Assembly: GCA_947496065.1 (NCBI GenBank)
Contig: CANMBF010000010.1
Span: 8,433-72,432, forward strand
Direction: 5' to 3'
Source of the DNA: Bacteroidota bacterium
GTDB lineage: Bacteria > Bacteroidota > Bacteroidia > NS11-12g > UBA955
Length of the DNA: 64,000 nt
In this document: positions 1-64,000 of the stretch, in pieces
How positions within the stretch are numbered: the first letter of the stretch is position 1
Layout of the letters: each line of letters opens with the position of its first letter
Translations under genes and position numbers: made by a program
The notes under the pieces: model-generated
Told to the model about the DNA's origin: nothing
The model's database searches: none
What the model saw: the letters and a program-made list of their open reading frames with translations, nothing else

Positions 1-1316
1 ATGAGGTGGAGTTTGATGAAAAGTACTTGTTTGAGTGGTTTGAGGATTGATGGCGGTTGCACTTTACACGACAAACAATCTCAATGCTTTTGAGGCTTGC
101 GGCCGTGGTTTTTTGTTTGCTGCATGCTTCGACTTTCTATGATGCTCCTCTGGAGCATTGATGCGCGGTGATGAGCCTATGGTACTAAGATATCGCTCCT
201 CTGGAGCGAAGAAGGTTTCGCTTCTACGGCACTATTTACAAACAATCTCTATGCTTTTGCAGCTTGCGATAATGGTTTTTTGTTAGCTAAAGGCTTCGAC
301 TTTCTATGATGCTCCTCTGGAGCATTGATTCGCGGGGTGCTGATCTTGTTACTAAGATATAGCTCCTACGGAGCTAGGTGTGCGAGGTGGTGAATTTGCA
401 GCACTTTCGGTGATGCTAAGATATCGCTCCTCTAGAGCGAATGAGGTTTATACAAATTGATTATTTGTAGTAATAAAGTTTGTGGCAGATGCTTAAGAAT
501 TCTCCGTAGGAGAATAATCTCAGTACCTATAGGGATACTAACAAGCATCTTCGCTCCGTAGGAGCAATACCATCCATACTTATGTCGCTAGCAAAAAGGC
601 TAGGCTGTGATGTAAGCATATCCACTTCTAAAGCAATGTTGGCTTTAGCGAGGCTTCGACTTTCTATGATGCTCCTCTGGAGCATTGATGCGCGGTGATG
701 AGCCTATGGTACTAAGATATCGCTCCTCTGGAGCGAAGAAGGTTTCGCTTCTACGGCACTATTTACAAACAATCTCTATGCTTTTGCAGCTTGCGATAAT
801 GGTTTTTTGTTAGCTAAAGGCTTCGACTATTTATGATGCTCCTCTGGAGCATTGATGCGCGGTGATGAGCCTATGGTAATAAGATATCGCTCCTCTGGAG
901 CGAAGAAGGTTTCGCTTCTGCGGCACTATTTACAAACAATCTCTATGCTTTTGCAGCTTGCGATAATGGTTTTTTGTTAGCTAAAGGCTTCGACTTTCTA
1001 TGATGCTCCTCTGGAGCATTGATTCGCGGGGTGCTGATCTTGTTACTAAGATATAGCTCCTACGGAGCTAGGTGTGCGAGGTGGTGAATTTGCAGCACTT
1101 TCGATGATACTAGGATATCGCTCCTATGGAGCGAATGAGGTTTCACCAATTGATTCTTTGTAGTAACCTAAGCTTGTGGCAGATGCTTTAGGATTCTCCG
1201 TAGGAGAATAATCTCAGTAACACTAGGGATACCCCCAAACCTCTTCGCTCCGTAGGAGCGATACCATCCATACTTATGTTGTTAGCAAAACGGGTAGGCT
1301 GTGATGCAAACAAAAA
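1..1316. repeat. Tandem/segmental array of 167-bp hairpin-rich units (family A), truncated by the window edge
   Basis: GCTTCGAC unit starts at 126, 293, 653, 820 and 987. Layout is A(126-292) B(293-618) linker A(653-819) A(820-986) B(987-1311). 1-125 is a diverged preceding unit. Confidence 0.9.
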
Positions 1317-1320
1317 CTAG

Positions 1321-2676
1321 TCAACCAAGTTGACTAATCGTGAACCACTCAGCGGTTTGGATGCTGCGCCGCAAACGCCACTCGTTCGGAAAGAGGTTGT
1401 TGATGCGATTGCCTGCTAGTTTGCCTAAGCCTAAATTGACACCTTCGAACTGAAGACACACATAACCCTTGTTTTTACTTTGGTGAGGGATGGCGTTTTT
1501 GCCAAGGTAGCTGACGGCTTCTTGCATCTCGAGCGATTTGATTTCAAAGGCCTCGGTATTGCATAACCACGAAAAGGGTAGGTGGTCGGATGGCAAAATC
1601 AACTTGTCGTTTTTCTCGCATACCCTGTTGCCTATGCTGTAAATGTTCAAATGGTTTTGAAGTTGCTCTACTAATTCGAACACCCTTTCATTAAGCGCTA
1701 CCACATGGTCGCGGAATAGTATAAAGTTGCTTTCCTCTTTTATGAAAGCTTGATAAGCACTCGCGTCTTTTATTCTTTTTAAAGAATTCGTTTTTTTAGC
1801 TTCTTCATCAGCTTTTGTAGTACTTGTTTTTTGCAAAAGTGAAATAAAAAAACCTTCTCCTTTTATTTGATGCGGATAACATTGGTGTTGGCCTACGGTT
1901 TGTCTATTGAAATTAAATGCTACCGGCTCAAAGCCTTGAGCACAAAGGTTTTTTACTTGCAGTTCGTTTTCATTGGGGTTGTAGGTGCAGGTACTATAAA
2001 TTATAAAACCACCTGGTTTTAAGCAATGGGTAATTTGATCTACAATGCGTTTTTGTCTGAGTGAACACATCTCAGCATTGGCAGTGCTCCATTCATTCAC
2101 CGCATTCTCATCTTTGCGAAACAAACCTTCACCACTGCAAGGTGCATCAACAATTATCACATCAAATAATTCACCACAGAGCTCAAAGTCTTTGCTATCG
2201 GAATTGGTAATGATAATATTAGGGAAGCCCCACTTCGTTATGTTTTCATTTAAAATGGGTACACGTGTACGTATGACTTCATTGCTCACCAATACATCGT
2301 TCTCGCTGAGGAGTGAGGCAATATGCGTGCTTTTTCCTCCTGGGGCTGCGCATAAATCTAGTAAACTAAGTTGACCATTATTTAGTTCCTTTATTTTCTT
2401 AAAGGCTTGCTCTAATGCCATGCTACTGGCCTCTTGTACATAGTAAGCGCCAGCATGCCACAAAGGGTCGGCCACAAACAAAGGGCGTTCTTTTAAATAA
2501 TACCCCTGCTCAGCCCATATTACTTTTTCGAGTGTAAGTTCTTTGTTTAGTTTAGTTGGATTCAGTCGAATAGAAACAGGTGTTGCAGCATTTAAACTGT
2601 CTTCAAACATGGAAAATTCAACTGCCCCAAGTTGAGCTTGCATGCGCTGTTTAAAGTCGGGTGGAAGTTGAATCAT
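1321..2676 (-). CDS. rRNA (cytosine-C5)-methyltransferase, RsmB/RsmF (NOL1/NOP2/Sun) family
   Basis: 451-aa ORF. It has the SAM-site motif DLCAAPGGKS and the catalytic-Cys motifs DAPCSGEG and YSTCT typical of this family. Confidence 0.85.
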   Translation of the reverse strand: MIQLPPDFKQRMQAQLGAVEFSMFEDSLNAATPVSIRLNPTKLNKELTLEKVIWAEQGYYLKERPLFVADPLWHAGAYYVQEASSMALEQAFKKIKELNNGQLSLLDLCAAPGGKSTHIASLLSENDVLVSNEVIRTRVPILNENITKWGFPNIIITNSDSKDFELCGELFDVIIVDAPCSGEGLFRKDENAVNEWSTANAEMCSLRQKRIVDQITHCLKPGGFIIYSTCTYNPNENELQVKNLCAQGFEPVAFNFNRQTVGQHQCYPHQIKGEGFFISLLQKTSTTKADEEAKKTNSLKRIKDASAYQAFIKEESNFILFRDHVVALNERVFELVEQLQNHLNIYSIGNRVCEKNDKLILPSDHLPFSWLCNTEAFEIKSLEMQEAVSYLGKNAIPHQSKNKGYVCLQFEGVNLGLGKLAGNRINNLFPNEWRLRRSIQTAEWFTISQLG

Positions 2677-2682
2677 TTTTTA

Positions 2683-3555
2683 TTAACGGGATAATGTAAT
2701 GCCTGCCATGATCATCACCATACCTAAAATTTGTACCAAGCCAATGCTTTCACCAAAGTAGATGCCCCATCCATAGGCTACCACAGGTATTAAATAGGTA
2801 ACTGATGAAGCAAACAAAGCGGATGATTTTTTGACCAAGCGATTAAAAACAATGAGAGAAAAAGACGAACCAAAAACACCCAGTACAAATACTGCCATTA
2901 AGGGCTTAATTGCCTCAGGTGCAATTGCAGCTGTATAGGTATGCTGACTCAATCCTATAAAAAAGGCGGGAATGGCCACCAAAGTTAATGGTACCATGCT
3001 ATTGGCGTATACTGTTAAGTGACTCAATTTCGATTTGATGACATTCACATTGATGCCATAAAGCAAAGCTGCCAATATTACTTTTAAGCAAGGTCTAACA
3101 TAGTCCATGTGAAACGAAAAGCCAATTGCATTAGGATTCTTAAAAATTAAAATAAGCGCTCCGCAAAGACCGATACCAATGCCAATGATATGTTTTATTT
3201 TGATATCTACTTTAAAGATAATGACACCAAAAATTAAAGTCGACATAGGAGTCAAAGCATTCAACGCACCGGATAAGGAGCTCGGAATTTCTTTAGCCGC
3301 TTGGGCAAATAAATAGGCAGGTATTAAGTTGCCAATGGTGCCCGATAATGCTAATAATAACCAATCGGATGTTTTGAGTTTTTTATAAATACCAACAAAG
3401 AAAAAAACAGCCACACTGCCTGCAAAAACAAGTCTTAATGAAGCCAATTGTAACGGTGTGAATCCGCCTATGCCAATTTTCATTAGAATGAAGGAACTCC
3501 CCCAAACAAAACCAAGAAATAAAATAATGAGGAGTGTTTTAAAGTCAATTTTCAC
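2683..3555 (-). CDS. EamA/DMT-family membrane transporter
   Basis: 290 aa, about 10 hydrophobic helices in a two-fold repeat arrangement typical of EamA permeases. Confidence 0.7.
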   Translation of the reverse strand: MKIDFKTLLIILFLGFVWGSSFILMKIGIGGFTPLQLASLRLVFAGSVAVFFFVGIYKKLKTSDWLLLALSGTIGNLIPAYLFAQAAKEIPSSLSGALNALTPMSTLIFGVIIFKVDIKIKHIIGIGIGLCGALILIFKNPNAIGFSFHMDYVRPCLKVILAALLYGINVNVIKSKLSHLTVYANSMVPLTLVAIPAFFIGLSQHTYTAAIAPEAIKPLMAVFVLGVFGSSFSLIVFNRLVKKSSALFASSVTYLIPVVAYGWGIYFGESIGLVQILGMVMIMAGITLSR

Positions 3556-3636
3556 GGAACGAAGGTAATACCAATTAATAACAATCTATCGCAATCAAAA
3601 GCTTAGTTGGTCACAATATAGTAATATTTTGACACC

Positions 3637-4845
3637 TTATTTTTCTTCAATATGTTTCAAAATAATTCTAAAAGTGGTGCGTTTATTAGGAATGCTTTCT
3701 TTTACATAAATATGGCCTTTGTGGTAGTTTTCGACTATGCGTTTAACCAGCGATAAGCCCAATCCCCAACCCCTTTGTTTGGTGGTGAAGCCGGGTTTGA
3801 ATACACGTTTAAACAATGCTTTTGGCATGCCTTTGCCAGTGTCCGAAATATCGATGACCACCACCTTGTTTCGTTGGCGAATGTGAAAACTGATGGTGCC
3901 TTTTCCATCCATGGCATCGATGGCATTTTTGCATAAATTTTCGATCACCCATTCGAACAATGGAATATTTAAAATAGCGGTGCAAGTTTCATTCGGTTCT
4001 TTGAAATCGTAAATCACAGTATCAGCACTTCTTATTTGCATATATTGAATAGCATTTTCTAATACTTGCGCAACATCATGTATTTTTAAAATGGGTCGTG
4101 AACCAATTTTGGAGAATCGATCGGTGATAACTTTTAAACGGTCCAAATCTTTTCGCATTTCGGTATAAGTTTCAGGATTGGCATGCGATGGATCCAATTC
4201 CATTAAATCTACCCAGGCCATTAACGAGCTCATTGGGGTGCCCAGTTGGTGAGCAGTTTCGCGTGCAAGGCCCACCCATACTTGGTTTTGCTCCGACTTG
4301 CGACTGTAACTAAAAGCAAAATAACTCACCACGATAAATAAACCCACAATGCCCAACTGATAAAAGGGATAACGCTTCAATTGTTTGAGGGTGGTTGAGT
4401 CATCGTAATAGACATATTGGTAATCGTTGTCAGCAATTTTTATTTTAATGGGTTCGTTTTTTGTTTTGATAGACTCATAATAGGCGTTCAGTGTCTTCTC
4501 GTTTTTACTCGCGCTACTATCTATATTGCGATGATTTAATATACCTGTGGCATCAGTTAAAATAACTGGAATGGTGGTATTCGACTCAATAATTTTGAGA
4601 TAAATATTCAACTCGTCAATTGAATCGGCTTTGTTAATCATTTCATAAGCCTCGGCCCACTGACTGATTTTTTTGCGTTCTTCGAGCGATAGTTTTTTGA
4701 CCATTGTATTGGTGTAATACAAGGAGAATAGGCCAATGGCAAGTGCCATTAAGAGCAGCGTAAACTTAAGGTATTGCTTTAAACTATAGTTATTAAATAG
4801 CGACATGAACATTTGATAAACATTCAAAAATAACGCAATAATCAT
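3637..4845 (-). CDS. Sensor histidine kinase
   Basis: H-box HQLGTPMSSL, and ATP-binding motifs DTGKGMP and GWGLGLS. The N-terminus has TM helices. The ORF-track start at 4956 overlaps the divergent gene, so ATG 4845 (or 4812) is preferred. Confidence 0.8.
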   Translation of the reverse strand: MIIALFLNVYQMFMSLFNNYSLKQYLKFTLLLMALAIGLFSLYYTNTMVKKLSLEERKKISQWAEAYEMINKADSIDELNIYLKIIESNTTIPVILTDATGILNHRNIDSSASKNEKTLNAYYESIKTKNEPIKIKIADNDYQYVYYDDSTTLKQLKRYPFYQLGIVGLFIVVSYFAFSYSRKSEQNQVWVGLARETAHQLGTPMSSLMAWVDLMELDPSHANPETYTEMRKDLDRLKVITDRFSKIGSRPILKIHDVAQVLENAIQYMQIRSADTVIYDFKEPNETCTAILNIPLFEWVIENLCKNAIDAMDGKGTISFHIRQRNKVVVIDISDTGKGMPKALFKRVFKPGFTTKQRGWGLGLSLVKRIVENYHKGHIYVKESIPNKRTTFRIILKHIEEK

Positions 4846-4869
4846 TAATTTTAGTATTTTCGCTTCGCA

Positions 4870-5613
4870 ATGAAAATTTCTTTCGAAGTTAATGGTGTTA
4901 ATTACGCCTTTCAAACCAATCAGTTTTTTGATATCTCGTTGGGAATCAAAAAACAAAACAATGTCAATTGTTACTATTTAGAGGATCCTGCTTTCTCCTA
5001 TTTTGAAAATGAATATTTTATAGGTTCACTCAAAAAGGGTGGTAGTGTGAATTGCGAAAAAATGAGTTTTTATGCCCATGCAAGCGGTACCCATACAGAA
5101 TGTGCTTTGCATGTATTACCAGCAGATTTTACCATGCTTGATGTACAAGTACCTGTTGTGCAATTGGCGAAAATAATTACAATTCAACCCAAAAAAGTAG
5201 GCGATGATTTTGTAATCGATGAAGCTGTTTTATCCGAAATTAAAAATGAGGAACAGGCCACTGCTTTGGTGGTAAGAACATTGCCTAATCAAGATGATAA
5301 ACTAACTTTTCAATATGCCGGCACCAACCCACCATTCTTTACTGTAGATGGTATTCGTAAAATTAAAGACCTAGGGTTTAAACATTTATTAACCGATTTG
5401 CCAAGCATCGATAAGGAACAAGATGATGGTTTGTTAGCGGCTCATAAGCAATGGTTTTTAACCAACCATGTGCCCGACATAGAACGCACCATTACTGAAT
5501 TTATTTATGTAGAAAAAAACATACCAGATGGTATGTTTGGTTTGGCCATTCGCTTGCCTAAAATCGAAACAGATGCAGTGCCTTCTTCTGTATTAATCTA
5601 TCCATGTCAATAA
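4870..5613 (+). CDS. Putative cyclase / arylformamidase-like protein
   Basis: HASGTHTECALH resembles the HxGTHxDxPxH metal motif of the putative cyclase family. Overlaps the next ORF by 10 nt. Confidence 0.5.
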   Translation: MKISFEVNGVNYAFQTNQFFDISLGIKKQNNVNCYYLEDPAFSYFENEYFIGSLKKGGSVNCEKMSFYAHASGTHTECALHVLPADFTMLDVQVPVVQLAKIITIQPKKVGDDFVIDEAVLSEIKNEEQATALVVRTLPNQDDKLTFQYAGTNPPFFTVDGIRKIKDLGFKHLLTDLPSIDKEQDDGLLAAHKQWFLTNHVPDIERTITEFIYVEKNIPDGMFGLAIRLPKIETDAVPSSVLIYPCQ

Positions 5614-6641
5614 AATTGCCAAGTTCGGAACAATTTTTATTCGCAGCCAATGTGCTGGCGAACCGTTTGTTTTTTAAACAAGGGTTCAATGCGGGAATAC
5701 AAACCATATTGGTTGTAAAGTGGGACGAGATAGGCGACATGGCCACTGCCACCAATGTATTTGAATTGCTAAGAACCAGTTATCCGCAAGCTAAAATTAC
5801 CGTTTTATGCAAACCTTTTGTAAAAAGTTTAATTGAACACGATGCACATATTGATGAAATCATAACAGCTATTGAAGCCTACAATAAATCGTATCAATTG
5901 GTAGTAGAACTGCGTGGTACTTGGTCGACCTTGTTTAAATCGTTTTTTAATAAAGCAAAATACCGCGTGGGGAGGGCCGAAGTAAGAGTGGCCAACCGTG
6001 GCAAGCAGTTGCACGAAATAGCCACCAACGCAGCAGTTGTTGCACCCATGGTTTTGTCATTAAATACTGCGATAAAACCGCGTTTGTACTTTAATGCCAA
6101 GGAAGCAAAAAATGTGAATGCTTTCATTGCAGAAAATCAAATAAACAAGTTTGCCATTTTGCATGTAGGCGCAAGACGGATTTTAAGACAATGGCCCTTG
6201 GAACGCTTTGCGCAAATTGCCAATTTTTTACACATACAATATCAACTCGAAATAATTTTTGCGGGTACCAACGCGGATGAACCACAGATTCGAATTGTCA
6301 AAGAATTGTTAAATTTTAAAAGTTTTTCATTTACCAATGGCTTCTCACTTTCTGAATTTTCTTGCTTGTGTAGCAAAGCCAATTTTTATGTTGGCAACGA
6401 AAGCGGACCCTTGCACATAGCGTCAGCATTCGATGTGCCCTTGCTGGGTTTATACGGCCCAGGTGTGCCCAATGTGTTCTATCCGATGGGTGAAAACAGC
6501 AAGGTTTTACACCATGTATTGGCCTGTAATCCATGCAATCAGTTGGATTGTGTTGAGCCTGAAAGTCCTTGTATTACAAGAATTCAAGTGCTTGATGCCG
6601 AGCTTGCCATTGCTGAATTGATGGAAAGAATAAATTTGTAA
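5604..6641 (+). CDS. Glycosyltransferase family 9 (heptosyltransferase-like)
   Basis: C-terminal GNESGPLHIASAFDVPLLGLYGP motif and N-terminal GD-containing Rossmann segment typical of GT9. Confidence 0.75.
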   Translation: MSIKLPSSEQFLFAANVLANRLFFKQGFNAGIQTILVVKWDEIGDMATATNVFELLRTSYPQAKITVLCKPFVKSLIEHDAHIDEIITAIEAYNKSYQLVVELRGTWSTLFKSFFNKAKYRVGRAEVRVANRGKQLHEIATNAAVVAPMVLSLNTAIKPRLYFNAKEAKNVNAFIAENQINKFAILHVGARRILRQWPLERFAQIANFLHIQYQLEIIFAGTNADEPQIRIVKELLNFKSFSFTNGFSLSEFSCLCSKANFYVGNESGPLHIASAFDVPLLGLYGPGVPNVFYPMGENSKVLHHVLACNPCNQLDCVEPESPCITRIQVLDAELAIAELMERINL

Positions 6642-6682
6642 TTTCACAATATTATTCTACATTCGTTATAAAATATTTTGAT

Positions 6683-9403
6683 ATGCTTAAAAATGCACTC
6701 TTTTTTATCTTGTTTCTTTTGTTTTCAAATGTAGCCTTCAGTCAATTGATAGGTACCACCCATAAAATTATTGATACCAAAAGCAAGATGAATTACAACC
6801 TACAAACTGGTGGTGTAAAACGCAGTGTTCAAAATCCGCAGCAATGCGATAACGATACCATTGAATATCCGCGTTACAAAGGTTCTGCCTACTTTGTTAT
6901 CACTGTGTCAAAAGGACGAAGTTTAGGTCAGTTGTATTCAACACCAAAGCCACTTACTTTAAGTGGATTTTCTTTTTATGCCTTTGTTTCGAGTCCACCC
7001 ACTAAGAAAAAAATGAACTTGATTTGCAATGTTTACAAAGCAGGTAAAGATAGTTTGCCAAAGGGTTCGCCTTTGAGAAGTGATACAATCACCATCGACT
7101 CCGTGTTTGCTGGTGGGGTGCTTGCAAAAATAGAAAAACATGCTTCGTTTACTCCGATTGTATTAGACAGTGCGTATATTTTAACAGTAGAAACAGATAG
7201 TGCAAGCTTGAATGCAGGTATTGTTACCAATAGTTATTCAGCTGGTGATGGCAAAAAAGAGAATTTAAATTGTGGCTCTATTAGCGGTCAATGGTACAAT
7301 GGTAAGAATTTGAATATTGGTGGTGTTTCATTCAATGCAGATATTTTATTACATCCACATGTGAGCTATAAATTTGCAACCGATTATGCAATCAAGACGC
7401 AATGTTATAATTTAATTGACACTGTAAAATTCATCAATGCCGCCAACAGCAGTATGTTGGGTAGCAGGATGTATAATCGCTATTTATTATACAATCTTGG
7501 ATACTACTGTAATTGGTGGAATGCAGGTAATAATTTTGGGTATACTTATTCTGTCGATCACAAAGTAAAATACAGCGTAAAACAAAATTACAAAGTACAA
7601 TTGATCTCTACAGTATATGGTTACCGAGGCATGGAATATGGCTGTCCGGATACAACGGGAAAATGGTTGTATTATAAACCTGATTTTCCTTCGGTAAGCG
7701 GTCCTTTGAATGCTTGTATTGGCGATGCCGTAACACATAAAGTATCGAATGCCGATACGGGTGCTGTTTATGAATGGTATAAGAAAGTGAACGATCCAAC
7801 CCCGTTTTACAAAGGTACCACCTTGGTAAGGACTGGCATTACTGCAACCGATACTGTTTATGTGAGAGGCAATAACCATGGTTGTGTAACCGGTCGTAGA
7901 GACGTTGTTTTAAATGTGAATGCATATCCAACGACTTTGAGCGCATTGAATGATTCAATCTGTTCTGGATCGAAAGCCAACCTCAAAGGGTTTACCAATA
8001 TTGGTACTATCGAGTGGTTTCAAACAGCGAATTCAGCGAGCATTTTATTTAAAGGGCCTGTTTATCAAACCCCTGTTTTAACACGCGATACGTTCTTCTT
8101 TATTCAATCCAATAATGTGGGCTGTATCAAAGGACCGCGTATTCAAGTTAGTGCATTGGTAGGGTCAAGCTTTGCACCAAGCGCTCCAACCCTTACAAAA
8201 GATACTACTATTTGCTTAGCCAGTACTTCAGTATTGCAATTGAATGCCAATGCAGGTTCTGGTCTCACCATTCGTTGGTTCAGTGCAGCATCGGGCGGCA
8301 GCAGTATTACGACTGGACCTGTGTTTTATTTTTCACCTACCAAAAGAGAAGTTAAATCCTTTTATGCCGATGCCTACAATGGTATTTGTGGTAGCAGCCG
8401 CGAGCCTGTTGAGGTAACTGTTGAAGACTATCCGCGGATTTCTAAAATAATAACAGATACCATCTGCAAAGGCGATTCATTGCGTTTAAGTGTTGTGCTT
8501 CCATTTGGTGAAGCCCATTGGTACGACGCAGCGAATGCAGGCAATTTGTTAATAGATGGTTTAAACTATAATGTGAAGGCTGCTGCAACCGCCAACTATT
8601 ATGTTGAAACCAAAAGCAGCATTTGCAAGAGCACCAGTCGCACCACGATTAAAGGTTTAGTAAATACGTATCCTACAGTTGTAAAACTTTGGGGCGATAG
8701 TATTTGTGCAAAGAACAAAGCAACCTTAAAAAGTAAATTGATAGGTCCTGGTACCATTCATTGGTACGAATACGATACATCTTCAGTTGAATTAGGAAAA
8801 GGTGCCACCTATCAAACAGGGGTTTTGAATGGGGGTAAATCTTTTTATGGACAGCCAGAATATGCAGGTTGTTATGGTCCTAAGCAATTGTTGGTGCCAT
8901 TGGTGAAACCTTCGCCATTTAGCGGATTTAATTACGATATACTCACCAACCAAAGTGTCAAAGTTTCTCCAATCAATGCAGGTGGTTGTTCGGTGTTATG
9001 GAATTTTGGTGATGGTATTAAAAGTACTAACGCTGCCGTTACCCACAAATACATCAATGCGGGCACTTATAAGTTGAAATTAATTTTAACCAGTTTGTTA
9101 AACGGCTGTAAAGATTCTACAGAATACACAGTTGTAGTAGCAGCCAGTGGTATAAAAATAGTGCAAACCTTGCCTGTCTTGAATGTGTATCCAAATCCTG
9201 CCCTACAATATTTGAACATGGCTTTGCCAAATAGTAATGGCTCTGTATTCGCCAATGTATACAGTTTAAGTGGTGTGTTGGTGACCTCACAAAATCTCAT
9301 GGTGGAAAATCAAAAGGCCCAGTTAGAGGTAGCACAATTACCTGCTGGTATTTATATTTTAAAAATCGACGGTTATAGAACGGTGTTGTTTACCAAGGAA
9401 TAG
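6683..9403 (+). CDS. Large secreted protein with repeated Ig-like/PKD modules and a T9SS type A C-terminal sorting domain
   Basis: Signal peptide. Repeated Cys-containing modules of about 80 aa. A PKD-like WNFGDG segment. The C-terminus LNVYPNPA...GIYILKI...  is typical of Por secretion tails. Confidence 0.7.
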   Translation: MLKNALFFILFLLFSNVAFSQLIGTTHKIIDTKSKMNYNLQTGGVKRSVQNPQQCDNDTIEYPRYKGSAYFVITVSKGRSLGQLYSTPKPLTLSGFSFYAFVSSPPTKKKMNLICNVYKAGKDSLPKGSPLRSDTITIDSVFAGGVLAKIEKHASFTPIVLDSAYILTVETDSASLNAGIVTNSYSAGDGKKENLNCGSISGQWYNGKNLNIGGVSFNADILLHPHVSYKFATDYAIKTQCYNLIDTVKFINAANSSMLGSRMYNRYLLYNLGYYCNWWNAGNNFGYTYSVDHKVKYSVKQNYKVQLISTVYGYRGMEYGCPDTTGKWLYYKPDFPSVSGPLNACIGDAVTHKVSNADTGAVYEWYKKVNDPTPFYKGTTLVRTGITATDTVYVRGNNHGCVTGRRDVVLNVNAYPTTLSALNDSICSGSKANLKGFTNIGTIEWFQTANSASILFKGPVYQTPVLTRDTFFFIQSNNVGCIKGPRIQVSALVGSSFAPSAPTLTKDTTICLASTSVLQLNANAGSGLTIRWFSAASGGSSITTGPVFYFSPTKREVKSFYADAYNGICGSSREPVEVTVEDYPRISKIITDTICKGDSLRLSVVLPFGEAHWYDAANAGNLLIDGLNYNVKAAATANYYVETKSSICKSTSRTTIKGLVNTYPTVVKLWGDSICAKNKATLKSKLIGPGTIHWYEYDTSSVELGKGATYQTGVLNGGKSFYGQPEYAGCYGPKQLLVPLVKPSPFSGFNYDILTNQSVKVSPINAGGCSVLWNFGDGIKSTNAAVTHKYINAGTYKLKLILTSLLNGCKDSTEYTVVVAASGIKIVQTLPVLNVYPNPALQYLNMALPNSNGSVFANVYSLSGVLVTSQNLMVENQKAQLEVAQLPAGIYILKIDGYRTVLFTKE

Positions 9404-9406
9404 AGC

Positions 9407-9964
9407 ATGCGTTACCATCTGGGGTTCTTGATTTTTTTTCTTTTTACAGCAAGTTCGGCACTTGCACAAGTAGAAGTTTTTAGAGGTGCAAGCAGCGATA
9501 CCGCTACCTATATTGCGCCTGAAGATACCATTACACGCGCCCCTTCTTTTGGGAACAATTCAGATGATTTTTACCGGTACATTGAGAACCATTACAACAC
9601 GCGCATCAATGGACAGTATTTAAGTTTCTATGCTGACAATGTGCGCTTCTCTTTTTATGTAGAGCGCAATGGAAAGTTAAGCGATTTTGAAATACTGAGC
9701 GCCTCGCATCAAATGTTGGCCAGCGAGGTAATTGACATTGTAAGCCGAATGCCTGAGTGGACCCCTGGTAAACAAGAAGGGAAAAAGAAACGCACTTTAA
9801 TGATTTACGATATCAATATTCAATTGGTAGAAGATATTCCCAATGTATTGGTGACCAAAAATGGTTTTCAATTGGAGTACAGCAATAAACACAAAAGTTT
9901 AAAATGGTTTTTACTTGGGGGTTCCGTTATTGCTATGCTAGCCTTGTGGATTAACTCACAATAG
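9407..9964 (+). CDS. Hypothetical secreted/membrane-anchored protein, possibly with a TonB-C-like domain
   Basis: Signal peptide and a C-terminal TM helix. The middle region loosely resembles TonB C-terminal domains. The start lies 4 nt after the upstream stop. Confidence 0.35.
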   Translation: MRYHLGFLIFFLFTASSALAQVEVFRGASSDTATYIAPEDTITRAPSFGNNSDDFYRYIENHYNTRINGQYLSFYADNVRFSFYVERNGKLSDFEILSASHQMLASEVIDIVSRMPEWTPGKQEGKKKRTLMIYDINIQLVEDIPNVLVTKNGFQLEYSNKHKSLKWFLLGGSVIAMLALWINSQ

Positions 9965-10696
9965 TTAGCCTTCTAGCTGGTCGTATTTCTCCAACAGTTT
10001 CACCATTACCGCAAAATCATCTGGATAGGGCGCAGTAATACTGATATCGCCCTTCGCCATACTGTTAAATTGAATATTATAGGCATGCAAGGCCACACGT
10101 TTCATCATGGCTTTTTTCTCTTCATCCTTGCCCAAATGCACTTTCTTTTTTACTTCATTCAAGTAGGGAATTTTACCGCCATATAATTCATCGCATACCA
10201 AAGGTAAATTTTGAGAAGCGGCATGCACCCTTATTTGGTGTAAGCGTCCTGTATGTGGCTTGCAACTGAGGATGGTAAAATGTTTATACTGTTTAAAAGT
10301 AGTAATAGTGGTCAACGATTCTTTGCCTTTTGCTTTCGATACTTGTGTGCGCCTTTTGCTATCGGTATACAAAGGTAAATCGATGTTTAAATGATCGAGA
10401 CTAACCGAGGCAGATACAATGGCGTGGTATTCTTTTTGAACCGTGCGCTTCTCGAATTGCATAGCAATGTGTCGATACGATTCGGCATTTTTTGAAATTA
10501 AAAGGACACCCGACGTTTCTCTATCGATGCGGTGACAGAGGCTATAGTTTTCGTTCTCGGCTTTCACCAATTGGATAATGGAATCTTGCTCGGAGTCGAA
10601 GCGCTCGTGGAGCGATGAGATATGGGCAGGCTTGTTGATGGCCAACACCGACTCGTCTTCGTAGATAATGATATCCTTTAATCTTAATTTTTTCAA
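9965..10696 (-). CDS. RluA-family pseudouridine synthase
   Basis: Catalytic HRIDRETSGVLL motif and the family's HQIRVH motif. Confidence 0.85.
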   Translation of the reverse strand: MKKLRLKDIIIYEDESVLAINKPAHISSLHERFDSEQDSIIQLVKAENENYSLCHRIDRETSGVLLISKNAESYRHIAMQFEKRTVQKEYHAIVSASVSLDHLNIDLPLYTDSKRRTQVSKAKGKESLTTITTFKQYKHFTILSCKPHTGRLHQIRVHAASQNLPLVCDELYGGKIPYLNEVKKKVHLGKDEEKKAMMKRVALHAYNIQFNSMAKGDISITAPYPDDFAVMVKLLEKYDQLEG

Positions 10697-10758
10697 TGGG
10701 CTTTTTGCATTAGGTTTTAAAAAGGGCTTGTTAAAACCTTTTAGTGAAAAGTTATGAA

Positions 10759-12012
10759 TTACATGCTCACAGCAGCAGTGTTCACCAAGTCGGTTAAACT
10801 CAACTCTAAGCCTTTAGCACTTAAGCCTGTGTTCTTAGGATTGAATTGGTGGATGCGCATCATGGCTTGTTTAATAATGGTTGACACATCTTTTAAAATG
10901 GCCAAATCATTCACTTCAGCACCGTGTTTCATTAAATATCCAAACACACGGGCCATACCACAATTCGCTACAAAATCAGGAATCACAGCGGTGTGCTCAT
11001 CCATATAAGTAGAGATCGGTCCCATGAAAATTTCTTTATCTGCAAATGGCACATTGGCACCACAGCTTATTACTTCAACACCTGCAGCAATCATGCGCTC
11101 AGCTTGGTTTTGTGTAATCAAACGGCTAGATGCACCAGGGATAAATATTTCCATTGGCAAATCCCAAATTTTAGCATTCACTTCTTCAAACGGCAGCATG
11201 TTAGGATGGTACAATTCATTGCCTTTTCTGTTTAAGAAAAGGTCTTTTATTTCTTCGTAAGTAAAACCTTTTTCGTTGATAAGGCCACCTTGTCTATCGA
11301 TGATACCTGTAATTAAAACACCGTTTTTAGAAAGGTAGAAAGCCGCAGCAGCAGCTACATTGCCCCAACCTTGAATTACAGCGTATTTACCACTCATATT
11401 GCCGCTCCATAATTCATAATAATGTCTTACAGCTTCGGCCACACCCCAGCCAGTAATCATATCGGCAATGGTGTAATTTTTTGCAACGCTAGGGGTAAAG
11501 CGTTCGTCTTCTATTGGCAATAGCACCCCTTTTTGTAGGCGACTAATGCTTTTTAATTTTTCTTCTGATGAATAGTGTAAATGTCCATTCACAATACCTT
11601 CTTGCGGGTGCAATAAACCATTGGCTGCGGTCATAGGAATTACTTCGTGAATCTCATCTACATTTAAGTCACCACCAGTACCATAATAAGAAGAAAGGAT
11701 AGGGTGAACGGCTTTGTACCAACGTTTCAAAACGCCTGCTTTGCGCGGGTCGTTAGGATCGAAATTAATACCAGACTTGGCACCACCAATTGGGGGACCG
11801 CAAACAGAGAATTTAATTTCCATGGTTTTGGCCAAACTTTCTACTTCGCGTTTATCTAAACCTTTGCGCATGCGAGTACCACCACCAGCAGCGCCATTGC
11901 GCAATGAGTTGATCACAATCCAGCCTTCTGCTTCAGTTTCGCTGTCTTTCCATTCGAAAACAATTTCAGGGCGTTTGTTTTCAAATTTATCTAATAATTT
12001 CTGCATGCTCAT
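10759..12012 (-). CDS. Glu/Leu/Phe/Val dehydrogenase (glutamate dehydrogenase-like)
   Basis: GGGTRMRKG and GGAKSGI motifs plus a Rossmann GWGNVA segment. ATG at 12012 (MSMQKLL) is preferred over the longer ORF-track start. Confidence 0.85.
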   Translation of the reverse strand: MSMQKLLDKFENKRPEIVFEWKDSETEAEGWIVINSLRNGAAGGGTRMRKGLDKREVESLAKTMEIKFSVCGPPIGGAKSGINFDPNDPRKAGVLKRWYKAVHPILSSYYGTGGDLNVDEIHEVIPMTAANGLLHPQEGIVNGHLHYSSEEKLKSISRLQKGVLLPIEDERFTPSVAKNYTIADMITGWGVAEAVRHYYELWSGNMSGKYAVIQGWGNVAAAAAFYLSKNGVLITGIIDRQGGLINEKGFTYEEIKDLFLNRKGNELYHPNMLPFEEVNAKIWDLPMEIFIPGASSRLITQNQAERMIAAGVEVISCGANVPFADKEIFMGPISTYMDEHTAVIPDFVANCGMARVFGYLMKHGAEVNDLAILKDVSTIIKQAMMRIHQFNPKNTGLSAKGLELSLTDLVNTAAVSM

Positions 12013-12029
12013 ATTCGTAAAAAGTGGTG

Positions 12030-12037
12030 CAAAGGTA
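12030..12037 (-). promoter_or_regulatory. Bacteroidota -7 box (TAnnTTTG) upstream of the glutamate dehydrogenase gene
   Basis: The plus strand reads CAAAGGTA, 18 nt from ATG 12012. Confidence 0.45.
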
Positions 12038-12149
12038 ACCTTATTTGGGAGAATTAGCAACCCAACTTGGGTGAGGGTTAGTGGGTTAATTGTTATTGCT
12101 TATTGGGGGAGTAGGGGCAGGGGTTATAGGCAGTTGGCGCTAGGCAATC

Positions 12150-12215
12150 GGCAATAGGAGAAAGTGTAATAGATAAATTATCTGCTAGGAAAGTTGGCAG
12201 TTGGTATTCTGAAAG
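12150..12215 (+). repeat. Copy of the ...GTGNAATAGATAAATTATCTGCTNGNAAAGTTGGCA flank element
   Basis: Homologous to 13625-13665 and 18195-18240. Confidence 0.7.
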
Positions 12216-12613
12216 TAATTAACCATCTCATCAGTTGCAAAAATCGCTAGCATTTTCAATAATTATACCAAATTTTATTATATTGAATTACAAGTACATA
12301 AACGTGCAGACCAAAAATAATATTTGATATGTAAATTAAGCATCTACATTTGAACTCGTGCAGCAAACAAGTTCTTTTAAAATTTCCATAACTTAAAAAA
12401 TAGAGATATTTCATTTGTTTGTTTTGTACAATTATCTTTAGCATTTTATGTGAATAAAGATTCATTCAAATTCATTTTTCTAAGTTAGTTTCTGTCTTTA
12501 ATTCAAAATTGAATTGACGACCATATAGTGCTGAATTAAGATTCACGTCTTGATAATTGAAGATTACCCTTTCCTGATTTTATTACTAACTTTTTAGTAA
12601 TGAATATTAAACT

Positions 12614-12621
12614 TAAATTTG
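12614..12621 (+). promoter_or_regulatory. -7 box TAAATTTG, 4 nt before ATG 12626
   Basis: Perfect TAnnTTTG. The A of the ATG is 5 nt after the box's G. Confidence 0.45.
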
Positions 12622-12625
12622 GAAT

Positions 12626-13321
12626 ATGAAAAATAGATATATTTTGATATTGTTTGGATCGATTTTAATAATATTTTGTAGCTGCGGATGCAAACCTAAA
12701 GATTGTCACAAAGATGGTACTTGCGCAGCGGATAATAGAGTCTTTCCACTAGGAGAAGCAAAAAAATATTTGTGCTTTAATAAAGGAAGTTATTGGATCT
12801 ATAAAAATACTAAAACTGGCGATTTAGACACACAAGTTTGTGAAGGCTATCTTCTGGATAATATCGTTGAAAAAGGCACTTTTAACCATACCAAACATAT
12901 AACCGTTCGATACGAGTATATGTCAAGAGCAATAAGTAGTTCTTTTAATGATTGTTATTATTATGATGTTACTGCTGGTTATAATCCAGATGCTTTGAGG
13001 CCATTAAAAACTATAATTGATAGAAATTCATCTTCAATTGGAGCCATTGAGGCCTTTTTTTATCCGTTTGTCACTAATGACAAAGAGGGCAATGGTAGTA
13101 ATATGACCACATGCATCGGGTTAGATAGCACCCTCACTGTCCAAGGCAAAACCTATTATAATGTTGCAAAGTTTGATGTAGATCGGGATGATGTCTGGTA
13201 TAATAATGCAAGTTATCCCAATGCAGTTTACTATTGGGCAAAGGATGTTGGATTAATAAAAAGGTGGAATAAAACTGAAAACTTTTCTTGGGAATTGATA
13301 GAATTTAAAATAGTAGAATAG
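12626..13321 (+). CDS. Hypothetical lipoprotein
   Basis: Signal peptide with a Cys-rich lipobox region (IIFCSCGC). AT-rich. No recognisable domain. Confidence 0.5.
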   Translation: MKNRYILILFGSILIIFCSCGCKPKDCHKDGTCAADNRVFPLGEAKKYLCFNKGSYWIYKNTKTGDLDTQVCEGYLLDNIVEKGTFNHTKHITVRYEYMSRAISSSFNDCYYYDVTAGYNPDALRPLKTIIDRNSSSIGAIEAFFYPFVTNDKEGNGSNMTTCIGLDSTLTVQGKTYYNVAKFDVDRDDVWYNNASYPNAVYYWAKDVGLIKRWNKTENFSWELIEFKIVE

Positions 13322-13322
13322 T

Positions 13323-13580
13323 ATGAAATCAAGTTCAATACAAATAGTAATATACATTCTGACTCTGGTATGTGTGAATTTAAATGCTCAGTCAACAACT
13401 GATTTAGAATTGCATAATCGCTATTGGACTTACCGTGAAAATTTTAGGAAGTATTTTAAAAGTATTGGTAAGGAGAATGGACAAAACATTGCATTTGTTG
13501 AAATTTCCCGCTCTATTTCTGCTGACAATATTAATTGACATCAAACAAGAAATAAGTGGAGCGGTGAAAGTATTGAGGTA
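13323..13580 (+). pseudogene. Fossil of a CHU_C-type secreted protein gene (N-terminal 71 codons fused out of frame to the last 14 codons)
   Basis: The 13323-13538 ORF encodes a signal peptide plus about 50 aa. 13537-13581 in another frame reads DIKQEISGAVKVLR-stop, matching the C-terminus DIKQEITGAVEVLR-stop of the 13794-18170 gene. The 3' flanks are also homologous. Confidence 0.5.
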
Positions 13581-13665
13581 ATGCAAGGCAATAGGAACTA
13601 GGGAATAGGCAATAGGGAATAGGGGAGAAGGTGTAATGGATAAATTATCTGCTGTATTTGTTTGC
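13537..13665 (+). repeat. Copy of the CHU_C gene 3' end plus the flank element
   Basis: Aligns with 18126-18232 through the last 14 codons, the stop, the AGGAACTAGG word repeats and the GATAAATTATCTGCTG tail. Confidence 0.8.
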
Positions 13666-13793
13666 TTTTTATGACTTCCAACACATACCTATGTTTTTTG
13701 AATAAATTGTAAATTAAAATAATCCAAAAGTAATCAGATTCATGAGTCTTCATATTTGAGTTGTTTTATTGATTTATTCCCTAAAATCGTATT

Positions 13794-16700
13794 GTGAACT
13801 TTGTAAAGGTTAGATATATACTACTTTCAATTATTCTACTTAGCATTAGTATTTGCAATGCCCAGAACTTTGAGTGGCAAAGGGCTTTTGGTGCTTATAC
13901 GAGAGACAATATGGAGACGAGAGGTTTGTGTGCTGAAGTCAATGGCGTATCTACTTTTCTTGTGAATACTGCTACTATGGTTGGAAAAAAAACATTTAAT
14001 CCCGACTCCATTCGTTTTGATAATTTGGTTTTTAAATTTCCTACAAGTTTAGATTATTATAATAAATGCTTTATCGTTCGTTTAGATAGTAATGGTCGAA
14101 CCCTTAATGCTAAAATGCTAGGAAATTTTTATGCCTATGATATGTGCAAAGACAAAGATGGTAATTATTATTTAACTGGCATTGCCAATGTTGATACAAT
14201 GGCCACAGTGGATAGTTTTAAATTACACGATTATCCCAGCATTTATTTCTATGCAAAATTTGATAAAAATTTCAATTTAAAATGGATGGTTCAGATTGAC
14301 CAGTCGGTGAATGATTATTGGCAATTGCAGCATCTTATGTTGTCCGAAGGGCATCTCTATTTTACAGGAGCAGCTTTGGGGAAATCGAAAATTGGGTCGA
14401 CTAATTATAATTTTGGGGCCAATTATAAAGTAGTTTTAGGTGAAGTTAACATGAACAATGGTGCGATAATTTGGAGTAATTATTTAAATATTAATTCAAG
14501 TTCTTATGGCTACACATTAATGAAGCTATTGCGCTTGAAAAATAAATTATACATCGCAGGTTTTGTTAGTAGCGGAAATTCAAATTCAAATGTTTTAATC
14601 AATACTGATTCACTTTTTGTGTCGGGTAGTTTTGTATTAGAAACTGATACTTTAGGGAATTATATAAAGTCTTTTACGATTGATAATTTTTATCAATCGA
14701 CAATCAATGCTATCGTTACGGATGGTAAACATTTATACATAGCGGGTAGTTTTAGAGATACCTTGCGATTCGGTAATAAGAAAATAATACCACAACTAAC
14801 AAAGGGCGATGGTAGTAATTCGAATACCAAAGAATTGTATATAGCATCCATTACTACTAACTTTAAAACAAGGTGGTTTTATCATCCTGAAATTTTGAAT
14901 AAAAGTAATTCCACCTATTTCGTTAATCAAATTACTAACTCTACATTCAGTGATGGTTTTCTTTATTTTGGAGGAACCGTGGGCTCAAAAATATTAATTG
15001 ACAGCAATACAATTTCACCTACTTACCAAAGCGATGTTTTTTTAATGAAATCTGATACACTGGCTAATATCCTTTGGGCAACTTCTGGGAAATCTACTTT
15101 TGGTGAAGTCGAAACCATGGATGCAATTGGCGGTAAATCAGTATTTGTCGGTGGTCGATTTACGCGCCAATTGGAATTAGGGAAATTTAAAGATACTGGT
15201 ATTGGTTTGTACAATAGTTTTGTAGCCAAAATAACTGATTTTGCCATTAAAAGAGGAAATGTTAAAGCTGGGCCCTATTGTGCTGGTGATAGTATTCGTA
15301 TTCCTTATAATCTAATTGGCAATTTTGATAGTGCTAATTTTTTTATAGCTCAACTAAGCAATGAGGATGGTAATTTTGACAAAGGCTACAAAGAATTGGG
15401 AAGACTAAAAGCCAATAAAGATGGAACAATTATTGGCGTGTTGCCAATGTTCAAGGTGGTTTCTTCAAACAAATACCGCATTCGCATTTTAAGTACAAAA
15501 CCAGCTGTTCAAAGTTATTATAGGACGGATACACTTCGGTTGTTGATTTATTCAAGAGATAATGCCTTTGCAGGAAATGATACAGTAATTTGCCGTGGGG
15601 ATACAATTGCAATATCAACGTACGGAGGTACGAAATGGAAATGGACACCAAATTATAATATGCTAGACAGTAATAGTCGTGTAGCTAAAGTTTGGCCAAG
15701 TATAACCGCGCGTTACCGAATTGTGATTGCCGATAGCTCGGGCTGTGGCGCACCTGATACTGCCTTTAAAACAATTGAGGTAAGGAAAAGCCCATTGGCA
15801 AAAATATTGAATATTGATACTGCATATTGTGTTGGTGCTTCTATTCCTCTAATTGCAAAATTTACCAATGGAGATAGTTTGAACTATAGTTGGAAATGGT
15901 ATTCAGTAGACCCCTTAGGAAATTACACAGAACTTAAAAGTGGTAGTTTAAAAAACGTTGATACCTTATTGTTTAAAATGCCAGCCATTGAAAAGGATTC
16001 TCAAAAAATTGTATTGTATTTAGAAGATGGCTGTTCAAATATAATTTCTGTTGCCAAGTATACAATAAAGATTAATAAACTAAAACCAAAGATTCAATTA
16101 ATAGCTTATGACACCGCTTTGTGTCCTGCAAGTACTTTAGCTATTACTTCGGAGTTTAAAACCATTGTTCCAAAATTGAACAGTTGGCAATGGTATGAAA
16201 CGAATTTTTCAGGCTTCTTTTTTCCAGGTGTTATCAGAAAAAATAAAACAGCAGATACCCTTTTATATACGGCACCGCTTAATATTCCTTTAAATAAAAA
16301 AATTAGAATCATTCTAAAAGACAATTGCTCTGAAAAATTTGATACAGCAATCCTTAAAATCAGAATGAGAGATACCCTAAGCCTGCAATTAAGTACCAAT
16401 GATACCACTTTGTGTTCCGGCAGTAGGCAATTGTTTAAAGCCAAAGCACAAGGCGGTTTGCCAAGCGCTTATCAATATCAATGGTTGGATGTAAAAAGCA
16501 ATAAAATACTTTCCAATATTGATTCACTGTATTTAAAAGCAGATAGTAGCAGACAAATAAGGGTTAGTGTTACCGATTATTGTATGCCCAATAATTCGTC
16601 AACCTTGTTGACTATTAAAATGAAGCCTGCTTTAGCAATTGACGCACAATTAAAGGATACCACACTTTGCTATGGACAAAACATAAAGTTAAAAGCCAAT

Positions 16701-18170
16701 GCCAAAGGCGGTGTGCCAGCCAATTATACCTATCAATGGAGCCTGAATAATACCGCCATTGCTAGTGACGATTCAGTCAATTTAAATACAAGTTCATTTG
16801 CTTCAAAAAGTGGAGGCACTACAAAGCTGCAATTAGTTGTTAGCGACCAATGCAGTCAACCCGATACTGCTTTAATGAATCTAAACATTCTGCCTGCTAT
16901 TACTACTAAAGTACTAAAAGTGGATAGTATTTGTTTTAATACCAATGTTCTATTTAAAATACAAAACACTGGAGGGAAACAACCTTATCAAATGGCTTGG
17001 TACAATCAAAGCTATGGATTGCTCACTAAGGCCGATAGTTTAATCATTCAGAATAATACACTCGCGCAAACAGGACTCAAACAATTCAAAGTAATAGTTA
17101 AAGATGCATGCTCTCAACCTGACACCACATTTATTACTACTTATTTAAGCACTCCTTTATCCTATCAATTAACAAGCTCCGATTCATGTCCTACTAACAC
17201 CGCAGTGTTAAATATGAATGCCAAAGGTGGGCGTGGAAACTATTTAGTAAAATGGTATGTCGATAATGTATATGCCGACACCAGTAATGCGACTAAGTTG
17301 GTTCAACCTAAAATGATAATGACGAAATACAAAGCGCTTATTTATGATGCTTGCAGTAAGACTCCCGACTCAGCAGAAATTCAATTAAGCTTAAAGCAAG
17401 TATTAAAGCTAACACTCAAAGGCAATTGCTTAGGCGATACAAGTATTGCCAAAGTGAGCAGCACTGTATTTAAGCCAGCTACTACTTATCAATGGTGGTT
17501 GAATGCAAGTTTGCAAAACAATCAAGACAGTGTAATTAAAATTACTTGGCCTGCGGTGGGCACTTATCAAGTAAAAGTAAGTACTGCCAATGGTACTTGC
17601 AAAGGCAGCGATTCTGATACAGTTGCAATAGTTAATAAACCCAAAGCCGACTTTACCTATCTAAAATTAACACCTACTTCAACAGGTTTTCCATTCCGTT
17701 TTATCGATCAGTCGCAACAAGCCACTACCTGGACCTGGTTTACCAACAATAGTAAATTCTCTCAAATTCAAAATCCCGATTATACCTATACCGATACTGG
17801 TTATTATAAAGTAAAATTGAGGGTGTCGAACAATCAAATTTGTTTCGATAGTTCTGAAAAAATAATCCCTGTATTTGCGCGCACCCAATTTTATTTTCCG
17901 AATGCCTTCAGTCCGAATGGCAATGGCATTAACGATGGCTTTGGATTAAGTACAACCCAGTATTACTTGGTAAAAAACTATCATCTAGAAATTTACAACC
18001 GCTGGGGCGAGCGCATCTTCCAAACCGACGATGTAAAAGAACACTGGCTAATTCCTTCACCACAAAACGAACGCCAACCACCACAAGGCGTCTACCTCTT
18101 CAAAGTCCTCATCACCGATATTTTCGATATCAAACAAGAAATTACCGGAGCAGTGGAAGTACTAAGGTAA
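13794..18170 (+). CDS. Giant secreted adhesin-like protein with a gliding-motility-associated C-terminal domain (CHU_C / T9SS type B)
   Basis: GTG start with a signal peptide. Many Cys-containing Ig-like repeats. One PKD-like module. C-terminal FYFPNAFSPNGNGINDGF...YNRWGERIF. Confidence 0.75.
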   Translation: MNFVKVRYILLSIILLSISICNAQNFEWQRAFGAYTRDNMETRGLCAEVNGVSTFLVNTATMVGKKTFNPDSIRFDNLVFKFPTSLDYYNKCFIVRLDSNGRTLNAKMLGNFYAYDMCKDKDGNYYLTGIANVDTMATVDSFKLHDYPSIYFYAKFDKNFNLKWMVQIDQSVNDYWQLQHLMLSEGHLYFTGAALGKSKIGSTNYNFGANYKVVLGEVNMNNGAIIWSNYLNINSSSYGYTLMKLLRLKNKLYIAGFVSSGNSNSNVLINTDSLFVSGSFVLETDTLGNYIKSFTIDNFYQSTINAIVTDGKHLYIAGSFRDTLRFGNKKIIPQLTKGDGSNSNTKELYIASITTNFKTRWFYHPEILNKSNSTYFVNQITNSTFSDGFLYFGGTVGSKILIDSNTISPTYQSDVFLMKSDTLANILWATSGKSTFGEVETMDAIGGKSVFVGGRFTRQLELGKFKDTGIGLYNSFVAKITDFAIKRGNVKAGPYCAGDSIRIPYNLIGNFDSANFFIAQLSNEDGNFDKGYKELGRLKANKDGTIIGVLPMFKVVSSNKYRIRILSTKPAVQSYYRTDTLRLLIYSRDNAFAGNDTVICRGDTIAISTYGGTKWKWTPNYNMLDSNSRVAKVWPSITARYRIVIADSSGCGAPDTAFKTIEVRKSPLAKILNIDTAYCVGASIPLIAKFTNGDSLNYSWKWYSVDPLGNYTELKSGSLKNVDTLLFKMPAIEKDSQKIVLYLEDGCSNIISVAKYTIKINKLKPKIQLIAYDTALCPASTLAITSEFKTIVPKLNSWQWYETNFSGFFFPGVIRKNKTADTLLYTAPLNIPLNKKIRIILKDNCSEKFDTAILKIRMRDTLSLQLSTNDTTLCSGSRQLFKAKAQGGLPSAYQYQWLDVKSNKILSNIDSLYLKADSSRQIRVSVTDYCMPNNSSTLLTIKMKPALAIDAQLKDTTLCYGQNIKLKANAKGGVPANYTYQWSLNNTAIASDDSVNLNTSSFASKSGGTTKLQLVVSDQCSQPDTALMNLNILPAITTKVLKVDSICFNTNVLFKIQNTGGKQPYQMAWYNQSYGLLTKADSLIIQNNTLAQTGLKQFKVIVKDACSQPDTTFITTYLSTPLSYQLTSSDSCPTNTAVLNMNAKGGRGNYLVKWYVDNVYADTSNATKLVQPKMIMTKYKALIYDACSKTPDSAEIQLSLKQVLKLTLKGNCLGDTSIAKVSSTVFKPATTYQWWLNASLQNNQDSVIKITWPAVGTYQVKVSTANGTCKGSDSDTVAIVNKPKADFTYLKLTPTSTGFPFRFIDQSQQATTWTWFTNNSKFSQIQNPDYTYTDTGYYKVKLRVSNNQICFDSSEKIIPVFARTQFYFPNAFSPNGNGINDGFGLSTTQYYLVKNYHLEIYNRWGERIFQTDDVKEHWLIPSPQNERQPPQGVYLFKVLITDIFDIKQEITGAVEVLR

Positions 18171-18300
18171 TGCAAGGCACTAGGAACTAGGAACTAGGGG
18201 AGGAGGTGCAATAGATAAATTATCTGCTGGAAAAGTTGGCACCCTTCGACTCCCGATAGCTATCGGGACAGGATGACTAAGCAGTTGGCAATGAAACCTC
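18126..18300 (+). repeat. CHU_C gene 3' end plus the flank element, a TCCCGAT hairpin and GTTGGCA words
   Basis: See 13537-13665. It contains TCCCGATAGCTATCGGGA at 18251-18268. Confidence 0.8.
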
Positions 18301-18331
18301 AGATGAATTATAATCCTAGATTTTAATCGCA

Positions 18332-18376
18332 GCCCTTTTTTTTACAAAGAAAAAAAAAAGCTTATGTGCTCTTTGA
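18332..18376 (-). repeat. Family D element (A/T palindrome TTTTTTAC-NNN-GTAAAAAA with an AAAGAGCA flank)
   Basis: Reverse complement of the 58669-58715 copy. Confidence 0.65.
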
Positions 18377-18598
18377 AAAGTGTATAATTTTTTTAAAGAA
18401 TCTTCGAATATTTCCTCAGTTGCATTTTTTAACCTGAACTAAAAAAAACTTCTGTTTCTTATTTTGATTTTATAATTGATTTTTAATGGCATCAAAGCTG
18501 CTACGCGGTGTGTTAAAAAAAGTTCTGAATGTAAGCACCCACCGTCAACATATGCACCCGCCTGACTGCTTACTGTTTCCTGCAGATTGCTTAATGCC

Positions 18599-18616
18599 TC
18601 CCGATAGCGATCGGGA
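18599..18616. repeat. TCCCGAT-family hairpin immediately 3' of the argS stop
   Basis: TCCCGATAGCGATCGGGA. It ends 3 nt before the argS stop codon (18620-18622). Confidence 0.7.
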
Positions 18617-18619
18617 TGC

Positions 18620-20386
18620 CTACATCCTCTCCGGACAATCAATCCCCATCAACCCTAAAGCCACCTTCAAGGTATCAGCTGTTTTCTTCGCCAATTGTAT
18701 TCTGAATTTTCTAATCTCTAACTCTGCCTCTTTCAAGAAACTTACATCGTTGTACACGCGGTTAAACGCTCTTGCTACATTCAATGCAAAAGTACCTATG
18801 GCAGCAGGATTATAATCTCTGGCCGCATCAAGTATGGTTTTTTCAAACAAACTCAATTGTTTAATCAATTCTAATTCGCTTTCTTTCGCTTCTGTAATGG
18901 TATAGGCATCGGTTAATTCATTAGCAGCAGCGGCTCGCATCATGCTGCGAATACGCGCATAAGTGTATTGCACAAAAGGACCGGTATCCCCTTGAAAATC
19001 GATAGACTCTTGTGGATTGAACAGCATGCGTTTTTGTGGGTCGACTTTTAGCATAAAGAATTTCAAAGCCCCCATGCCTAGAGTGTTATAGAGTGCAATT
19101 TTATCTGCTTCGGCGATGCCATCGGTCTTGCTCATCTCTTCGGTTTTGTCCTTAGCGGTTTGCACCATCTCGGCCATTAAATCGTCGGCATCTACTACAG
19201 TGCCTTCTCTGCTTTTCATTTTACCACTTGGTAAATCCACCATGCCATAACTTAAATGGTAGAGGCCATTGGCCCAAGTTTTTCCAAGTTTTTGCAAAAT
19301 TAAAAACAATACTTTGAAATGGTAGTCTTGTTCGTTACCTACCACATAAATGCTTTTATCGCAATTGAATTGTTCGTATTTCAATTGGGCGGTACCAATA
19401 TCTTGCGTAATGTATACCGAAGTGCCATCGGCTCTTAAAACAATTTTCTCATCTAAGCCATCGGCCGTTAAATCAATCCATACACTGCCATCGGGTTTTT
19501 TATAAAATACATTTTTCTCTAAGCCTTCGTTCACAAGGTCTTTGCCAAGGAGATAAGTATTGCTTTCATAATAAAATTGATCGAAGCTCACACCGAGTTG
19601 TTGGTATGTAATATCGAAACCTGCATACACCCAGGCGTTCATGGTTTTCCATAGCGCTATGGTGTCGGCATCGCCTGCTTCCCATTGGCGCAACATGTTT
19701 TGAGCGGCCAATATCAAAGGCGCTTCTTTCTCTGCCTTTTCTTTTGGCAAACCTTGGGCTTCTAGTTCTGCAATTTGTTGTTTGTAGTGTTTGTCGAATT
19801 CAACGTAGTATTTGCCAACTAAGTGGTCGCCTTTTATGCCAGCTGATTCGGGCGTTTCGCCATTGCCGAATAACTGCCAAGCCAACATGCTTTTGCAAAT
19901 GTGTATACCGCGGTCGTTAATTAAATTTACTTTTGTAACTTGGTAACCGCTATAAGCTAATATTTGAGAGACACTGTAACCCAAAAGGTTGTTGCGAATA
20001 TGTCCCAAGTGCAGGGGTTTGTTGGTGTTGGGCGATGCGTATTCCACCATTACCTTACCCATATTTTTATTTTGAATGCTGGTGCTGTAATTGGCCATTA
20101 CATTCAACCAATAGTCGGTCGATAATTCTAAATTTAAGAAGCCTTTTACCACATTGTAATTGACAATTTCAGGGATGCTATTTTTAATCAACTCGCCAAT
20201 TTCGGTAGCCGTTTGTTCAGGATTTTTTTTAGAAATTTTTAAAAAAGGGAACACCACAAAGGTAAAGTCGCCTCTAAAGTCGGGGTTGGTAGCTTCAAGT
20301 TTGATAGCGTCCATAGCCACTTCGGTGCCGTAACACGAGAGCAAGGCTTTTTGTAAACCCGATTTAATAAGCGATTCCATTTGCAT
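18620..20386 (-). CDS. argS: Arginine--tRNA ligase
   Basis: HIGH-region motif SPNTNKPLHLGHIRN, class I fold and the typical ...PERM C-terminus. ATG 20386 or 20380 is preferred. Confidence 0.95.
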   Translation of the reverse strand: MQMESLIKSGLQKALLSCYGTEVAMDAIKLEATNPDFRGDFTFVVFPFLKISKKNPEQTATEIGELIKNSIPEIVNYNVVKGFLNLELSTDYWLNVMANYSTSIQNKNMGKVMVEYASPNTNKPLHLGHIRNNLLGYSVSQILAYSGYQVTKVNLINDRGIHICKSMLAWQLFGNGETPESAGIKGDHLVGKYYVEFDKHYKQQIAELEAQGLPKEKAEKEAPLILAAQNMLRQWEAGDADTIALWKTMNAWVYAGFDITYQQLGVSFDQFYYESNTYLLGKDLVNEGLEKNVFYKKPDGSVWIDLTADGLDEKIVLRADGTSVYITQDIGTAQLKYEQFNCDKSIYVVGNEQDYHFKVLFLILQKLGKTWANGLYHLSYGMVDLPSGKMKSREGTVVDADDLMAEMVQTAKDKTEEMSKTDGIAEADKIALYNTLGMGALKFFMLKVDPQKRMLFNPQESIDFQGDTGPFVQYTYARIRSMMRAAAANELTDAYTITEAKESELELIKQLSLFEKTILDAARDYNPAAIGTFALNVARAFNRVYNDVSFLKEAELEIRKFRIQLAKKTADTLKVALGLMGIDCPERM

Positions 20387-20390
20387 GGCG

Positions 20391-20398
20391 CAAAGATA
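20391..20398 (-). promoter_or_regulatory. -7 box (TATCTTTG on the minus strand), 4 nt before argS ATG 20386
   Basis: The plus strand reads CAAAGATA. Same spacing as at 12626 and 42876. Confidence 0.45.
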
Positions 20399-20439
20399 TT
20401 TACTTCGCACGAAAAAATGCACAACGAATTTGCAGCCTT

Positions 20440-21216
20440 TTATGGCAACATATTCATCTGTGCTTTCAGAGAATCTTTCAAAGATTTGCTAAATATTTCG
20501 CGACCCATGCTAGGATTCTTGATTTTCATTTCTCTGAAATTGGTTTCATCTAAGTTGGTAAACGAATTGCTTTGATCGATGTCTAAGGCAGTTTTTACTA
20601 AGATGGTTTGGGTTTCTGGGTAATAAAAATAATCGAAGAACTGTTCGTTCTCGGGCGTTATTTGGGTAAAGTTTTTACCATCTAAATCGGAAACGTACAA
20701 CATAATGGCATCGGCCGAATTGTATTTTTTGTCCTTGTTAACATCGCGTTTCACGATTCTAAAAAAGATCATGGGGCGAGAAAATTCTTTGTGTATGGCA
20801 AAAGAGAGAATGTGCAAGGTGTCGGAAAAGAGGGGGCGCGACTGACCAGTACTCTTATCATAAAACAAAATATTGCGAATGTCGAAATCGTTTTCGCTGG
20901 TATTAATGTATTCATTGCTTGAGGAACGGTCGATTTTATCCTCGTACGAATTCTGTACAAAGGCAAGTGCGCCCTCTTTTACCGCGATAGTGGTAATTTT
21001 ATCGTGTCTATCTTCTGTAGGGGCTTCTTTAATGGCGGGATTGTAATTGGCGCCCACCGGGAAAATAATCAGGTTCGGAAAACCATAGTCAACTGGGTTG
21101 CCTATTACAAGCGACATATTTACTGGGGTTGCCGAGGTAGGTGGTGGAACTTTGGATTTGCGTTTACATGCGGTAAAAGCTGTTAAGGCCACTAAACTGA
21201 AGATGAAGTATTTCAT
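20440..21216 (-). CDS. Hypothetical lipoprotein
   Basis: MKYFIFSLVALTAFTAC lipobox. No recognisable domain. Confidence 0.5.
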   Translation of the reverse strand: MKYFIFSLVALTAFTACKRKSKVPPPTSATPVNMSLVIGNPVDYGFPNLIIFPVGANYNPAIKEAPTEDRHDKITTIAVKEGALAFVQNSYEDKIDRSSSNEYINTSENDFDIRNILFYDKSTGQSRPLFSDTLHILSFAIHKEFSRPMIFFRIVKRDVNKDKKYNSADAIMLYVSDLDGKNFTQITPENEQFFDYFYYPETQTILVKTALDIDQSNSFTNLDETNFREMKIKNPSMGREIFSKSLKDSLKAQMNMLP

Positions 21217-21222
21217 AAAAAT

Positions 21223-21230
21223 CAAATTTA
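21223..21230 (-). promoter_or_regulatory. -7 box upstream of the lipoprotein gene at 21216
   Basis: The plus strand reads CAAATTTA, 6 nt before the ATG. Confidence 0.4.
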
Positions 21231-21310
21231 TAAAGGCCAACCAAACCTCGTTATAAAAGTCGACTAAAGGTGATTTAACATTGTTAAATTATTTTTAAAA
21301 CTTTATTTTG

Positions 21311-21318
21311 TACTTTTG
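21311..21318 (+). promoter_or_regulatory. -7 box TACTTTTG upstream of the HipA-like/DUF3037 pair
   Basis: Perfect TAnnTTTG, 45 nt before ATG 21364. Confidence 0.45.
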
Positions 21319-21363
21319 CCAACAGCTGATAGGCCTTTGGTTTAATCAGTAAATTAATTTCCT

Positions 21364-22161
21364 ATGACTGCCAAAATTCCTCAACTCCGAACCGTGAATG
21401 TAACGCGTTACATTGCGCCTCTGCGCGAGGGAGGGTCGTTGCCAGCCTTGGCCGAAGCCGATGATGATTTTAAATACGTGTTAAAATTCAGAGGGTCGGG
21501 TCATGGTTCAAAGGCTTTAATTGCTGAATTGATAGGAGGCGAGTTGGCCCGTGTATTGGGTTTGCGCATCCCTGAGTTGGTGTTCGCCAATTTAGACGAA
21601 GCATTCGGTCAGGCCGAAGGCGATGAAGAAATACAAGATTTATTGAAGGCCAGTCAAGGTTTGAATTTGGCCTTGCATTTTTTAAGTGGTGCCATTACTT
21701 ACGATCCAGTAGTAATGACCATAGATGAAGACCAAGCCTCGGCGATTGTATGGCTCGATGCTTTTATTTTGAATGTCGATCGCACATTTAAAAACACCAA
21801 TATGCTGATATGGCAAAAGCAATTGTGGCTCATCGACCATGGGGCCAGTTTGTATTTTCACCATTCGTGGACCGATTGGGAAACACATGCCAAGAGCACA
21901 TTTAAATTGGTAAAAGACCATGTGTTATTGCCACAAGCCAAAACCATTGATGCCATCAATGCAAAGTACAAAGCCCTGTTAACAGACGATGTTTTAAAGG
22001 GCATCGTTGCATTAATCCCCGAAGCATGGTTGCATTGGGAAGGCAGTGATGAAACACCAGAGGATATACGAAACACTTATGCGAATTTTTTAATCATGCG
22101 ATTAAAGCATTCCGATTTATTCACAAAAGAAGCACAGCATGCAAGCCAAACACATCTATGA
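21364..22161 (+). CDS. HipA-like (PI3/4-kinase-fold) Ser/Thr kinase, short form
   Basis: Catalytic-loop-like NVDRTFKNTN, Mg-binding-like LIDHGAS, and an N-terminal glycine-rich KFRGSGHGSKA segment. 265 aa, so it lacks the long HipA N-terminal domains. Confidence 0.65.
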   Translation: MTAKIPQLRTVNVTRYIAPLREGGSLPALAEADDDFKYVLKFRGSGHGSKALIAELIGGELARVLGLRIPELVFANLDEAFGQAEGDEEIQDLLKASQGLNLALHFLSGAITYDPVVMTIDEDQASAIVWLDAFILNVDRTFKNTNMLIWQKQLWLIDHGASLYFHHSWTDWETHAKSTFKLVKDHVLLPQAKTIDAINAKYKALLTDDVLKGIVALIPEAWLHWEGSDETPEDIRNTYANFLIMRLKHSDLFTKEAQHASQTHL

Positions 22162-22522
22162 ATATGCGGTAATCCGCGTGTTGCCTGCGGTTGAGCGCGA
22201 GGAGTTCTTGAACATAGGACTGATATTGTTTTGCAAAAAAGCGAAATTTATTAAGGTGAATTTTGCTTTGAATGAAAATAAATTGAAAGTGTTTGCTCCG
22301 AAATTGGAGTTGGAGCAATTGCAAAAAAATCTAGAATCATTAGAAAAAATTGCGAATGGTGCCAAGGATGGAGGACCGATTGCATTATTGGATATTCCTT
22401 CGCGTTTTCGATGGTTAACTGCGGTGCGTAGTTCTTGCATACAGGTGTCACGCCCGCATCCGGGTTTGTGCGAAGACTTAGAAAAAACCGCTCAGCGTTT
22501 ATTCGAAGAAATGGTTTTGTAA
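22139..22522 (+). CDS. DUF3037-like protein
   Basis: The N-terminus YEYAVIRVLPAVEREEFLNIGLILFC matches my recollection of the DUF3037 signature. Overlaps the kinase gene by 23 nt. Confidence 0.55.
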   Translation: MQAKHIYEYAVIRVLPAVEREEFLNIGLILFCKKAKFIKVNFALNENKLKVFAPKLELEQLQKNLESLEKIANGAKDGGPIALLDIPSRFRWLTAVRSSCIQVSRPHPGLCEDLEKTAQRLFEEMVL

Positions 22523-22536
22523 CGATTTTCTTCTTT

Positions 22537-23062
22537 GCCACAGATTCACAGATTAAATTTGAATACATTAATACCACAGATTAAATTTTAATGCTTAATA
22601 TTTTACTCAAGTGCTTCTTGTCCCGTAGGGACAAAACATCTGTAAAGTACAACCTACCCAATGTTCAATATCCCGTAGGGATTATACTTATAACTAAGTT
22701 TTAACAAAAAGCGATAATAAGTTATCGGTCAGTCAACGAATACCACAAATGAAATCTAACGCTTAATCTTTCACAAAGCTTCCTCTTGTCCCGTAAAGAC
22801 AAAACATCTGTAAAGTGTCACCTATCCAAAGCTTCAATATCCAGTAGGGATTATACTTATAACTAAGTTTTAACAAAAAGCGATAATAAGTTATCGGTCA
22901 GTCAACGAATACCACAGATTAAATTTAACGCTTAAGTTTTCACAAAGCTTCCTCTTGTCCCGTAGGGACAAAACATCTGTAAAGTGTCACCTACTCACTG
23001 CCTCAATATCCCCTAGGGATTATACTTTTGACTAAGTATCACTAGTAAGCGTTAAAGCATGA
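22537..23062 (+). repeat. Family B element: head motif GCCACAGATTCACAGAT plus three tandem 169-bp units
   Basis: ACCACA(G/A)A unit starts at 22573, 22742 and 22911. Each unit carries TGTCCC-GTA-GGGACA and ATCCC-GTA-GGGAT hairpins 50 bp apart, plus CGATAA-TAAG-TTATCG. Confidence 0.9.
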
Positions 23063-23593
23063 AAAAGACTTAGAAAAAACAAACTACTAATAAAGTACAT
23101 AAGATCTCAGATGGATTTTACTTTTGTGTGTAACAGAGTAATGGTGCCTATGCTTTTTTCTTTTTTAAAAAAGTACTGAATAGTAAGCTTGTAATTGCAA
23201 GTATTAAAACAGGAGGGAAGATTATGAAAATTTCAATACTGTAAACAAGTCCTTTGAAGAGATATTTTATTCCTTTAATCAAGCAAGCAAGTTGCATTGC
23301 GTATGTCAACACATGGTTAAGTTTATAATAAATTTTATTGGTCTGCTCAATAGGGTTACTCTTCTTATTTTACCAATGAAAATTTTACTTCTCGAAAGCT
23401 ATCAGGATGGGCCCAATGGTTTGGTTGTATGTTGTAAATAATTTGTTGCGATGGAGCTTTGCCTTGCAAAGCTGACTCTCTTACTTTTTTGTTTGGACAA
23501 AAAAGTAACAAAAAAACCACCACGCATAGAAAATTTCAATCGGTCTTCTCGCGCTGGCTCGCCCTTCATCCCTGACCGAAAGAAATTTTTACG

Positions 23594-23611
23594 TCCCGAT
23601 TATTATCGGGA
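23594..23611. repeat. TCCCGAT-family hairpin
   Basis: TCCCGATTATTATCGGGA, inside an ORF-free palindrome cluster. Confidence 0.7.
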
Positions 23612-23943
23612 TGGACCCAGCCCGCACGTCTAGCGTTCAACTAATTTTGTGCGTTAGTGTAAGTTATTGGTTTTAGTCAATGATCTTTTTCCTTCGCTGA
23701 CTAAAATTAATTGATGTGTAATATAATCTTTACATCGGCATATTAATGAAGCCATATGATTAAAAAACATACCATTTGGTATTTATAAGAGAAACTAATG
23801 CAAGTTGTATAGAAACAAGAGGTAGATGAATTAGATACGACTTAATCGAAAAGGCTGTTGTCGTTAATAGGAATTGGTTTTTTGTGCAATATCTTAAAAG
23901 TTAATCTGTGTATCTGTGGCGTATTAACTAAACAAAGGGCCAC

Positions 23944-23969
23944 AAAAAAAACGCCCGAATAATCGGGCG
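23944..23969 (-). terminator. Rho-independent terminator downstream of the lipoprotein gene
   Basis: 7-bp GC stem CGCCCGA-ATAA-TCGGGCG followed on the minus strand by T8. Confidence 0.75.
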
Positions 23970-24109
23970 CTTCTTAATTTTATATGAAAAGAATACTACT
24001 TCTTTAAATTAGGTATGCTTGAAAGGTTTTTTGATAAAAAAGCTTTTTAGCATGCTTTATACCGAACCGTTTGCTATGCGACTTGTCGATTAGCAATCTG
24101 GTTTAGGTA

Positions 24110-25588
24110 TTAGTAAGCCAACTGTTGAGAGTTGAAATTAGCCCAAACATCTGACCAATCGTCTGAACCAAAAGCACCTTTGAAACTTGTAGTGTTGTTG
24201 AACCAAGTAGATAATTTAGCATCTGTAAATTTAGCACCACTTTGGGTTGCACCAGAGAACAAAGCCAAATTAGGGTTTTGAGGGTAAGTACCACCAGTAA
24301 CACCAGAAACTGTATTAAAGCCCATGATTAAAGTTGGCTCGATACCAGCATCAGCAAATGTTTTAGAGTAAACCAAAGTACCAGAAGTTGCTTGTGGATT
24401 GTTTAAAGTAAATACTGTGTTAGATTTAGTTGTTTTCCAGTAAGTAGCTACGTTAGCATCTGCTGCAGCACCATTGAAGAAAGAACGTTGTGATTTTCCT
24501 TTAACACCTGGGCAAACCAAGATATTATTATCTAATACAGCAGCACCACTATTGTAGTTAGCGATAGTGCCATCTAAATTTAAACCAATTGGGTAACCTA
24601 CTATTACAGAATTGAATAAAGATAATTCAGTATTTCTTCTTAGGTGTAAAGCGTGTAAGTAGTTACCGCTGAAAGAAGCTTTAGCTGAATCGTAAACTGG
24701 ACCTAATAAAGTTACGTTAGAGAATACAGCAGAAGTTTTAGGGGTTGAAGTTGAACCAGAAGCATCGTTATCAGATTCGAAACCGTTTGAACCAGATTGG
24801 TCAGCGTTGAAAGGGTCACGCATACCGATAGCGTATTGCACTTTACCACTGAAACCGAAGTCGGTATCGAAATCATCATCCCAACCACCGAAAGCGATTA
24901 AGTGTGCACAATTAACAGTACCACCGAACCACTCGTAAGAATCGTCACCACCGTAAGATATTTGAACGTAGTCGATAGTTGTACCATTACCAACTGCACC
25001 CATGGTTAAACCATTGGTTTCGTTGTTTGGAGTAATAGCGATACCAGCATATTCAATACGTACATATTTTAAAATACCACTGTTGTCATTGTCGTTAGCA
25101 GTGCTTTGGAAAGTACCATAAATAACTGCAGGTGTAATACCTTCGATAGATGGTGAGTTTTGGTTAATGTTAGCTTTACCCAACATAATAACACCACCCC
25201 AATCACCTTGCTCTCTAGCACCTCTGTCTTGGTTACTAGTAAAGATAATTGGACTAGAAGCAGTACCATCAGCAATGATTTTTCCACCTGGCTTAACTAC
25301 TAAAGTACCTTTAGAGCTTTTTTGACCAAATAATTTAGTACCTGCAGGGATGGTTAAAACTGAACCGCTTTCTATGAATACTTGACCAACTATTAAATAC
25401 TTTTTGGTAGCATCTAAAGATTGCGTTGGCAAAGAACCAATTAATTCTGTGTAGATAGCTGGCGGCTGAACTAAGATGGTATCACGAATGGTGATGTATT
25501 CTTTTTCAATCTTAGTCTTGGTGCAAGAAGAGAATGTGAATGCAGCAACTGATGCAATAATTCCCATTGTTAAAAATTTAAATTTCAT
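24110..25588 (-). CDS. Conserved hypothetical lipoprotein downstream of the TonB-dependent receptor (non-SusD)
   Basis: Lipobox FSSCTK. Motifs GDWGGVIMLG, YEWFGGT and FESDND. Codon usage looks strongly biased. Confidence 0.65.
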   Translation of the reverse strand: MKFKFLTMGIIASVAAFTFSSCTKTKIEKEYITIRDTILVQPPAIYTELIGSLPTQSLDATKKYLIVGQVFIESGSVLTIPAGTKLFGQKSSKGTLVVKPGGKIIADGTASSPIIFTSNQDRGAREQGDWGGVIMLGKANINQNSPSIEGITPAVIYGTFQSTANDNDNSGILKYVRIEYAGIAITPNNETNGLTMGAVGNGTTIDYVQISYGGDDSYEWFGGTVNCAHLIAFGGWDDDFDTDFGFSGKVQYAIGMRDPFNADQSGSNGFESDNDASGSTSTPKTSAVFSNVTLLGPVYDSAKASFSGNYLHALHLRRNTELSLFNSVIVGYPIGLNLDGTIANYNSGAAVLDNNILVCPGVKGKSQRSFFNGAAADANVATYWKTTKSNTVFTLNNPQATSGTLVYSKTFADAGIEPTLIMGFNTVSGVTGGTYPQNPNLALFSGATQSGAKFTDAKLSTWFNNTTSFKGAFGSDDWSDVWANFNSQQLAY

Positions 25589-25714
25589 ACTATTTTTTTG
25601 TTAGATTTAATAATGCAAAGATTATCGCGCAGTGTTACGGTTATATTAATTCGCTTTTAAATAATGTTTATTGTTTATTGTTTAATGTTACTTCAGCATT
25701 AATCTATTTTACAT

Positions 25715-25746
25715 AAAAAAAGCCGCTTACTTAATGGTAAGCGGCT
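25715..25746 (-). terminator. Rho-independent terminator between the TonB-dependent receptor and lipoprotein genes
   Basis: 10-bp stem AGCCGCTTAC-ttaatg-GTAAGCGGCT followed on the minus strand by T7. Confidence 0.75.
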
Positions 25747-25770
25747 TTTGATTGGTGTGTGATTCAAAGT

Positions 25771-28599
25771 CTATTTAATTTTATAGGAGAAACTAAAGCT
25801 TAACATTTGTCCTCTTCTAAAACTTAATAATTCATGGTCCGTTCTATCGGTGTGATATTGTATTTTTCCATCGCCATTGGTGTCTTGCCACAAACGGTGT
25901 TTAAAGTTTAAAATGTCACTTACACCAAATTTAAAATTAAGACGTTTGTTAATTTCTTTGCCAAAGGTTAAGTCGATGGCTTGACGGGGCATTTCATATA
26001 CTGTTGGAAATATAGTATTACCAACATAGGCAATGCGTTTGCCAAAAATGTTATATGATAAATTCGCAGTTAATCCTTTTTTCTCGTTGTTGTAAAATAA
26101 GGCTGCGTTCACAATGTAGGGCGATTGACCTTGTAAGGCTCTGGTGCGCGCTTGACTTAAGGTAGAATCGTCACCTAAATTAACTTGGCTATAGATTAAA
26201 GAGGCATTCATAACAACCGATAAGTTCTTTAAGAATTTATTTTGCGTCACATTGTCTAATGATTTTCTAAGTTCAATTTCTAAACCATAATTGGTGGCTT
26301 GCTTTGCATTTTTTAAAGTGTATTGTTGACTTAATCCAATGGGTTGAACATAGTTTTCAATTGGATTGGTAAAGTTTTTATAGAATACACCAAAACTCAC
26401 CGTCTCGTCTGAAGATGGATAAATTTCATAACGCAAATCAAAATTGTCGATGACTGCAGATTTTAAATTTGGATTACCTACAATGTTTACATCGTAAATG
26501 AAGTCGTAATAAACGAATGGTGCTAGTTCTCTAAACTCAGGACGGTTAATGGTTTTGCTATAAGCCAAACGGATTAAGCTTTTATCGTTTAGGTAATACG
26601 ACATATTAATAGAAGGTAAAATGTTTAAACTATCTAAGGTTACATTCACGGCGGCTGACTGGGTAGCACTTTTTAAATTTTGAGCAAATTGTTCGGCCCT
26701 TACACCCAATGATACACTGAAACGGTTCATAGGGATGGTAGCACCAATATAACCTGCTTTTAATTGATTGGTAGCTGTGTATTTATCGTTAGGATTGGTG
26801 CCTTCCGCTGGACGCCATCCAGATTTGGTGTTAATGTTTTCTGATTTAAAAATTTGATCGATGGGTTGTTGCAAGAAAGCATCTTTTACAATGCCACTGC
26901 CTTGATAAACATAGCCAAACCAACGGGCTGCAAATTCTCTCGATTTTTCTTCGGCATAAGCACCCGCTCTAATGATAATATTTTTAGAAGTATCGAAAGG
27001 GTTTTTTAAATTCTTTTCATAATTAATAGTTCCAGAAACTGTGTGCTCATTCAAATCCGAATAGAAACGGGCGGCATCAAATAAACTTGAACTTGGAGGA
27101 TCTATCATGGTATAAGGATCATTAGAGCCTTCTGTTCTATAGGTTCTAAATCTTCTGTAGTCAGGTTCGTTTCTTTTAACAAAGCTGTACCCACCAGTCC
27201 ATGTCAATTTATCGCCCATGGTATTCAATTTATGAATGCCTTCTAGTTGACCAGAATAAATGCTTCTGCTGGTGTAGTGGAAACCATAGTTTTTAAATTC
27301 AGTGTTCGGTCTTTCTGTTGGATTCACCCCTGTACGAATGGTGGTTTCGTTCTCGCCAATCTGGTTGTACATATTCTTAAAGCTAAGGGTATTGTTTTTA
27401 TTCAAGGTCACCAACCAATTGCTCAAGGCACTTATTTTGGATTCTATCGAATAGTTCTCATCAGAGTAATTAAACATCTGACGCACGTAGTCAATTTGAT
27501 CGTTTTGGTAACGGTATCGATTAATATTAGAATATTGGTAGTTGGTAGAATAGCTCACATTGTTAACGGTAAACAAACTCATTTTTTTTCCCAACTTGAA
27601 ATTTTTTCCAAAACTTATGCCCGCGCCAAAATCCATCGGCGCGACTGTTGAATTGACTTGGTAGTTGTTTTTTAAGTTGCGACCATATTGCATGGCACTT
27701 TGATTAGATAGGCCAGCCAAGGTGCTCGGAAAGCTTGAAGGTAAAGCGCGACCACCATTGTCGTAACCAAACAAATCGGAGCTACTGCTGATGTTATTGT
27801 TTTGATGCGAAAGGAAAGTGGTATTTAAACGAACTCCAAAGCCCATGTTCACAGTTAAAAAATCTTTTTCTACATTGCTCTTGGTATACAATTTAATTAC
27901 GCCACCAGCAAAGTCGCCAGCCAATTCGGCCGCACCTGATTTGTAAATTAAAATTTTATCCAACATGCTAGAAGGTACTAGATCGAATGAGAAGGCACGT
28001 TTATCGACCTCGGTGCTAGGTGCATTGATATTGTTTATTTGAACACTGTTGTAACGCTGACTTAAGCCGCGCAACATAATGAAACGGTTTTCCATTAAAG
28101 TAACACCTGGTATTCTTGCAGCTGCTTTGGCTGCATCGGTGGCTTGTGTTTTGTTTAACTCTTCAGAAGAAACTGCAGAAACAACTGCTTCTGCTTTTTT
28201 CACTTCCTGAATCACTGCTTTTTCGGTATTTGTTTTTCTCTTTGCGACAATTTTACCTGTGCCAATTTTTTTAACGAAAATGGTCATGCTTGTTTGGTTG
28301 ATAGTTGTTGTAGCATTTTCTGTTACTACTACATTCATTACTTCAACAGTGTTGTAGCCTGTATGGCTAAGGCTGAGTGTATAGGCGCCAACAGCTACAT
28401 TGGTAATTGTAAATACACCATTTTTATCTGTTGCACTGCCTTGGTTGGTGCCTTTGATAGAAACGTTTACACCACTAAATAAAATGTTTTTTGTTGAATC
28501 GAACACGGTGCCACTAATGGTGCCTGTCTGAGCAACTAGTTGCATAGACATTAGAGAGAAGAAACAAAAGAATACAACTGTTTTAAGATGGTAAATCAT
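25771..28599 (-). CDS. TonB-dependent receptor with an N-terminal CarboxypepD_reg-like domain
   Basis: Signal peptide, GTISGTV...GV carboxypeptidase-regulatory fold, a plug region and a C-terminal beta-barrel ending in an aromatic-rich strand. ATG 28599 is preferred over the TTG at 28614. Confidence 0.85.
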   Translation of the reverse strand: MIYHLKTVVFFCFFSLMSMQLVAQTGTISGTVFDSTKNILFSGVNVSIKGTNQGSATDKNGVFTITNVAVGAYTLSLSHTGYNTVEVMNVVVTENATTTINQTSMTIFVKKIGTGKIVAKRKTNTEKAVIQEVKKAEAVVSAVSSEELNKTQATDAAKAAARIPGVTLMENRFIMLRGLSQRYNSVQINNINAPSTEVDKRAFSFDLVPSSMLDKILIYKSGAAELAGDFAGGVIKLYTKSNVEKDFLTVNMGFGVRLNTTFLSHQNNNISSSSDLFGYDNGGRALPSSFPSTLAGLSNQSAMQYGRNLKNNYQVNSTVAPMDFGAGISFGKNFKLGKKMSLFTVNNVSYSTNYQYSNINRYRYQNDQIDYVRQMFNYSDENYSIESKISALSNWLVTLNKNNTLSFKNMYNQIGENETTIRTGVNPTERPNTEFKNYGFHYTSRSIYSGQLEGIHKLNTMGDKLTWTGGYSFVKRNEPDYRRFRTYRTEGSNDPYTMIDPPSSSLFDAARFYSDLNEHTVSGTINYEKNLKNPFDTSKNIIIRAGAYAEEKSREFAARWFGYVYQGSGIVKDAFLQQPIDQIFKSENINTKSGWRPAEGTNPNDKYTATNQLKAGYIGATIPMNRFSVSLGVRAEQFAQNLKSATQSAAVNVTLDSLNILPSINMSYYLNDKSLIRLAYSKTINRPEFRELAPFVYYDFIYDVNIVGNPNLKSAVIDNFDLRYEIYPSSDETVSFGVFYKNFTNPIENYVQPIGLSQQYTLKNAKQATNYGLEIELRKSLDNVTQNKFLKNLSVVMNASLIYSQVNLGDDSTLSQARTRALQGQSPYIVNAALFYNNEKKGLTANLSYNIFGKRIAYVGNTIFPTVYEMPRQAIDLTFGKEINKRLNFKFGVSDILNFKHRLWQDTNGDGKIQYHTDRTDHELLSFRRGQMLSFSFSYKIK

Positions 28600-28829
28600 G
28601 GGCACAAAGGTCAAATAGTTGTGTTAATTTTATCTTAATTTTAAATGATAATTAGGTTATTTTGTATGGTTGCAAGTTAAATTAAAGTCACGACATGCCT
28701 ATTGCATTGTTGTTTTTAAAATGGCAGTGTAAATGGGATATGAACCTATTGGTGGGGAATTATTAAAAATTAACAATAAGATAATATTGGAATGATACAA
28801 CGCTAATCTTAAGGCTGCAATTTTGTAAC

Positions 28830-29132
28830 ATCAAAAAGATAATAGCCATACTCCTTTTAATATTCGCAGCGCAAGTCTCTACAAACGCTGTAAATACCGA
28901 CAGGTTGTGTTTAATTACAGTGACTGATAGTAATAACGAAAAATTATCTGGTGCTGCCATTGAGATTTCTGGTACTACTAAGGTATACTATACCAACATC
29001 AATGGTACTTGTTATATTCCTAAATCAGTGTTAAGCAATGCAGAATTGTTAACTATCAATTGTATCTCTTACAAAAGCATTCAGCTTTCTGCTGAAAACA
29101 TCCACTCGAAAATTATTTTAAAAAGTCGCTAG
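28830..29132 (+). CDS. Small secreted CarboxypepD_reg-like domain protein, start codon uncertain
   Basis: The frame is open from 28785. It encodes (I)KKIIAILLLIFAAQVSTNA, which looks like a signal peptide, upstream of the first canonical start (TTG 28905). There is no in-frame ATG/GTG/TTG before that. Confidence 0.4.
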   Translation: MKKIIAILLLIFAAQVSTNAVNTDRLCLITVTDSNNEKLSGAAIEISGTTKVYYTNINGTCYIPKSVLSNAELLTINCISYKSIQLSAENIHSKIILKSR

Positions 29133-29160
29133 TTTTCTTGGCGGTTCGCTTTTTTTTTCT

Positions 29161-29168
29161 TAGCTTTG
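29161..29168 (+). promoter_or_regulatory. -7 box TAGCTTTG upstream of the YwqK-like gene
   Basis: Perfect match, 21 nt before ATG 29190. Confidence 0.4.
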
Positions 29169-29189
29169 TTAAGTAATTGTTAAGTTACT

Positions 29190-29662
29190 ATGAAAAAATT
29201 ATTAATTATTTTAGCAATCGCTTCTCTATCAGCAGGTTATGCTGGTGCTCAAAGCAACGATATCTCCATGGATGCGCTGCTGGTAAATTTATTACCGCAA
29301 CAGGAGATTACTTTAATGGCAATTTGGAAACCTTTTACATGGGTGGCCAAATTGAAAGCATTTACGAATGCAATGATGGTGTAAAAGATGGTAAGATTAC
29401 CGTGTTTTACGCAAACGGTGTTACGAAGGAGGTTGGTTCGTTTAACAATGGTGTTAAAACGGGCGAATGGATCGAGTACAGTGCCGATGGTAAAATTACT
29501 TCAGTAGCGTTTTACAAAAACAATATTAAACATGGTACTTGGAAAGTGTGGGATGCCAAAGGTGTTTTGCGTTCTGAAATGCATTACCACAATGGTAAAA
29601 GAGCTGGTACTTGGAAATCGTATGACGAAAATGGTAAAGTAACCGAAAGCGTTACTTACTAA
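29190..29662 (+). pseudogene. YwqK/MORN-variant repeat protein, frameshifted
   Basis: The signal peptide MKKLLIILAIASLSAGYAGAQ is in frame 29190. The repeat body GKFITATGDYFNG...GKRAGTWKSYDENGK is in frame 29177. The frames switch around 29250-29290. Confidence 0.55.
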
Positions 29663-29681
29663 ACCCAATCAAAATTATTTT

Positions 29682-29713
29682 AAAAAAAGACTTCAGCAAT
29701 GAGGTCTTTTTTT
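29682..29713 (+). terminator. Rho-independent terminator after the YwqK-like gene
   Basis: Stem AGACTTCA-gcaa-TGAGGTCT (one G-U pair) followed by T7. Confidence 0.7.
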
Positions 29714-30021
29714 ATGCCATCACTTTTTTAATAAACAATGCAATGTGTCGTTTTATTGAATGCTTCATTTATGAAGGGCTTATGAACTTTAGTTTTAGGA
29801 TGGTAGGGAATACTTAATTTAAAGATAGGGTTAGTGGTGTCATATCTATATTGGTAGCCATAAGATAAGCAATAACCACTTTTCCTTTCAAATATATGAT
29901 TACTGTTTTATTACAATGTTAAGTTTTATAGATAAGACTCACTTCTATCTAATAATTTCTTTTTCTATCCATCTGCCCAAACTTTTCTTCTACTTTATTT
30001 CTATCTTCGCCCAACAATCAG

Positions 30022-30465
30022 ATGGGAGAATTTATACAGGTATTTTTAATGGTTTTGCTCGCAGCAGTTAAGTTTTTATTCGCTGCACTTCCATTGTTGG
30101 CCAGCTCGCAACGGGCTTGGTATTGGGATATGCTCATTGTGGCCGGTGGTGGCGGCATTGGTGTTTTAGTATTTACCTATTTAGGGGCCATTATTTCTAA
30201 TTATTTATCGCGTTACCATTTTTTTAAATTCAAATTCGGGAAGCTCAAAAAATTATTACACATCAAAAATAAGTATGGCTTAATTGGACTCGCATTTTTA
30301 AGTCCTATTTTAATCAGTATTCCAGTGGGGTGTATTATATCTTCATCATTCGAACACGATAAGGGAAAAATTATTCGCTTTCAATTATTGGCAGTTCTGT
30401 TTTGGAGCGTATTATTGTTCGGACTAAAAGGAATGTTTCACATCGACATTAGCAAAAAAATATAA
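30022..30465 (+). CDS. Small integral membrane protein
   Basis: 147 aa with 4 hydrophobic helices. The stop abuts the rsmI start. Confidence 0.5.
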   Translation: MGEFIQVFLMVLLAAVKFLFAALPLLASSQRAWYWDMLIVAGGGGIGVLVFTYLGAIISNYLSRYHFFKFKFGKLKKLLHIKNKYGLIGLAFLSPILISIPVGCIISSSFEHDKGKIIRFQLLAVLFWSVLLFGLKGMFHIDISKKI

Positions 30466-31161
30466 ATGGCAGATCAGGGAATTTTGTATTTGGTGCCTAC
30501 ACCTGTTGGGAATCTTAAGGACATTACCTTGAGAGCACTTGAGATTTTGAAAGATTGCGATATTGTATTGGCAGAAGATACTCGCAACACCGGCATGCTC
30601 TTAAAGCATTACGAAATTAGTAAGCCCATGCAAAGTTACCATGCCCACAATGAGCATGAGAAATACAAGGATGTATTGAACCAAATTAATGCAGGCAAAA
30701 TAATGGCCTTGGTTACCGATGCGGGTACGCCCGGCATCAGCGATCCAGGTTATTTAATTGTGCGCGAATGTTATAAAAACAATATTAAGGTAGAGTGTTT
30801 GCCAGGTGCAACCGCCTTTGTGCCAGCGCTTGTAAAAAGTGGTTTGCCTTGCGACCGATTTGTATTCGAAGGTTTTTTACCTGTTAAAAAAGGACGGAAA
30901 ACTAGGTTCGAATTTTTGCAAAACGAAACCCGCACCATGGTGTTTTACGAAAGTCCGTATAAGTTGCCCGCCTTGTTAAAAGATAGCTTAACATACTTCG
31001 GGGCCGACCGTCAAATATCGGTCTCGCGCGAGATTAGTAAACTATTTGAAGAGACTGTGAATGGGACTATTGCAGAAGTGATTCAACACTTCGAAAAGAA
31101 AGCACCCAAAGGCGAATTTGTAGTTGTAATGGAAGGAAAAAAAGATGCTAAATCAGAGTAA
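30466..31161 (+). CDS. rsmI: 16S rRNA (cytidine1402-2'-O)-methyltransferase
   Basis: LYLVPTPVGNLKDITLRALEIL...AEDTR N-terminus and tetrapyrrole-methylase-fold motifs typical of RsmI. Confidence 0.9.
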   Translation: MADQGILYLVPTPVGNLKDITLRALEILKDCDIVLAEDTRNTGMLLKHYEISKPMQSYHAHNEHEKYKDVLNQINAGKIMALVTDAGTPGISDPGYLIVRECYKNNIKVECLPGATAFVPALVKSGLPCDRFVFEGFLPVKKGRKTRFEFLQNETRTMVFYESPYKLPALLKDSLTYFGADRQISVSREISKLFEETVNGTIAEVIQHFEKKAPKGEFVVVMEGKKDAKSE

Positions 31162-32731
31162 ATTTATATTGGCCTTAACAAGTGGTGCGCTGCTGTATTT
31201 AGGCTGGCCACCCTTGCCCTTGGTGTTTTTATTGTTCATTGGCATGGTGCCAATGCTTATCATTCACAACCAAATAAAATTCGAAAAAAATGCCCATGTA
31301 AAATTATTGGGCTGGGCTTATTTTAGCATGTTGATCTTTAATACCGCCACCACATGGTGGGTTTGGAATGCCAGTACTAGTGGCTGTATCATGATGCTGG
31401 TGTTAAACAGTTTGATCATGGCTCTGCCATTTTTATTGTTCTCTATTACGCATCTCAATTTACCGAAAACTGGCTATAGCTCTTTGGTGTTTTATTACAT
31501 CGCCATGGAGTATATGCATTTTAATTGGCCTGCCAGTTGGCCTTGGCTTACTTTAGGCAAAGGCTTAGCGGGTTATCCTGCCTTGATTCAATGGTACGAA
31601 TACACAGGCGAAATGGGTGGCACTTTGCTTATCTTGGTAATGAATGTTTGGATTGCAAAATTGGTAGTCAAAGGAAGAAAAAAGGTAGCGTATTTAAAAC
31701 CCATCTTGACACTTATTATCATTTCAATTGTGTCTATTGGTCTTGGTAATTTGGCGCAGATTAAATTATCTTATTATAAAAAAAATATACCATGTGTGGT
31801 TTCTCAACCCAACATCGATCCTTACACCGAAAAATTTGAAGATGGCGAAAAGTACATTACTGCCGAACAACAACTGCAATTCGGCATTGATTTGGCCCTG
31901 CCATTGCTTGATTCAACTACCCAATTGTTAGTGTTCCCAGAAACTGCAATTACAGGTTGGAACCACGAAAGCCGATTGAATGAAATGAGCTTATTGCAAC
32001 CGCTCAGGGCTTTAACGGATAGCACTGGCTTAACCATTCTCTCCGGTGCCGAAACCTTGAATGTGTATGAAGATGAAAAAAGACCAAGCATCACTGCGCG
32101 CTACGATAGTTTTTCGGCTGCGTGGTGGGACAGTTATAATACCGCTTTATTGATTCAAAATAATCGCATTGATAGTATTTATCACAAATCGAAATTGGTA
32201 CCCGGTGTAGAAAAAATGCCTTTCGAATTTTTAGAAAAACTAAGCATAAATTTAGGTGGCACTTCGGGTAGTTTAGGGGTAAGCGATAGGCCGATTAATT
32301 TTATTGTCAACAAAGATTTAAAGATAGCACCCTTGATTTGTTATGAATCTATTTTTGGGGATTACGCTTGTGAGTTTGTGCGCGATGGGGCCAATGCCTT
32401 AGCGTTAATTACCAACGATGGTTGGTGGGGCAATTCACCAGGTTACAAACAGCACTTGTTGTTTGGCGCTGTGCGTTGTATAGAAATGCGCAAGGACATG
32501 GTACGCAGTGCCAATACAGGCATCTCTGCAAAAATAAATGCCATGGGTGTTATTAGCAATGCAACGCAATACCGCGAGCGCACCGCTTTTAAATGCACCA
32601 TTTCGCCAAACGAAATTCAAACTTTTTATGTGCAACATGGCAATTTGGTTGGTCCCTTTGGAACAATCATAGCAGTCTTGTTTTTACTAATGACCCTTTA
32701 CATCAAATGGTTTTTTAGAATCAAAAACTAA
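31145..32731 (+). CDS. lnt: Apolipoprotein N-acyltransferase
   Basis: N-terminal multi-TM domain plus a CN-hydrolase domain with the ICYESIFG catalytic Cys motif. Confidence 0.85.
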   Translation: MLNQSKFILALTSGALLYLGWPPLPLVFLLFIGMVPMLIIHNQIKFEKNAHVKLLGWAYFSMLIFNTATTWWVWNASTSGCIMMLVLNSLIMALPFLLFSITHLNLPKTGYSSLVFYYIAMEYMHFNWPASWPWLTLGKGLAGYPALIQWYEYTGEMGGTLLILVMNVWIAKLVVKGRKKVAYLKPILTLIIISIVSIGLGNLAQIKLSYYKKNIPCVVSQPNIDPYTEKFEDGEKYITAEQQLQFGIDLALPLLDSTTQLLVFPETAITGWNHESRLNEMSLLQPLRALTDSTGLTILSGAETLNVYEDEKRPSITARYDSFSAAWWDSYNTALLIQNNRIDSIYHKSKLVPGVEKMPFEFLEKLSINLGGTSGSLGVSDRPINFIVNKDLKIAPLICYESIFGDYACEFVRDGANALALITNDGWWGNSPGYKQHLLFGAVRCIEMRKDMVRSANTGISAKINAMGVISNATQYRERTAFKCTISPNEIQTFYVQHGNLVGPFGTIIAVLFLLMTLYIKWFFRIKN

Positions 32732-32851
32732 GCACAATATTTCATTGACTTTTGTAAGATTCTTCTGAGTGAATCTACTCAAGAGTGCCGATTTTGTTGA
32801 TAATTCAGCATTATTTTTTGGTTAATTAATTTTTTTGAAATGATAAAAACC

Positions 32852-32859
32852 TACTTTTG
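32852..32859 (+). promoter_or_regulatory. -7 box TACTTTTG upstream of the OmpA-like gene
   Basis: Perfect match, 44 nt before ATG 32904. Confidence 0.4.
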
Positions 32860-32942
32860 CACCACTCACAATAAAACCGATTAAACAGTAGTTATCTAAC
32901 ATTATGCTAAAAGAAAAAAACACTTGTCATCCCAATTTTAAA

Positions 32943-34727
32943 ATGACAGGTTTAAATCCATCAACGTTCTTGAAATTATCATTCACTTTATTTTTTGCTC
33001 TGTTATTGTTCACAGCAAAAGCACAAACATCTGTCAAATTCAGTGTTTATTTCGATGTCAACCAATCTAAAATTAAAATCAAAGATTATTTGGTGCTAGA
33101 TTCTGTTGTCAATATTTTAAAAAGCAAAACCAATATCAAACGCATTCAAATTAATGGATATGCCGATACTACAGGTGGTGCCGAAGCCAACTTAGAATTG
33201 TCTAACAGCCGTACCGATACCGTGGCTGGTTATATTTTAAGTAAGAACTTAATGGTGTATAAAAGTCGCGTAGCCACTGCGAGTTTAGGTGAAAAAGTAT
33301 CGGGCAAAGAAACCGACTTAGAGCAAATGCGTAGAGTAGACATTGTCATTATGATGGCCCGTGCCGATCGCGATACCATTGTTCGCGCTGGTTGTGTTAC
33401 GGCCATGATACCTGCCAACACATTCGAAGGATTTAACAACGACGAATTAATATTCAAATTAGAATACATTAGCAATGCAACCGATGTAAAAAAATACAAC
33501 TTAACATTTAAAGATGCCGATGGCAATCAATTGTTGAGCAATGGCATTGTAAAAGTAACAGCCATGTACAAAAGCAAACCGGTAAAAGCCATTAAGCCTA
33601 TTACTGTGAATATTCCGAAAGTAAACAACGAAGCTGGCTATTCTGCCTACCTTGGTGTTGAAGATAAAACCAAAAACATTACTTGGAAATTAACCGACAA
33701 GAAGGTTATTAACCTAGGTGTTAAACAAGCGCCCAATGGCGATGCTTGCGATTTACAATCTTTCAATATCAAAGATGTGAACCGTTTTTACAATGCCGCT
33801 AAAGTGCGACCAGCCTGCTATTGCGCTGCCGATCCATTTGGTGGTTTGCAAACACCTAACAAGTCAAATGCCATGGCCAAATTCGGTCCTGCAGGTAATA
33901 TTGTTTTAGTAAATGAAAGCAGCTTTAAAAAAGTAGCGGCCGATAAAGCCTATGTGCAAGTGGTAGATGATAAGAGCAAAGAAGAGTATATGGATTTTTG
34001 CAACAGTTTCTTATACCCAGGCATTAGCGATATTCCACAAATACCAAAATTCGAAAGAGAAGTGGTAAAATTCATCGACTTAAATGTCTCTCAAAAAAAT
34101 GATTCAGCTGATATCATCATGTCGAAAAAAGACATGGTTTTAATCATGTTGCCTAAAAGTCAATTGCCTGCACACAAAGGCAAAAGATATGCGGTATTGC
34201 CAGCAGATACTAAAAAAGATAATTTCTTTAACTGGACCAAGAAGATTGTATTTGCCGATTCTTGTCGTGGTTTAGCCAATTGCGATTATGTCATTTTTGA
34301 AGTGCCTTTCACTGGCTTTTACACTGTATTGGAATTAACCCCAGTAGCGGGCAAAGGCAATGCAGCAGCAGATGATGATGGTGAGAAAGCAGCACCATCG
34401 AAAAATGTGAAAATAAAATGCAAAAAATTCAATGGCGTAAATGTTATCTATGGACAAAAAGATGATGGTGTTACCGCTTCAGCCAAGTTCTTAAAGAACA
34501 AAGGCAAGAACACTATTTTAGAACCTAGCATTCCTAAAAAAGAAAAGAAAAACTACAAGCAACATGTTTTCTTGTCGTATGTTATAAAAGATGGCAAACG
34601 ATATGCATGGATAGGCAAAGGCAGTCAGTTAAAAACCGGTTTCTTAAGTGGCAATTGGAAAACCCCAACCTTGGTATACGTACCCGATGAAGAGTGGGAA
34701 GCCTTCGTAAGAAAAGCCTGCGAATAA
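32943..34727 (+). CDS. OmpA-like domain protein with a large uncharacterised C-terminal region
   Basis: Signal peptide. OmpA-like segment YFDVNQSKI...INGYADTTGGAEANLELSNSRT. About 450 aa follow with no recognisable domain. The alternative ATG at 32904 is not excluded. Confidence 0.65.
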   Translation: MTGLNPSTFLKLSFTLFFALLLFTAKAQTSVKFSVYFDVNQSKIKIKDYLVLDSVVNILKSKTNIKRIQINGYADTTGGAEANLELSNSRTDTVAGYILSKNLMVYKSRVATASLGEKVSGKETDLEQMRRVDIVIMMARADRDTIVRAGCVTAMIPANTFEGFNNDELIFKLEYISNATDVKKYNLTFKDADGNQLLSNGIVKVTAMYKSKPVKAIKPITVNIPKVNNEAGYSAYLGVEDKTKNITWKLTDKKVINLGVKQAPNGDACDLQSFNIKDVNRFYNAAKVRPACYCAADPFGGLQTPNKSNAMAKFGPAGNIVLVNESSFKKVAADKAYVQVVDDKSKEEYMDFCNSFLYPGISDIPQIPKFEREVVKFIDLNVSQKNDSADIIMSKKDMVLIMLPKSQLPAHKGKRYAVLPADTKKDNFFNWTKKIVFADSCRGLANCDYVIFEVPFTGFYTVLELTPVAGKGNAAADDDGEKAAPSKNVKIKCKKFNGVNVIYGQKDDGVTASAKFLKNKGKNTILEPSIPKKEKKNYKQHVFLSYVIKDGKRYAWIGKGSQLKTGFLSGNWKTPTLVYVPDEEWEAFVRKACE

Positions 34728-34739
34728 ATCTCGTATTTT

Positions 34740-34775
34740 AAAAAAAACCTGCAAGAAAACTTGCAGGTTTTTTTT
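34740..34775 (+). terminator. Rho-independent terminator after the OmpA-like gene
   Basis: 9-bp stem ACCTGCAAG-aaaa-CTTGCAGGT followed by T8, with an A8 run upstream. Confidence 0.8.
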
Positions 34776-34777
34776 GA

Positions 34778-35054
34778 TTAGTTATTAGTTAATCGTTATT
34801 AAGGGGTATACCACCCAATAACCTAATAACCTAATAACCCACTAGTATAAAAAAACATACCAAGTAGTATGCATTTTCAATAATAAGCCAAAGCTTTCAG
34901 ACCCCGAAGGGGTCATATCTCTATAATATAGATAAAGCCAGATTGCTCTCGACCCCGAAGGGGTCGAATATAAGTTATTGGTTAATTGTTAATAGTTATT
35001 AAGGGAATACCAAGCCCCCTATTAACCCAATAACCTAATAACTCAATAACCCCA
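34778..35054. repeat. Composite palindromic element: two AT-rich TAACC/GGTTA-word arms flanking two GACCCC-GAA-GGGGTC hairpins
   Basis: Arms at 34778-34840 and 34973-35054 are direct repeats, and each is internally an imperfect palindrome. Hairpins at 34900-34914 and 34950-34966 are 51 bp apart. Confidence 0.8.
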
Positions 35055-35117
35055 AGTCACTGTCTTCAAATTTGCGCACCTTTGTAGAACTTGTTTTTAG
35101 CATATTAAAAAATAATG

Positions 35118-35125
35118 TAGGTTTG
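35118..35125 (+). promoter_or_regulatory. -7 box TAGGTTTG upstream of the DUF5686-like gene
   Basis: Perfect match, 9 nt before ATG 35135. Confidence 0.45.
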
Positions 35126-35134
35126 TATTTCACG

Positions 35135-37645
35135 ATGCCAAAACTATTTTTATTCACTTTACTTTTTGTTTCAACTGCTGCACTTGGTCAAACCACCGTT
35201 GTAAAAGGCAAGGTCACTGATTTTATTACAGGTGAGCCATTGACAGGGGTTAATATTTCGATCGACTCAACCGGTGATGGCGGCTCTACAAATTTTGATG
35301 GTCGCTATTCTGTTAAAACCAACAAAGCAGGCGATACCGTTTCTTTTACCTATGTGGGTTATGGGGTTTTAAAATTTAAAATCAATGCAGGCGAAGTGAA
35401 TGTGTTGGATGTAAAATTAAAACCTGCCACCAGAGCCTTTAAAGGCGTTACCGTGTCGAGTAAAGTGAATCGCAGCATACGCATTATTCAAAAAGCACAA
35501 GATGCCAAAGAGAAAAATAACATCGAAAAATTGAACTCTTATGAATGCGAAAATTTTACCAAGATTCAAATTGCCATTAATAATTTATCGGAGCAAAATA
35601 AAAAGTTCAATGTGGTAAAAAAAGTAGAAGGTGCTTTCGATACCATTCGCTCTTTGAGTGATGATTCCACCAAAAAAGTATTGCCTATATTTCTATCTGA
35701 AAATTTGAGTGAGTTTTATTACAATAAAAATCCGAACCGCAGTAAGGAGGTGATATTGGCCTCGCGTGTGAAAGGGGTAGGGGTTGAGGATGGTTCGTTT
35801 TTGTCGCAACTCTTGGGGTCGACTTTTCAACAATACAATTTCAACGATAATATTTTACCCATCCTTCAAAAGAATTTTATCTCGCCCATTAGCAAGTCAT
35901 CGCTCTTATATTACAACTACAAATTAGTGGGTTCGGAGTATCCCTATGGTAGCAATCACAAATTATTTCAAATTGAGGTAACGCCTAAGAATCCATTAGA
36001 CCTCGTTTTTACTGGTTATATTTGGATTGAAGACAGCACCTTCGCTTTGCGCAGATTAACGTTAAGCATCACCAATAAAGCGAATTTAAATTTCGTAGAA
36101 AAATTAAAGATTACACAAGAGTATGAGCCTACCGATGCAGGGGCCTATATACCGGTGAAGAACCGTGTATTAATAGACATTGCAGAACTTTCAAAAAACT
36201 CGCCCGGCATGGTGGCTGTGTTCTCGAGTTCTTCTGAAAAAATTGTCACCAACAAAGAACGCAGTGCTAAATTTTTTGATTATCCCATCAAACTGAATGA
36301 AGATGCAACTGTCAAGTCGGATGCCTATTGGGATACCTCGCGCCACGAAGATTTAACGGTAGATGAGAAACGCGCATTGGCAAAAATTGATACGGTCACC
36401 AATATAAAAATTGTAAAAAATTATGTTGAACTCATCAATATTATTTTCAATGGTTATAAGAAAATTGGCAAGTTGGATTTTGGTCCCTATGCATTGATTT
36501 ATGGTTATAATGCAATCGAAGGGAGCAAGATTCGTGTGGGTGCAAGAACCAATTTTTCGTTTAGCAAAAAAATGACCCTAAGTGGATATATGGCCTATGG
36601 TATGCAAGATTTAGTAGGGCAACAATGGAAATACAAAGGGCAATTTGAATCGGTTTTGAATCGCAAACATTGGACCACTGCGGGGGCTTCTTATAAAAAA
36701 GATGTAGAACAAATAGGCGTTTCGGATGATTATTATGGCGCCAGTAATTTATATACGGCTGTTTCTGTTTTTGGTGCCAGTCAGCTGAACCGCACCAAAG
36801 AAGCCAAGCTGTGGGCCACCAGCGAATTCATTAGAGGGTGGAATGCCAAGATTGTTTTTTTACACAAAGAGTTTCAATTCGAGCAAGTCAAAAAATTTAA
36901 TTTTGTGTATGGCGAAAATTTATCGGATACCTCCATTAAGTCGAGCAACTTTACCAATGCAGCCATTACCCTGGGCTTGCGTTGGGCTCCCAAAGAATAT
37001 TATTTACAAAACGACAACGAACGTGTGCGACAAACCAGGCCAGGTGCCTTGGCCCTGTCGTTAAATTATACCCGCGGAATCAAAGGTTTGTTTGGTTCGC
37101 GGTTCGATTATAATCGATTGACTGCAACAGTCGAAAAAGGCTTAAGCTTTGGCTACTGGGGACGCACCGATTTTACTTTATCGGGCACCAAAATATTCGA
37201 GCGTTTGCCTTATCCGTTGTTAGAGGTTCACCGCGGTAACCAATCGTTTTTTTATAGCACCACTTCTTATAATTTGATGAACTTTTTTGAATTTGTAACC
37301 GATCAAAGTTTATTTTTTAAAATGGAGCACCATTTCAATGGGGCTTTGTTAAACAGAATTCCTTTGATGAAAAAATTAAAATGGAGAGAGTTTGTAGAAG
37401 GTCGTGCAGTTATGGGTAGCATTAGCAAAGCCAATACCTCTTTCTATCCACAGTATGATAATCGAAGTGTTCCTGTAAGTGCGATAGATAATCAAATAAA
37501 CAGAGAACCTTATGCTGAAGTGGCCTATGGTATAGAAAATATTTTTAAAATTTTGCAAGTAGCGGCTGTTCATCGCTTAACACACTTAAATAATCCTGGA
37601 GCACGCAGGTTCGGTATCAAATTTGGATTCAGTGTTTCATTTTAA
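35135..37645 (+). CDS. CarboxypepD_reg-like plus DUF5686-like outer-membrane protein
   Basis: Signal peptide, TVVKGKVTD...GVNISI carboxypeptidase-regulatory fold, and a long beta-rich C-terminal region ending FGFSVSF. Confidence 0.55.
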   Translation: MPKLFLFTLLFVSTAALGQTTVVKGKVTDFITGEPLTGVNISIDSTGDGGSTNFDGRYSVKTNKAGDTVSFTYVGYGVLKFKINAGEVNVLDVKLKPATRAFKGVTVSSKVNRSIRIIQKAQDAKEKNNIEKLNSYECENFTKIQIAINNLSEQNKKFNVVKKVEGAFDTIRSLSDDSTKKVLPIFLSENLSEFYYNKNPNRSKEVILASRVKGVGVEDGSFLSQLLGSTFQQYNFNDNILPILQKNFISPISKSSLLYYNYKLVGSEYPYGSNHKLFQIEVTPKNPLDLVFTGYIWIEDSTFALRRLTLSITNKANLNFVEKLKITQEYEPTDAGAYIPVKNRVLIDIAELSKNSPGMVAVFSSSSEKIVTNKERSAKFFDYPIKLNEDATVKSDAYWDTSRHEDLTVDEKRALAKIDTVTNIKIVKNYVELINIIFNGYKKIGKLDFGPYALIYGYNAIEGSKIRVGARTNFSFSKKMTLSGYMAYGMQDLVGQQWKYKGQFESVLNRKHWTTAGASYKKDVEQIGVSDDYYGASNLYTAVSVFGASQLNRTKEAKLWATSEFIRGWNAKIVFLHKEFQFEQVKKFNFVYGENLSDTSIKSSNFTNAAITLGLRWAPKEYYLQNDNERVRQTRPGALALSLNYTRGIKGLFGSRFDYNRLTATVEKGLSFGYWGRTDFTLSGTKIFERLPYPLLEVHRGNQSFFYSTTSYNLMNFFEFVTDQSLFFKMEHHFNGALLNRIPLMKKLKWREFVEGRAVMGSISKANTSFYPQYDNRSVPVSAIDNQINREPYAEVAYGIENIFKILQVAAVHRLTHLNNPGARRFGIKFGFSVSF

Positions 37646-37652
37646 AACCCCT

Positions 37653-38408
37653 ATGAAAGTATTAATTGTCATTCCTTCGCGCTATGGTTCCACCCGATTC
37701 GAGGGCAAACCCTTGATTGACATTCACGGTAAATCGCTGGTGCAACGCACCTATTTACAAGCCATGAAAGCCAAATTAGATGCGAAAGTTGTAGTGGCTA
37801 CCGATGATGATAAAATATATGCCCATGTAAAAACCTTTGGGGAGTGTACCATGACCTCAGCGCATCACATTAGCGGCACCGACCGTTGTTTCGAGGTGGC
37901 AGATGTGTTACAATACGATTTCGATGTGCTCATTAATTTGCAAGGCGATGAGCCTTTTATATTGCCCGAGCAGATAGAAGCTTTGGCAGCAGCGTTCGAA
38001 GATTCAACAGTAGATATTGCCACTTTAAAAAAGGCCATTAAAAGCAGCGATGATTTATTCAATGCCAACATGGTGAAAGTGATTAGTGGAGCAGACGATA
38101 CCGCCATTTATTTTTCGAGGCAAGCCATCCCCCATGTAAGAGGTGTAGAACAAACTGAATGGGTGAACCATTTTGCCTATTTCCGCCATGTGGGTATGTA
38201 TGCGTTTAAGCGCTCTGCCATTGCGCAACTGCAACAGTTAAAGCCCAGTGCTTTGGAGTTGTCAGAAAGTTTAGAGCAATTGCGTTGGTTGGAGAACGGC
38301 TTTAAAATAAAAGTTTTAAAAACTGATTTTGTGAGTCCAGCCATTGACACGCCTGCCGATTTGGTAGCTGTTGAAAATTTCTTGAAAAGCTATCCCGAGT
38401 TGATTTAA
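37653..38408 (+). CDS. kdsB: 3-deoxy-manno-octulosonate cytidylyltransferase
   Basis: The N-terminus IPSRYGSTRFEGKPL and the LQGDEP motif. Confidence 0.9.
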   Translation: MKVLIVIPSRYGSTRFEGKPLIDIHGKSLVQRTYLQAMKAKLDAKVVVATDDDKIYAHVKTFGECTMTSAHHISGTDRCFEVADVLQYDFDVLINLQGDEPFILPEQIEALAAAFEDSTVDIATLKKAIKSSDDLFNANMVKVISGADDTAIYFSRQAIPHVRGVEQTEWVNHFAYFRHVGMYAFKRSAIAQLQQLKPSALELSESLEQLRWLENGFKIKVLKTDFVSPAIDTPADLVAVENFLKSYPELI

Positions 38409-38520
38409 TTAAAAGTCGTACCTTCGCTACCCGATTAGTTGGTTCATCTGTGAGCTGAATTTTATAGTTTTTTCAAACTTTAGGAATTAGGGTCGGCAGC
38501 TAAATAATCATTCAAAATAG

Positions 38521-40134
<1,614 letters not shown>

Positions 40135-40495
40135 TTGGCAATTGGCAGTTTGCAGTTGGCAAAAGGGGAAGTGCTACTACCGATGGTTTGTAGTATGTCG
40201 GAGGTTGTGCTTTTGTGATGGTTTTTGAAGGCATTAGCAAGAAGAGAATATTGTACTTGGTTGCCCACCGAAAAATTGCAATTTATGGTTTTAATTTCAA
40301 TAGAAGATTTAACCACCTTTCTAAAAACGAAGCCCTCTAAAAAAACATACCAATCGGTCGGTTTCTTACATTTTATGATTTTTGTATTTTAAAATTTAAA
40401 AATTTTCTCCTGCTTACAGTCCACACTATAACGAAGCTACTAAGCACCAAACAACAACAAACTATTTGGAAGCAACAAACCCTGCTGCCTCAGGC

Positions 40496-40963
40496 CTACA
40501 GTTCCCCAAAGAGTTCAACAAGCTTCTTATGTCTGTAATCAAACACTTGTTTTAATTTGTTTTTTACAACCAAGGTGTTCATTAGCTGACCTAAAGGACC
40601 GAAAGGAATTTTGTAATGAACGATATCGTCCATTTGTATACCGCCTTCTATGGTTTTGATATGGTGCTGGTGGTGCCAAAGGCTGTAAGGACCGAAGCGC
40701 TGCTCATCGATAAAATATTTAAGATTTTCTACATGTGTTATTTCGGTGACCCATTCCATTTTGATGCCGGCCAAAGGTTTTACATTGTAAGTAATAATTT
40801 GCCCCGCATACATTTTGTCATCGGGCTTTACACCATTGGTGATTTCAAAACCCATATCGTCTGGGGTAATGGTTTCGAGGTTATAGGGCGATGATATAAA
40901 GTCCCAAGCGGCTTGTAAAGAGATGGGTAAATTTTGTGTCGTTTTTATTTGGTAGATGGCCAT
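40496..40963 (-). CDS. SRPBCC-superfamily protein
   Basis: About 155 aa with a START/Bet v1-like pattern. ATG 40963 is preferred over GTG 41002. Confidence 0.5.
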   Translation of the reverse strand: MAIYQIKTTQNLPISLQAAWDFISSPYNLETITPDDMGFEITNGVKPDDKMYAGQIITYNVKPLAGIKMEWVTEITHVENLKYFIDEQRFGPYSLWHHQHHIKTIEGGIQMDDIVHYKIPFGPLGQLMNTLVVKNKLKQVFDYRHKKLVELFGEL

Positions 40964-41077
40964 GCTTGTAATGACAAATGAAAGGGCAGTTTTGTTTAGC
41001 ACATTGCATAAAAATAAGTGAATTCAAAATTTGTAATAACTGTAACTTGATACTAAATTTGATATCGATTATTAAAG

Positions 41078-41605
41078 ATGTCAGCGAGACTTAAAAATTT
41101 TGACTATTCTTCTCCTGGGGATTATTTCATCACTATCATTACGAAAAACAGAGTGCATTATTTTGGCCAAATTAAAGCTCCACCAATTGAAAATACAGAA
41201 ATTAATGAGTCGAAAATGTTGTTAAATGCTATTGGGTTAAGGGCGCACCAATGTTTACAAGAATTAAATCATCATTTTAGCAATGCCATAATTGATGAAT
41301 TTATTGTAATGCCTGACCATGTCCATTTTATTTTGAGTATAAAAAAACCAAACACATTAGATGCAATTATTCAAAAGGAATTTAAATCCAATCGATTTTC
41401 AAGACCAGTTGCAGGCTCAGTGTCTGTTATTGTTCAACAATTCAAGGCCGAAGTGAAACGGTGGTGTGGTAAAAATGGGTTTGAAGCGTTTCAATGGCAA
41501 CCAAGGTTTTACGACCGATTGATAAGAGATTATCGAGAATTTGCCAATGTAAAGAAGTATATCCAAGAGAATCCCAAAAAATGGGGTAAAAAAAAATCCA
41601 AATAA
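41078..41605 (+). CDS. IS200/IS605-type HUH/Y1 transposase homolog, RAYT-like
   Basis: HUH motif PDHVHFIL (H81-V-H83), catalytic-Tyr region WQPRFYDRLIRD (Y145), and a C-terminal YIQENPKKW. There is no partner tnpB. Confidence 0.75.
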   Translation: MSARLKNFDYSSPGDYFITIITKNRVHYFGQIKAPPIENTEINESKMLLNAIGLRAHQCLQELNHHFSNAIIDEFIVMPDHVHFILSIKKPNTLDAIIQKEFKSNRFSRPVAGSVSVIVQQFKAEVKRWCGKNGFEAFQWQPRFYDRLIRDYREFANVKKYIQENPKKWGKKKSK

Positions 41606-41611
41606 ACCGCC

Positions 41612-41741
41612 TGTCACACCAACATACGTGTTACATCATCACACTTGCTACACCATCATGCCCATTACACGATCATCTCTGTTACACCATCAAACGTGTT
41701 AAACGAGCAAACCTGTTACACCAGCATATATGATGGTGTAC
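41612..41741 (+). repeat. Seven exactly phased 17-bp direct repeats (consensus TGTTACACCATCA + 4 nt) plus a terminal inverted copy
   Basis: Unit starts at 41612, 41629, 41646, 41663, 41680, 41697 and 41714. The inverted TGATGGTGTAC at 41731-41741 pairs with unit 7. Confidence 0.9.
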
Positions 41742-42094
41742 TATCGCGCCAATCCCAAATACTCTCTCACTTTTCCCGGCAAACTATTCCTTACCAAATC
41801 ATAGCTATGATCGATCAATTCCATCACGAATGATTCTTTCAACCCATCGAGTGTCACCGTGTTCCAATGGGTTTTGTTCATGTGGTAACCATGTTTTATT
41901 TGTTCGTATTCTTCTCTTAATAATACAGCGCGCTCGGGGTCGCATTTGAGATTAATGCTTACAAAGTTATCGATGCTGCAGAGGGCGAATAATTTACCAC
42001 CTACTTTCATTACGAGGGTATCGGGACCGAAGGGGAGGTCCTCGGAAGTGCCGGGTTTGCTGAGGCAGTAGTTTCTGTAGTGTTCGATGTCCAT
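41741..42094 (-). CDS. MmcQ/YjbR-family DNA-binding protein
   Basis: MDIEHYRNYCLSKPG...PFGPDTLVMKVGGKLFA...HMNKTHWNTV is typical of the family. The ORF-track N-terminal extension is rejected. Confidence 0.75.
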   Translation of the reverse strand: MDIEHYRNYCLSKPGTSEDLPFGPDTLVMKVGGKLFALCSIDNFVSINLKCDPERAVLLREEYEQIKHGYHMNKTHWNTVTLDGLKESFVMELIDHSYDLVRNSLPGKVREYLGLAR

Positions 42095-42111
42095 GGGGAG
42101 GATTACTTTTA

Positions 42112-42119
42112 CAAACATA
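42112..42119 (-). promoter_or_regulatory. -7 box upstream of the yjbR-like gene, duplicated at 42464-42471
   Basis: The plus strand reads CAAACATA, 17 nt before ATG 42094. An identical box lies in the second copy of the tandem duplication. Confidence 0.45.
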
Positions 42120-42334
42120 GAAAGAAAACCATTAAACACAAAGCGAAGCTTCATTGATGCCATATTAAAAAAAATAAAAAAATCAATATAAGACACACAA
42201 TTTTTTTTGAGCAGTGTTTTGCGGATTGAAATTTGATTAAGGGTTTTTTAAATAGTTTTAGAATGAATGATGCTTTTTAAAAGTTCATACCGCGAAGCAG
42301 CATTGATGCCTTAAAAAAAACAATAAACAAATCA

Positions 42335-42377
42335 ATATAAGGGCTTTTTTACTGTGTAAAAAATGGGCTTGCGAATT
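42335..42377 (+). repeat. Family D element
   Basis: ATATAAGGGCTTTTTTACTGTGTAAAAAATGGGCTTGCGAA. Confidence 0.7.
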
Positions 42378-42629
42378 ACTTAGTTGTATTTAATTCCTAT
42401 TGAGAGGTTTGCTGAGGCAGTAGTTTCTGTAGTGTTCGATGTCCATGGGGAGGTTTACTCTTACAAACATAGAAAGAAAACCATTAAACACAAAGCGAAG
42501 CTTCATTGATGCCATATTAAAAAAAATAAAAAAATCAATATAAGAAGCATAAGTTTTTTTTTGAGGACTTTGGGTTTCAAATAACAGTTATAGGTTGAAT
42601 CAAGTGTGATAGATATAACTAAACTTTCA

Positions 42630-42678
42630 AAAGAGCATATAAGGGCTTTTTTACTTTGTAAAAAAGTTGGCTTGCGAA
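42630..42678 (+). repeat. Family D element
   Basis: AAAGAGCATATAAGGGCTTTTTTACTTTGTAAAAAAGTTGGCTTGCGAA. Confidence 0.7.
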
Positions 42679-42705
42679 AATGCGTGATTTTTTTTCCAAA
42701 TTGTC

Positions 42706-42745
42706 ACACTGAGCTTGTCCGATAGCTATCGGACGAAGTGCGACT
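42706..42745. repeat. GTCACACTGAGC...TCCGATAGCTATCGGA...CGAAG element
   Basis: Same skeleton, in reverse complement, as 18243-18285 and 48853-48890. Confidence 0.7.
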
Positions 42746-42863
42746 AGCAACTATGTGTACCTGCTATGAAGTTGCATTGGTCTCATTAAAAAATTCATAA
42801 AGCACCATTTTTCTTTGTTAAATTTCTGTTCAATACTTTAAATTATTTGTCTTCGTAAAGGGT

Positions 42864-42871
42864 TAAATTTG
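42864..42871 (+). promoter_or_regulatory. -7 box TAAATTTG, 4 nt before purD ATG 42876
   Basis: Perfect match. The A of the ATG is 5 nt after the box's G. Confidence 0.45.
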
Positions 42872-42875
42872 CGCC

Positions 42876-44165
42876 ATGAATATTTTGATTCTTGGCAGTG
42901 GTGGACGTGAGCATGTGTTCGCTAAAAAGATAAGTGAAAGTACCCTTTGCGATCAACTCTTTATTGCACCAGGCAATGCGGGTACTGCGCTTTGTGGCGA
43001 AAATTTGAACTTTGCTGTAACCGATTTTCAAATTATTAAGACGGTGTGTTTGGATAAAAAAATTGATTTGATTTTACCCGGTGGAGAAGATTCATTGGTA
43101 GCTGGTATAACAGATTTTATAAAAGCAGATGCACAATTGAATCATATACTGGTGGCTGGTCCTTCTAAGGCTGGTGCCATGATAGAAGGCAGTAAAGATT
43201 TCTCTAAAATATTCATGCAGAAGTACAATGTGCCAACTGCCGCTTATCAAACATTTAACAATGCCAGTATAGCCGAAGGGCAAAGTTTTTTGAGTACACT
43301 TAAGCCTCCTTTTGTATTAAAGGCCGATGGTTTAGCTGCCGGTAAAGGTGTTTTGATTATTGATGATTTAAAAGAAGCCCAAGAGAGTTTAGCAGAAATG
43401 CTGAATGGTAAATTTGGTAAGGCTAGCGATAAAGTTGTAGTAGAAGAATTTTTAGATGGCATTGAAATGAGTTGCTTTGTTTTAAGCGATGGTACCAACT
43501 ACGTGATATTGCCAGAGGCCAAAGATTATAAAAGAATTGGCGAAGGTGATAAGGGGTTGAATACAGGTGGTATGGGCGCTGTGTCGCCAGTGCCTTTTGC
43601 CAATGCAGAGTTTTTAAATAAAGTAGAAACCCAAGTGATAATTCCAACAGTGAATGGATTGAAGTCCGAAGGTATCGATTACCATGGATTTATTTTTATT
43701 GGTCTAATGAAGGTAGGCAGCGAGCCTTTCGTCATAGAATACAATTGCCGCATGGGCGATCCTGAAACCGAAGTGGTGTTGCATCGCGTAGAAAACGATT
43801 TGGTAGAATTGTTAAAAGCCACCTGTACGGGCGACCTAAAAAATATAAAAATGCAAATCAATGCGGCCACTGCAACAACAGTATTCTTAGTATCTGGTGG
43901 TTATCCCGAATCCTTCGAAAAGGGTTACGAGATAGCGCATATTGATGCGGTGAATGATACAACTGTATACCATGCAGGTACCAAAAATGAAGGTGGTAAA
44001 ATTCTGACCAATGGCGGTCGTGTGATAGCCCTTACTTCAACAGGTAGTAACATGAAAGAGGCCATTGCCAAATCGATGCAAGCAGCCGATTTGATTCAAT
44101 ACACCAATAAATATTACAGAAAAGACATTGCACAAGATTTAATACAATACCATGAACACATTTAA
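42876..44165 (+). CDS. purD: Phosphoribosylamine--glycine ligase
   Basis: MNILILGSGGREH N-terminus, ATP-grasp fold, and the EYNCRMGDPE motif. Confidence 0.95.
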   Translation: MNILILGSGGREHVFAKKISESTLCDQLFIAPGNAGTALCGENLNFAVTDFQIIKTVCLDKKIDLILPGGEDSLVAGITDFIKADAQLNHILVAGPSKAGAMIEGSKDFSKIFMQKYNVPTAAYQTFNNASIAEGQSFLSTLKPPFVLKADGLAAGKGVLIIDDLKEAQESLAEMLNGKFGKASDKVVVEEFLDGIEMSCFVLSDGTNYVILPEAKDYKRIGEGDKGLNTGGMGAVSPVPFANAEFLNKVETQVIIPTVNGLKSEGIDYHGFIFIGLMKVGSEPFVIEYNCRMGDPETEVVLHRVENDLVELLKATCTGDLKNIKMQINAATATTVFLVSGGYPESFEKGYEIAHIDAVNDTTVYHAGTKNEGGKILTNGGRVIALTSTGSNMKEAIAKSMQAADLIQYTNKYYRKDIAQDLIQYHEHI

Positions 44166-44748
44166 TCATAAAATTCGCAGAAAACATTTAGCCAATCGCT
44201 TATTAAATTATTTTTTTAAAGGCCTGCTGATCAGCATTCCTTTGGCTGCAACTTATTTCATGATTGCATGGTTGTTTCAGGCCGTTGATAATATTATAGG
44301 CAAAGACCACCTGCCAGGTATAGGCATTCTAATTATTGTGTCCTTTATTTTGGTGGTAGGTTGGATAGGCTCGAGTTATTTAGTGCAACCTTTTATCAAT
44401 TGGTTTGACGATTGGATGGAGAAAACACCAGGCGTTAAATTTTTATACTCTTCTGTCAAAGATATCATGGAAGCTTTTGTAGGTGAAAAGAAAAAGTTTT
44501 CAGAACCAGTTGTGGTTGAGGTTGGTGGAGAAGGCATTTATAAAATAGGTTTCATTACCAGAAAAGACATGGCGAAAATTGGTATGCCCGATTATTGTGG
44601 GGTGTATTTTCCAAAGTCTTATGGATTCGTGGGTGATTTGTTGTTGGTGCGCTTAGACAAAGTAAAACCCATACAAGCCAATTCAACCGAAGTGTTTAAG
44701 ATGATTGTTTCTGGTGGCGTAACTGGGATCGGAGACCAAGTCGACTGA
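44152..44748 (+). CDS. DUF502-like membrane protein
   Basis: Two N-terminal TM helices followed by a soluble domain. Overlaps purD by 14 nt. Confidence 0.55.
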   Translation: MNTFNHKIRRKHLANRLLNYFFKGLLISIPLAATYFMIAWLFQAVDNIIGKDHLPGIGILIIVSFILVVGWIGSSYLVQPFINWFDDWMEKTPGVKFLYSSVKDIMEAFVGEKKKFSEPVVVEVGGEGIYKIGFITRKDMAKIGMPDYCGVYFPKSYGFVGDLLLVRLDKVKPIQANSTEVFKMIVSGGVTGIGDQVD

Positions 44749-45406
44749 ACCATTGGTATAAGCCTATGCAAAGGCTGAGCATGGTAAGGTTGTAAATAAA
44801 ATCTTCGACAGGAATGCTGCCAATTCTTAAATCTATTTGCTGTGTAACATCATAATATACCACTGGCTTGGCGGTAAGTAATCCATTAACAATTAGCATG
44901 GGAATAATAGAAACAGTGAAGGCAAAATAAAACCAACTCATGTAGCGTTTGCGAAAAACCACCAAATGGGTGCCCATAATAAATGATAAAATAATACAGG
45001 TAATGGCAGTGTATAATTTATCGTTATACCAATACAGCAAAGTAATAGAAATGCCAAAAAAGAATAGGGTAAACCAATGGTGCAAATCTTCGAACAATTC
45101 GCTGTGCTTTACATAAGCCTTAATGACTTCAAAAATAAAGATAGATGCATACGGTACCGTAAAAAAGAACAAGACTTCTTCTGCCGGTAAATGGCCCATA
45201 TAATAGCCCATTAAGTACTTAGCGTTGAAGTCCCAAATATGCATTTGAGTAAACCATTCATCCCATATTAAAAAGAAGGTGGCAGTAACTGCAATGGCAG
45301 GAAATAAATATTTCCATCGTTTGTAAAAAGCTACTTTTTTATCGAATGAAAGCAGCAAGGGAAAAAGAAGGGTGAGTATGTTAATCCAGAGATAAAGGCT
45401 ATTCAT
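44696..45406 (-). CDS. Lycopene cyclase domain protein (fused CrtYc/d-type)
   Basis: Polytopic membrane protein with two PxE(E/D) motifs (LPAEEV, IPVEDF). The ATG at 45406 overlaps the sigma-factor stop by 8 nt. Confidence 0.6.
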   Translation of the reverse strand: MNSLYLWINILTLLFPLLLSFDKKVAFYKRWKYLFPAIAVTATFFLIWDEWFTQMHIWDFNAKYLMGYYMGHLPAEEVLFFFTVPYASIFIFEVIKAYVKHSELFEDLHHWFTLFFFGISITLLYWYNDKLYTAITCIILSFIMGTHLVVFRKRYMSWFYFAFTVSIIPMLIVNGLLTAKPVVYYDVTQQIDLRIGSIPVEDFIYNLTMLSLCIGLYQWFSRLGLRSQLRHQKQSS

Positions 45407-45950
45407 TGATTGTCTTGTTAAAACCATATTCTTCGCCATAAACATGAAGTTTTTTGCGCAGAATTCTTCGTGCTACGAAGATACGGGTTTTCACAGTTCC
45501 GATTGGTATGTTGAGCTCTTCGGCTATTTCGTGGTACTTAAAACCCTCAACATTTAACATGAAAGTTACTTTTAACTCAGTAGGCAAATCTGTAATTGCT
45601 TTTTCCAAATCTTTTCTAATGAATTTTAATTCCGCTTGGTTCTCTGTTCTGTGGGATGGAATATCAAGAAAGAAGGTATTGTCAGTAGCGTCAAGAAATG
45701 TATTGCGTTTCACCATTCTGCGGTAGTTGTTGATGAAGCTATTTTTGAGGATAGTAAACAACCAACCTCTGAAATTGGTGCCTTCAGAAAATTTTCCTTG
45801 GTATCGCAAGGCTTTCAAAATGGTTTCTTGCACAAGATCATCCGCATCGTCAGAATTTTTGGTCAGTTGCATGGCCAAACCTTTCATAGCAGACATTTCT
45901 TTTTGCAACATGAAGTCGAAAGAAACGGGAAGTAATTGTGCTGAGTTCAT
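45399..45950 (-). CDS. ECF-type RNA polymerase sigma-70 factor
   Basis: Region 2 DDLVQETILKA...FRGWLFTILKN and a region 4 HTH YHEIAEELNIPIGTVKTR. Confidence 0.8.
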   Translation of the reverse strand: MNSAQLLPVSFDFMLQKEMSAMKGLAMQLTKNSDDADDLVQETILKALRYQGKFSEGTNFRGWLFTILKNSFINNYRRMVKRNTFLDATDNTFFLDIPSHRTENQAELKFIRKDLEKAITDLPTELKVTFMLNVEGFKYHEIAEELNIPIGTVKTRIFVARRILRKKLHVYGEEYGFNKTINE

Positions 45951-46374
45951 TTTGTCTTTTTAACAGGTACAAAGTTGAACTTTAAAAATTAAATTTACAC
46001 TATATTTTGTTTAATATTTTATTTTTTTTAATTAAACAAAAAGCTTAGTTATTAACAGTTAGGTGTTTATGTGTAAAATTATCGCTGATATAGGCCTATA
46101 GAAGGAGACTATATGCCGCTAAGTGCTTAGTTATCATTAACGGTAAATCAACAAATTGCTAAAATTACTTAAACAAATTATTTTTTGCAACTACTTGATA
46201 TCGCCTCATTTTAATGTTATTATATTGATTATCAATAGAAAGTATTATTTTTATTGTTTAATAAATATTAAACAAATTGCAAAAACATTAAGTGACTCAT
46301 TAGTATACTCTTGTAAATTATTAGTTCTTTTGCATAAACAATTAGATTCATCCAATAGTTACTTACTAAAGACA

Positions 46375-46782
46375 ATGAAAGTTTCAGTTATTAGAAAAGC
46401 GCATTTTAATGCGGCTCACCGCTTGCACAATCCTGCTTGGAGCGAAGAAAAAAACCAGGAAGTATTTGGGGTTTGCAACAATCCACATTACCATGGTCAC
46501 AATTACAACTTAGAGGTAAAGGTAACTGGCGAAATTGATCCTGAAACAGGTTATGTTATCGACACTAAAAAACTATCCGCGCTCATTCGCTCAGAAATTG
46601 AAGACAAATTCGATCACAGAAATTTAAATTTAGATACGCTTGAATTTAAAGACCTAAATCCTACGGCCGAGCATATCGCCATTGTAATATGGGAAAAATT
46701 AAGAGCCAAAATTGACGGTCGATTTGAATTGGGAATCCGCCTTTTCGAAACTGAAAGAAACTACGTAGAATATAATGGATAA
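46375..46782 (+). CDS. 6-pyruvoyl-tetrahydropterin synthase / QueD-family enzyme
   Basis: CNNPHYHGHNY zinc/catalytic motif and AHRLH. Start at ATG 46375 (MKVSVIRKAHF). Confidence 0.8.
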   Translation: MKVSVIRKAHFNAAHRLHNPAWSEEKNQEVFGVCNNPHYHGHNYNLEVKVTGEIDPETGYVIDTKKLSALIRSEIEDKFDHRNLNLDTLEFKDLNPTAEHIAIVIWEKLRAKIDGRFELGIRLFETERNYVEYNG

Positions 46783-47431
46783 CATACAACATACCGACGA
46801 CCATGATCACGAAATGTTTAACATCGATACACCCATGCGTGCCGATGCCTTTAAACTGAGTGATGATGAAAAGATAGATATAATTCAAAGCCATTTCAAT
46901 GCCATCATGGAGACCTTGGGTCTCGACATGACCGACGATAGTTTAAGCGGCACGCCGCGCAGGGTGGCTAAAATGTATGTGAAAGAAATGTTTTGGGGTT
47001 TAAACCCAACCAACAAACCTGAAGCCTCACACTTTAAAAATAAGTTTAAGTATTCAGAGATGTTGATCGAAAAGGATATAAATTTTTATACCAATTGCGA
47101 ACACCATTTTGTGCCTTTTTTCGGTAAAGCCCATGTTGCTTATATTCCCAATGGTAAAGTAATAGGCTTATCGAAACTTAACCGCATCGTAGAATATTTC
47201 GCAAAACGCCCGCAAGTGCAAGAACGCATGACCATGCAAATTGTAAATGAGTTAAAAAACATCTTAAAAACAGAAAATGTTGCGGTGATAATCAATGCCA
47301 AACATTTGTGTGTGGCCAGTCGCGGTATCAAAGACGATAGCAGCCATACCACAACTGCAGAGTATTGTGGTAAGTTTGAGGAAGAGTCAACACGTCAGGA
47401 ATTGCACCGTTTATTGGCGATTACAGCCTAG
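46775..47431 (+). CDS. folE: GTP cyclohydrolase I
   Basis: CEHHFVPFFGKAHVAYIP and QVQERMT motifs. Overlaps the upstream gene by 8 nt. Confidence 0.92.
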   Translation: MDNIQHTDDHDHEMFNIDTPMRADAFKLSDDEKIDIIQSHFNAIMETLGLDMTDDSLSGTPRRVAKMYVKEMFWGLNPTNKPEASHFKNKFKYSEMLIEKDINFYTNCEHHFVPFFGKAHVAYIPNGKVIGLSKLNRIVEYFAKRPQVQERMTMQIVNELKNILKTENVAVIINAKHLCVASRGIKDDSSHTTTAEYCGKFEEESTRQELHRLLAITA

Positions 47432-47434
47432 ATT

Positions 47435-47470
47435 CGTTGTAAGTTCATCATATATGATGAACTTACAACG
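47435..47470. terminator. Perfect 36-bp palindrome between convergent folE and the ACC-deaminase-family gene, possibly a bidirectional terminator
   Basis: CGTTGTAAGTTCATCAT-AT-ATGATGAACTTACAACG. It starts 4 nt after the folE stop and ends 10 nt before the opposite gene's stop. No U-tracts. Confidence 0.45.
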
Positions 47471-47480
47471 GTTACGAAAA

Positions 47481-48338
47481 TCAAACGTTCATCAATCCAC
47501 CCGTGTGCACTAACAAAATTTTATCTATTGGTTTGAAATAATTTTGTTGAATTAAATCGGCAACAGCCATCATCATTTTGCCAGTGTAGACTGCTTCAAT
47601 GGGCACGCCCGTTTCTTTTTTGAAATGTTCAATAAATTTTTTTAAATCATCATCCGATTTGGCATACTTGCCGCGGTGGTAATCGTGAAACACATGCCAA
47701 TAATTAGTGTCGTGTTTTTCTAATCGGCGATCGAGTTCGAAATTATTTTTAAGCGAGCTGATGCCTAGTATTTTTGTGTTTAATGTTTTTTTAATCACTC
47801 CTTGCACCAATCCTTCCATGGTGGTGCCGGTGCCTAAAGGGAGTATGATATAATCGTATTCCGTTTTTAGTTCATCTAATATCTCTGCACAGCCTTTTAA
47901 TGCCAAAGGGTGGTTACCGCCCTCGTCTAAAAAAAAGGCTTTGGAGTCGTGGCCAAAATATTGATTAAACAAGGCGCGTTTATCTTTGTAAGCAGTGCGC
48001 TCAACATGGTGTAAGGTCATGCCATAGTCAATGGCCAATTGCTCGTAATGGTTAGTTTTTCTCACTTCATCACCTCGAATAAAGGCCATCGTTTGGATAT
48101 TAAATGCCTTGCCAGCAAACGCAGTTGCAATCACATGGTTGCTATAGGCGCCACCAAAAGTAACAATGGTCTCTAATTGATTGGTTTTGATAAATTCTAT
48201 GGCATATTTAAGTTTTCTCCATTTATTGCCGCATACAATGGGGTGAATTAAATCGTCGCGTAGAATATCAATGTGCGGCACTTTATCAAAAGCACTGTAA
48301 TTTAAAGCTTCTACTTTGCTATCTAAAAATTCGCCCAT
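47481..48338 (-). CDS. PLP-dependent ACC deaminase / D-cysteine desulfhydrase family protein
   Basis: GNKWRKLKY lysine motif and a Trp-synthase-beta-like fold pattern. Confidence 0.7.
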   Translation of the reverse strand: MGEFLDSKVEALNYSAFDKVPHIDILRDDLIHPIVCGNKWRKLKYAIEFIKTNQLETIVTFGGAYSNHVIATAFAGKAFNIQTMAFIRGDEVRKTNHYEQLAIDYGMTLHHVERTAYKDKRALFNQYFGHDSKAFFLDEGGNHPLALKGCAEILDELKTEYDYIILPLGTGTTMEGLVQGVIKKTLNTKILGISSLKNNFELDRRLEKHDTNYWHVFHDYHRGKYAKSDDDLKKFIEHFKKETGVPIEAVYTGKMMMAVADLIQQNYFKPIDKILLVHTGGLMNV

Positions 48339-48396
48339 GTGAGGTTGCAAATCAAATACAATTCGATGAAAGATTTTTTAGAATTAAAAAAATGAA

Positions 48397-48404
48397 TAAT
48401 TTTG
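48397..48404 (+). promoter_or_regulatory. -7 box TAATTTTG upstream of the DUF4286-like gene
   Basis: Perfect match, 20 nt before ATG 48425. Confidence 0.4.
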
Positions 48405-48424
48405 TCTCATAATTTAAAAAAGCC

Positions 48425-48730
48425 ATGATTATTTATAACGTTACCTGCAATATACCTGAAGAGATAGAAACTGAATGGGTGCATTGGATGAAGCACACGC
48501 ATATTCCAGAAGTTATTTCAACCGAAAAATTTACGGGGTTTAAAATGCTTAAATTATTAACCGTTGTAGACGATAACGAAGGTGTGAATTACGCCATTCA
48601 ATATTATTGCAATACGGTAGAAGATTTTAATGAATATGTAGATAAACACGCCTTGGCATTAAAGGCTAAGACCTACGAAAAATATGGCGACAAAGTGCTA
48701 GCTTTTCGCACACTGTTAGAAGAAGTATAA
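48425..48730 (+). CDS. DUF4286-like small protein
   Basis: 101 aa. The N-terminus MIIYNVTCNIPEEIETEWVHWM fits my recollection of DUF4286. Confidence 0.45.
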   Translation: MIIYNVTCNIPEEIETEWVHWMKHTHIPEVISTEKFTGFKMLKLLTVVDDNEGVNYAIQYYCNTVEDFNEYVDKHALALKAKTYEKYGDKVLAFRTLLEEV

Positions 48731-48744
48731 GTTAAAAACAATCA

Positions 48745-49075
48745 TCTAACCACAGTCAGACTGAGCCTGTCGAAGTCCCAGTACTTCCAAGATTAACGCC
48801 CAAGGATTATTGTTTAAGCCAACCATTCAGGCTTCGTAACTCTTCGACCATACGTTCGACTCCCGATAGAAATCGGGACAGTATGACGAAGTGTTAGGCT
48901 AACGAAAAAACATAACCTACATCAGTCAGACTGAGCCTGTCGAAGCAATAGTACTTCTAGGAATAATATCTTAGGATTTGAATAATCACAATCGATCTGT
49001 GAACTAATCACAGTTTTAATCTGTCCCAATAGAAATAGGGACTGTGGCTTAATTATGGCACAATCCAAACTTGGT
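48745..49075. repeat. Family C: two units of about 170 bp carrying GTCAGACTGAGCCTGTCGAAG and a TCCCGAT hairpin
   Basis: The 21-mer starts at 48755 and 48925. TCCCGATAGAAATCGGGA lies at 48861-48878. Confidence 0.8.
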
Positions 49076-49094
49076 TTGCCCGAGGTTAATTAGA

Positions 49095-49317
49095 TTTTAT
49101 GAGACAGGCTAAAAGTATAATCCCTAAGGGATATATAAGCAGGGGTTAGTTTTTACTTACAGTTATTAAATCCCTACGGGATAAGGATACAATTGTTGAT
49201 TTTTGAGTTGCATAAATTAAATCCCTACTTAATGGTGTAGGCTAAAAGTTAATTTTTAGTAGTAAAATTAAATCTGAGAATTTAATGTATTCAATTCTCT
49301 TCTGTGAATCTGTGGCT
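49095..49317 (-). repeat. Family B element, inverted orientation, ending with the head motif next to the Usp gene stop
   Basis: GCTAAAAGTATAATCCCTAAGGGAT...ATCCCTACGGGAT...CTGTGAATCTGTGGC. This is the reverse complement of the 22.5-kb units. Confidence 0.85.
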
Positions 49318-49334
49318 TTGAACCCGAAGGTTAA

Positions 49335-50141
49335 TTAAGCGACGTTTGCCGAAAGTTTAGTTGAGCGCGAGTGCATAGAGAACACTGGAATAGGCGAGGT
49401 GCTTACCAATTGTTGTGCATAGGTGCCCATGAAGAAACTATTAGAGCTTTCCATTTCGGTCATAATTGAAATGATATCGCAATGGTGCATGCCTGCAAAT
49501 TTGATACAGTCTTCTGCAATATTATTACCATAGCTTTCATCAAAACTGGTTTTAATGCCTTCTTCTTTCAAAAGGTTTTCAACCTGTGCGGCATATTTTG
49601 CTAGTTTAATGCGCGCATCTTCCGATTTAAATTTACTTACACAGAAAATCAAAACTTCGGCTTCAAAGCCTTTGGCGATTTTTGCTACCCAATTTACTTT
49701 CTGCCTGGTTTCCTCACTATCGTCGATAGGCAACAGTATCTTATGGAATCCTGTAAAACTACTGTTCTCATTCTGTAAAGTAATCACAGGACAATGTGAA
49801 GTGCTTACGACCTTAAACGCATTGCTACCCACCCAAAATTGTTGAAAGCCCGTTACCCCATAAGCACCAATCACAATTAAATCAATGCTTAATTCTTTTT
49901 CTAATTTAATAATTTCTTTCTGAACAACACCTTCGCAGTCGTAATATACAAACGTCATATTCTCCTCATCGCAAATGGTTTTAACGGTCTCTAATACCTC
50001 GGAGGTCGATTTTTCATTCTCTATGTGTGCCACATGTAATTTGGCATTGTATACTTTGCAGAAAGCAATGGCAGTTTTTAATGCACCTCGGGCCGAAGGC
50101 GAGATTACAAAAGGCACTAGAATGTTGTTGAGCGTTGACAT
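49335..50141 (-). CDS. Universal stress protein (tandem Usp domains)
   Basis: Two Usp-like halves, each ending in a G-x2-G-x9-G(S/T)-like segment (VIGAYGVTG...VGSNAFKV). ATG 50141 is preferred. Confidence 0.7.
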   Translation of the reverse strand: MSTLNNILVPFVISPSARGALKTAIAFCKVYNAKLHVAHIENEKSTSEVLETVKTICDEENMTFVYYDCEGVVQKEIIKLEKELSIDLIVIGAYGVTGFQQFWVGSNAFKVVSTSHCPVITLQNENSSFTGFHKILLPIDDSEETRQKVNWVAKIAKGFEAEVLIFCVSKFKSEDARIKLAKYAAQVENLLKEEGIKTSFDESYGNNIAEDCIKFAGMHHCDIISIMTEMESSNSFFMGTYAQQLVSTSPIPVFSMHSRSTKLSANVA

Positions 50142-50224
50142 GGTGTTATGAATTATTTTATAAAAACAAATTACGTAAAAAATATTTGATAAAACCAAAA
50201 TTAGTTCTAAGTTGTTATAAATTA

Positions 50225-50461
50225 ATGATTAATAAATGGATTACAGAAAATAATAGTTTACGCAAAACCTTTTTATTTAAGGATTTTTTGAGTGCAGTGG
50301 CATGGATGCAAAAGGCGGCTCCACAAATTGAAGCGCTTAATCACCATCCTGAATGGACCAATGTATATAACCAAGTGCATGTAAAACTATGCACCCATGA
50401 TGCCCAAAATACAATTACTGAGAAAGATAGGGCATTAGCCGATTTATTGGATAGCATTTGA
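50225..50461 (+). CDS. Pterin-4a-carbinolamine dehydratase
   Basis: LNHHPEW...V.V.L.THD motif. Start at MINKW (50225). Confidence 0.8.
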   Translation: MINKWITENNSLRKTFLFKDFLSAVAWMQKAAPQIEALNHHPEWTNVYNQVHVKLCTHDAQNTITEKDRALADLLDSI

Positions 50462-50472
50462 TAGAAAATCTT

Positions 50473-50480
50473 TAAGTTTG
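50473..50480 (+). promoter_or_regulatory. -7 box TAAGTTTG upstream of hemW
   Basis: Perfect match, 6 nt before ATG 50487. Confidence 0.4.
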
Positions 50481-50486
50481 AAACTT

Positions 50487-51602
50487 ATGTCCGGCATCTA
50501 TATTCACATCCCTTTTTGTAGACAAGCGTGTATTTACTGTAATTTTTATTTTAAAACAGGAACAACGCAAGTCGATGCCTTGGTTGAAGCCATTTGTAAG
50601 GAAATTGAATTGCGGAAAAGCGAATGTACTGAGCCTGTTGAAACCATCTATTTTGGTGGCGGAACACCTTCATTTGTGCCGGCCGAGGCCATTGATAAAA
50701 TTATTAAAACCATTTACCAACATTACCTGGTAGAAAAAATAACGGAACTAACTTTAGAAGCCAATCCAGATGATATTAATGAGACTCAATTATTAGCGTG
50801 GAAGGCTGCAGGTGTTAAGCGATTAAGTATAGGCGTTCAAAGTTTTTACGACAACGATTTAAAATGGATGAACCGAGCGCACAATGCCCATGAGGCAGAA
50901 ACTTCGATTCAATTGGCCATTGCAAATGATTTTGAAGTGAGCATTGATTTAATCTTTGGTTTGCCCGAAAGCAAAGAAGAACAATGGCGTTTTAATTTGA
51001 TAAAGGCCAATGCTCTAGGGGTGCATCACTTATCGTGTTACGGTTTAACTTTGGAAGAAAACACAGCTTGGAAAAAATTAATTGACAAAGGTAAATATGC
51101 CCCAGCCAACGAACAGCTTTCGGCCCATCATTTCGAATGGACCATGGAGTTTTTAAGTCGCTATGGCTGGCAACACTACGAAATTAGCAATTACTGTCAA
51201 CCGGGGTATATGGCCAAACACAACACATCGTATTGGCAACAAAAACGGTATTTGGGATTTGGTCCTTCTGCCCATTCATTCAACGGCAGCGAACGCCAAT
51301 GGAATGTGTCCGACAACGCAGCTTATACCCAAGCAATCAAACAAGGACACTTACCTGCCGAAAAAGAAGTGCTTACAGAAGAAAATAAAATCAATGAGTA
51401 CATTATGACCGGTATGCGCACGCAATGGGGCATCAATCTAAATACCTTGTCAGAAATGGGCGGTCGCAATGCTGCATTTAACGAGCAGTTAGAAAAGCAT
51501 TTGAATAATAAAATGGTGGAGCAAAATGATCAGGTGATTCGCTTAACCAATAAAGGCAAAGTATATGCAGATGCAATAGCTGCGGATTTTTTTGTGAGTT
51601 AG
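50487..51602 (+). CDS. hemW: Radical SAM heme chaperone HemW / oxygen-independent coproporphyrinogen oxidase-like protein
   Basis: IHIPFCRQACIYCNF CxxxCxxC radical SAM motif and the GGGTPS motif. Confidence 0.85.
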   Translation: MSGIYIHIPFCRQACIYCNFYFKTGTTQVDALVEAICKEIELRKSECTEPVETIYFGGGTPSFVPAEAIDKIIKTIYQHYLVEKITELTLEANPDDINETQLLAWKAAGVKRLSIGVQSFYDNDLKWMNRAHNAHEAETSIQLAIANDFEVSIDLIFGLPESKEEQWRFNLIKANALGVHHLSCYGLTLEENTAWKKLIDKGKYAPANEQLSAHHFEWTMEFLSRYGWQHYEISNYCQPGYMAKHNTSYWQQKRYLGFGPSAHSFNGSERQWNVSDNAAYTQAIKQGHLPAEKEVLTEENKINEYIMTGMRTQWGINLNTLSEMGGRNAAFNEQLEKHLNNKMVEQNDQVIRLTNKGKVYADAIAADFFVS

Positions 51603-51609
51603 AAGTATA

Positions 51610-51665
51610 GCCACAGATTCACAGATTGAAATTAGCACCAATAGATTTCACAAATTTTAATACTT
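51610..51665 (+). repeat. Family B head fragment, starting 7 nt after the hemW stop
   Basis: GCCACAGATTCACAGATTGAAATT... is homologous to 22537-22600. Confidence 0.8.
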
Positions 51666-51734
51666 AAATTTGTTAAGAAAGATGTTTGTCTTTATTTTTT
51701 TTTGACTTGAAGCCAATTAGTTTTTTATCACACA

Positions 51735-51945
51735 AGCTAAAAGTATAATCCCTACGGGATATTGAGGCAGTGGTTAGTTTTTACTTACAGATATTATATC
51801 CCTACGGGATAAAGCGACACATTAGTTATTATTAGGTTTACATCTATTAAATCCCTAACGGATAATGTATGCAATAAGGTACTTTTATACATTAAATACA
51901 ATCTGAGAAATGATTGTATTCAATACTCTTCTGTGAATCTGTGGC
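51735..51945 (-). repeat. Family B element, inverted orientation (copy 1 of 2 upstream of 52264)
   Basis: It begins GCTAAAAGTATAATCCCTACGGGATA and ends CTGTGAATCTGTGGC. Confidence 0.85.
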
Positions 51946-52009
51946 TAATAAAGACTCAATCCTGTTTTGTTCAGATATTTATCGGCCCTTGGGTTTGTTA
52001 GTATTTAAC

Positions 52010-52220
52010 GTAGGCTAAAAGTATAATCCCTACGGGATATTAAGGCAGTGGTTAGTTTTTACTTACAGATATTAAATCCCTACGGGATATAGAAGCAGGG
52101 GTTAGTTTTTACTTACAGATATTAAATCCCTACGGTATAATATATACCATTAGTTTATTTTCAGCATTAAAATTCAATCTGAGAAATAATGTATTCAATT
52201 CTCTTCTGTGAATCTGTGGC
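52010..52220 (-). repeat. Family B element, inverted orientation (copy 2), with three 50-bp sub-repeats
   Basis: TCCCTACGG hairpin cores at 52027, 52077 and 52127. It ends CTGTGAATCTGTGGC, 43 nt from the amidase stop. Confidence 0.85.
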
Positions 52221-52263
52221 TTTTTAAGAATAAGCGCAGCAACACTGCATGCACACGAAAAAA

Positions 52264-53043
52264 CTACCCTTTGTTATTGGCTTTTTGGTATTTTTTTACC
52301 GCGTTGAAAATGGCTTTCGCAATCACGGCTTGACCGCTGTCTTTGCCCAAGGTTTTGCGGTCTTCGGCATTGGTTAAGAAACCTGTTTCTACCAATACAC
52401 CTGGCATGGCGGTTTTCCATAATACCAAGAAACCCGCTTGTTTAACACCTCTGCTCTTAAGTTTTGTATTGGTTTTAAATTCAGTTTCTACATGACTAGC
52501 AAACTTAGCACTTTGCGAAATGTAAGCATTTTGCATCAAGGTTAAAATAATATGACCTGCAGGTGAGTTAGGATCGAAACCCGAATAGGCTTCATTGGTT
52601 TTATAATCTTTTTCTAAAAGGATCACATTGTTTTCGCGTTTTGAAACCGCGAGATTACCTTCCGATTTATGTAAACCCATTAAATAAGTCTCCGTTCCGG
52701 CGGCTTCATGGTTGTCGTTTGCGTTGCAGTGTATACTTATAAAAAGGTCGGCATTGTTTTTGTTTGCAATGTTACCACGTTCACTTAATTCAATGAATTT
52801 ATCTGATTTTCGCGTATATATTACTTTAACATCCTTTAGGCTGTCCTCTATCATTTTGCCTAATTTTAAAGCAATAGAAAGGGTCACATGTTTTTCATTA
52901 CTACCACCGCCATTGCAACCAGGGTCGTTGCCACCATGGCCTGCATCAATCACCACGATGTTAAATAAATTGTCAGCGTGGTTGAATGAGGATCCGCCCA
53001 ATAAAACAACGGTTAATGTAAAAACTAATAATTTCTTGTTCAT
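52264..53043 (-). CDS. N-acetylmuramoyl-L-alanine amidase (Amidase_3)
   Basis: Signal peptide. VVIDAGHGGNDPG and SIHCNA zinc-site motifs. Confidence 0.85.
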   Translation of the reverse strand: MNKKLLVFTLTVVLLGGSSFNHADNLFNIVVIDAGHGGNDPGCNGGGSNEKHVTLSIALKLGKMIEDSLKDVKVIYTRKSDKFIELSERGNIANKNNADLFISIHCNANDNHEAAGTETYLMGLHKSEGNLAVSKRENNVILLEKDYKTNEAYSGFDPNSPAGHIILTLMQNAYISQSAKFASHVETEFKTNTKLKSRGVKQAGFLVLWKTAMPGVLVETGFLTNAEDRKTLGKDSGQAVIAKAIFNAVKKYQKANNKG

Positions 53044-53069
53044 AATTCAGTTGGCTCGTTTTTTTGCTT

Positions 53070-53077
53070 TAGTTTTG
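53070..53077 (+). promoter_or_regulatory. -7 box TAGTTTTG upstream of the LptD-like gene
   Basis: Perfect match in the divergent region between the amidase and LptD-like genes. Confidence 0.4.
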
Positions 53078-53149
53078 TGCAAAATTCGGCATTTGTTTCT
53101 TTTAAGTACTTTTAATAAAACTAAAAATCTCCCTCGTTTATTGTGGATA

Positions 53150-55771
53150 ATGCTACTTGCGTGCGGGTTTTTGTACATTAATAATGCAAAGGCGCAGGAT
53201 ACTGCATTCAAAACAACTGCCAAAGTTCAAAACACCCAAGAGGCTATAGCGCCTCCATTAAAAAACGATACGTTTAGAATTGCCAAAGATGCCATCGATG
53301 CCATTATCGACTATACGGCAGATGATTCAATTGTGATTGATAATAAAACCAGAAGGGCTTATTTATACGGCAATGCCAATGTTGTATACGATGGCATGAA
53401 TTTGAAAGCAGCGCTCATTATTGTAGATTTTAATCAACGCGAGTTGTATGCAAGGGGTGTGGTTGATAGTTTGGGACATTACCAAGGTCGCCCTAATTTT
53501 AACGATGGCGATCGCGAAACCGATGCCGATACGATGCTGTATAATTTCGATACCAAGCGCGGCAGAACTTATGGTATTGCCATGAAGGAAGGTGAGGGAT
53601 ATATTCTTTGTAACAAAGTATTGCGCGACAACGATAGAAGTATTTATAGCGATTTAGGTAAATACACGACTTGTAATTTACCACATCCTCACTTTTATTT
53701 AGAAGCGCATAATTTAAAAATTATTCCTGATAAAAAAATCATTTTCGGACCCTCGAATTTAAAAATTGAAGATGTGCCAACACCATTGTTTTTGCCTTTT
53801 GGTATGTTTCCGACGAAAAAAGGTCAGAAGTCGGGACTCATACCCTTTGAGTATGGTTTAAGCGGTCGCTATGGGGCTTATTTAAGAAATGTGGGTTGGT
53901 ATTTTGGCATCAGCGACCATTTCGATCAAACCATTAATGGCGATATTTATTTTAGAGGTAGTTGGCGCCTTGCTTCTAATACTAGATATGCAAGTCGCTA
54001 TCGCTATGCAGGTTCTATTGGTTTGGAGTATTCTAAATTTTTGAATGGCGAACGCGAAGACCCCAATTTCAAAACCAACAATACCAAATCATTTAGTATC
54101 AAGTGGACGCATACCCAAGATCCCAAAGCGCGCCCGGGGACTTCATTCACTGCCAATGTGAATGTTCAGAAAAACAATGCAGCACAGTTGAATTCTTTGG
54201 ATCCAACACAAATTGTAAGCAATCAATTCAATTCATCCATTGCCTATTCAAAATCTTTAATGAAGAACAAAGCCAATTTTTCTTCCAATATCACACATTC
54301 ACAAAATACACAAACGCATGCATTTTCGATGTCTTTGCCGACAGTTAATTTTAGTTTGCAAAGGGTGACACCATTCTCGAAGCCCAATAAATTTGGAAAG
54401 TACAAATGGTACAAAGATTTGGGGGTGAGTTATCAAGTGGTAGCCGAGAATAGAATCGACACCAAGGATAGTATTTTCTTTTCAGGCAGCCCAATGGCTG
54501 AAATAGCACCTGGTTTTGTATCGATGTTTGCCAAATTGCCACAAATTAATTTAAGAGCAGCCGATCAGTTTAAGCAGGGCATTGTGCATACGCTTCCAAT
54601 TACATTAGGATCTTATAAATTAATTAAAAATCATTTTTCTTTAACACCAACAGTGGCCTATTCTGAATATTGGTATTTTAAAACCATTACGAAATCATAC
54701 GACTCTGCACGCAATAAAATTGATACAACCTATCACAATGGGTTTAGCAGATCGAGCGATTATAGTGCGGCCATTAATTTAGGAACACAGGTATTTGGAA
54801 CCTTCCAATTCGGTAGGGGTAAAGTAAGTGCCGTTCGCCATACCATTACGCCCAATTTTGGTTTTAGTTACAGACCCGATTTTAGTGATGAAAAATATGG
54901 AATTTACAAAAATGTAAGAACCGATTCTGCTAATACTGAAAGTAGGTATCAAAAATATTCGATCTACGAACAAGGGATTAAGGGCGGTCCAAGTGGCGGT
55001 CCTAGCGGTTTAATGAACTTTTCCATAGGCAATAATTTACAAGCCAAAGTTTTGAAACGCACCGATACAAGTGCCAAATACGAGAATGTGACTTGGATAG
55101 AGAATTTTAGTTTAGCAGGTAATTATAACTTTTTAAAAGATTCTTTTCAATTGTCGAACATCAACGCTTCGGGCTTTACCACTTTGTTTAAACAAGTTAG
55201 AATTAATGGCAATGCCAACTTGAATCCCTATACCAAAAGCTGGAACCGCCCTATTAACAAATTGGAGTGGCAGAACAGTCGAAGAATCGGTACATGGACC
55301 AATGCCAGTGTGCAAGTATCTACAAGGTTCGATGCAGCCATGTTTAAGCGTAAGAAAAAGGATACCACAGGCTTGGTTAAATCGGAACAAGATGCATTAG
55401 AACTAAAAGACATGAAACGCGATCCTTATGGCTATGTGAGTTTCGATATTCCTTGGAGTTTTAATGTTAACTATGCAATGAATTATTCGCGTTTAAATTA
55501 CAGAACCCAATACCTGCATAATTTTAGTTTTGGTGGCGACTTTAGTTTAACCCCAAAATGGAAAATTGGCTGCAACAGTGGATATGATTTCTTAAATAAG
55601 AAAATAGCGTATACCCAATTTAGTGTGAGCAGGAGTTTACATTGTTGGGCGTTGAGCTTTAATTGGATTCCCGATGGTATTCGCAAAAGTTTTACCTTCT
55701 CATTGCATGCTAACAGCAGTATGTTGCAAGATTTAAAGGTGAATAAACGGAGATATTGGTTCGATAATTAA
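53150..55771 (+). CDS. LptD/OstA-like outer-membrane LPS assembly protein
   Basis: OstA-like N-terminal segment (RAYLYGNANVVYDGMNLKA) followed by a long beta-barrel-like region. The start is uncertain: ATG 53150, TTG 53141 or TTG 53093. The ORF-track start at 52712 overlaps the amidase gene and is rejected. Confidence 0.65.
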   Translation: MLLACGFLYINNAKAQDTAFKTTAKVQNTQEAIAPPLKNDTFRIAKDAIDAIIDYTADDSIVIDNKTRRAYLYGNANVVYDGMNLKAALIIVDFNQRELYARGVVDSLGHYQGRPNFNDGDRETDADTMLYNFDTKRGRTYGIAMKEGEGYILCNKVLRDNDRSIYSDLGKYTTCNLPHPHFYLEAHNLKIIPDKKIIFGPSNLKIEDVPTPLFLPFGMFPTKKGQKSGLIPFEYGLSGRYGAYLRNVGWYFGISDHFDQTINGDIYFRGSWRLASNTRYASRYRYAGSIGLEYSKFLNGEREDPNFKTNNTKSFSIKWTHTQDPKARPGTSFTANVNVQKNNAAQLNSLDPTQIVSNQFNSSIAYSKSLMKNKANFSSNITHSQNTQTHAFSMSLPTVNFSLQRVTPFSKPNKFGKYKWYKDLGVSYQVVAENRIDTKDSIFFSGSPMAEIAPGFVSMFAKLPQINLRAADQFKQGIVHTLPITLGSYKLIKNHFSLTPTVAYSEYWYFKTITKSYDSARNKIDTTYHNGFSRSSDYSAAINLGTQVFGTFQFGRGKVSAVRHTITPNFGFSYRPDFSDEKYGIYKNVRTDSANTESRYQKYSIYEQGIKGGPSGGPSGLMNFSIGNNLQAKVLKRTDTSAKYENVTWIENFSLAGNYNFLKDSFQLSNINASGFTTLFKQVRINGNANLNPYTKSWNRPINKLEWQNSRRIGTWTNASVQVSTRFDAAMFKRKKKDTTGLVKSEQDALELKDMKRDPYGYVSFDIPWSFNVNYAMNYSRLNYRTQYLHNFSFGGDFSLTPKWKIGCNSGYDFLNKKIAYTQFSVSRSLHCWALSFNWIPDGIRKSFTFSLHANSSMLQDLKVNKRRYWFDN

Positions 55772-56002
55772 GTGGAGCTTTATAAAAAATAGCGACGACT
55801 AAAGACGGTTGCGTGTTTTTAAATCAGGCTAATTGAATAGCACTGTCCTTTATTTACTTTTTTATCGATTTTATCAACAATTAAATGAATTGTAAGTTCA
55901 TGAAGGTGTCTTATTTCGCACGGGTTGCCTTTACATTACTTTTTTGTATTTTTTTAGTTAATTAATGTTAATAAACATTCTTACTTATTGCGAAAAAATG
56001 AG

Positions 56003-56010
56003 TATTTTTG
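56003..56010 (+). promoter_or_regulatory. -7 box TATTTTTG upstream of glmM
   Basis: Perfect match, 19 nt before ATG 56030. Confidence 0.45.
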
Positions 56011-56029
56011 CACTCTTTTTTTCCAAACT

Positions 56030-57418
56030 ATGACACTAATTAAATCAATATCAGGCTTTAGAGGAACAATTGGTGGTAAACCAAGTGATAACCTAACCCC
56101 TGTAGATATCGTAAAGTTCTCATCGGCCTATGGCGAGTGGGTATTATCTATGCAAAAAGGCAAATTGATTGTGATCGGACGCGATGCCAGAATTTCTGGT
56201 AAGATTGTTTCTGATATTGTGTCTTCTACCTTAATGGCCATGGGGCTCGATGTCTTAGATTTGGGTTTATCTACCACACCGACAGTAGAAATGGCTGTGA
56301 TGATGGAAAAAGCAGCGGGCGGTATTATTTTTACAGCAAGTCATAATCCAAAACAATGGAATGCCCTGAAATTATTAAATCACAAAGGTGAATTTATTTC
56401 AGCAAAAGAAGCTGAGAAGGTTTTAGAATTAGCAGAAGCCAATGATTTCTCATATGCTGAAGTTAACACACTTGGTTCTTTAAGTACCGATAACGATTAC
56501 ATTAAAAAGCATATCGATGAAATATTGAAATTACCTTTGGTAGATGTAGCGGCTATTGCAGAGAAAAAATATAAAATTGTAGTTGATGCGGTTAACTCTA
56601 CAGGCGGTATTGCGGTACCTATGTTATTAAGAGCCTTAGGTGTCGAAAGTATTGTTGAATTGAATTGCGAGCCTACAGGTAACTTCGCTCATAATCCTGA
56701 GCCATTGCCCGAACATTTATCACAATTGTCTTCGAACGTTAAAAGCGAGCGCGCTAACCTAGGAATCTGTGTTGATCCAGATGTAGATCGCTTAGCAATG
56801 GTATGCGAAGATGGCGAAATGTTTGGCGAAGAATATACCTTGGTAGCAGTGGCCGATTATATTTTAAAGAATACTAAAAAAGGCAATACTGTTTCTAATT
56901 TATCTTCTACCAAAGCCTTAAAAGACATTACCGAAAAACATGGTGGTAAATACAGTGCCAGTGCAGTAGGTGAGGTGAATGTGGTAGAAAAAATGAAAGA
57001 AACCAAAGCCATTATAGGCGGCGAAGGCAACGGAGGTATCATTTATCCTGAATTGCATTACGGCAGAGATGCCATGGTTGGAATTGCTTTGTTTCTAACT
57101 GCTTTAGCTAAATCTGGCAAAGGTTGCAGTGCCATGCGCGCTAGTTTTCCTAATTATATCATCTCTAAAAACAAGGTGGAATTAACACCTGATATCGATG
57201 CCGATGATGTATTGGAAAAAATAAAAGAGAAGTACAAAAAGTTCGATATTAATACGGTTGATGGTGTGCGTATAGATTTTGATGAGGACTGGGTGCATTT
57301 GAGAAAATCAAATACAGAACCTATCATTCGCATATATGCAGAAAGCAAATCTGATACCACTGCAAGAAACTTAACAATGAAAATTATTAAAGACATTGGT
57401 GAGATTGCTAAAGGTTAA
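56030..57418 (+). CDS. glmM: Phosphoglucosamine mutase (alpha-D-phosphohexomutase family)
   Basis: Active-site TASHNP, metal loop DPDVDR, and GGEGNGG. Confidence 0.8.
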   Translation: MTLIKSISGFRGTIGGKPSDNLTPVDIVKFSSAYGEWVLSMQKGKLIVIGRDARISGKIVSDIVSSTLMAMGLDVLDLGLSTTPTVEMAVMMEKAAGGIIFTASHNPKQWNALKLLNHKGEFISAKEAEKVLELAEANDFSYAEVNTLGSLSTDNDYIKKHIDEILKLPLVDVAAIAEKKYKIVVDAVNSTGGIAVPMLLRALGVESIVELNCEPTGNFAHNPEPLPEHLSQLSSNVKSERANLGICVDPDVDRLAMVCEDGEMFGEEYTLVAVADYILKNTKKGNTVSNLSSTKALKDITEKHGGKYSASAVGEVNVVEKMKETKAIIGGEGNGGIIYPELHYGRDAMVGIALFLTALAKSGKGCSAMRASFPNYIISKNKVELTPDIDADDVLEKIKEKYKKFDINTVDGVRIDFDEDWVHLRKSNTEPIIRIYAESKSDTTARNLTMKIIKDIGEIAKG

Positions 57419-57450
57419 TGCGAACAATATAAAAACAATAAGAAAAAATT

Positions 57451-58551
57451 ATGTCGTTACAGTGTGGAATTGTTGGATTACCAAATGTTGGAAAATCTAC
57501 TTTATTTAATTGCCTTAGCAATGCAAAGGCACAAGCAGCCAACTTTCCATTCTGCACCATCGAACCGAATGTAGGTGTGATCACAGTGCCCGATGAGCGA
57601 TTGCAAAAGCTTACCGAAATTGCAAAACCACAAAACATAGTGCCTTCCACTGTCGAAATTGTTGACATCGCTGGTTTAGGAAAAGGCGCGAGCAAAGGCG
57701 AAGGTTTAGGCAATCAGTTTCTTGGCAATATAAAAAGTACCAATGCTATTATACACGTATTGCGTTGTTTTGATAACGACAATATTATTCACGTAGATGG
57801 TTCAGTAAATCCAATTCGAGATAAAGAAATTATCGATACTGAATTGCAGTTAAAAGATTTGGAAGCCGTTGAAGCGCGCTTAGCAAAAGTGCAAAAGCAA
57901 GCCAAGGCAGGCGACAAAGAAGCTGCAAAAGTGATGGATGCTTGCGAAAAATACAAATCCCATCTTGAAAAAGGCTTGAACGCAAGAACCATGGAAGGTT
58001 TAACAGAAGAACAATTAGAACTGACAGCAGATTTAAATTTACTAACAGCAAAGCCAGTACTTTATGTATGTAATGTTGATGAAGCAGGTTTGAAGGTCGA
58101 TAATCAATGGGTAAAAGATATCAGAACCATGGCTGCATCGGAAGGTGCCGAAGTGCTTGTCATTAGCGCTGCTGCCGAAGCCGATATAGCCGAGTTAGAA
58201 GATCCTGAAGAACGCGCTGTTTTCTTAGAAGACTTAGGTTTGCAAGAAAGTGGTGTCGCTAAATTAATCAAAGCAGCTTACCGCATATTAAATTACATCA
58301 CCTACTTTACTGTGGGCGAAAAAGAGGTGCGTGCTTGGACCATTACCGATGGTATGAAAGCACCACAAGCGGCGGCCGTTATTCACTCTGATTTTGAAAA
58401 AGGATTCATTCGTGCCGAGGTGATAAAATACAACGATTACCTTCAATACAAAACCGAGGTTGCCATTAAAGAAGCAGGTAAATTGGGTGTCGAAGGCAAA
58501 GAGTATGTCGTGAAAGATGGCGACTGCATGCACTTCCGTTTCAACGTGTAG
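57451..58551 (+). CDS. ychF: Redox-regulated ATPase YchF
   Basis: GIVGLPNVGKSTLFN P-loop and a C-terminal TGS-like domain ending MHFRFNV. Confidence 0.95.
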   Translation: MSLQCGIVGLPNVGKSTLFNCLSNAKAQAANFPFCTIEPNVGVITVPDERLQKLTEIAKPQNIVPSTVEIVDIAGLGKGASKGEGLGNQFLGNIKSTNAIIHVLRCFDNDNIIHVDGSVNPIRDKEIIDTELQLKDLEAVEARLAKVQKQAKAGDKEAAKVMDACEKYKSHLEKGLNARTMEGLTEEQLELTADLNLLTAKPVLYVCNVDEAGLKVDNQWVKDIRTMAASEGAEVLVISAAAEADIAELEDPEERAVFLEDLGLQESGVAKLIKAAYRILNYITYFTVGEKEVRAWTITDGMKAPQAAAVIHSDFEKGFIRAEVIKYNDYLQYKTEVAIKEAGKLGVEGKEYVVKDGDCMHFRFNV

Positions 58552-58668
58552 TTAATAACCTACCATCGTTTTTTTTAACACATAAGTTAGATAAGTTTCT
58601 ATTTTAAATTTGTATTCTTTAGATGGTTTTGGGCAAGGATAAACTTTTTTCATTTCTTTTAAATTTTT

Positions 58669-58715
58669 AAAGAGCACCTAAGTGTTTTTTTACTGTGTAA
58701 AAAAAGGCTTGCGAA
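58669..58715 (+). repeat. Family D element
   Basis: AAAGAGCACCTAAGTGTTTTTTTACTGTGTAAAAAAAGGCTTGCGAA. Confidence 0.7.
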
Positions 58716-59022
58716 ATAAATTTGAAGTTAAATTGAAGGTGTAATTCGATTTTACGCTATTTTTACAAAAGCATCTGATTTGATAAATAAATTATGATTC
58801 AGTTCTATAGAAGGTTGAATAATTAGGGTGTCATGGCAATTTAATGAAGGCCCCTCATTGTTCTCTCAAGAAAATGAATCTGTTAAAGGCCACTGCGTTA
58901 TGTTTTATATACTTTTGTGAAGCCCGTCGCGCTAATTAAAAACACCAAAGCAATCAAATAAATTTTAATAGACATTGGCTCGTGAATTGGTTAAATAAAA
59001 GCGCTCAAAAATCGAACCGCAT

Positions 59023-62000
59023 TTAACGCAATACTGTTACTAAGTTTTTGTAATGGTATATTGCACCCTTGTAATCATGTACTTTATAGACCACAGTGTA
59101 GACACCATCGGGCACAAATTCATTTTGGTATTTGCCATCCCATGGCTTGCTGTCTTCGGTTTTATAAATTAATTCACCCCAACGGTTAAACACATTCATT
59201 TCGTATTTGGCAATACCTATACCATCAGGCTTTAAGGTTTCATTCAACTCATTGTCGTTAGGCGTAAAGGCATTTGGTAAATAGAAAGTGAGTGTAAAGC
59301 GCACCGCAATGTCTTTGAAACTAGAATCAATACAACCAAAGCGATTGGTGGCCCAATGTTTTACTCTGAATACACCACTATCAGGATAATTGTATTTGAA
59401 CAATGGCGCTGAACGGTATTTGCCATCGCCCATAAAATATAAAATAGAATCGGCACCAATACTTGAATCTCTAAATTGTATCACAGGATTGGTAATTAAA
59501 ACTTCACTTGGATTGGTTCTAAATATTGAAGTTGGAACCGGATAAACTTTTGCATAACCGACAGTATCGTAAACACAATTATAACTGGTGGTAATTTCTA
59601 AACTCACTTTATAAAAACCTGCTTGGTTATACAAATGCAATGGGTTGGCAATTGATTCTGTTCGGTTATCACCCATGTCCCAATTGTAATTGGTAATGGT
59701 GGCATTTGGCACGCTGCATAAATCAGTGAATTGTGTAGGAATGCCGGCGCACAAACTATCGCTTTGAAATTGCACTATAACAGGAGGGTAGCTATTAATG
59801 AGTTGGGCAGTTGAATCTTTGCAGCCGAAATCACTAATGCCAATTAATTTGACATTGTAGCCACCTGCATTTGGAAATATATGTTTGATATTTGTTTGGT
59901 TTGCAAAAGTGCCATCATCGAAATACCAAAGGAGCGAATCGATCGTACCTGTTAAGATGCTATTGCTACTTGTAAAATCAAACTGATTGTCGCGGCATTG
60001 GTTGGTATTACCAATAGTCATGACAGGTAAAGGATAAATGGTTTGTGAGCCAAAGGTATCATACGAGCAACCTTCGGTGCTGCGAATTTTTAATAAAATA
60101 CTATAGGTTCCAGGAGCTGCAAATACCAATTGTGGGTTCTGTATTGTTGAAGAATCATTTGCCCCTAAGTTCCATTTCCAAGTTGCTACTTTTGTGTTTT
60201 TTCCATTGCTTAAATCTTTAAAATACGAAGTATCGCCAAGGCAATTATTGCTTTGTGTGAAATTAACTAAAATGCGAGGATGCACCATGGCATAGGTGGT
60301 AGTTGAATCAATACAACCTTTGTCAGAAACAGCTTTGTATTGTACAAAGAATGTGTCGCCTAAAGAAAACTGATGCGCGAAATTGGCATTGGTCGAAGTG
60401 GTGCCATCACTCAAACGCCATAATCTATTTGCAATACTGCCTTTTATTATCGTTGTTTTTTCCGTGAATGTATTAGTGAAACCTTCGCATACAGTATCGG
60501 TTAAAATGATGGGCTTAGGCAAGGGGTTAACTGTAGTTGTTTTTGCAATGCTATCCTTGCAACCAAAGGCAGTATTAGCCTTCAACGTTATATTGTACGT
60601 TTTAGGAATGTTATATTTAATTTTAGGATGCAGGCTATCGGAAATGACTGCATTGCCAAATGTCCAATCATAATTGACAATCGAATCGTTTGTAATACTA
60701 CTTGTGTTTTTAAAGAAGGTACTATCACCATCGCACACATCGTTGACAGTAAAGTCGACTTTTGGTACGTTGTTAACGATAATACTTTTTGTAATGGTAT
60801 CCGTACAGTTAAAACTGCTGTTGATTTGTAACTTAACCTGCCAAGTATCAGCTAAGGTGTATTTGTGTATGACATCCTTAGAATTACTTGTTTTTGAATC
60901 ACCAAACTGCCAACTAAAATTAGTGAGCATGCCCGAAGCAATCGTAGAGGTATTCACAAATTTAGCACTGTCGTACAAACAAATATTTTTCAGTGTGAAA
61001 TTGGCCTTAGGAATTGGTTTTACAGTTACTGTTTTGATGAGGGTATCCTTACATTTAAATGGACTTTCAGACACCAATTTAATGGTGGTAGAAAGTGTTG
61101 CAGGTACTAGTACAAACCACGATTTGGTGTTCAAGGTATCGGTAGTGCCTTTGGTCCAACGGTTGAACTTAATAGAGTCTTGCGCTATAAAGCTTGAGTC
61201 TTTCAACCAAACCGTGTCGCCAAAACATACTGATTGGTATGTAATATTAGATTTAGGATAAGGCTTTGCAGTAATCAATAAGGAGTCGGCTGCTTTGCAA
61301 CCAAATGAATCGACAATATTAAACTTATACCTTGTAGTAATTGGTGTAATACTTTGCGTAGTTGATTTGGTACTATCTGCTACTTGTGTTTTTGGATACC
61401 AGCGTGAGGTAATAATACCGGTGCCATTGCTGGCCACTGCTTTTAAAGTTACCTTTTGACCTCTACAAACTATGGTATCTTTTTGTATGAGTTTAATTTT
61501 AGGTAATTGATAAATGGTTGCAAACACGGTATCGCGACTAGAACAGGTAAGGCGTTTGGTAGTTAAAATAAAACGCTTGGTAACTTTAGAACTTCCAATA
61601 TTTTCAAAAATAATACTAGGCTGCGCCAAGGTGTCGCTATTCAAGTCGATGCTTGGCAACCAAGCATATGAAAACCCATTGACTTTTTTGATACCTAATC
61701 CATTAGGAGATTTGCTGCAAAATGAAATATCATTACCTGCATTTTGTAAAACAGGAATTGGTAAACGGTACTGATTAAAACTACATGAACAAGAGGAACT
61801 ATCAATTACCATAAACAAGGCGCATGAATAACCCGCTTTAATGGTAATTGAACTGCTAATACTGATGGTATTGCCTTTCTTTAATGCAGAATTAATGGTG
61901 TATGTTTTAACTAAGAAATCACTTGGGTCAACCGTTCCAGAATTATTTTTATCGTAATAGAATGCCAACTTGGTTGCTTTCGCAGCAATAATATTTTCAC

Positions 62001-64000
62001 CAGTGTTTTTTAATGTATAAGAAATGTTTAGGGTTTCTGAGTCGGCACTCATGCTCTGTAAACTGGTTTTTAAATTCGAAATACTGAGTTCCCCTTTCAC
62101 TACTGGTATGCGTAATAATAAGTTGCCTGTTACCACATTGATTTTACATTTAGAGTTGTCGGCCACGCAAGTTACTTCTTGTTTAACAGCTGCCTGGCTA
62201 TAAAAATCTGAGGTACCACAACTCACAATTCGGTTATTGCTGCTATAACCCATTTCGAATTCCATACTATCACCTGGGGCTATGCCGCTGTTTAAGCTAA
62301 ATTCAACCTCGGTTGCACCATTGATGTCGCGTGTTTTTGTTAATGCATTATTTGGTGAATTACGAATACCAATAAACATGGTTGAGTCATACTTCATGCC
62401 TGCTAATAAGATGGCTTGGTACTTGTCTTCTATGCCGGTTTTACTTGGTCCTAAATTAATAATTTTTACCCTTACTTTGCTGCTTTTTTCACAAGGGAAA
62501 ATGGTATCGGCGTTTACTTTTAATAAACTAAAATAGGGTTTAGTAACACCTTTGATATTAAGTGGATTGCTGATGGCTGGGAATACTAAAACTTTATCAC
62601 CACATTTAATATTGGCAGCGGCACCTGCTCTGATATAATTACCAGAGGAGTAATCGCAATCTGTTTTAACGTTGAATCTAATTTGAATCTTATTTCGCGT
62701 TGTATCTGTAATGCCTTTAAAACCTTGTGCTAAGCTGCTCACCAGCGTCGATAAATCCCATTCATAAGTTGTGCCGCTTACTAATTTTGGTGAAGGCAAA
62801 GCAGCCCACGATCCTTTCGATGGATGTTTTACATAGCTTTTGCCTGAGACCACTTGCATACCTACCGGTAAAGTTAATTGTGCTTTGGTATTATAGGCAT
62901 TGGTAGCGCCAATGTTTTCTAGTAGATAATAATAAGGTGACTGTGCACATAAATCGGCAGTTGTTAGAGAATCTGAAATACTAACTTGGAATTGTGTATT
63001 TTGAGGTTCAAGAAATAAAACTGTTTTTTCAGGGGTACAGGCATATGAATTAAAATCTTTTGGATAGTCGATGCAATTCCATCCGGAGAACAAAATAACA
63101 CTGTCCCTTTTGCACGAATTGAAAATGGCCTTCACCTTAAATTTTCTTGAAACACCATAGGGTACAATTCCTGCCTTATAAATGTCATTCACCTTCTTTA
63201 AAGCTGTGTCTTTGACAGCATCGCGAATATCTACAATTTTTATAGAGCCTGAATTGTCTGGCGAAAACCAGCAATTAACGGACGAGAAACTTGAGGATGA
63301 ATTGGTGTAATTAATTTCCCATTCGGCTGTATCTTTTGATGCATAGTTAACGGGAATCGATGGTTTAACCGAATAGATCGGTTTATTGTATATAATTCCA
63401 TCGTCGCCATAGTAATTTGGCGAACGTGCAGAATTAATTGTGTCAAAGCCACTTCCTAAAGTGCCCTTTTTTTCGAAAATAAAATCGTAACTAATGTATT
63501 GGTAGACGGCAGGCGGTAACTCGCAACTAGGAATTATATTGGCGTAAAAATAGCCTTGAAAAGCATCATCACTTAAACCGAATTTTCCTTTTGCAGAATC
63601 CTTATAATACTTAGATGTTTCAAAACTGTATTTTCCATTTTTATACACCCACTTAACCGAGTCTTTTGTTTCTAAAACATAGCTATTCGAACCATTTGTT
63701 CGGTATTGCCCGAGCCACATTTTATCCAATTTAAACCCGTCAGGTAAAAACATGATAATTTCTTTTAATCTTCCGAAATTTCGGTATTCATAAGGAAAGT
63801 AATTATTGCCCGCATAAGCAGAATTGGAGCCAATGCCTAAATAAAAACTTTGAGAAATACTGAGGGGTGCGCAACTATTCACGGAATAATAATCCGGCCC
63901 ATAATTTAAAAATTGATAACCCGTTAAAATTAATTGACCAGAGAAGGTATCACACTGGAATTTATTTTTGGCGGTGGCAGGATTGCGAATATCGCTGGTG
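59023..64000 (-). CDS. Giant PKD-repeat adhesin-like protein with a gliding-motility-associated C-terminal domain; 5' end outside the window
   Basis: C-terminal FYLPNAFTPNDN...FNRWGELIYKT. At least 8 PKD-like modules (W.FGD motifs). The reading frame has no stop between 63883 and 64000, so the GTG at 63882 is not the true start. Confidence 0.75.
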   Translation of the reverse strand, partial: TSDIRNPATAKNKFQCDTFSGQLILTGYQFLNYGPDYYSVNSCAPLSISQSFYLGIGSNSAYAGNNYFPYEYRNFGRLKEIIMFLPDGFKLDKMWLGQYRTNGSNSYVLETKDSVKWVYKNGKYSFETSKYYKDSAKGKFGLSDDAFQGYFYANIIPSCELPPAVYQYISYDFIFEKKGTLGSGFDTINSARSPNYYGDDGIIYNKPIYSVKPSIPVNYASKDTAEWEINYTNSSSSFSSVNCWFSPDNSGSIKIVDIRDAVKDTALKKVNDIYKAGIVPYGVSRKFKVKAIFNSCKRDSVILFSGWNCIDYPKDFNSYACTPEKTVLFLEPQNTQFQVSISDSLTTADLCAQSPYYYLLENIGATNAYNTKAQLTLPVGMQVVSGKSYVKHPSKGSWAALPSPKLVSGTTYEWDLSTLVSSLAQGFKGITDTTRNKIQIRFNVKTDCDYSSGNYIRAGAAANIKCGDKVLVFPAISNPLNIKGVTKPYFSLLKVNADTIFPCEKSSKVRVKIINLGPSKTGIEDKYQAILLAGMKYDSTMFIGIRNSPNNALTKTRDINGATEVEFSLNSGIAPGDSMEFEMGYSSNNRIVSCGTSDFYSQAAVKQEVTCVADNSKCKINVVTGNLLLRIPVVKGELSISNLKTSLQSMSADSETLNISYTLKNTGENIIAAKATKLAFYYDKNNSGTVDPSDFLVKTYTINSALKKGNTISISSSITIKAGYSCALFMVIDSSSCSCSFNQYRLPIPVLQNAGNDISFCSKSPNGLGIKKVNGFSYAWLPSIDLNSDTLAQPSIIFENIGSSKVTKRFILTTKRLTCSSRDTVFATIYQLPKIKLIQKDTIVCRGQKVTLKAVASNGTGIITSRWYPKTQVADSTKSTTQSITPITTRYKFNIVDSFGCKAADSLLITAKPYPKSNITYQSVCFGDTVWLKDSSFIAQDSIKFNRWTKGTTDTLNTKSWFVLVPATLSTTIKLVSESPFKCKDTLIKTVTVKPIPKANFTLKNICLYDSAKFVNTSTIASGMLTNFSWQFGDSKTSNSKDVIHKYTLADTWQVKLQINSSFNCTDTITKSIIVNNVPKVDFTVNDVCDGDSTFFKNTSSITNDSIVNYDWTFGNAVISDSLHPKIKYNIPKTYNITLKANTAFGCKDSIAKTTTVNPLPKPIILTDTVCEGFTNTFTEKTTIIKGSIANRLWRLSDGTTSTNANFAHQFSLGDTFFVQYKAVSDKGCIDSTTTYAMVHPRILVNFTQSNNCLGDTSYFKDLSNGKNTKVATWKWNLGANDSSTIQNPQLVFAAPGTYSILLKIRSTEGCSYDTFGSQTIYPLPVMTIGNTNQCRDNQFDFTSSNSILTGTIDSLLWYFDDGTFANQTNIKHIFPNAGGYNVKLIGISDFGCKDSTAQLINSYPPVIVQFQSDSLCAGIPTQFTDLCSVPNATITNYNWDMGDNRTESIANPLHLYNQAGFYKVSLEITTSYNCVYDTVGYAKVYPVPTSIFRTNPSEVLITNPVIQFRDSSIGADSILYFMGDGKYRSAPLFKYNYPDSGVFRVKHWATNRFGCIDSSFKDIAVRFTLTFYLPNAFTPNDNELNETLKPDGIGIAKYEMNVFNRWGELIYKTEDSKPWDGKYQNEFVPDGVYTVVYKVHDYKGAIYHYKNLVTVLR

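Follow-up and report, generated by a model that had tools for sequence, protein, structure and literature searches.

Subclass 2.4 of the TnpAREP/RAYT enzymes (Quentin, Siguier, Chandler & Fichant 2018, BMC Genomics 19:475, PMC6006769) is the same as RAYT group 4 of Bertels, Gallie & Rainey 2017. Its key motifs are NH[IFV]H, WQ, and YIxNNP, and its REPs are long or double-foot, with a 5′ GT[AG]G and a 3′ C[TC]AC (PMC6006769). Palindromes that flank these genes or lie inside them have already been described, the internal palindrome being predominant rather than universal (PMC6006769). More widely, Y-x-x-x-N-P is the class-2 TnpAY1 signature, and in E. coli TnpAREP it is the WQ...R region that contacts the GTAG foot (PMC6006769). 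Loci of this kind bear on how REPs arise and spread, and on what domesticated RAYTs do for the cell. To our knowledge, RAYT biochemistry covers only the proteobacterial groups 2 and 3. The locus described here, within a window of 64 kb (the whole stretch of DNA that was analyzed), represents the least-studied subclass in a minimal, low-copy form, with one gene, one or two palindromes, and a changed foot. We think it probable that it is the remnant core of a REPtron, consisting of a domesticated TnpAREP/RAYT gene and one surviving cognate 3′ palindrome. The gene family is already known, and the half-palindrome array at this locus is only a modest new detail.

The gene (41078–41605, forward strand; open reading frame list, Pfam, NCBIfam, PDB, and Foldseek) encodes a 175-aa protein that is an HUH/Y1 member of the known RAYT/TnpAREP class. 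We assigned it to TnpAREP because it has the HUH/Y1 fold and because 4er8, the E. coli TnpAREP, is its top match by both sequence and structure. Sequence identity to this top PDB match is only 18%; the AF2 model of the protein (pLDDT 85.9, pTM 0.80) found 4er8_A as its top Foldseek match with an E value of 2.9e-7. The HUH motif, H81-V-H83 (nt 41318–41326) within PDHVH, is invariant in the homologue alignment (A1) and aligned with HMH of 4er8. The predicted catalytic residue is Y161 (41558–41560) in KKYIQENP, which is aligned with catalytic Y115 of 4er8; Y161 and N165, in the same motif, are each at least 90% conserved in A1. Y161-IQE-N165-P166 forms a Y-x-x-x-N-P motif, and this and the WQ motif (W140-Q141, coded at 41495–41500) match class 2 in Table 1 of PMC6006769. 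The counterparts of the E. coli GTAG guide contacts W94, Q95, and R104 are present as W140, Q141, and R150, while D146 stands in place of E100 and R147 in place of H101. We considered this H-to-R change at a GTAG-contact position as a marker of the loss of the GTAG foot and rejected it, given that one homologue (L052) has R with canonical GTAG REPs and an orthologue (L002) has C. The Pfam Y1_Tnp model matches with 28.8 bits (cutoff 23). The NCBIfam REP_Tyr_transpos model reaches 53.9 bits, under its cutoff of 80, in a match spanning residues 68–170 only, as would suit a distant subclass and not the equivalog for which the model was built. The score under the cutoff does count against reading the locus as a REPtron.

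By its sequence, the protein is closest to subclass 2.4 of Quentin et al. 2018, that is, Bertels group 4. All detectable homologues are of the subclass 2.4 type and 34–50% identical, with the top ones at 40–50%. Shared with this subclass are a length of ~175–200 aa, the motifs HuH, WQ, and YIxxNP, a low copy number, the association with a zero-loop “double-foot” palindrome whose arms are 15 nt long, and a taxonomic spread across Bacteroidota, Cyanobacteria, and scattered phyla. However, the window clade has DHVH where the subclass has NH[IFV]H and YIQENP where it has YIxNNP (WQ matches), its foot is TGTTAC (or TGTTGT, TGTAAG) in place of GT[AG]G, it has no in-gene palindrome, and it carries a 7-unit half-palindrome array. 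Subclass 2.6 (Bertels group 5; Bacteroidetes, “atypical secondary structures”) also shares a Bacteroidota host, a length of ~179 aa, and flanking structures without GT[AG]G. Compared by description only, its 21-aa alphaC:beta4 insertion and YIH[QN]NP motif are not evident in the window protein, whose sequence neighbors are instead 2.4-type proteins with internal GTAG REPs. With the E. coli REPtron (TnpAREP 4er8, REP/BIME, subclass 2.2), the locus shares the HUH motif, the tyrosine on the C-terminal helix, the WQ...R guide contacts, and the arrangement of a single domesticated gene adjoining its own palindromes. The E. coli REPs, however, are bulged hairpins with a 5′ GTAG in hundreds of copies, with REPINs on both sides of the gene, and none of these traits was seen at the window locus.

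The RAYT gene is found once in the 64-kb window (tblastn). Its neighbors are a gene for a 168-aa protein without a Pfam match and a convergent gene of the YjbR/MmcQ family (41741–42196, reverse strand; Pfam YjbR, 107.8 bits). The latter is a conserved neighbor that lies outside the element and is also found in L001, L002, the P0002 contig, and L088–L093. Neither the open reading frames nor Pfam revealed a tnpB-like gene adjoining the RAYT. The gene order pyrG, 168-aa gene, RAYT, yjbR, purD is kept in relatives with only 68% protein identity, and the orthologues in four related loci (L001–L004) occupy the same genomic position, with dN/dS values of 0.18–0.23 and dS up to 1.3. Because the site is shared by L001–L004 and dN/dS is ~0.2 at such distances, the gene appears to be domesticated and vertically inherited. 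Disrupted alleles also exist, frameshifted in L088–L090 and truncated in L091, so the gene is dispensable in some populations. The array described below is unchanged where the RAYT is disrupted, and this persistence beside broken alleles counts against a REPtron. Natural loss-of-function alleles in the same population, combined with a minimal locus, make this a simple test bed for foot/guide recognition.

An earlier note on this DNA had described a 175-aa HUH/Y1 protein with PDHVH, homologous to RAYTs and distinct from ordinary IS200 copies, with neither tnpB nor a matching element on its 5′ side. These points stand: the reading frame at 41078–41605 contains H81 and H83, 4er8 is the top match while the NCBIfam IS200 model gives 20.7 bits against a cutoff of 55, the gene's neighbors encode the 168-aa protein and YjbR, and the array motif is absent 5′. 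The catalytic tyrosine had been placed in WQPRFYDRLIRD; the alignment with Y115 of 4er8 moves it to Y161 in KKYIQENP, and the tyrosine of RFYD (WQPRFYDRLIRD) is His in many homologues. The locus had also been taken for an accessory islet, which is at odds with a gene order conserved at 68% protein identity. Phylogenetic placement, proposed in that note as a check, gave in an NJ tree a long branch for the window clade, sister to a Bacteroidota group with GTAGGGAC REPs.

The terminal palindrome, TGTTACACCAGCATA–TATGATGGTGTACTA, occupies 41714–41743 and at its right end overlaps the stop codon of yjbR. Its hairpin stem, TACACCAGCATA–TATGATGGTGTA at 41717–41740, has 12 bp, one mismatch, and zero loop; directly after it comes CTA, which is the stop codon of yjbR in complement. 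In the window, the palindrome lies only 3′ of the RAYT, with no hairpin 5′, and it is kept immediately 3′ of the orthologous gene in L001, L003, and L002/L004. A second palindrome of the same type, CGTTGTAAGTTCATCATA–TATGATGAACTTACAACG, is a perfect 36-mer without an array at 47435–47470, between the convergent genes folE (46775–47431, forward) and a PLP-enzyme gene (47481–48350, reverse). The 14-mer core CATCATATATGATG occurs only in this second palindrome and, with one mismatch, at 41722–41735. We compared the arms of the terminal palindrome (TGTTACACCAtCATA), the palindrome at 47438 (TGTAAGTTCATCATA), the orthologous locus L002 (TGTTGTGTCATCATA), and the sister-group loci L005 (TGTAGGGACATCACA) and L085 (TGTAGGGACATCATA). 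The terminal palindrome shares a 15-nt arm, a TGT start, and a CATCAyA inner core with the GTAGGGAC palindromes of the sister group (L005, L085). The foot reads TGTTAC...GTAcTA in the terminal palindrome, TGTTGT in L002, and TGTAAG at 47438. The GTAG or GTGG foot that characterized TnpAREPs use is missing from the hairpin, which counts against the REPtron reading. Palindromes of the window type number two in the 64-kb window, a scarcity that likewise counts against it, and there are none elsewhere in 33 kb from L001–L004. A metagenome-wide scan with TGTN5CATCATRTATGATGN5ACA gave five stretches and no further window-type copies; the sole relevant stretch, L085, is a canonical GTAGGGAC palindrome, and the others (L083, L084, L086, L087) were discarded as chance or low-complexity matches. 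A degenerate half-site 5′ of the gene (TGTAACTTGATACTA, ~41041), with 11 of 15 matches to the 47438 arm, is within chance, and a literature search for GTAGAGACG returned primer noise only.

To place these palindromes, a comparison set of 78 distant homologue loci from many phyla was used, or 83 loci with the window region and its clade included. At 66 of the 78 distant loci, zero-loop “double-foot” GTAG palindromes flank the RAYT or lie within it. A zero-loop palindrome is found inside the gene at 65 (63 of them of the GTAG type) and no more than 300 nt from the gene at 39. A hairpin no more than 150 nt past the stop codon is present at 33 of the 83 loci, and the overall density of such hairpins is 0.44 per kb. 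This association agrees with the published description of subclass 2.4 (PMC6006769). No palindrome or insert was found inside the RAYT coding sequences of the window clade, and we regard the window lineage as a derived branch, without an internal or 5′ palindrome and with its GTAG foot replaced by TGTTAC. We take the terminal palindrome to be a diverged REP-type double-foot palindrome, and its hairpin is very probably the cognate REP-type element of the RAYT.

Tandem Repeats Finder and a motif scan both located seven phased 17-nt units at 41610–41728 on the forward strand, each consisting of C[C/G] and then the palindrome's left arm of 15 nt, TGTTACACCATCATA. The array has a period of 17, 7.0 copies, 69% matches, and 0% indels. 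When up to three mismatches are allowed, the 13-mer TGTTACACCATCA starts at 41612, 41629, 41646, 41663, 41680, 41697, and 41714, with 37 more matches scattered over the 64 kb; shuffled sequence yields 22.5 matches per window, i.e., ~0.05 expected in these 132 nt. The motif occurs once inverted (41731–41743), and no copy was found 5′ of the RAYT gene. Units differ from each other at 2–8 of their 17 positions, and the best-kept positions in the unit profile are C1, TGTTACA (3–9), A12, and C14–A15. In the actual hairpin, the left arm is formed by the last unit. From this correspondence, the array is evidently no independent iteron: its units copy the left arm of the palindrome itself, with 2 nt added. 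Hence the earlier note was right about seven exactly phased 17-bp units with an inverted copy (7.0 copies without indels, confirmed by the motif scan) and about a terminal hairpin with one mismatch at the yjbR stop (41717–41740, then CTA). Its term “iteron-like” does not suit units that each repeat the left arm of the terminal palindrome with 2 nt added, and of its single hairpin the terminal one holds while the same-type palindrome at 47435–47470 had been missed.

The array varies among relatives. There are 3 units in L003, 7 in the window, 7.4 in L001, and 1 (the palindrome only) in L002/L004. L001 has two palindromes in all, both downstream of the gene, one of them in place of the first unit. 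A near-identical 7-unit array (at most one substitution) was also seen in six more metagenome contigs, each from a different sample. The window and L003 do not differ in the 33 nt that follow the stop codon or in the right arm, and their aligned intergenic part is identical at 64 of 67 positions, a figure inflated by the alignment of repeats, compared with ~80% at third codon positions. This identity hints at a constraint that a pure fossil would not need. An Rfam gathering scan of the whole window matched no family, which leaves the array without an explanation by known RNA.

An arm repeated several times and then a full palindrome is a layout that recurs at canonical loci in Fischerella and Leptofilum. 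In the Fischerella locus (L045), five extra 18-nt left-arm units (5.9 copies in Tandem Repeats Finder) precede a full palindrome 5′ of the gene, and 3′ of it a full palindrome is followed by ~3 extra 16-nt right-arm units (3.8 copies). In Leptofilum (L052), 3 left arms precede a palindrome at the stop codon. Overall, a phased extra half-arm accompanies 14 of 169 palindromes, ~11 of them in the GTAG palindrome family. The analogous arrays repeat every 15, 16, or 18 nt and are found before, after, or within the gene. A BLAST search of plasmids with the Fischerella half-arm array found plain full palindromes in two Nostoc plasmids only and no arrays. We found no mention of half-palindrome arrays in the REP/RAYT papers that we read. 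Head-to-tail REP clusters and BIMEs also set regularly spaced REP material beside genes (PMC3733652); there, however, whole hairpins are repeated, often in alternating orientation, while the window array repeats one arm only and ends with a single copy of the opposite arm. Recurrent half-arm arrays offer a concrete, testable signature of events at RAYT-associated hairpins.

For a REPtron remnant, we infer the action of the enzyme on the terminal hairpin from its homologues. It would be a single-strand DNA endonuclease-ligase that binds the hairpin formed by one strand of the palindrome, with H81, H83, and N165 coordinating a metal and Y161 cleaving near the foot to form a 5′-phosphotyrosine link. 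On this reading, the GTAG foot has drifted to TGTTAC in the window lineage, where the usual in-gene palindrome is absent and nothing lies 5′. The seven 17-nt units would be tandem duplications of the left arm, from foot to apex, with 2 nt added, most likely as a mutational by-product of the hairpin. They could have formed when a polymerase stalled at the apex and slipped backward, or when the enzyme cut and rejoined at the foot and apex. The units having since diverged in place, the array would now be a stable fossil and not a working iteron, and the hairpin may double as a 3′-end structure of both convergent genes. The stronger version, in which half-palindrome arrays are footprints of RAYT-catalyzed foot/apex cleavage of an extruded hairpin followed by rejoining or re-synthesis, strikes us as rather unlikely. 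If true, such arrays would be a natural record of TnpAREP enzymes creating and amplifying REP material, and the window, Fischerella, and Leptofilum loci would be snapshots of one process at different ages. If the arrays are slippage products only, then this is an ordinary REPtron in decay, and its interest is local.

Alternatively, the hairpin could be a bidirectional 3′ end or terminator for the convergent RAYT and yjbR, the array an unrelated minisatellite, and the adjacency of the RAYT a coincidence, which we judge unlikely. Each of the window's two palindromes sits exactly between a pair of convergent genes. At such a site a hairpin resembling a terminator could be under selection in its own right, which counts against the REPtron reading. 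REPs are generally found downstream of genes and can affect mRNA 3′ ends (PMC3733652), and the array stays the same in strains with a frameshifted RAYT. An intrinsic terminator is a GC-rich stem followed by a T-tract. However, the promoter/terminator consensus scan found nothing at the hairpin, neither a T-tract nor a terminator call at 41717–41740, and the stem is followed by CTATCGCGCC. Further, array and hairpin are linked, since the units are copies of an arm of that very hairpin. Half-arm arrays recur at homologous loci, and 66 of 78 homologous genes, from phyla and contexts that are unrelated, have palindromes of this architecture beside or within them.

It is quite improbable that the array serves as an iteron-like platform, with seven phased sites that titrate or position the RAYT or the YjbR/MmcQ protein and regulate the convergent genes or DNA processing. 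The exact phasing without indels over seven diverged units, conservation that depends on position (strongest at C.TGTTACA, A12, and C14–A15), the stretches identical between the window and L003 where third codon positions reach only ~80%, and the conserved YjbR neighbor would all suit a platform. However, copy number runs from 1 to ~7.4, L002/L004 keep the gene and palindrome without an array, and L001 has another palindrome in place of the first unit. Known TnpAREPs, moreover, bind folded single-stranded hairpins, not duplex half-sites (PMC8266576). Analogous arrays with periods of 15, 16, and 18 nt, on either side of the gene or within it, look like mutation rather than design. In plasmid-type iterons, a cognate initiator binds direct repeats at the origin of a replicon, which also has an AT-rich unwinding region. 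The array does not fit this description, with its chromosomal, syntenic site between pyrG and purD, units equal to a palindrome arm, and copies ranging from 1 to 7.4 among orthologous loci.

Very improbably, the real substrates of the enzyme are other repeat families, such as the ATCCC-GTA-GGGAT mini-hairpins with GTAGGGA, and the 3′ palindrome is an inactive relic. The window has 13 copies of GTAGGGA, a heptamer identical to the foot seen in REPs of the sister group, and a single repeat family (22.6, 49.2, and 51.7–52.1 kb) accounts for 11 of these copies. The W, Q, and R residues that contact GTAG are also retained. However, GTAG lies in the loop and 3′ stem of the mini-hairpin, not 5′ of the stem, no mini-hairpin flanks the RAYT gene, and neither the mini-hairpins nor the other hairpin families of the window were found in the 33 kb of related sequence (L001–L004). 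An active IS200/IS605-type insertion sequence that has lost tnpB has almost no likelihood: the Pfam Y1_Tnp match, the fold resembling TnpA of IS608 and ISDra2 in Foldseek, and a chemistry dependent on single-stranded hairpins are common ground, but the motif is Y-x-x-x-N-P instead of Y-x-x-x-Q, the IS200 model scores 20.7 bits against 55, the gene is single copy in the window with orthologues at one syntenic site at dS up to 1.3, and the multicopy, mobile character, subterminal hairpins at both ends (a left-end hairpin included), and frequent tnpB of that family were not found. Folding of single strands of 41600–41760, on both strands, gave a z-score of ~-0.7 and no unusually stable global structure, and the lone right arm has several left arms with which it can pair, unit 3 being the best partner.

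The gene at 41078-41605 (+ strand, TAA stop) is the single RAYT copy in the window and encodes a 175-aa protein with PDHVH and WQPRFYDRLIRD. The earlier note was right to assign it to the RAYT family: it scores 28.8 bits on Pfam Y1_Tnp (gathering score 23), 53.9 bits on NCBIfam REP_Tyr_transpos, under the equivalog cutoff of 80, and merely 20.7 bits on NCBIfam IS200 (against 55). The sole meaningful PDB sequence match is E. coli TnpAREP (4er8). An AlphaFold model built from a 36-sequence alignment (pLDDT 85.9, pTM 0.80) also retrieved 4er8_A as its top Foldseek match (E 2.9e-7), followed by ISDra2 and IS608 TnpA. The catalytic tyrosine is not in RFYD, where that note had placed it. Aligned to 4er8, Y161 in KKYIQENP lies opposite catalytic Tyr115, and the RFYD tyrosine is His in many homologues. 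Y-x-x-x-N-P is given as the class 2 TnpAY1 signature in PMC6006769, where the GTAG foot is described as contacted in E. coli by a WQ...R segment.

Six nucleotides past the stop, a 17-nt array begins (41610-41728; Tandem Repeats Finder period 17, 7.0 copies, 69% matches, no indels). With up to 3 mismatches, the 13-mer TGTTACACCATCA occurs at 41612, 41629, 41646, 41663, 41680, 41697, and 41714 and once inverted at 41731-41743; 37 further matches are dispersed across the window. Shuffled sequence gives 22.5 matches per 64 kb, or ~0.05 expected in the 132 nt concerned here. Together with the inverted copy, the last unit makes up a terminal palindrome, TACACCAGCATA and TATGATGGTGTA (41717-41740, zero loop, one mismatch), which abuts the stop codon of a convergent YjbR-domain gene. 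ORF calling, repeat finding, and the motif scan thus bear out, as written, the earlier description of a RAYT with seven phased 17-nt repeats and an inverted copy. Every unit reads C, then C or G, then the palindrome's left arm (15 nt), and the array thus amounts to seven left arms with a single right arm to close it. Any two units are mismatched at 2-8 of their 17 positions. At the terminal hairpin, neither a sigma-70 promoter nor an intrinsic terminator was predicted, and folding gave no exceptional single-strand stability in the array and hairpin region. Aligned with L003, an orthologous locus in a relative, the window matches at 64 of 67 intergenic positions, compared with ~80% of third codon positions. 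This hints at constraint and makes a regulatory or 3'-end role possible, although the intergenic figure is inflated by the aligning of repeats.

A protein search returned 103 relatives, mostly without a source name; the named ones are called “REP element-mobilizing transposase RayT,” “putative transposase,” or “transposase.” Scanning genomes gave 80 loci from Bacteroidota, Ignavibacteriota, Balneolales, Cyanobacteria, CPR groups, and others. The hairpin scan found a zero-loop palindrome within the CDS at 65 of the 78 distant loci (63 of the 65 with the type (T)GTAG(A/G)GAC...GTC(T/C)CTAC(A)), and 39 of the 78 had a palindrome within 300 nt of the gene; a few had one kilobases off. This seemingly striking association is already known, because the homologue palindromes match the description of subclass 2.4 (Bertels group 4) by Quentin et al. 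2018, which reports the same association and a range covering Cyanobacteria, Bacteroidetes, and various other phyla (PMC6006769). Some distant loci also carry whole palindromes with spacers as long tandem arrays adjoining the gene: 77-78 nt x 9.6 in L006 (3103-3843), 40 nt x 4.9 in Dyadobacter jejuensis L036 (4560-4763), and 35-38 nt x 5 in L074 (4533-4956).

In a neighbor-joining tree, the window gene and its orthologues (L001, L003, and L002/L004) form one long branch whose sister is a Bacteroidota group that carries GTAGGGAC palindromes. This clade lacks the internal insert and has its palindrome solely 3' of the gene, with a foot other than GTAG. The architecture nonetheless agrees with that of the sister group's REPs: 15-nt arms that start with TGT and have CATCAyA at their inner end, and a loop of zero or 2 nt. 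The arms read TGTTACACCAGCATA at window position 41714, TGTTACACCATCAT in L003, TGTTGTGTCATCATA in L002/L004, TGTAGGGACATCACA in L005 of the sister group, and TGTAGGGACATCATA in the metagenome contig L085. A second, perfect 36-nt palindrome at 47435-47470 (CGTTGTAAGTTCATCATA and TATGATGAACTTACAACG, arm TGTAAGTTCATCATA), flanked by convergent folE and a PLP-dependent enzyme gene, has a 14-nt core and the 15-nt TGT...CATCATA arm design in common with the RAYT-adjacent hairpin. The 64 kb contain only these two copies, and no others turned up in a metagenome pattern scan. In our reading, the window hairpin descends from the family's REP and has diverged. The window system is of a known kind, a domesticated RAYT of REPtron type in reduced and diverged form, probably of or near subclass 2.4, with 2.6 as a possible alternative.

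The order pyrG, 168-aa gene, RAYT, yjbR, purD is retained in L001, L002/L004, L003, and the P0002 contig. Pairwise RAYT dN/dS is 0.18-0.23 with dS up to 1.3, and purifying selection has therefore acted on the protein while it was inherited vertically, which one would expect of a domesticated RAYT but not of an IS. There are loss alleles as well. Three independent ENA metagenome assemblies from GROS21-1 samples (L088-L090) share one frameshift, an extra G (+1) after window position 41491 that precedes the WQ and Y161 codons (L088 ~627, L089 ~1073, L090 ~1633), with an otherwise identical 7-unit array; three other samples (L092-L094) have the intact allele and the same array. In L091 (Logan contig, 1690-1700), the equivalent of window ~41469-41731 is deleted, which joins GGTGGTGT of the gene to GATGGTGT of the palindrome's right arm and removes the 3' third of RAYT, the entire array, and the left arm.

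The RAYT-yjbR locus is rearrangement-prone. Insertion points of DUF6364/PIN toxin-antitoxin pairs vary among the relatives' loci: in L002 (6603-6720) and L004 (4583-4700), the pair lies between palindrome and yjbR, with a duplicated yjbR 3' fragment left directly after the palindrome, and in L001 (683-1341), it is upstream of RAYT. In the window, the yjbR 5' end and upstream region are directly duplicated over 155 nt (42054-42208 and 42406-42560, 96% identity, 352 nt apart), so that a truncated copy of the yjbR start has arisen (ORF 42390-42515); a sub-repeat of 50 nt is present in three copies, at 42143, 42292, and 42495.

Array copy number varies among the orthologues, from the palindrome alone in L002/L004 through 3 units in L003 and 7 in the window and six metagenome contigs to 7.4 in L001, where a second palindrome stands at the array's 5' end. 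The array hardly varies among the six further contigs sampled (at most 1 substitution), so it is old and slipping no more. Canonical loci show the same layout again. In Fischerella thermalis (L045), five extra identical 18-nt left-arm units (TRF 5.9 copies) and then a full palindrome lie 5' of the gene, and a full palindrome and then about three extra 16-nt right-arm units lie 3' of it. In Ca. Leptofilum (L052), the palindrome at the stop codon is preceded by three left arms. Lesser cases, partly within the CDS, occur in L005, L024, L031, L037, L073, and L080, and of the 169 palindromes overall, 14 come with an additional half-arm in phase. Half-REP arrays go without mention in the consulted portions of Di Nocera 2013 and Quentin 2018, and the half-palindrome array is a small, recurrent, and apparently undescribed feature.

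TnpAREP binds a folded single-stranded hairpin, is guided by the tetranucleotide foot, cuts at CT or CA dinucleotides on either side (5' or 3') of the hairpin via a 5'-phosphotyrosine intermediate, and is capable of strand transfer (PMC8266576). By homology, we infer that the 175-aa protein would act on its TGTTAC-footed hairpin as TnpAREP does on REP. The array could have arisen if a polymerase stalled at the hairpin apex and misaligned backward, or if the enzyme cut foot and apex and then rejoined the ends. Half-arm units extend from the foot to 1-3 nt beyond the apex, endpoints that fit both routes. The variable periods (15-18 nt) and positions of these arrays fit better with mutation than with design.

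Other repeats are present in the window. One family (22622-22968, 49171-49228, and 51749-52133), partly in 50-nt and 169-nt tandem units, includes an (A/G)TCCC-GTA-GGGA(T/C) mini-hairpin (e.g., ATCCC-GTA-GGGAT) that carries GTAGGGA, the heptamer that is the foot of the sister group's REPs; this family supplies 11 of the window's 13 copies of the heptamer. Tandem repeats of 167 nt at 71-374 and 651-1068 (1.8 and 2.5 copies, 84-92% matches) form a separate family, with two GCTCCTCTGGAGC-type hairpins each and CTCCTCTGGAG eight times, all on the + strand. Small zero-loop palindromes, TCCCGATAG with CTATCGGGA and GTCCGATAG with CTATCGGAC, lie at 18251-18268 and 42717-42734; the latter sequence pair is upstream of purD and is kept in L003 (5215-5236).

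Follow-up and report, generated by a model that had tools for sequence, protein, structure and literature searches.

The window, by which we mean the whole stretch of 64,000 nt from contig CANMBF010000010.1 that was analysed, carries two sets of short hairpin repeats, here called family A and family B, together with two genes for Y1/HUH proteins. It is AT-rich (37.6% G+C), and it matches contigs from freshwater-lake metagenomes that belong to an uncultured Bacteroidota lineage. The first of the Y1 genes enters the window by its 3' end (1–48, plus strand; full gene at L134:12460-12924, minus strand) and encodes an IS200-like protein of subclass 1.2, 154 aa in length. Directly after its stop codon come the family A trains (60–1310), which are made of 15 perfect 13-nt hairpins of the forms GCTCC-NNN-GGAGC and TCTCC-GTA-GGAGA, spaced ~51 nt apart and arranged in 167-nt tandem units. 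The window as a whole contains 29 perfect 13-nt hairpins against 1.7 expected, and they are intergenic except for two probable chance matches. One isolated doublet (34901–34964, plus strand; ACCCC-GAA-GGGGT twice, 51 nt apart) follows the terminator of gene 32904-34727.

Family B elements combine such hairpins with a conserved head motif, GCCACAGATWCACAGA. Six copies of the head are found in the window at up to two mismatches, each of them in fact differing from the motif at one base at most, where shuffled sequences lead one to expect 0.05, and there is a sharp gap to the background as the next-best matches have at least four mismatches. The copies lie at 22537 (plus strand), 23905 (minus), 49301 (minus), 51610 (plus), 51930 (minus) and 52205 (minus), and no further heads occur in the ~10 kb of the source contig beyond the window. 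Alignment of the copies defines a full element of ~210 nt, consisting of an invariant 16-nt head, a 5' module of ~60 nt that contains TTGAATACA and, further on, CAGATTRAATTTTAATG, then two or three hairpins and an invariant end, ATCCCGTAGGGATTATACTTTTAGC. The hairpins (ATCCC-GTA-GGGAT, 13 nt, 50 nt apart) have 5-bp stems that end in CC and read ATCCC or GTCCC, with a loop that is mostly GTA. All hairpins within one element share the same orientation, and conserved linkers are present; head, stems and tail are invariant while the spacers vary (alignment A2).

The first element, E1 (22537–23032, plus strand), starts 14 nt after the stop codon of a DUF3037 gene with its head (22537–22552) and 5' module, and continues as three 169-nt tandem units. 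Each unit combines ACCACAGATTAAAT, a head-like sequence, with a pair of 13-nt hairpins set ~50 nt apart and with TATACTTWTRRC as its tail. E2 (23905–23920, minus strand) is a solo head, GCCACAGATACACAGA, without a hairpin train. It is situated 22 nt past the T-run of the intrinsic terminator (23952–23969, minus strand; CGCCCGATTATTCGGGCG followed by T8) of a beta-helix lipoprotein gene on the minus strand (24110-25588), the terminator thus lying upstream of the head. E3 (49108–49316, minus strand), which has its ortholog in L132, begins 18 nt past the stop of a Usp gene and comprises head (49301–49316), 5' module, hairpins at 49170 and 49120, and tail. The spacer between hemW and an amidase gene is occupied by three elements. 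E4 (51610–51672, plus strand), 7 nt past the hemW stop, is truncated to head and 5' module, and its head is matched exactly over 16 nt, in inverted orientation, by the head (51930–51945) of E5 (51736–51945, minus strand; hairpins 51798 and 51748, tail). E5 is in tandem behind E6 and away from gene ends. E6 (52014–52220, minus strand) has its head at 52205–52220, hairpins at 52076 and 52026, a degenerate third hairpin and a tail; it begins 43 nt past the amidase stop, and a small terminator-like hairpin (52235–52249) lies between that stop and the head. A hairpin train is therefore found behind only four of the six heads (22537, 49301, 51930 and 52205). A promoter search of tails and heads returned only sigma-70-type matches at chance level, and the Bacteroidota-type -33/-7 pattern was not seen by eye.

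A preliminary description of this DNA had reported heads behind gene ends in five cases out of five. All five distances given there, to the DUF3037, hemW, Usp and amidase stops and to the lipoprotein terminator, are correct, and the identities of the neighbouring genes are consistent with Pfam. The sixth copy, the E5 head, had been overlooked, however, and because it is ~320 nt from the amidase stop, behind another element, the score is 5/6 rather than 5/5. The same description had elements standing head to head between convergent genes. Heads do face each other between hemW and the amidase gene, but whole elements do not, because the hairpins that follow 51610 belong to the minus-strand E5.

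The 154-aa Y1 protein scores 87.7 bits with Pfam Y1_Tnp and 65.5 with the NCBIfam IS200/IS605 model (cut-off 55) and falls under the cut-off for REP_Tyr_transpos. Its nearest solved structure is ISDra2 TnpA, and the presence of DHIH, WQ and YIDKQEAHH marks it as TnpA-Y1 subclass 1.2. This subclass (DH[IV]H, WQ, Y---Q--HH) has been described as low in copy number, found in Bacteroidetes and Cyanobacteria, devoid of IS properties and 'REP: no' [Quentin et al. 2018, BMC Genomics 19:475, PMC6006769]; the automatic REP search in that study accepted only stems of 7 bp or longer with a GT[AG]G foot [PMC6006769]. We found 6798 homologs (~6800 clusters, 153 aa) with about 60–70% identity in Bacteroidota and Kapaibacterium. 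Each cluster occurs on one or a few contigs. Many of the homolog contigs are only ~1 kb long, the repeats being of a kind that breaks metagenome assemblies.

Hairpin trains like those of family A flank the Y1 gene in eight genomes, namely that of the window and those of seven further homolog loci. Of the 47 perfect hairpins counted at six loci, 46 are no more than 1.3 kb away from the Y1 gene, a density ratio of more than 100, and two further genomes agree. The association was also assessed in a way that does not presuppose hairpins, by counting the CCNNNGG sites at which all three outer base pairs are complementary. Such sites make up 47 of 51 in the Y1 flanks versus 2 of 142 in the remainder of those loci; the corresponding figures within the window are 15 of 18 for family A, 10 of 15 for family B and 4 of 136 for the rest, two of these four being the doublet at 34901 and 34952. 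Stem and loop sequences of 17 or more kinds are represented among the Y1-flank hairpins, and so many different stems amount to covariation. Families A and B agree in the CC-GTA-GG core, in stem length and in a period of ~50 nt, and they differ in their outer stem bases. As the other seven genomes show the hairpins solely beside the Y1 gene (6–10 kb flanks), their spread has been demonstrated in this lineage only.

The second Y1 gene (41078–41605) encodes a class-2 RAYT-like protein of 175 aa with DHVH, WQ and YIQENP. It is followed by repeats of its own, seven copies of CTGTTACACCATCATA plus one inverted, which differ from the hairpins of families A and B; L152, a syntenic relative, has a matching palindrome at the position of these repeats. 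The head motif, searched for with up to three mismatches, is absent from ten Y1 loci with flanks of 6–10 kb. There is therefore nothing to connect it with either Y1 gene, and the idea that it is the REP of one of them was rejected. A GCCAC...GTGGC foot common to the head and to the Y1-flank hairpins of L156 was also set aside, 5 nt being too short to serve as evidence.

The head makes up one of the two arms of a palindrome in which GCCACAGATTCACAGATT and AATCTGTGAATCTGTGGC are separated by an A/T-rich loop. In a scan of species-representative genomes, the head motif occurred in at least 120 stretches, nearly all of them from Bacteroidota, the carriers among the matches listed including Flavobacterium, Pedobacter, Chitinophagaceae, Sediminibacterium, Bacteroidales and Cytophagales. 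A few listed matches are in Ignavibacteria and Methylococcales. Isolated matches outside Bacteroidota carry little weight because ~550 chance matches are expected in the whole genome collection. Both arms are present as a hairpin at 54 or more distinct loci, often extended by TTA..TAA or TTTT..AAAA. The 54 listed inverted pairs lie between same-direction genes in 32 cases, convergent genes in 16 and divergent genes in six. Among the matches listed, the pairs between same-direction genes stand a median of 36 nt after the upstream stop, and 23 of the 32 are closer to this stop than to the following start (p=0.02). For the convergent spacers, the median distance of the head hairpin from the nearest stop is 11.5 nt, again among the matches listed. 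The observation that family B starts just behind gene ends is thus borne out in the window and extends across Bacteroidota, as a general property of the head motif. One might then suppose that the head hairpin is a canonical terminator, but this was rejected as T-runs on the sense side are no commoner than on the antisense side.

No protein family recurs beside the heads among the 120 listed loci, tblastn with both Y1 proteins gave no match in the listed head loci, and the plasmid and phage collections contain no real head matches. Rfam models at the gathering threshold had no hits in the window, with chance-level hits in two spacers alone when an E-value threshold was used; at 24 other head-hairpin loci they left the hairpins uncovered and hit only neighbouring tRNAs and Flavo-1. 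Literature searches by sequence string and by topic returned 16S primers and unrelated papers and nothing describing either head or hairpins. The statement that the architecture matches no described family thus stands for the composite and the head, which are absent from Rfam, but not for the hairpin trains, which match the hairpins flanking a known class of Y1/HUH gene. The exact conservation of the head suggests that it is recognized by a sequence-specific DNA-binding factor. More broadly, an 18-nt head sequence that is conserved across the orders of one phylum and found behind genes points to either a sequence-specific factor or a mobile system.

The repeats differ between closely related strains. 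The array after the DUF3037 gene consists of one unit in L009 and three in the window. The hemW/amidase spacer is 661 nt with 2.5 elements in the window versus 250 nt with one element in the sister strains L002 and L061, from which E4 is missing. The extra piece of ~410 nt in the window, reaching from hemW to E6, includes the inverted head pair 51610/51945 flanked by TA and is not cleanly bounded by inverted heads. Part of the L002 element is closer to E5 than to its positional ortholog E6, which suggests recombination between copies. L152 lacks heads and hairpins of these kinds, and its DUF4286/Usp spacer measures 30 nt versus 604 nt in the window. With a GC skew that stays positive from one end of the window to the other, both orientations of the element fall on one replichore.

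These comparisons also bear on polarity, since the preliminary description had held that family B elements are always co-oriented with the gene they follow. In the window, co-orientation with the neighbouring gene is the same thing as having the heads outermost and pointing inward, because all three spacers are convergent. In L131, from the same population, the stop of a minus-strand gene is followed after 12 nt by a bare head, also in a convergent spacer, and with L131 included there are six outermost heads, all pointing away from the nearest gene. If these heads are independent, p is ~0.016; with inverted pairs counted once, it is ~0.06. The six outermost heads may reflect a genuine polarity within this lineage. 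Strict polarity, on the other hand, has counterexamples beyond the gene-distal sixth copy. A single minus-strand element occupies the hemW/amidase spacer of L002 and L061 and meets hemW tail first, the tail in fact supplying the hemW stop codon, so that the protein ends in ..FFVSNAG* rather than in ..FFVS* as in the window. The repeats, in other words, can alter the 3' ends of genes. A further case comes from the related MAG L031, where a plus-strand head, 125 nt upstream of the start codon of a minus-strand gene, marks the boundary of a minus-oriented hairpin train. Across the phylum, single heads between same-direction genes, among the matches listed (at least 120 loci in other genomes), are co-oriented in 11 cases and anti-oriented in 13; a metagenome scan with a family B-specific 20-mer gave just three loci. 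The strict co-orientation that had been claimed is a small-sample pattern with counterexamples and is not established.

Our preferred interpretation, to which we give a probability of roughly 0.55, is that family B represents a REP/BIME-type intergenic repeat, mosaic in structure and specific to this lineage, that was assembled from two modules of different origin. The earlier likening to REP/BIME elements was, on this reading, apt. The first module would be the 5' head module, whose CACAGATT units would represent one arm of the palindrome found at gene 3' ends in Bacteroidota. The second would be the direct train of 13-nt hairpins with its period of ~50 nt, ending in ATCCCGTAGGGATTATACTTTTAGC and resembling in form the trains at the Y1 flanks. 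The hairpins would be putative REP-like substrates, bound or cut as single-stranded DNA by the Y1 protein. The composites could then spread and reshuffle by tandem duplication and by recombination between copies, and they would persist in spacers at gene 3' ends, above all convergent ones, because insertions there would miss promoters. The apparent polarity would come from the filling of convergent spacers by repeat blocks whose outer ends are heads that point inward. If the link between hairpins and Y1 protein is true, a conserved orphan family of IS200-like proteins (~6800 clusters) gains a candidate DNA substrate. As a counterpoint, the family A stems next to the Y1 gene (GCTCC/TCTCC) are not identical to the stems of family B (ATCCC/GTCCC). 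Flanking and dispersed REPs are identical in classical RAYT systems.

A bolder, joint reading seems to us possible rather than probable. It would have the CC-GTA-GG trains as the cognate repeat of the subclass 1.2 Y1 protein of Bacteroidota and Kapaibacteria, making a new type of REPtron, and at the same time have GCCACAGATTCACAGATT as the recognition sequence of a widely conserved Bacteroidota factor that marks gene ends. The repeat may then stay beside the Y1 gene in most genomes and have spread chromosome-wide in this freshwater lineage, and the factor recognizing GCCACAGATTCACAGATT may give the composites a real head-first polarity with respect to the upstream gene, again in this lineage.

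The preliminary description had itself offered two explanations, one of them a role in RNA. Transcribed as 3' UTR modules, the head and hairpins might stabilise mRNA, pause or terminate transcription, bind protein, or stall ribosomes less than ~15 nt from the stop. In keeping with this, heads of the window and of L131 are found 7–43 nt past stops and run in the same direction as the nearest gene; also consistent are the closeness of three of them to a stop (18 nt or less), the phylum-wide nearness of head hairpins to stops among the matches listed, and the weak terminator-like score of the last hairpin plus TATACTTTT. We nevertheless regard a function in RNA as unlikely, since a strong canonical terminator separates the lipoprotein gene from head E2, with a smaller one before E6, and since the copy of the element in L002 and L061 lies antisense to hemW, in contact with the hemW stop. 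The head of L031 is upstream of a gene start, and the syntenic relative L152 does without any of these repeats. Nor did the properties of the putative RNA give positive support. The full element folds no better than shuffled sequences (z=-1.7 sense, -0.5 antisense), arm mismatches show no bias of G-U over A-C on the sense strand (15:16, a weak test as one arm is fixed by the search), and T-runs after the head hairpins of same-direction pairs among the matches listed are on the sense side in six cases, on the antisense side in seven and missing in 19.

The other suggestion was that the elements insert by recognizing gene ends or terminators, for which class C group II introns or single-strand insertion of the IS200/IS605 type beside a fixed target would be examples. 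The genome does encode Y1/HUH enzymes, and the elements are close behind stops and terminators, although some heads follow a terminator and others directly a stop codon. The sequences 5' of eight heads (cttt, atac, caaa, tata, atta, aaaa, ataa, ttta) have no tetranucleotide in common, and the presence of both orientations on one replichore is at odds with strict lagging-strand targeting, making such a mechanism very unlikely. A conventional transposon origin deserves mention as well: family B could be a MITE, with the head as the terminal inverted repeat on which a DDE transposase encoded elsewhere would act and with the hairpin trains as passengers. The pair 51610/51945 is suggestive in this respect, being exact over 16 nt, bordered by TA on both outer sides and missing in the sister strains, and many head hairpins across the phylum are likewise flanked by TA...TA. 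These flanks, and the TT...AA ones, can equally be explained as extensions of the palindrome. Some inverted pairs enclose 120–240 nt, and Flavobacterium restrictum has two near-identical larger head-containing copies on separate contigs (L016 and L113), but most copies are only 40–60 nt and just one head is present in three of the four full family B elements. The indel relative to L002 is not bounded by heads; the 120 listed loci have no transposase or recurrent neighbouring protein family, and the plasmid and phage collections gave no matches. We judge a MITE distinctly unlikely.

The REP/BIME-type repeat that we favour can be set against the systems it most resembles. To our knowledge, repeats of the REP/RAYT type, well studied in Proteobacteria, are almost unstudied in Bacteroidota. 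Like the REP/BIME elements and RAYTs (REPtrons) of E. coli and Pseudomonas, family B comprises short extragenic palindromes in many copies, set in mosaics with other conserved motifs, enriched behind genes and between convergent genes and variable in copy number between strains, and in eight genomes a single-copy Y1/HUH gene has hairpins of this kind at its flanks. The differences are considerable, however. The hairpins are 13 nt long (5-bp stem and 3-nt loop) rather than the classical 20–40 nt; they form direct trains with a period of ~50 nt, whereas REPs in BIMEs alternate in orientation; and GTAG lies across the loop (CC-GTA-GG) instead of at the 5' foot, there being no conserved foot tetranucleotide, and GAYAT is often found on the 3' side. 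The flanked Y1 gene is IS200-like and belongs to subclass 1.2, not to class 2, and REPtrons have nothing that corresponds to the head module. With TnpA-Y1 subclass 1.2 as described [PMC6006769], the protein shares the signature motifs, the length of ~150 aa, the low copy number and the occurrence in Bacteroidota; no REPs are given there for the subclass, whereas here trains of 13-nt hairpins lie at the flanks of the gene in eight genomes. From palindrome-associated elements derived from IS200/IS605, the heads differ in having neither a fixed 5' target sequence nor a replication strand bias.

Other comparisons concern the head alone. An intrinsic terminator is also a stable hairpin soon after a stop codon, and about a quarter of the head hairpins have a T-run, but the sequence of the head stem is conserved across genera and most heads in the window are without a nearby partner arm. 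The DNA uptake sequences and Correia elements of Neisseria are similar in being a fixed sequence, mostly in inverted pairs, just downstream of genes and taxon-wide. The head, though, spans a phylum and not a genus, and its density is apparently low, with six copies in 64 kb of the window and none in ~120 kb of Y1 loci from eight other genomes of Bacteroidota and Kapaibacterium. Finally, as the repeats vary between strains that co-occur in lakes, they could serve as strain markers.

The window opens on the 3' end (1-48, + strand) of a 154-aa IS200-like Y1/HUH gene, which is complete at L134:12460-12924 (- strand). Its product carries a subclass 1.2 signature (DHIH, WQ and YIDKQEAHH) and belongs to a conserved 153-aa family of ~6800 clusters that is spread across the Bacteroidota. 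Directly 3' of the stop codon lie the family A hairpin trains (60-1310), in which 15 perfect 13-nt hairpins of the types GCTCC-TCT-GGAGC, GCTCC-GTA-GGAGC and TCTCC-GTA-GGAGA are set within 167-nt tandem units; the length of this array varies from assembly to assembly. In a further genome (L156), the flanks of the Y1 gene (5955-5990 and 6570-6650) hold hairpins of the form GCCAC-GTA-GTGGC-GACAT, whose 5-nt foot recurs at both termini of the head palindrome (GCCAC...GTGGC), a match that may be coincidence.

The window also encodes a second Y1 protein, a class-2 RAYT-like one of 175 aa (41078-41605, + strand), and its gene is followed at 41610-41740 by seven 17-nt copies of CTGTTACACCATCATA and one inverted copy. 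The syntenic relative L152 has TTGTGTCATCATATATGATGACACAA at the matching position. Nearby, a 155-nt direct repeat of 96% identity (42054-42208 and 42406-42560; also 42292-42341) duplicates the 5' end of the gene at 41741-42196 (- strand) together with its upstream A-rich region.

The C-terminus of hemW reads ..FFVS* in the window (51597-51602), whereas in the sister strains it reads ..FFVSNAG* (L002:11040-11060 and L061:3650-3670); it is strain-variable because the tail of the repeat element holds the stop codon in the sister strains. In two Cytophagales genomes a head hairpin occupies an apparently shared site (L102:3239-3274 and L124:2887-2922), and the upstream ORF appears to terminate inside it. 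The stop would fall in the loop AGAATAATCAG, and the first hairpin arm would therefore be coding.

In an unclassified MAG (L126:1-330) at least six heads follow one another head to tail, repeating every 52-55 nt (GTAGCCACAGATTCACAGATT plus TTTTGAGAACAA..CACAGAAGRAAA), and no unique spacers are present in this array. Flavo-1 RNA (RF01705) occurs in loci that also carry head hairpins (L030:3458-3556; L029:2598-2666 and 4735-4813; L130:721-864), the smallest distance between the two being 67 nt, in L030; the window itself has zero copies of this RNA.

The ~865 nt separating E1, the family B element at 22537..23032, from the solo head, a bare head lacking the hairpin train (interval 23040-23905), hold no convincing ORF, a 38-aa ORF being the sole call made there by the gene callers; a hairpin GTCCCGATTATTATCGGGAT lies near 23595. 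Downstream of a strong terminator, within 34728-35071, the hairpin ACCCC-GAA-GGGGT occurs as a doublet (starts 34901 and 34952), with AATAACC-type 8-nt repeats and TTATTAAGGG(G/A)ATACCA on either side. The DUF4286/Usp spacer (48740-49060) houses a further repeat family, with two copies of CAGTCAGACTGAGCCTGTCGAAG and the hairpins CTCCCGATAGAAATCGGGAC and GTCCCAATAGAAATAGGGAC, the latter embedded in a sequence that resembles a degenerate head on the minus strand (AATCTGT..CTGTGGC). Lastly, a conserved block of ~110 nt (..AGGAACTAGG.. then GGAGRAGGTGYAATRGATAAATTATCTGCT) is repeated at 12157-12199, 13537-13666 and 18126-18241; two copies, the second of them full, are placed between the genes 12626-13321 and 13794-18170, and one lies across the 3' end of the latter, a large PKD/CHU_C-domain gene.
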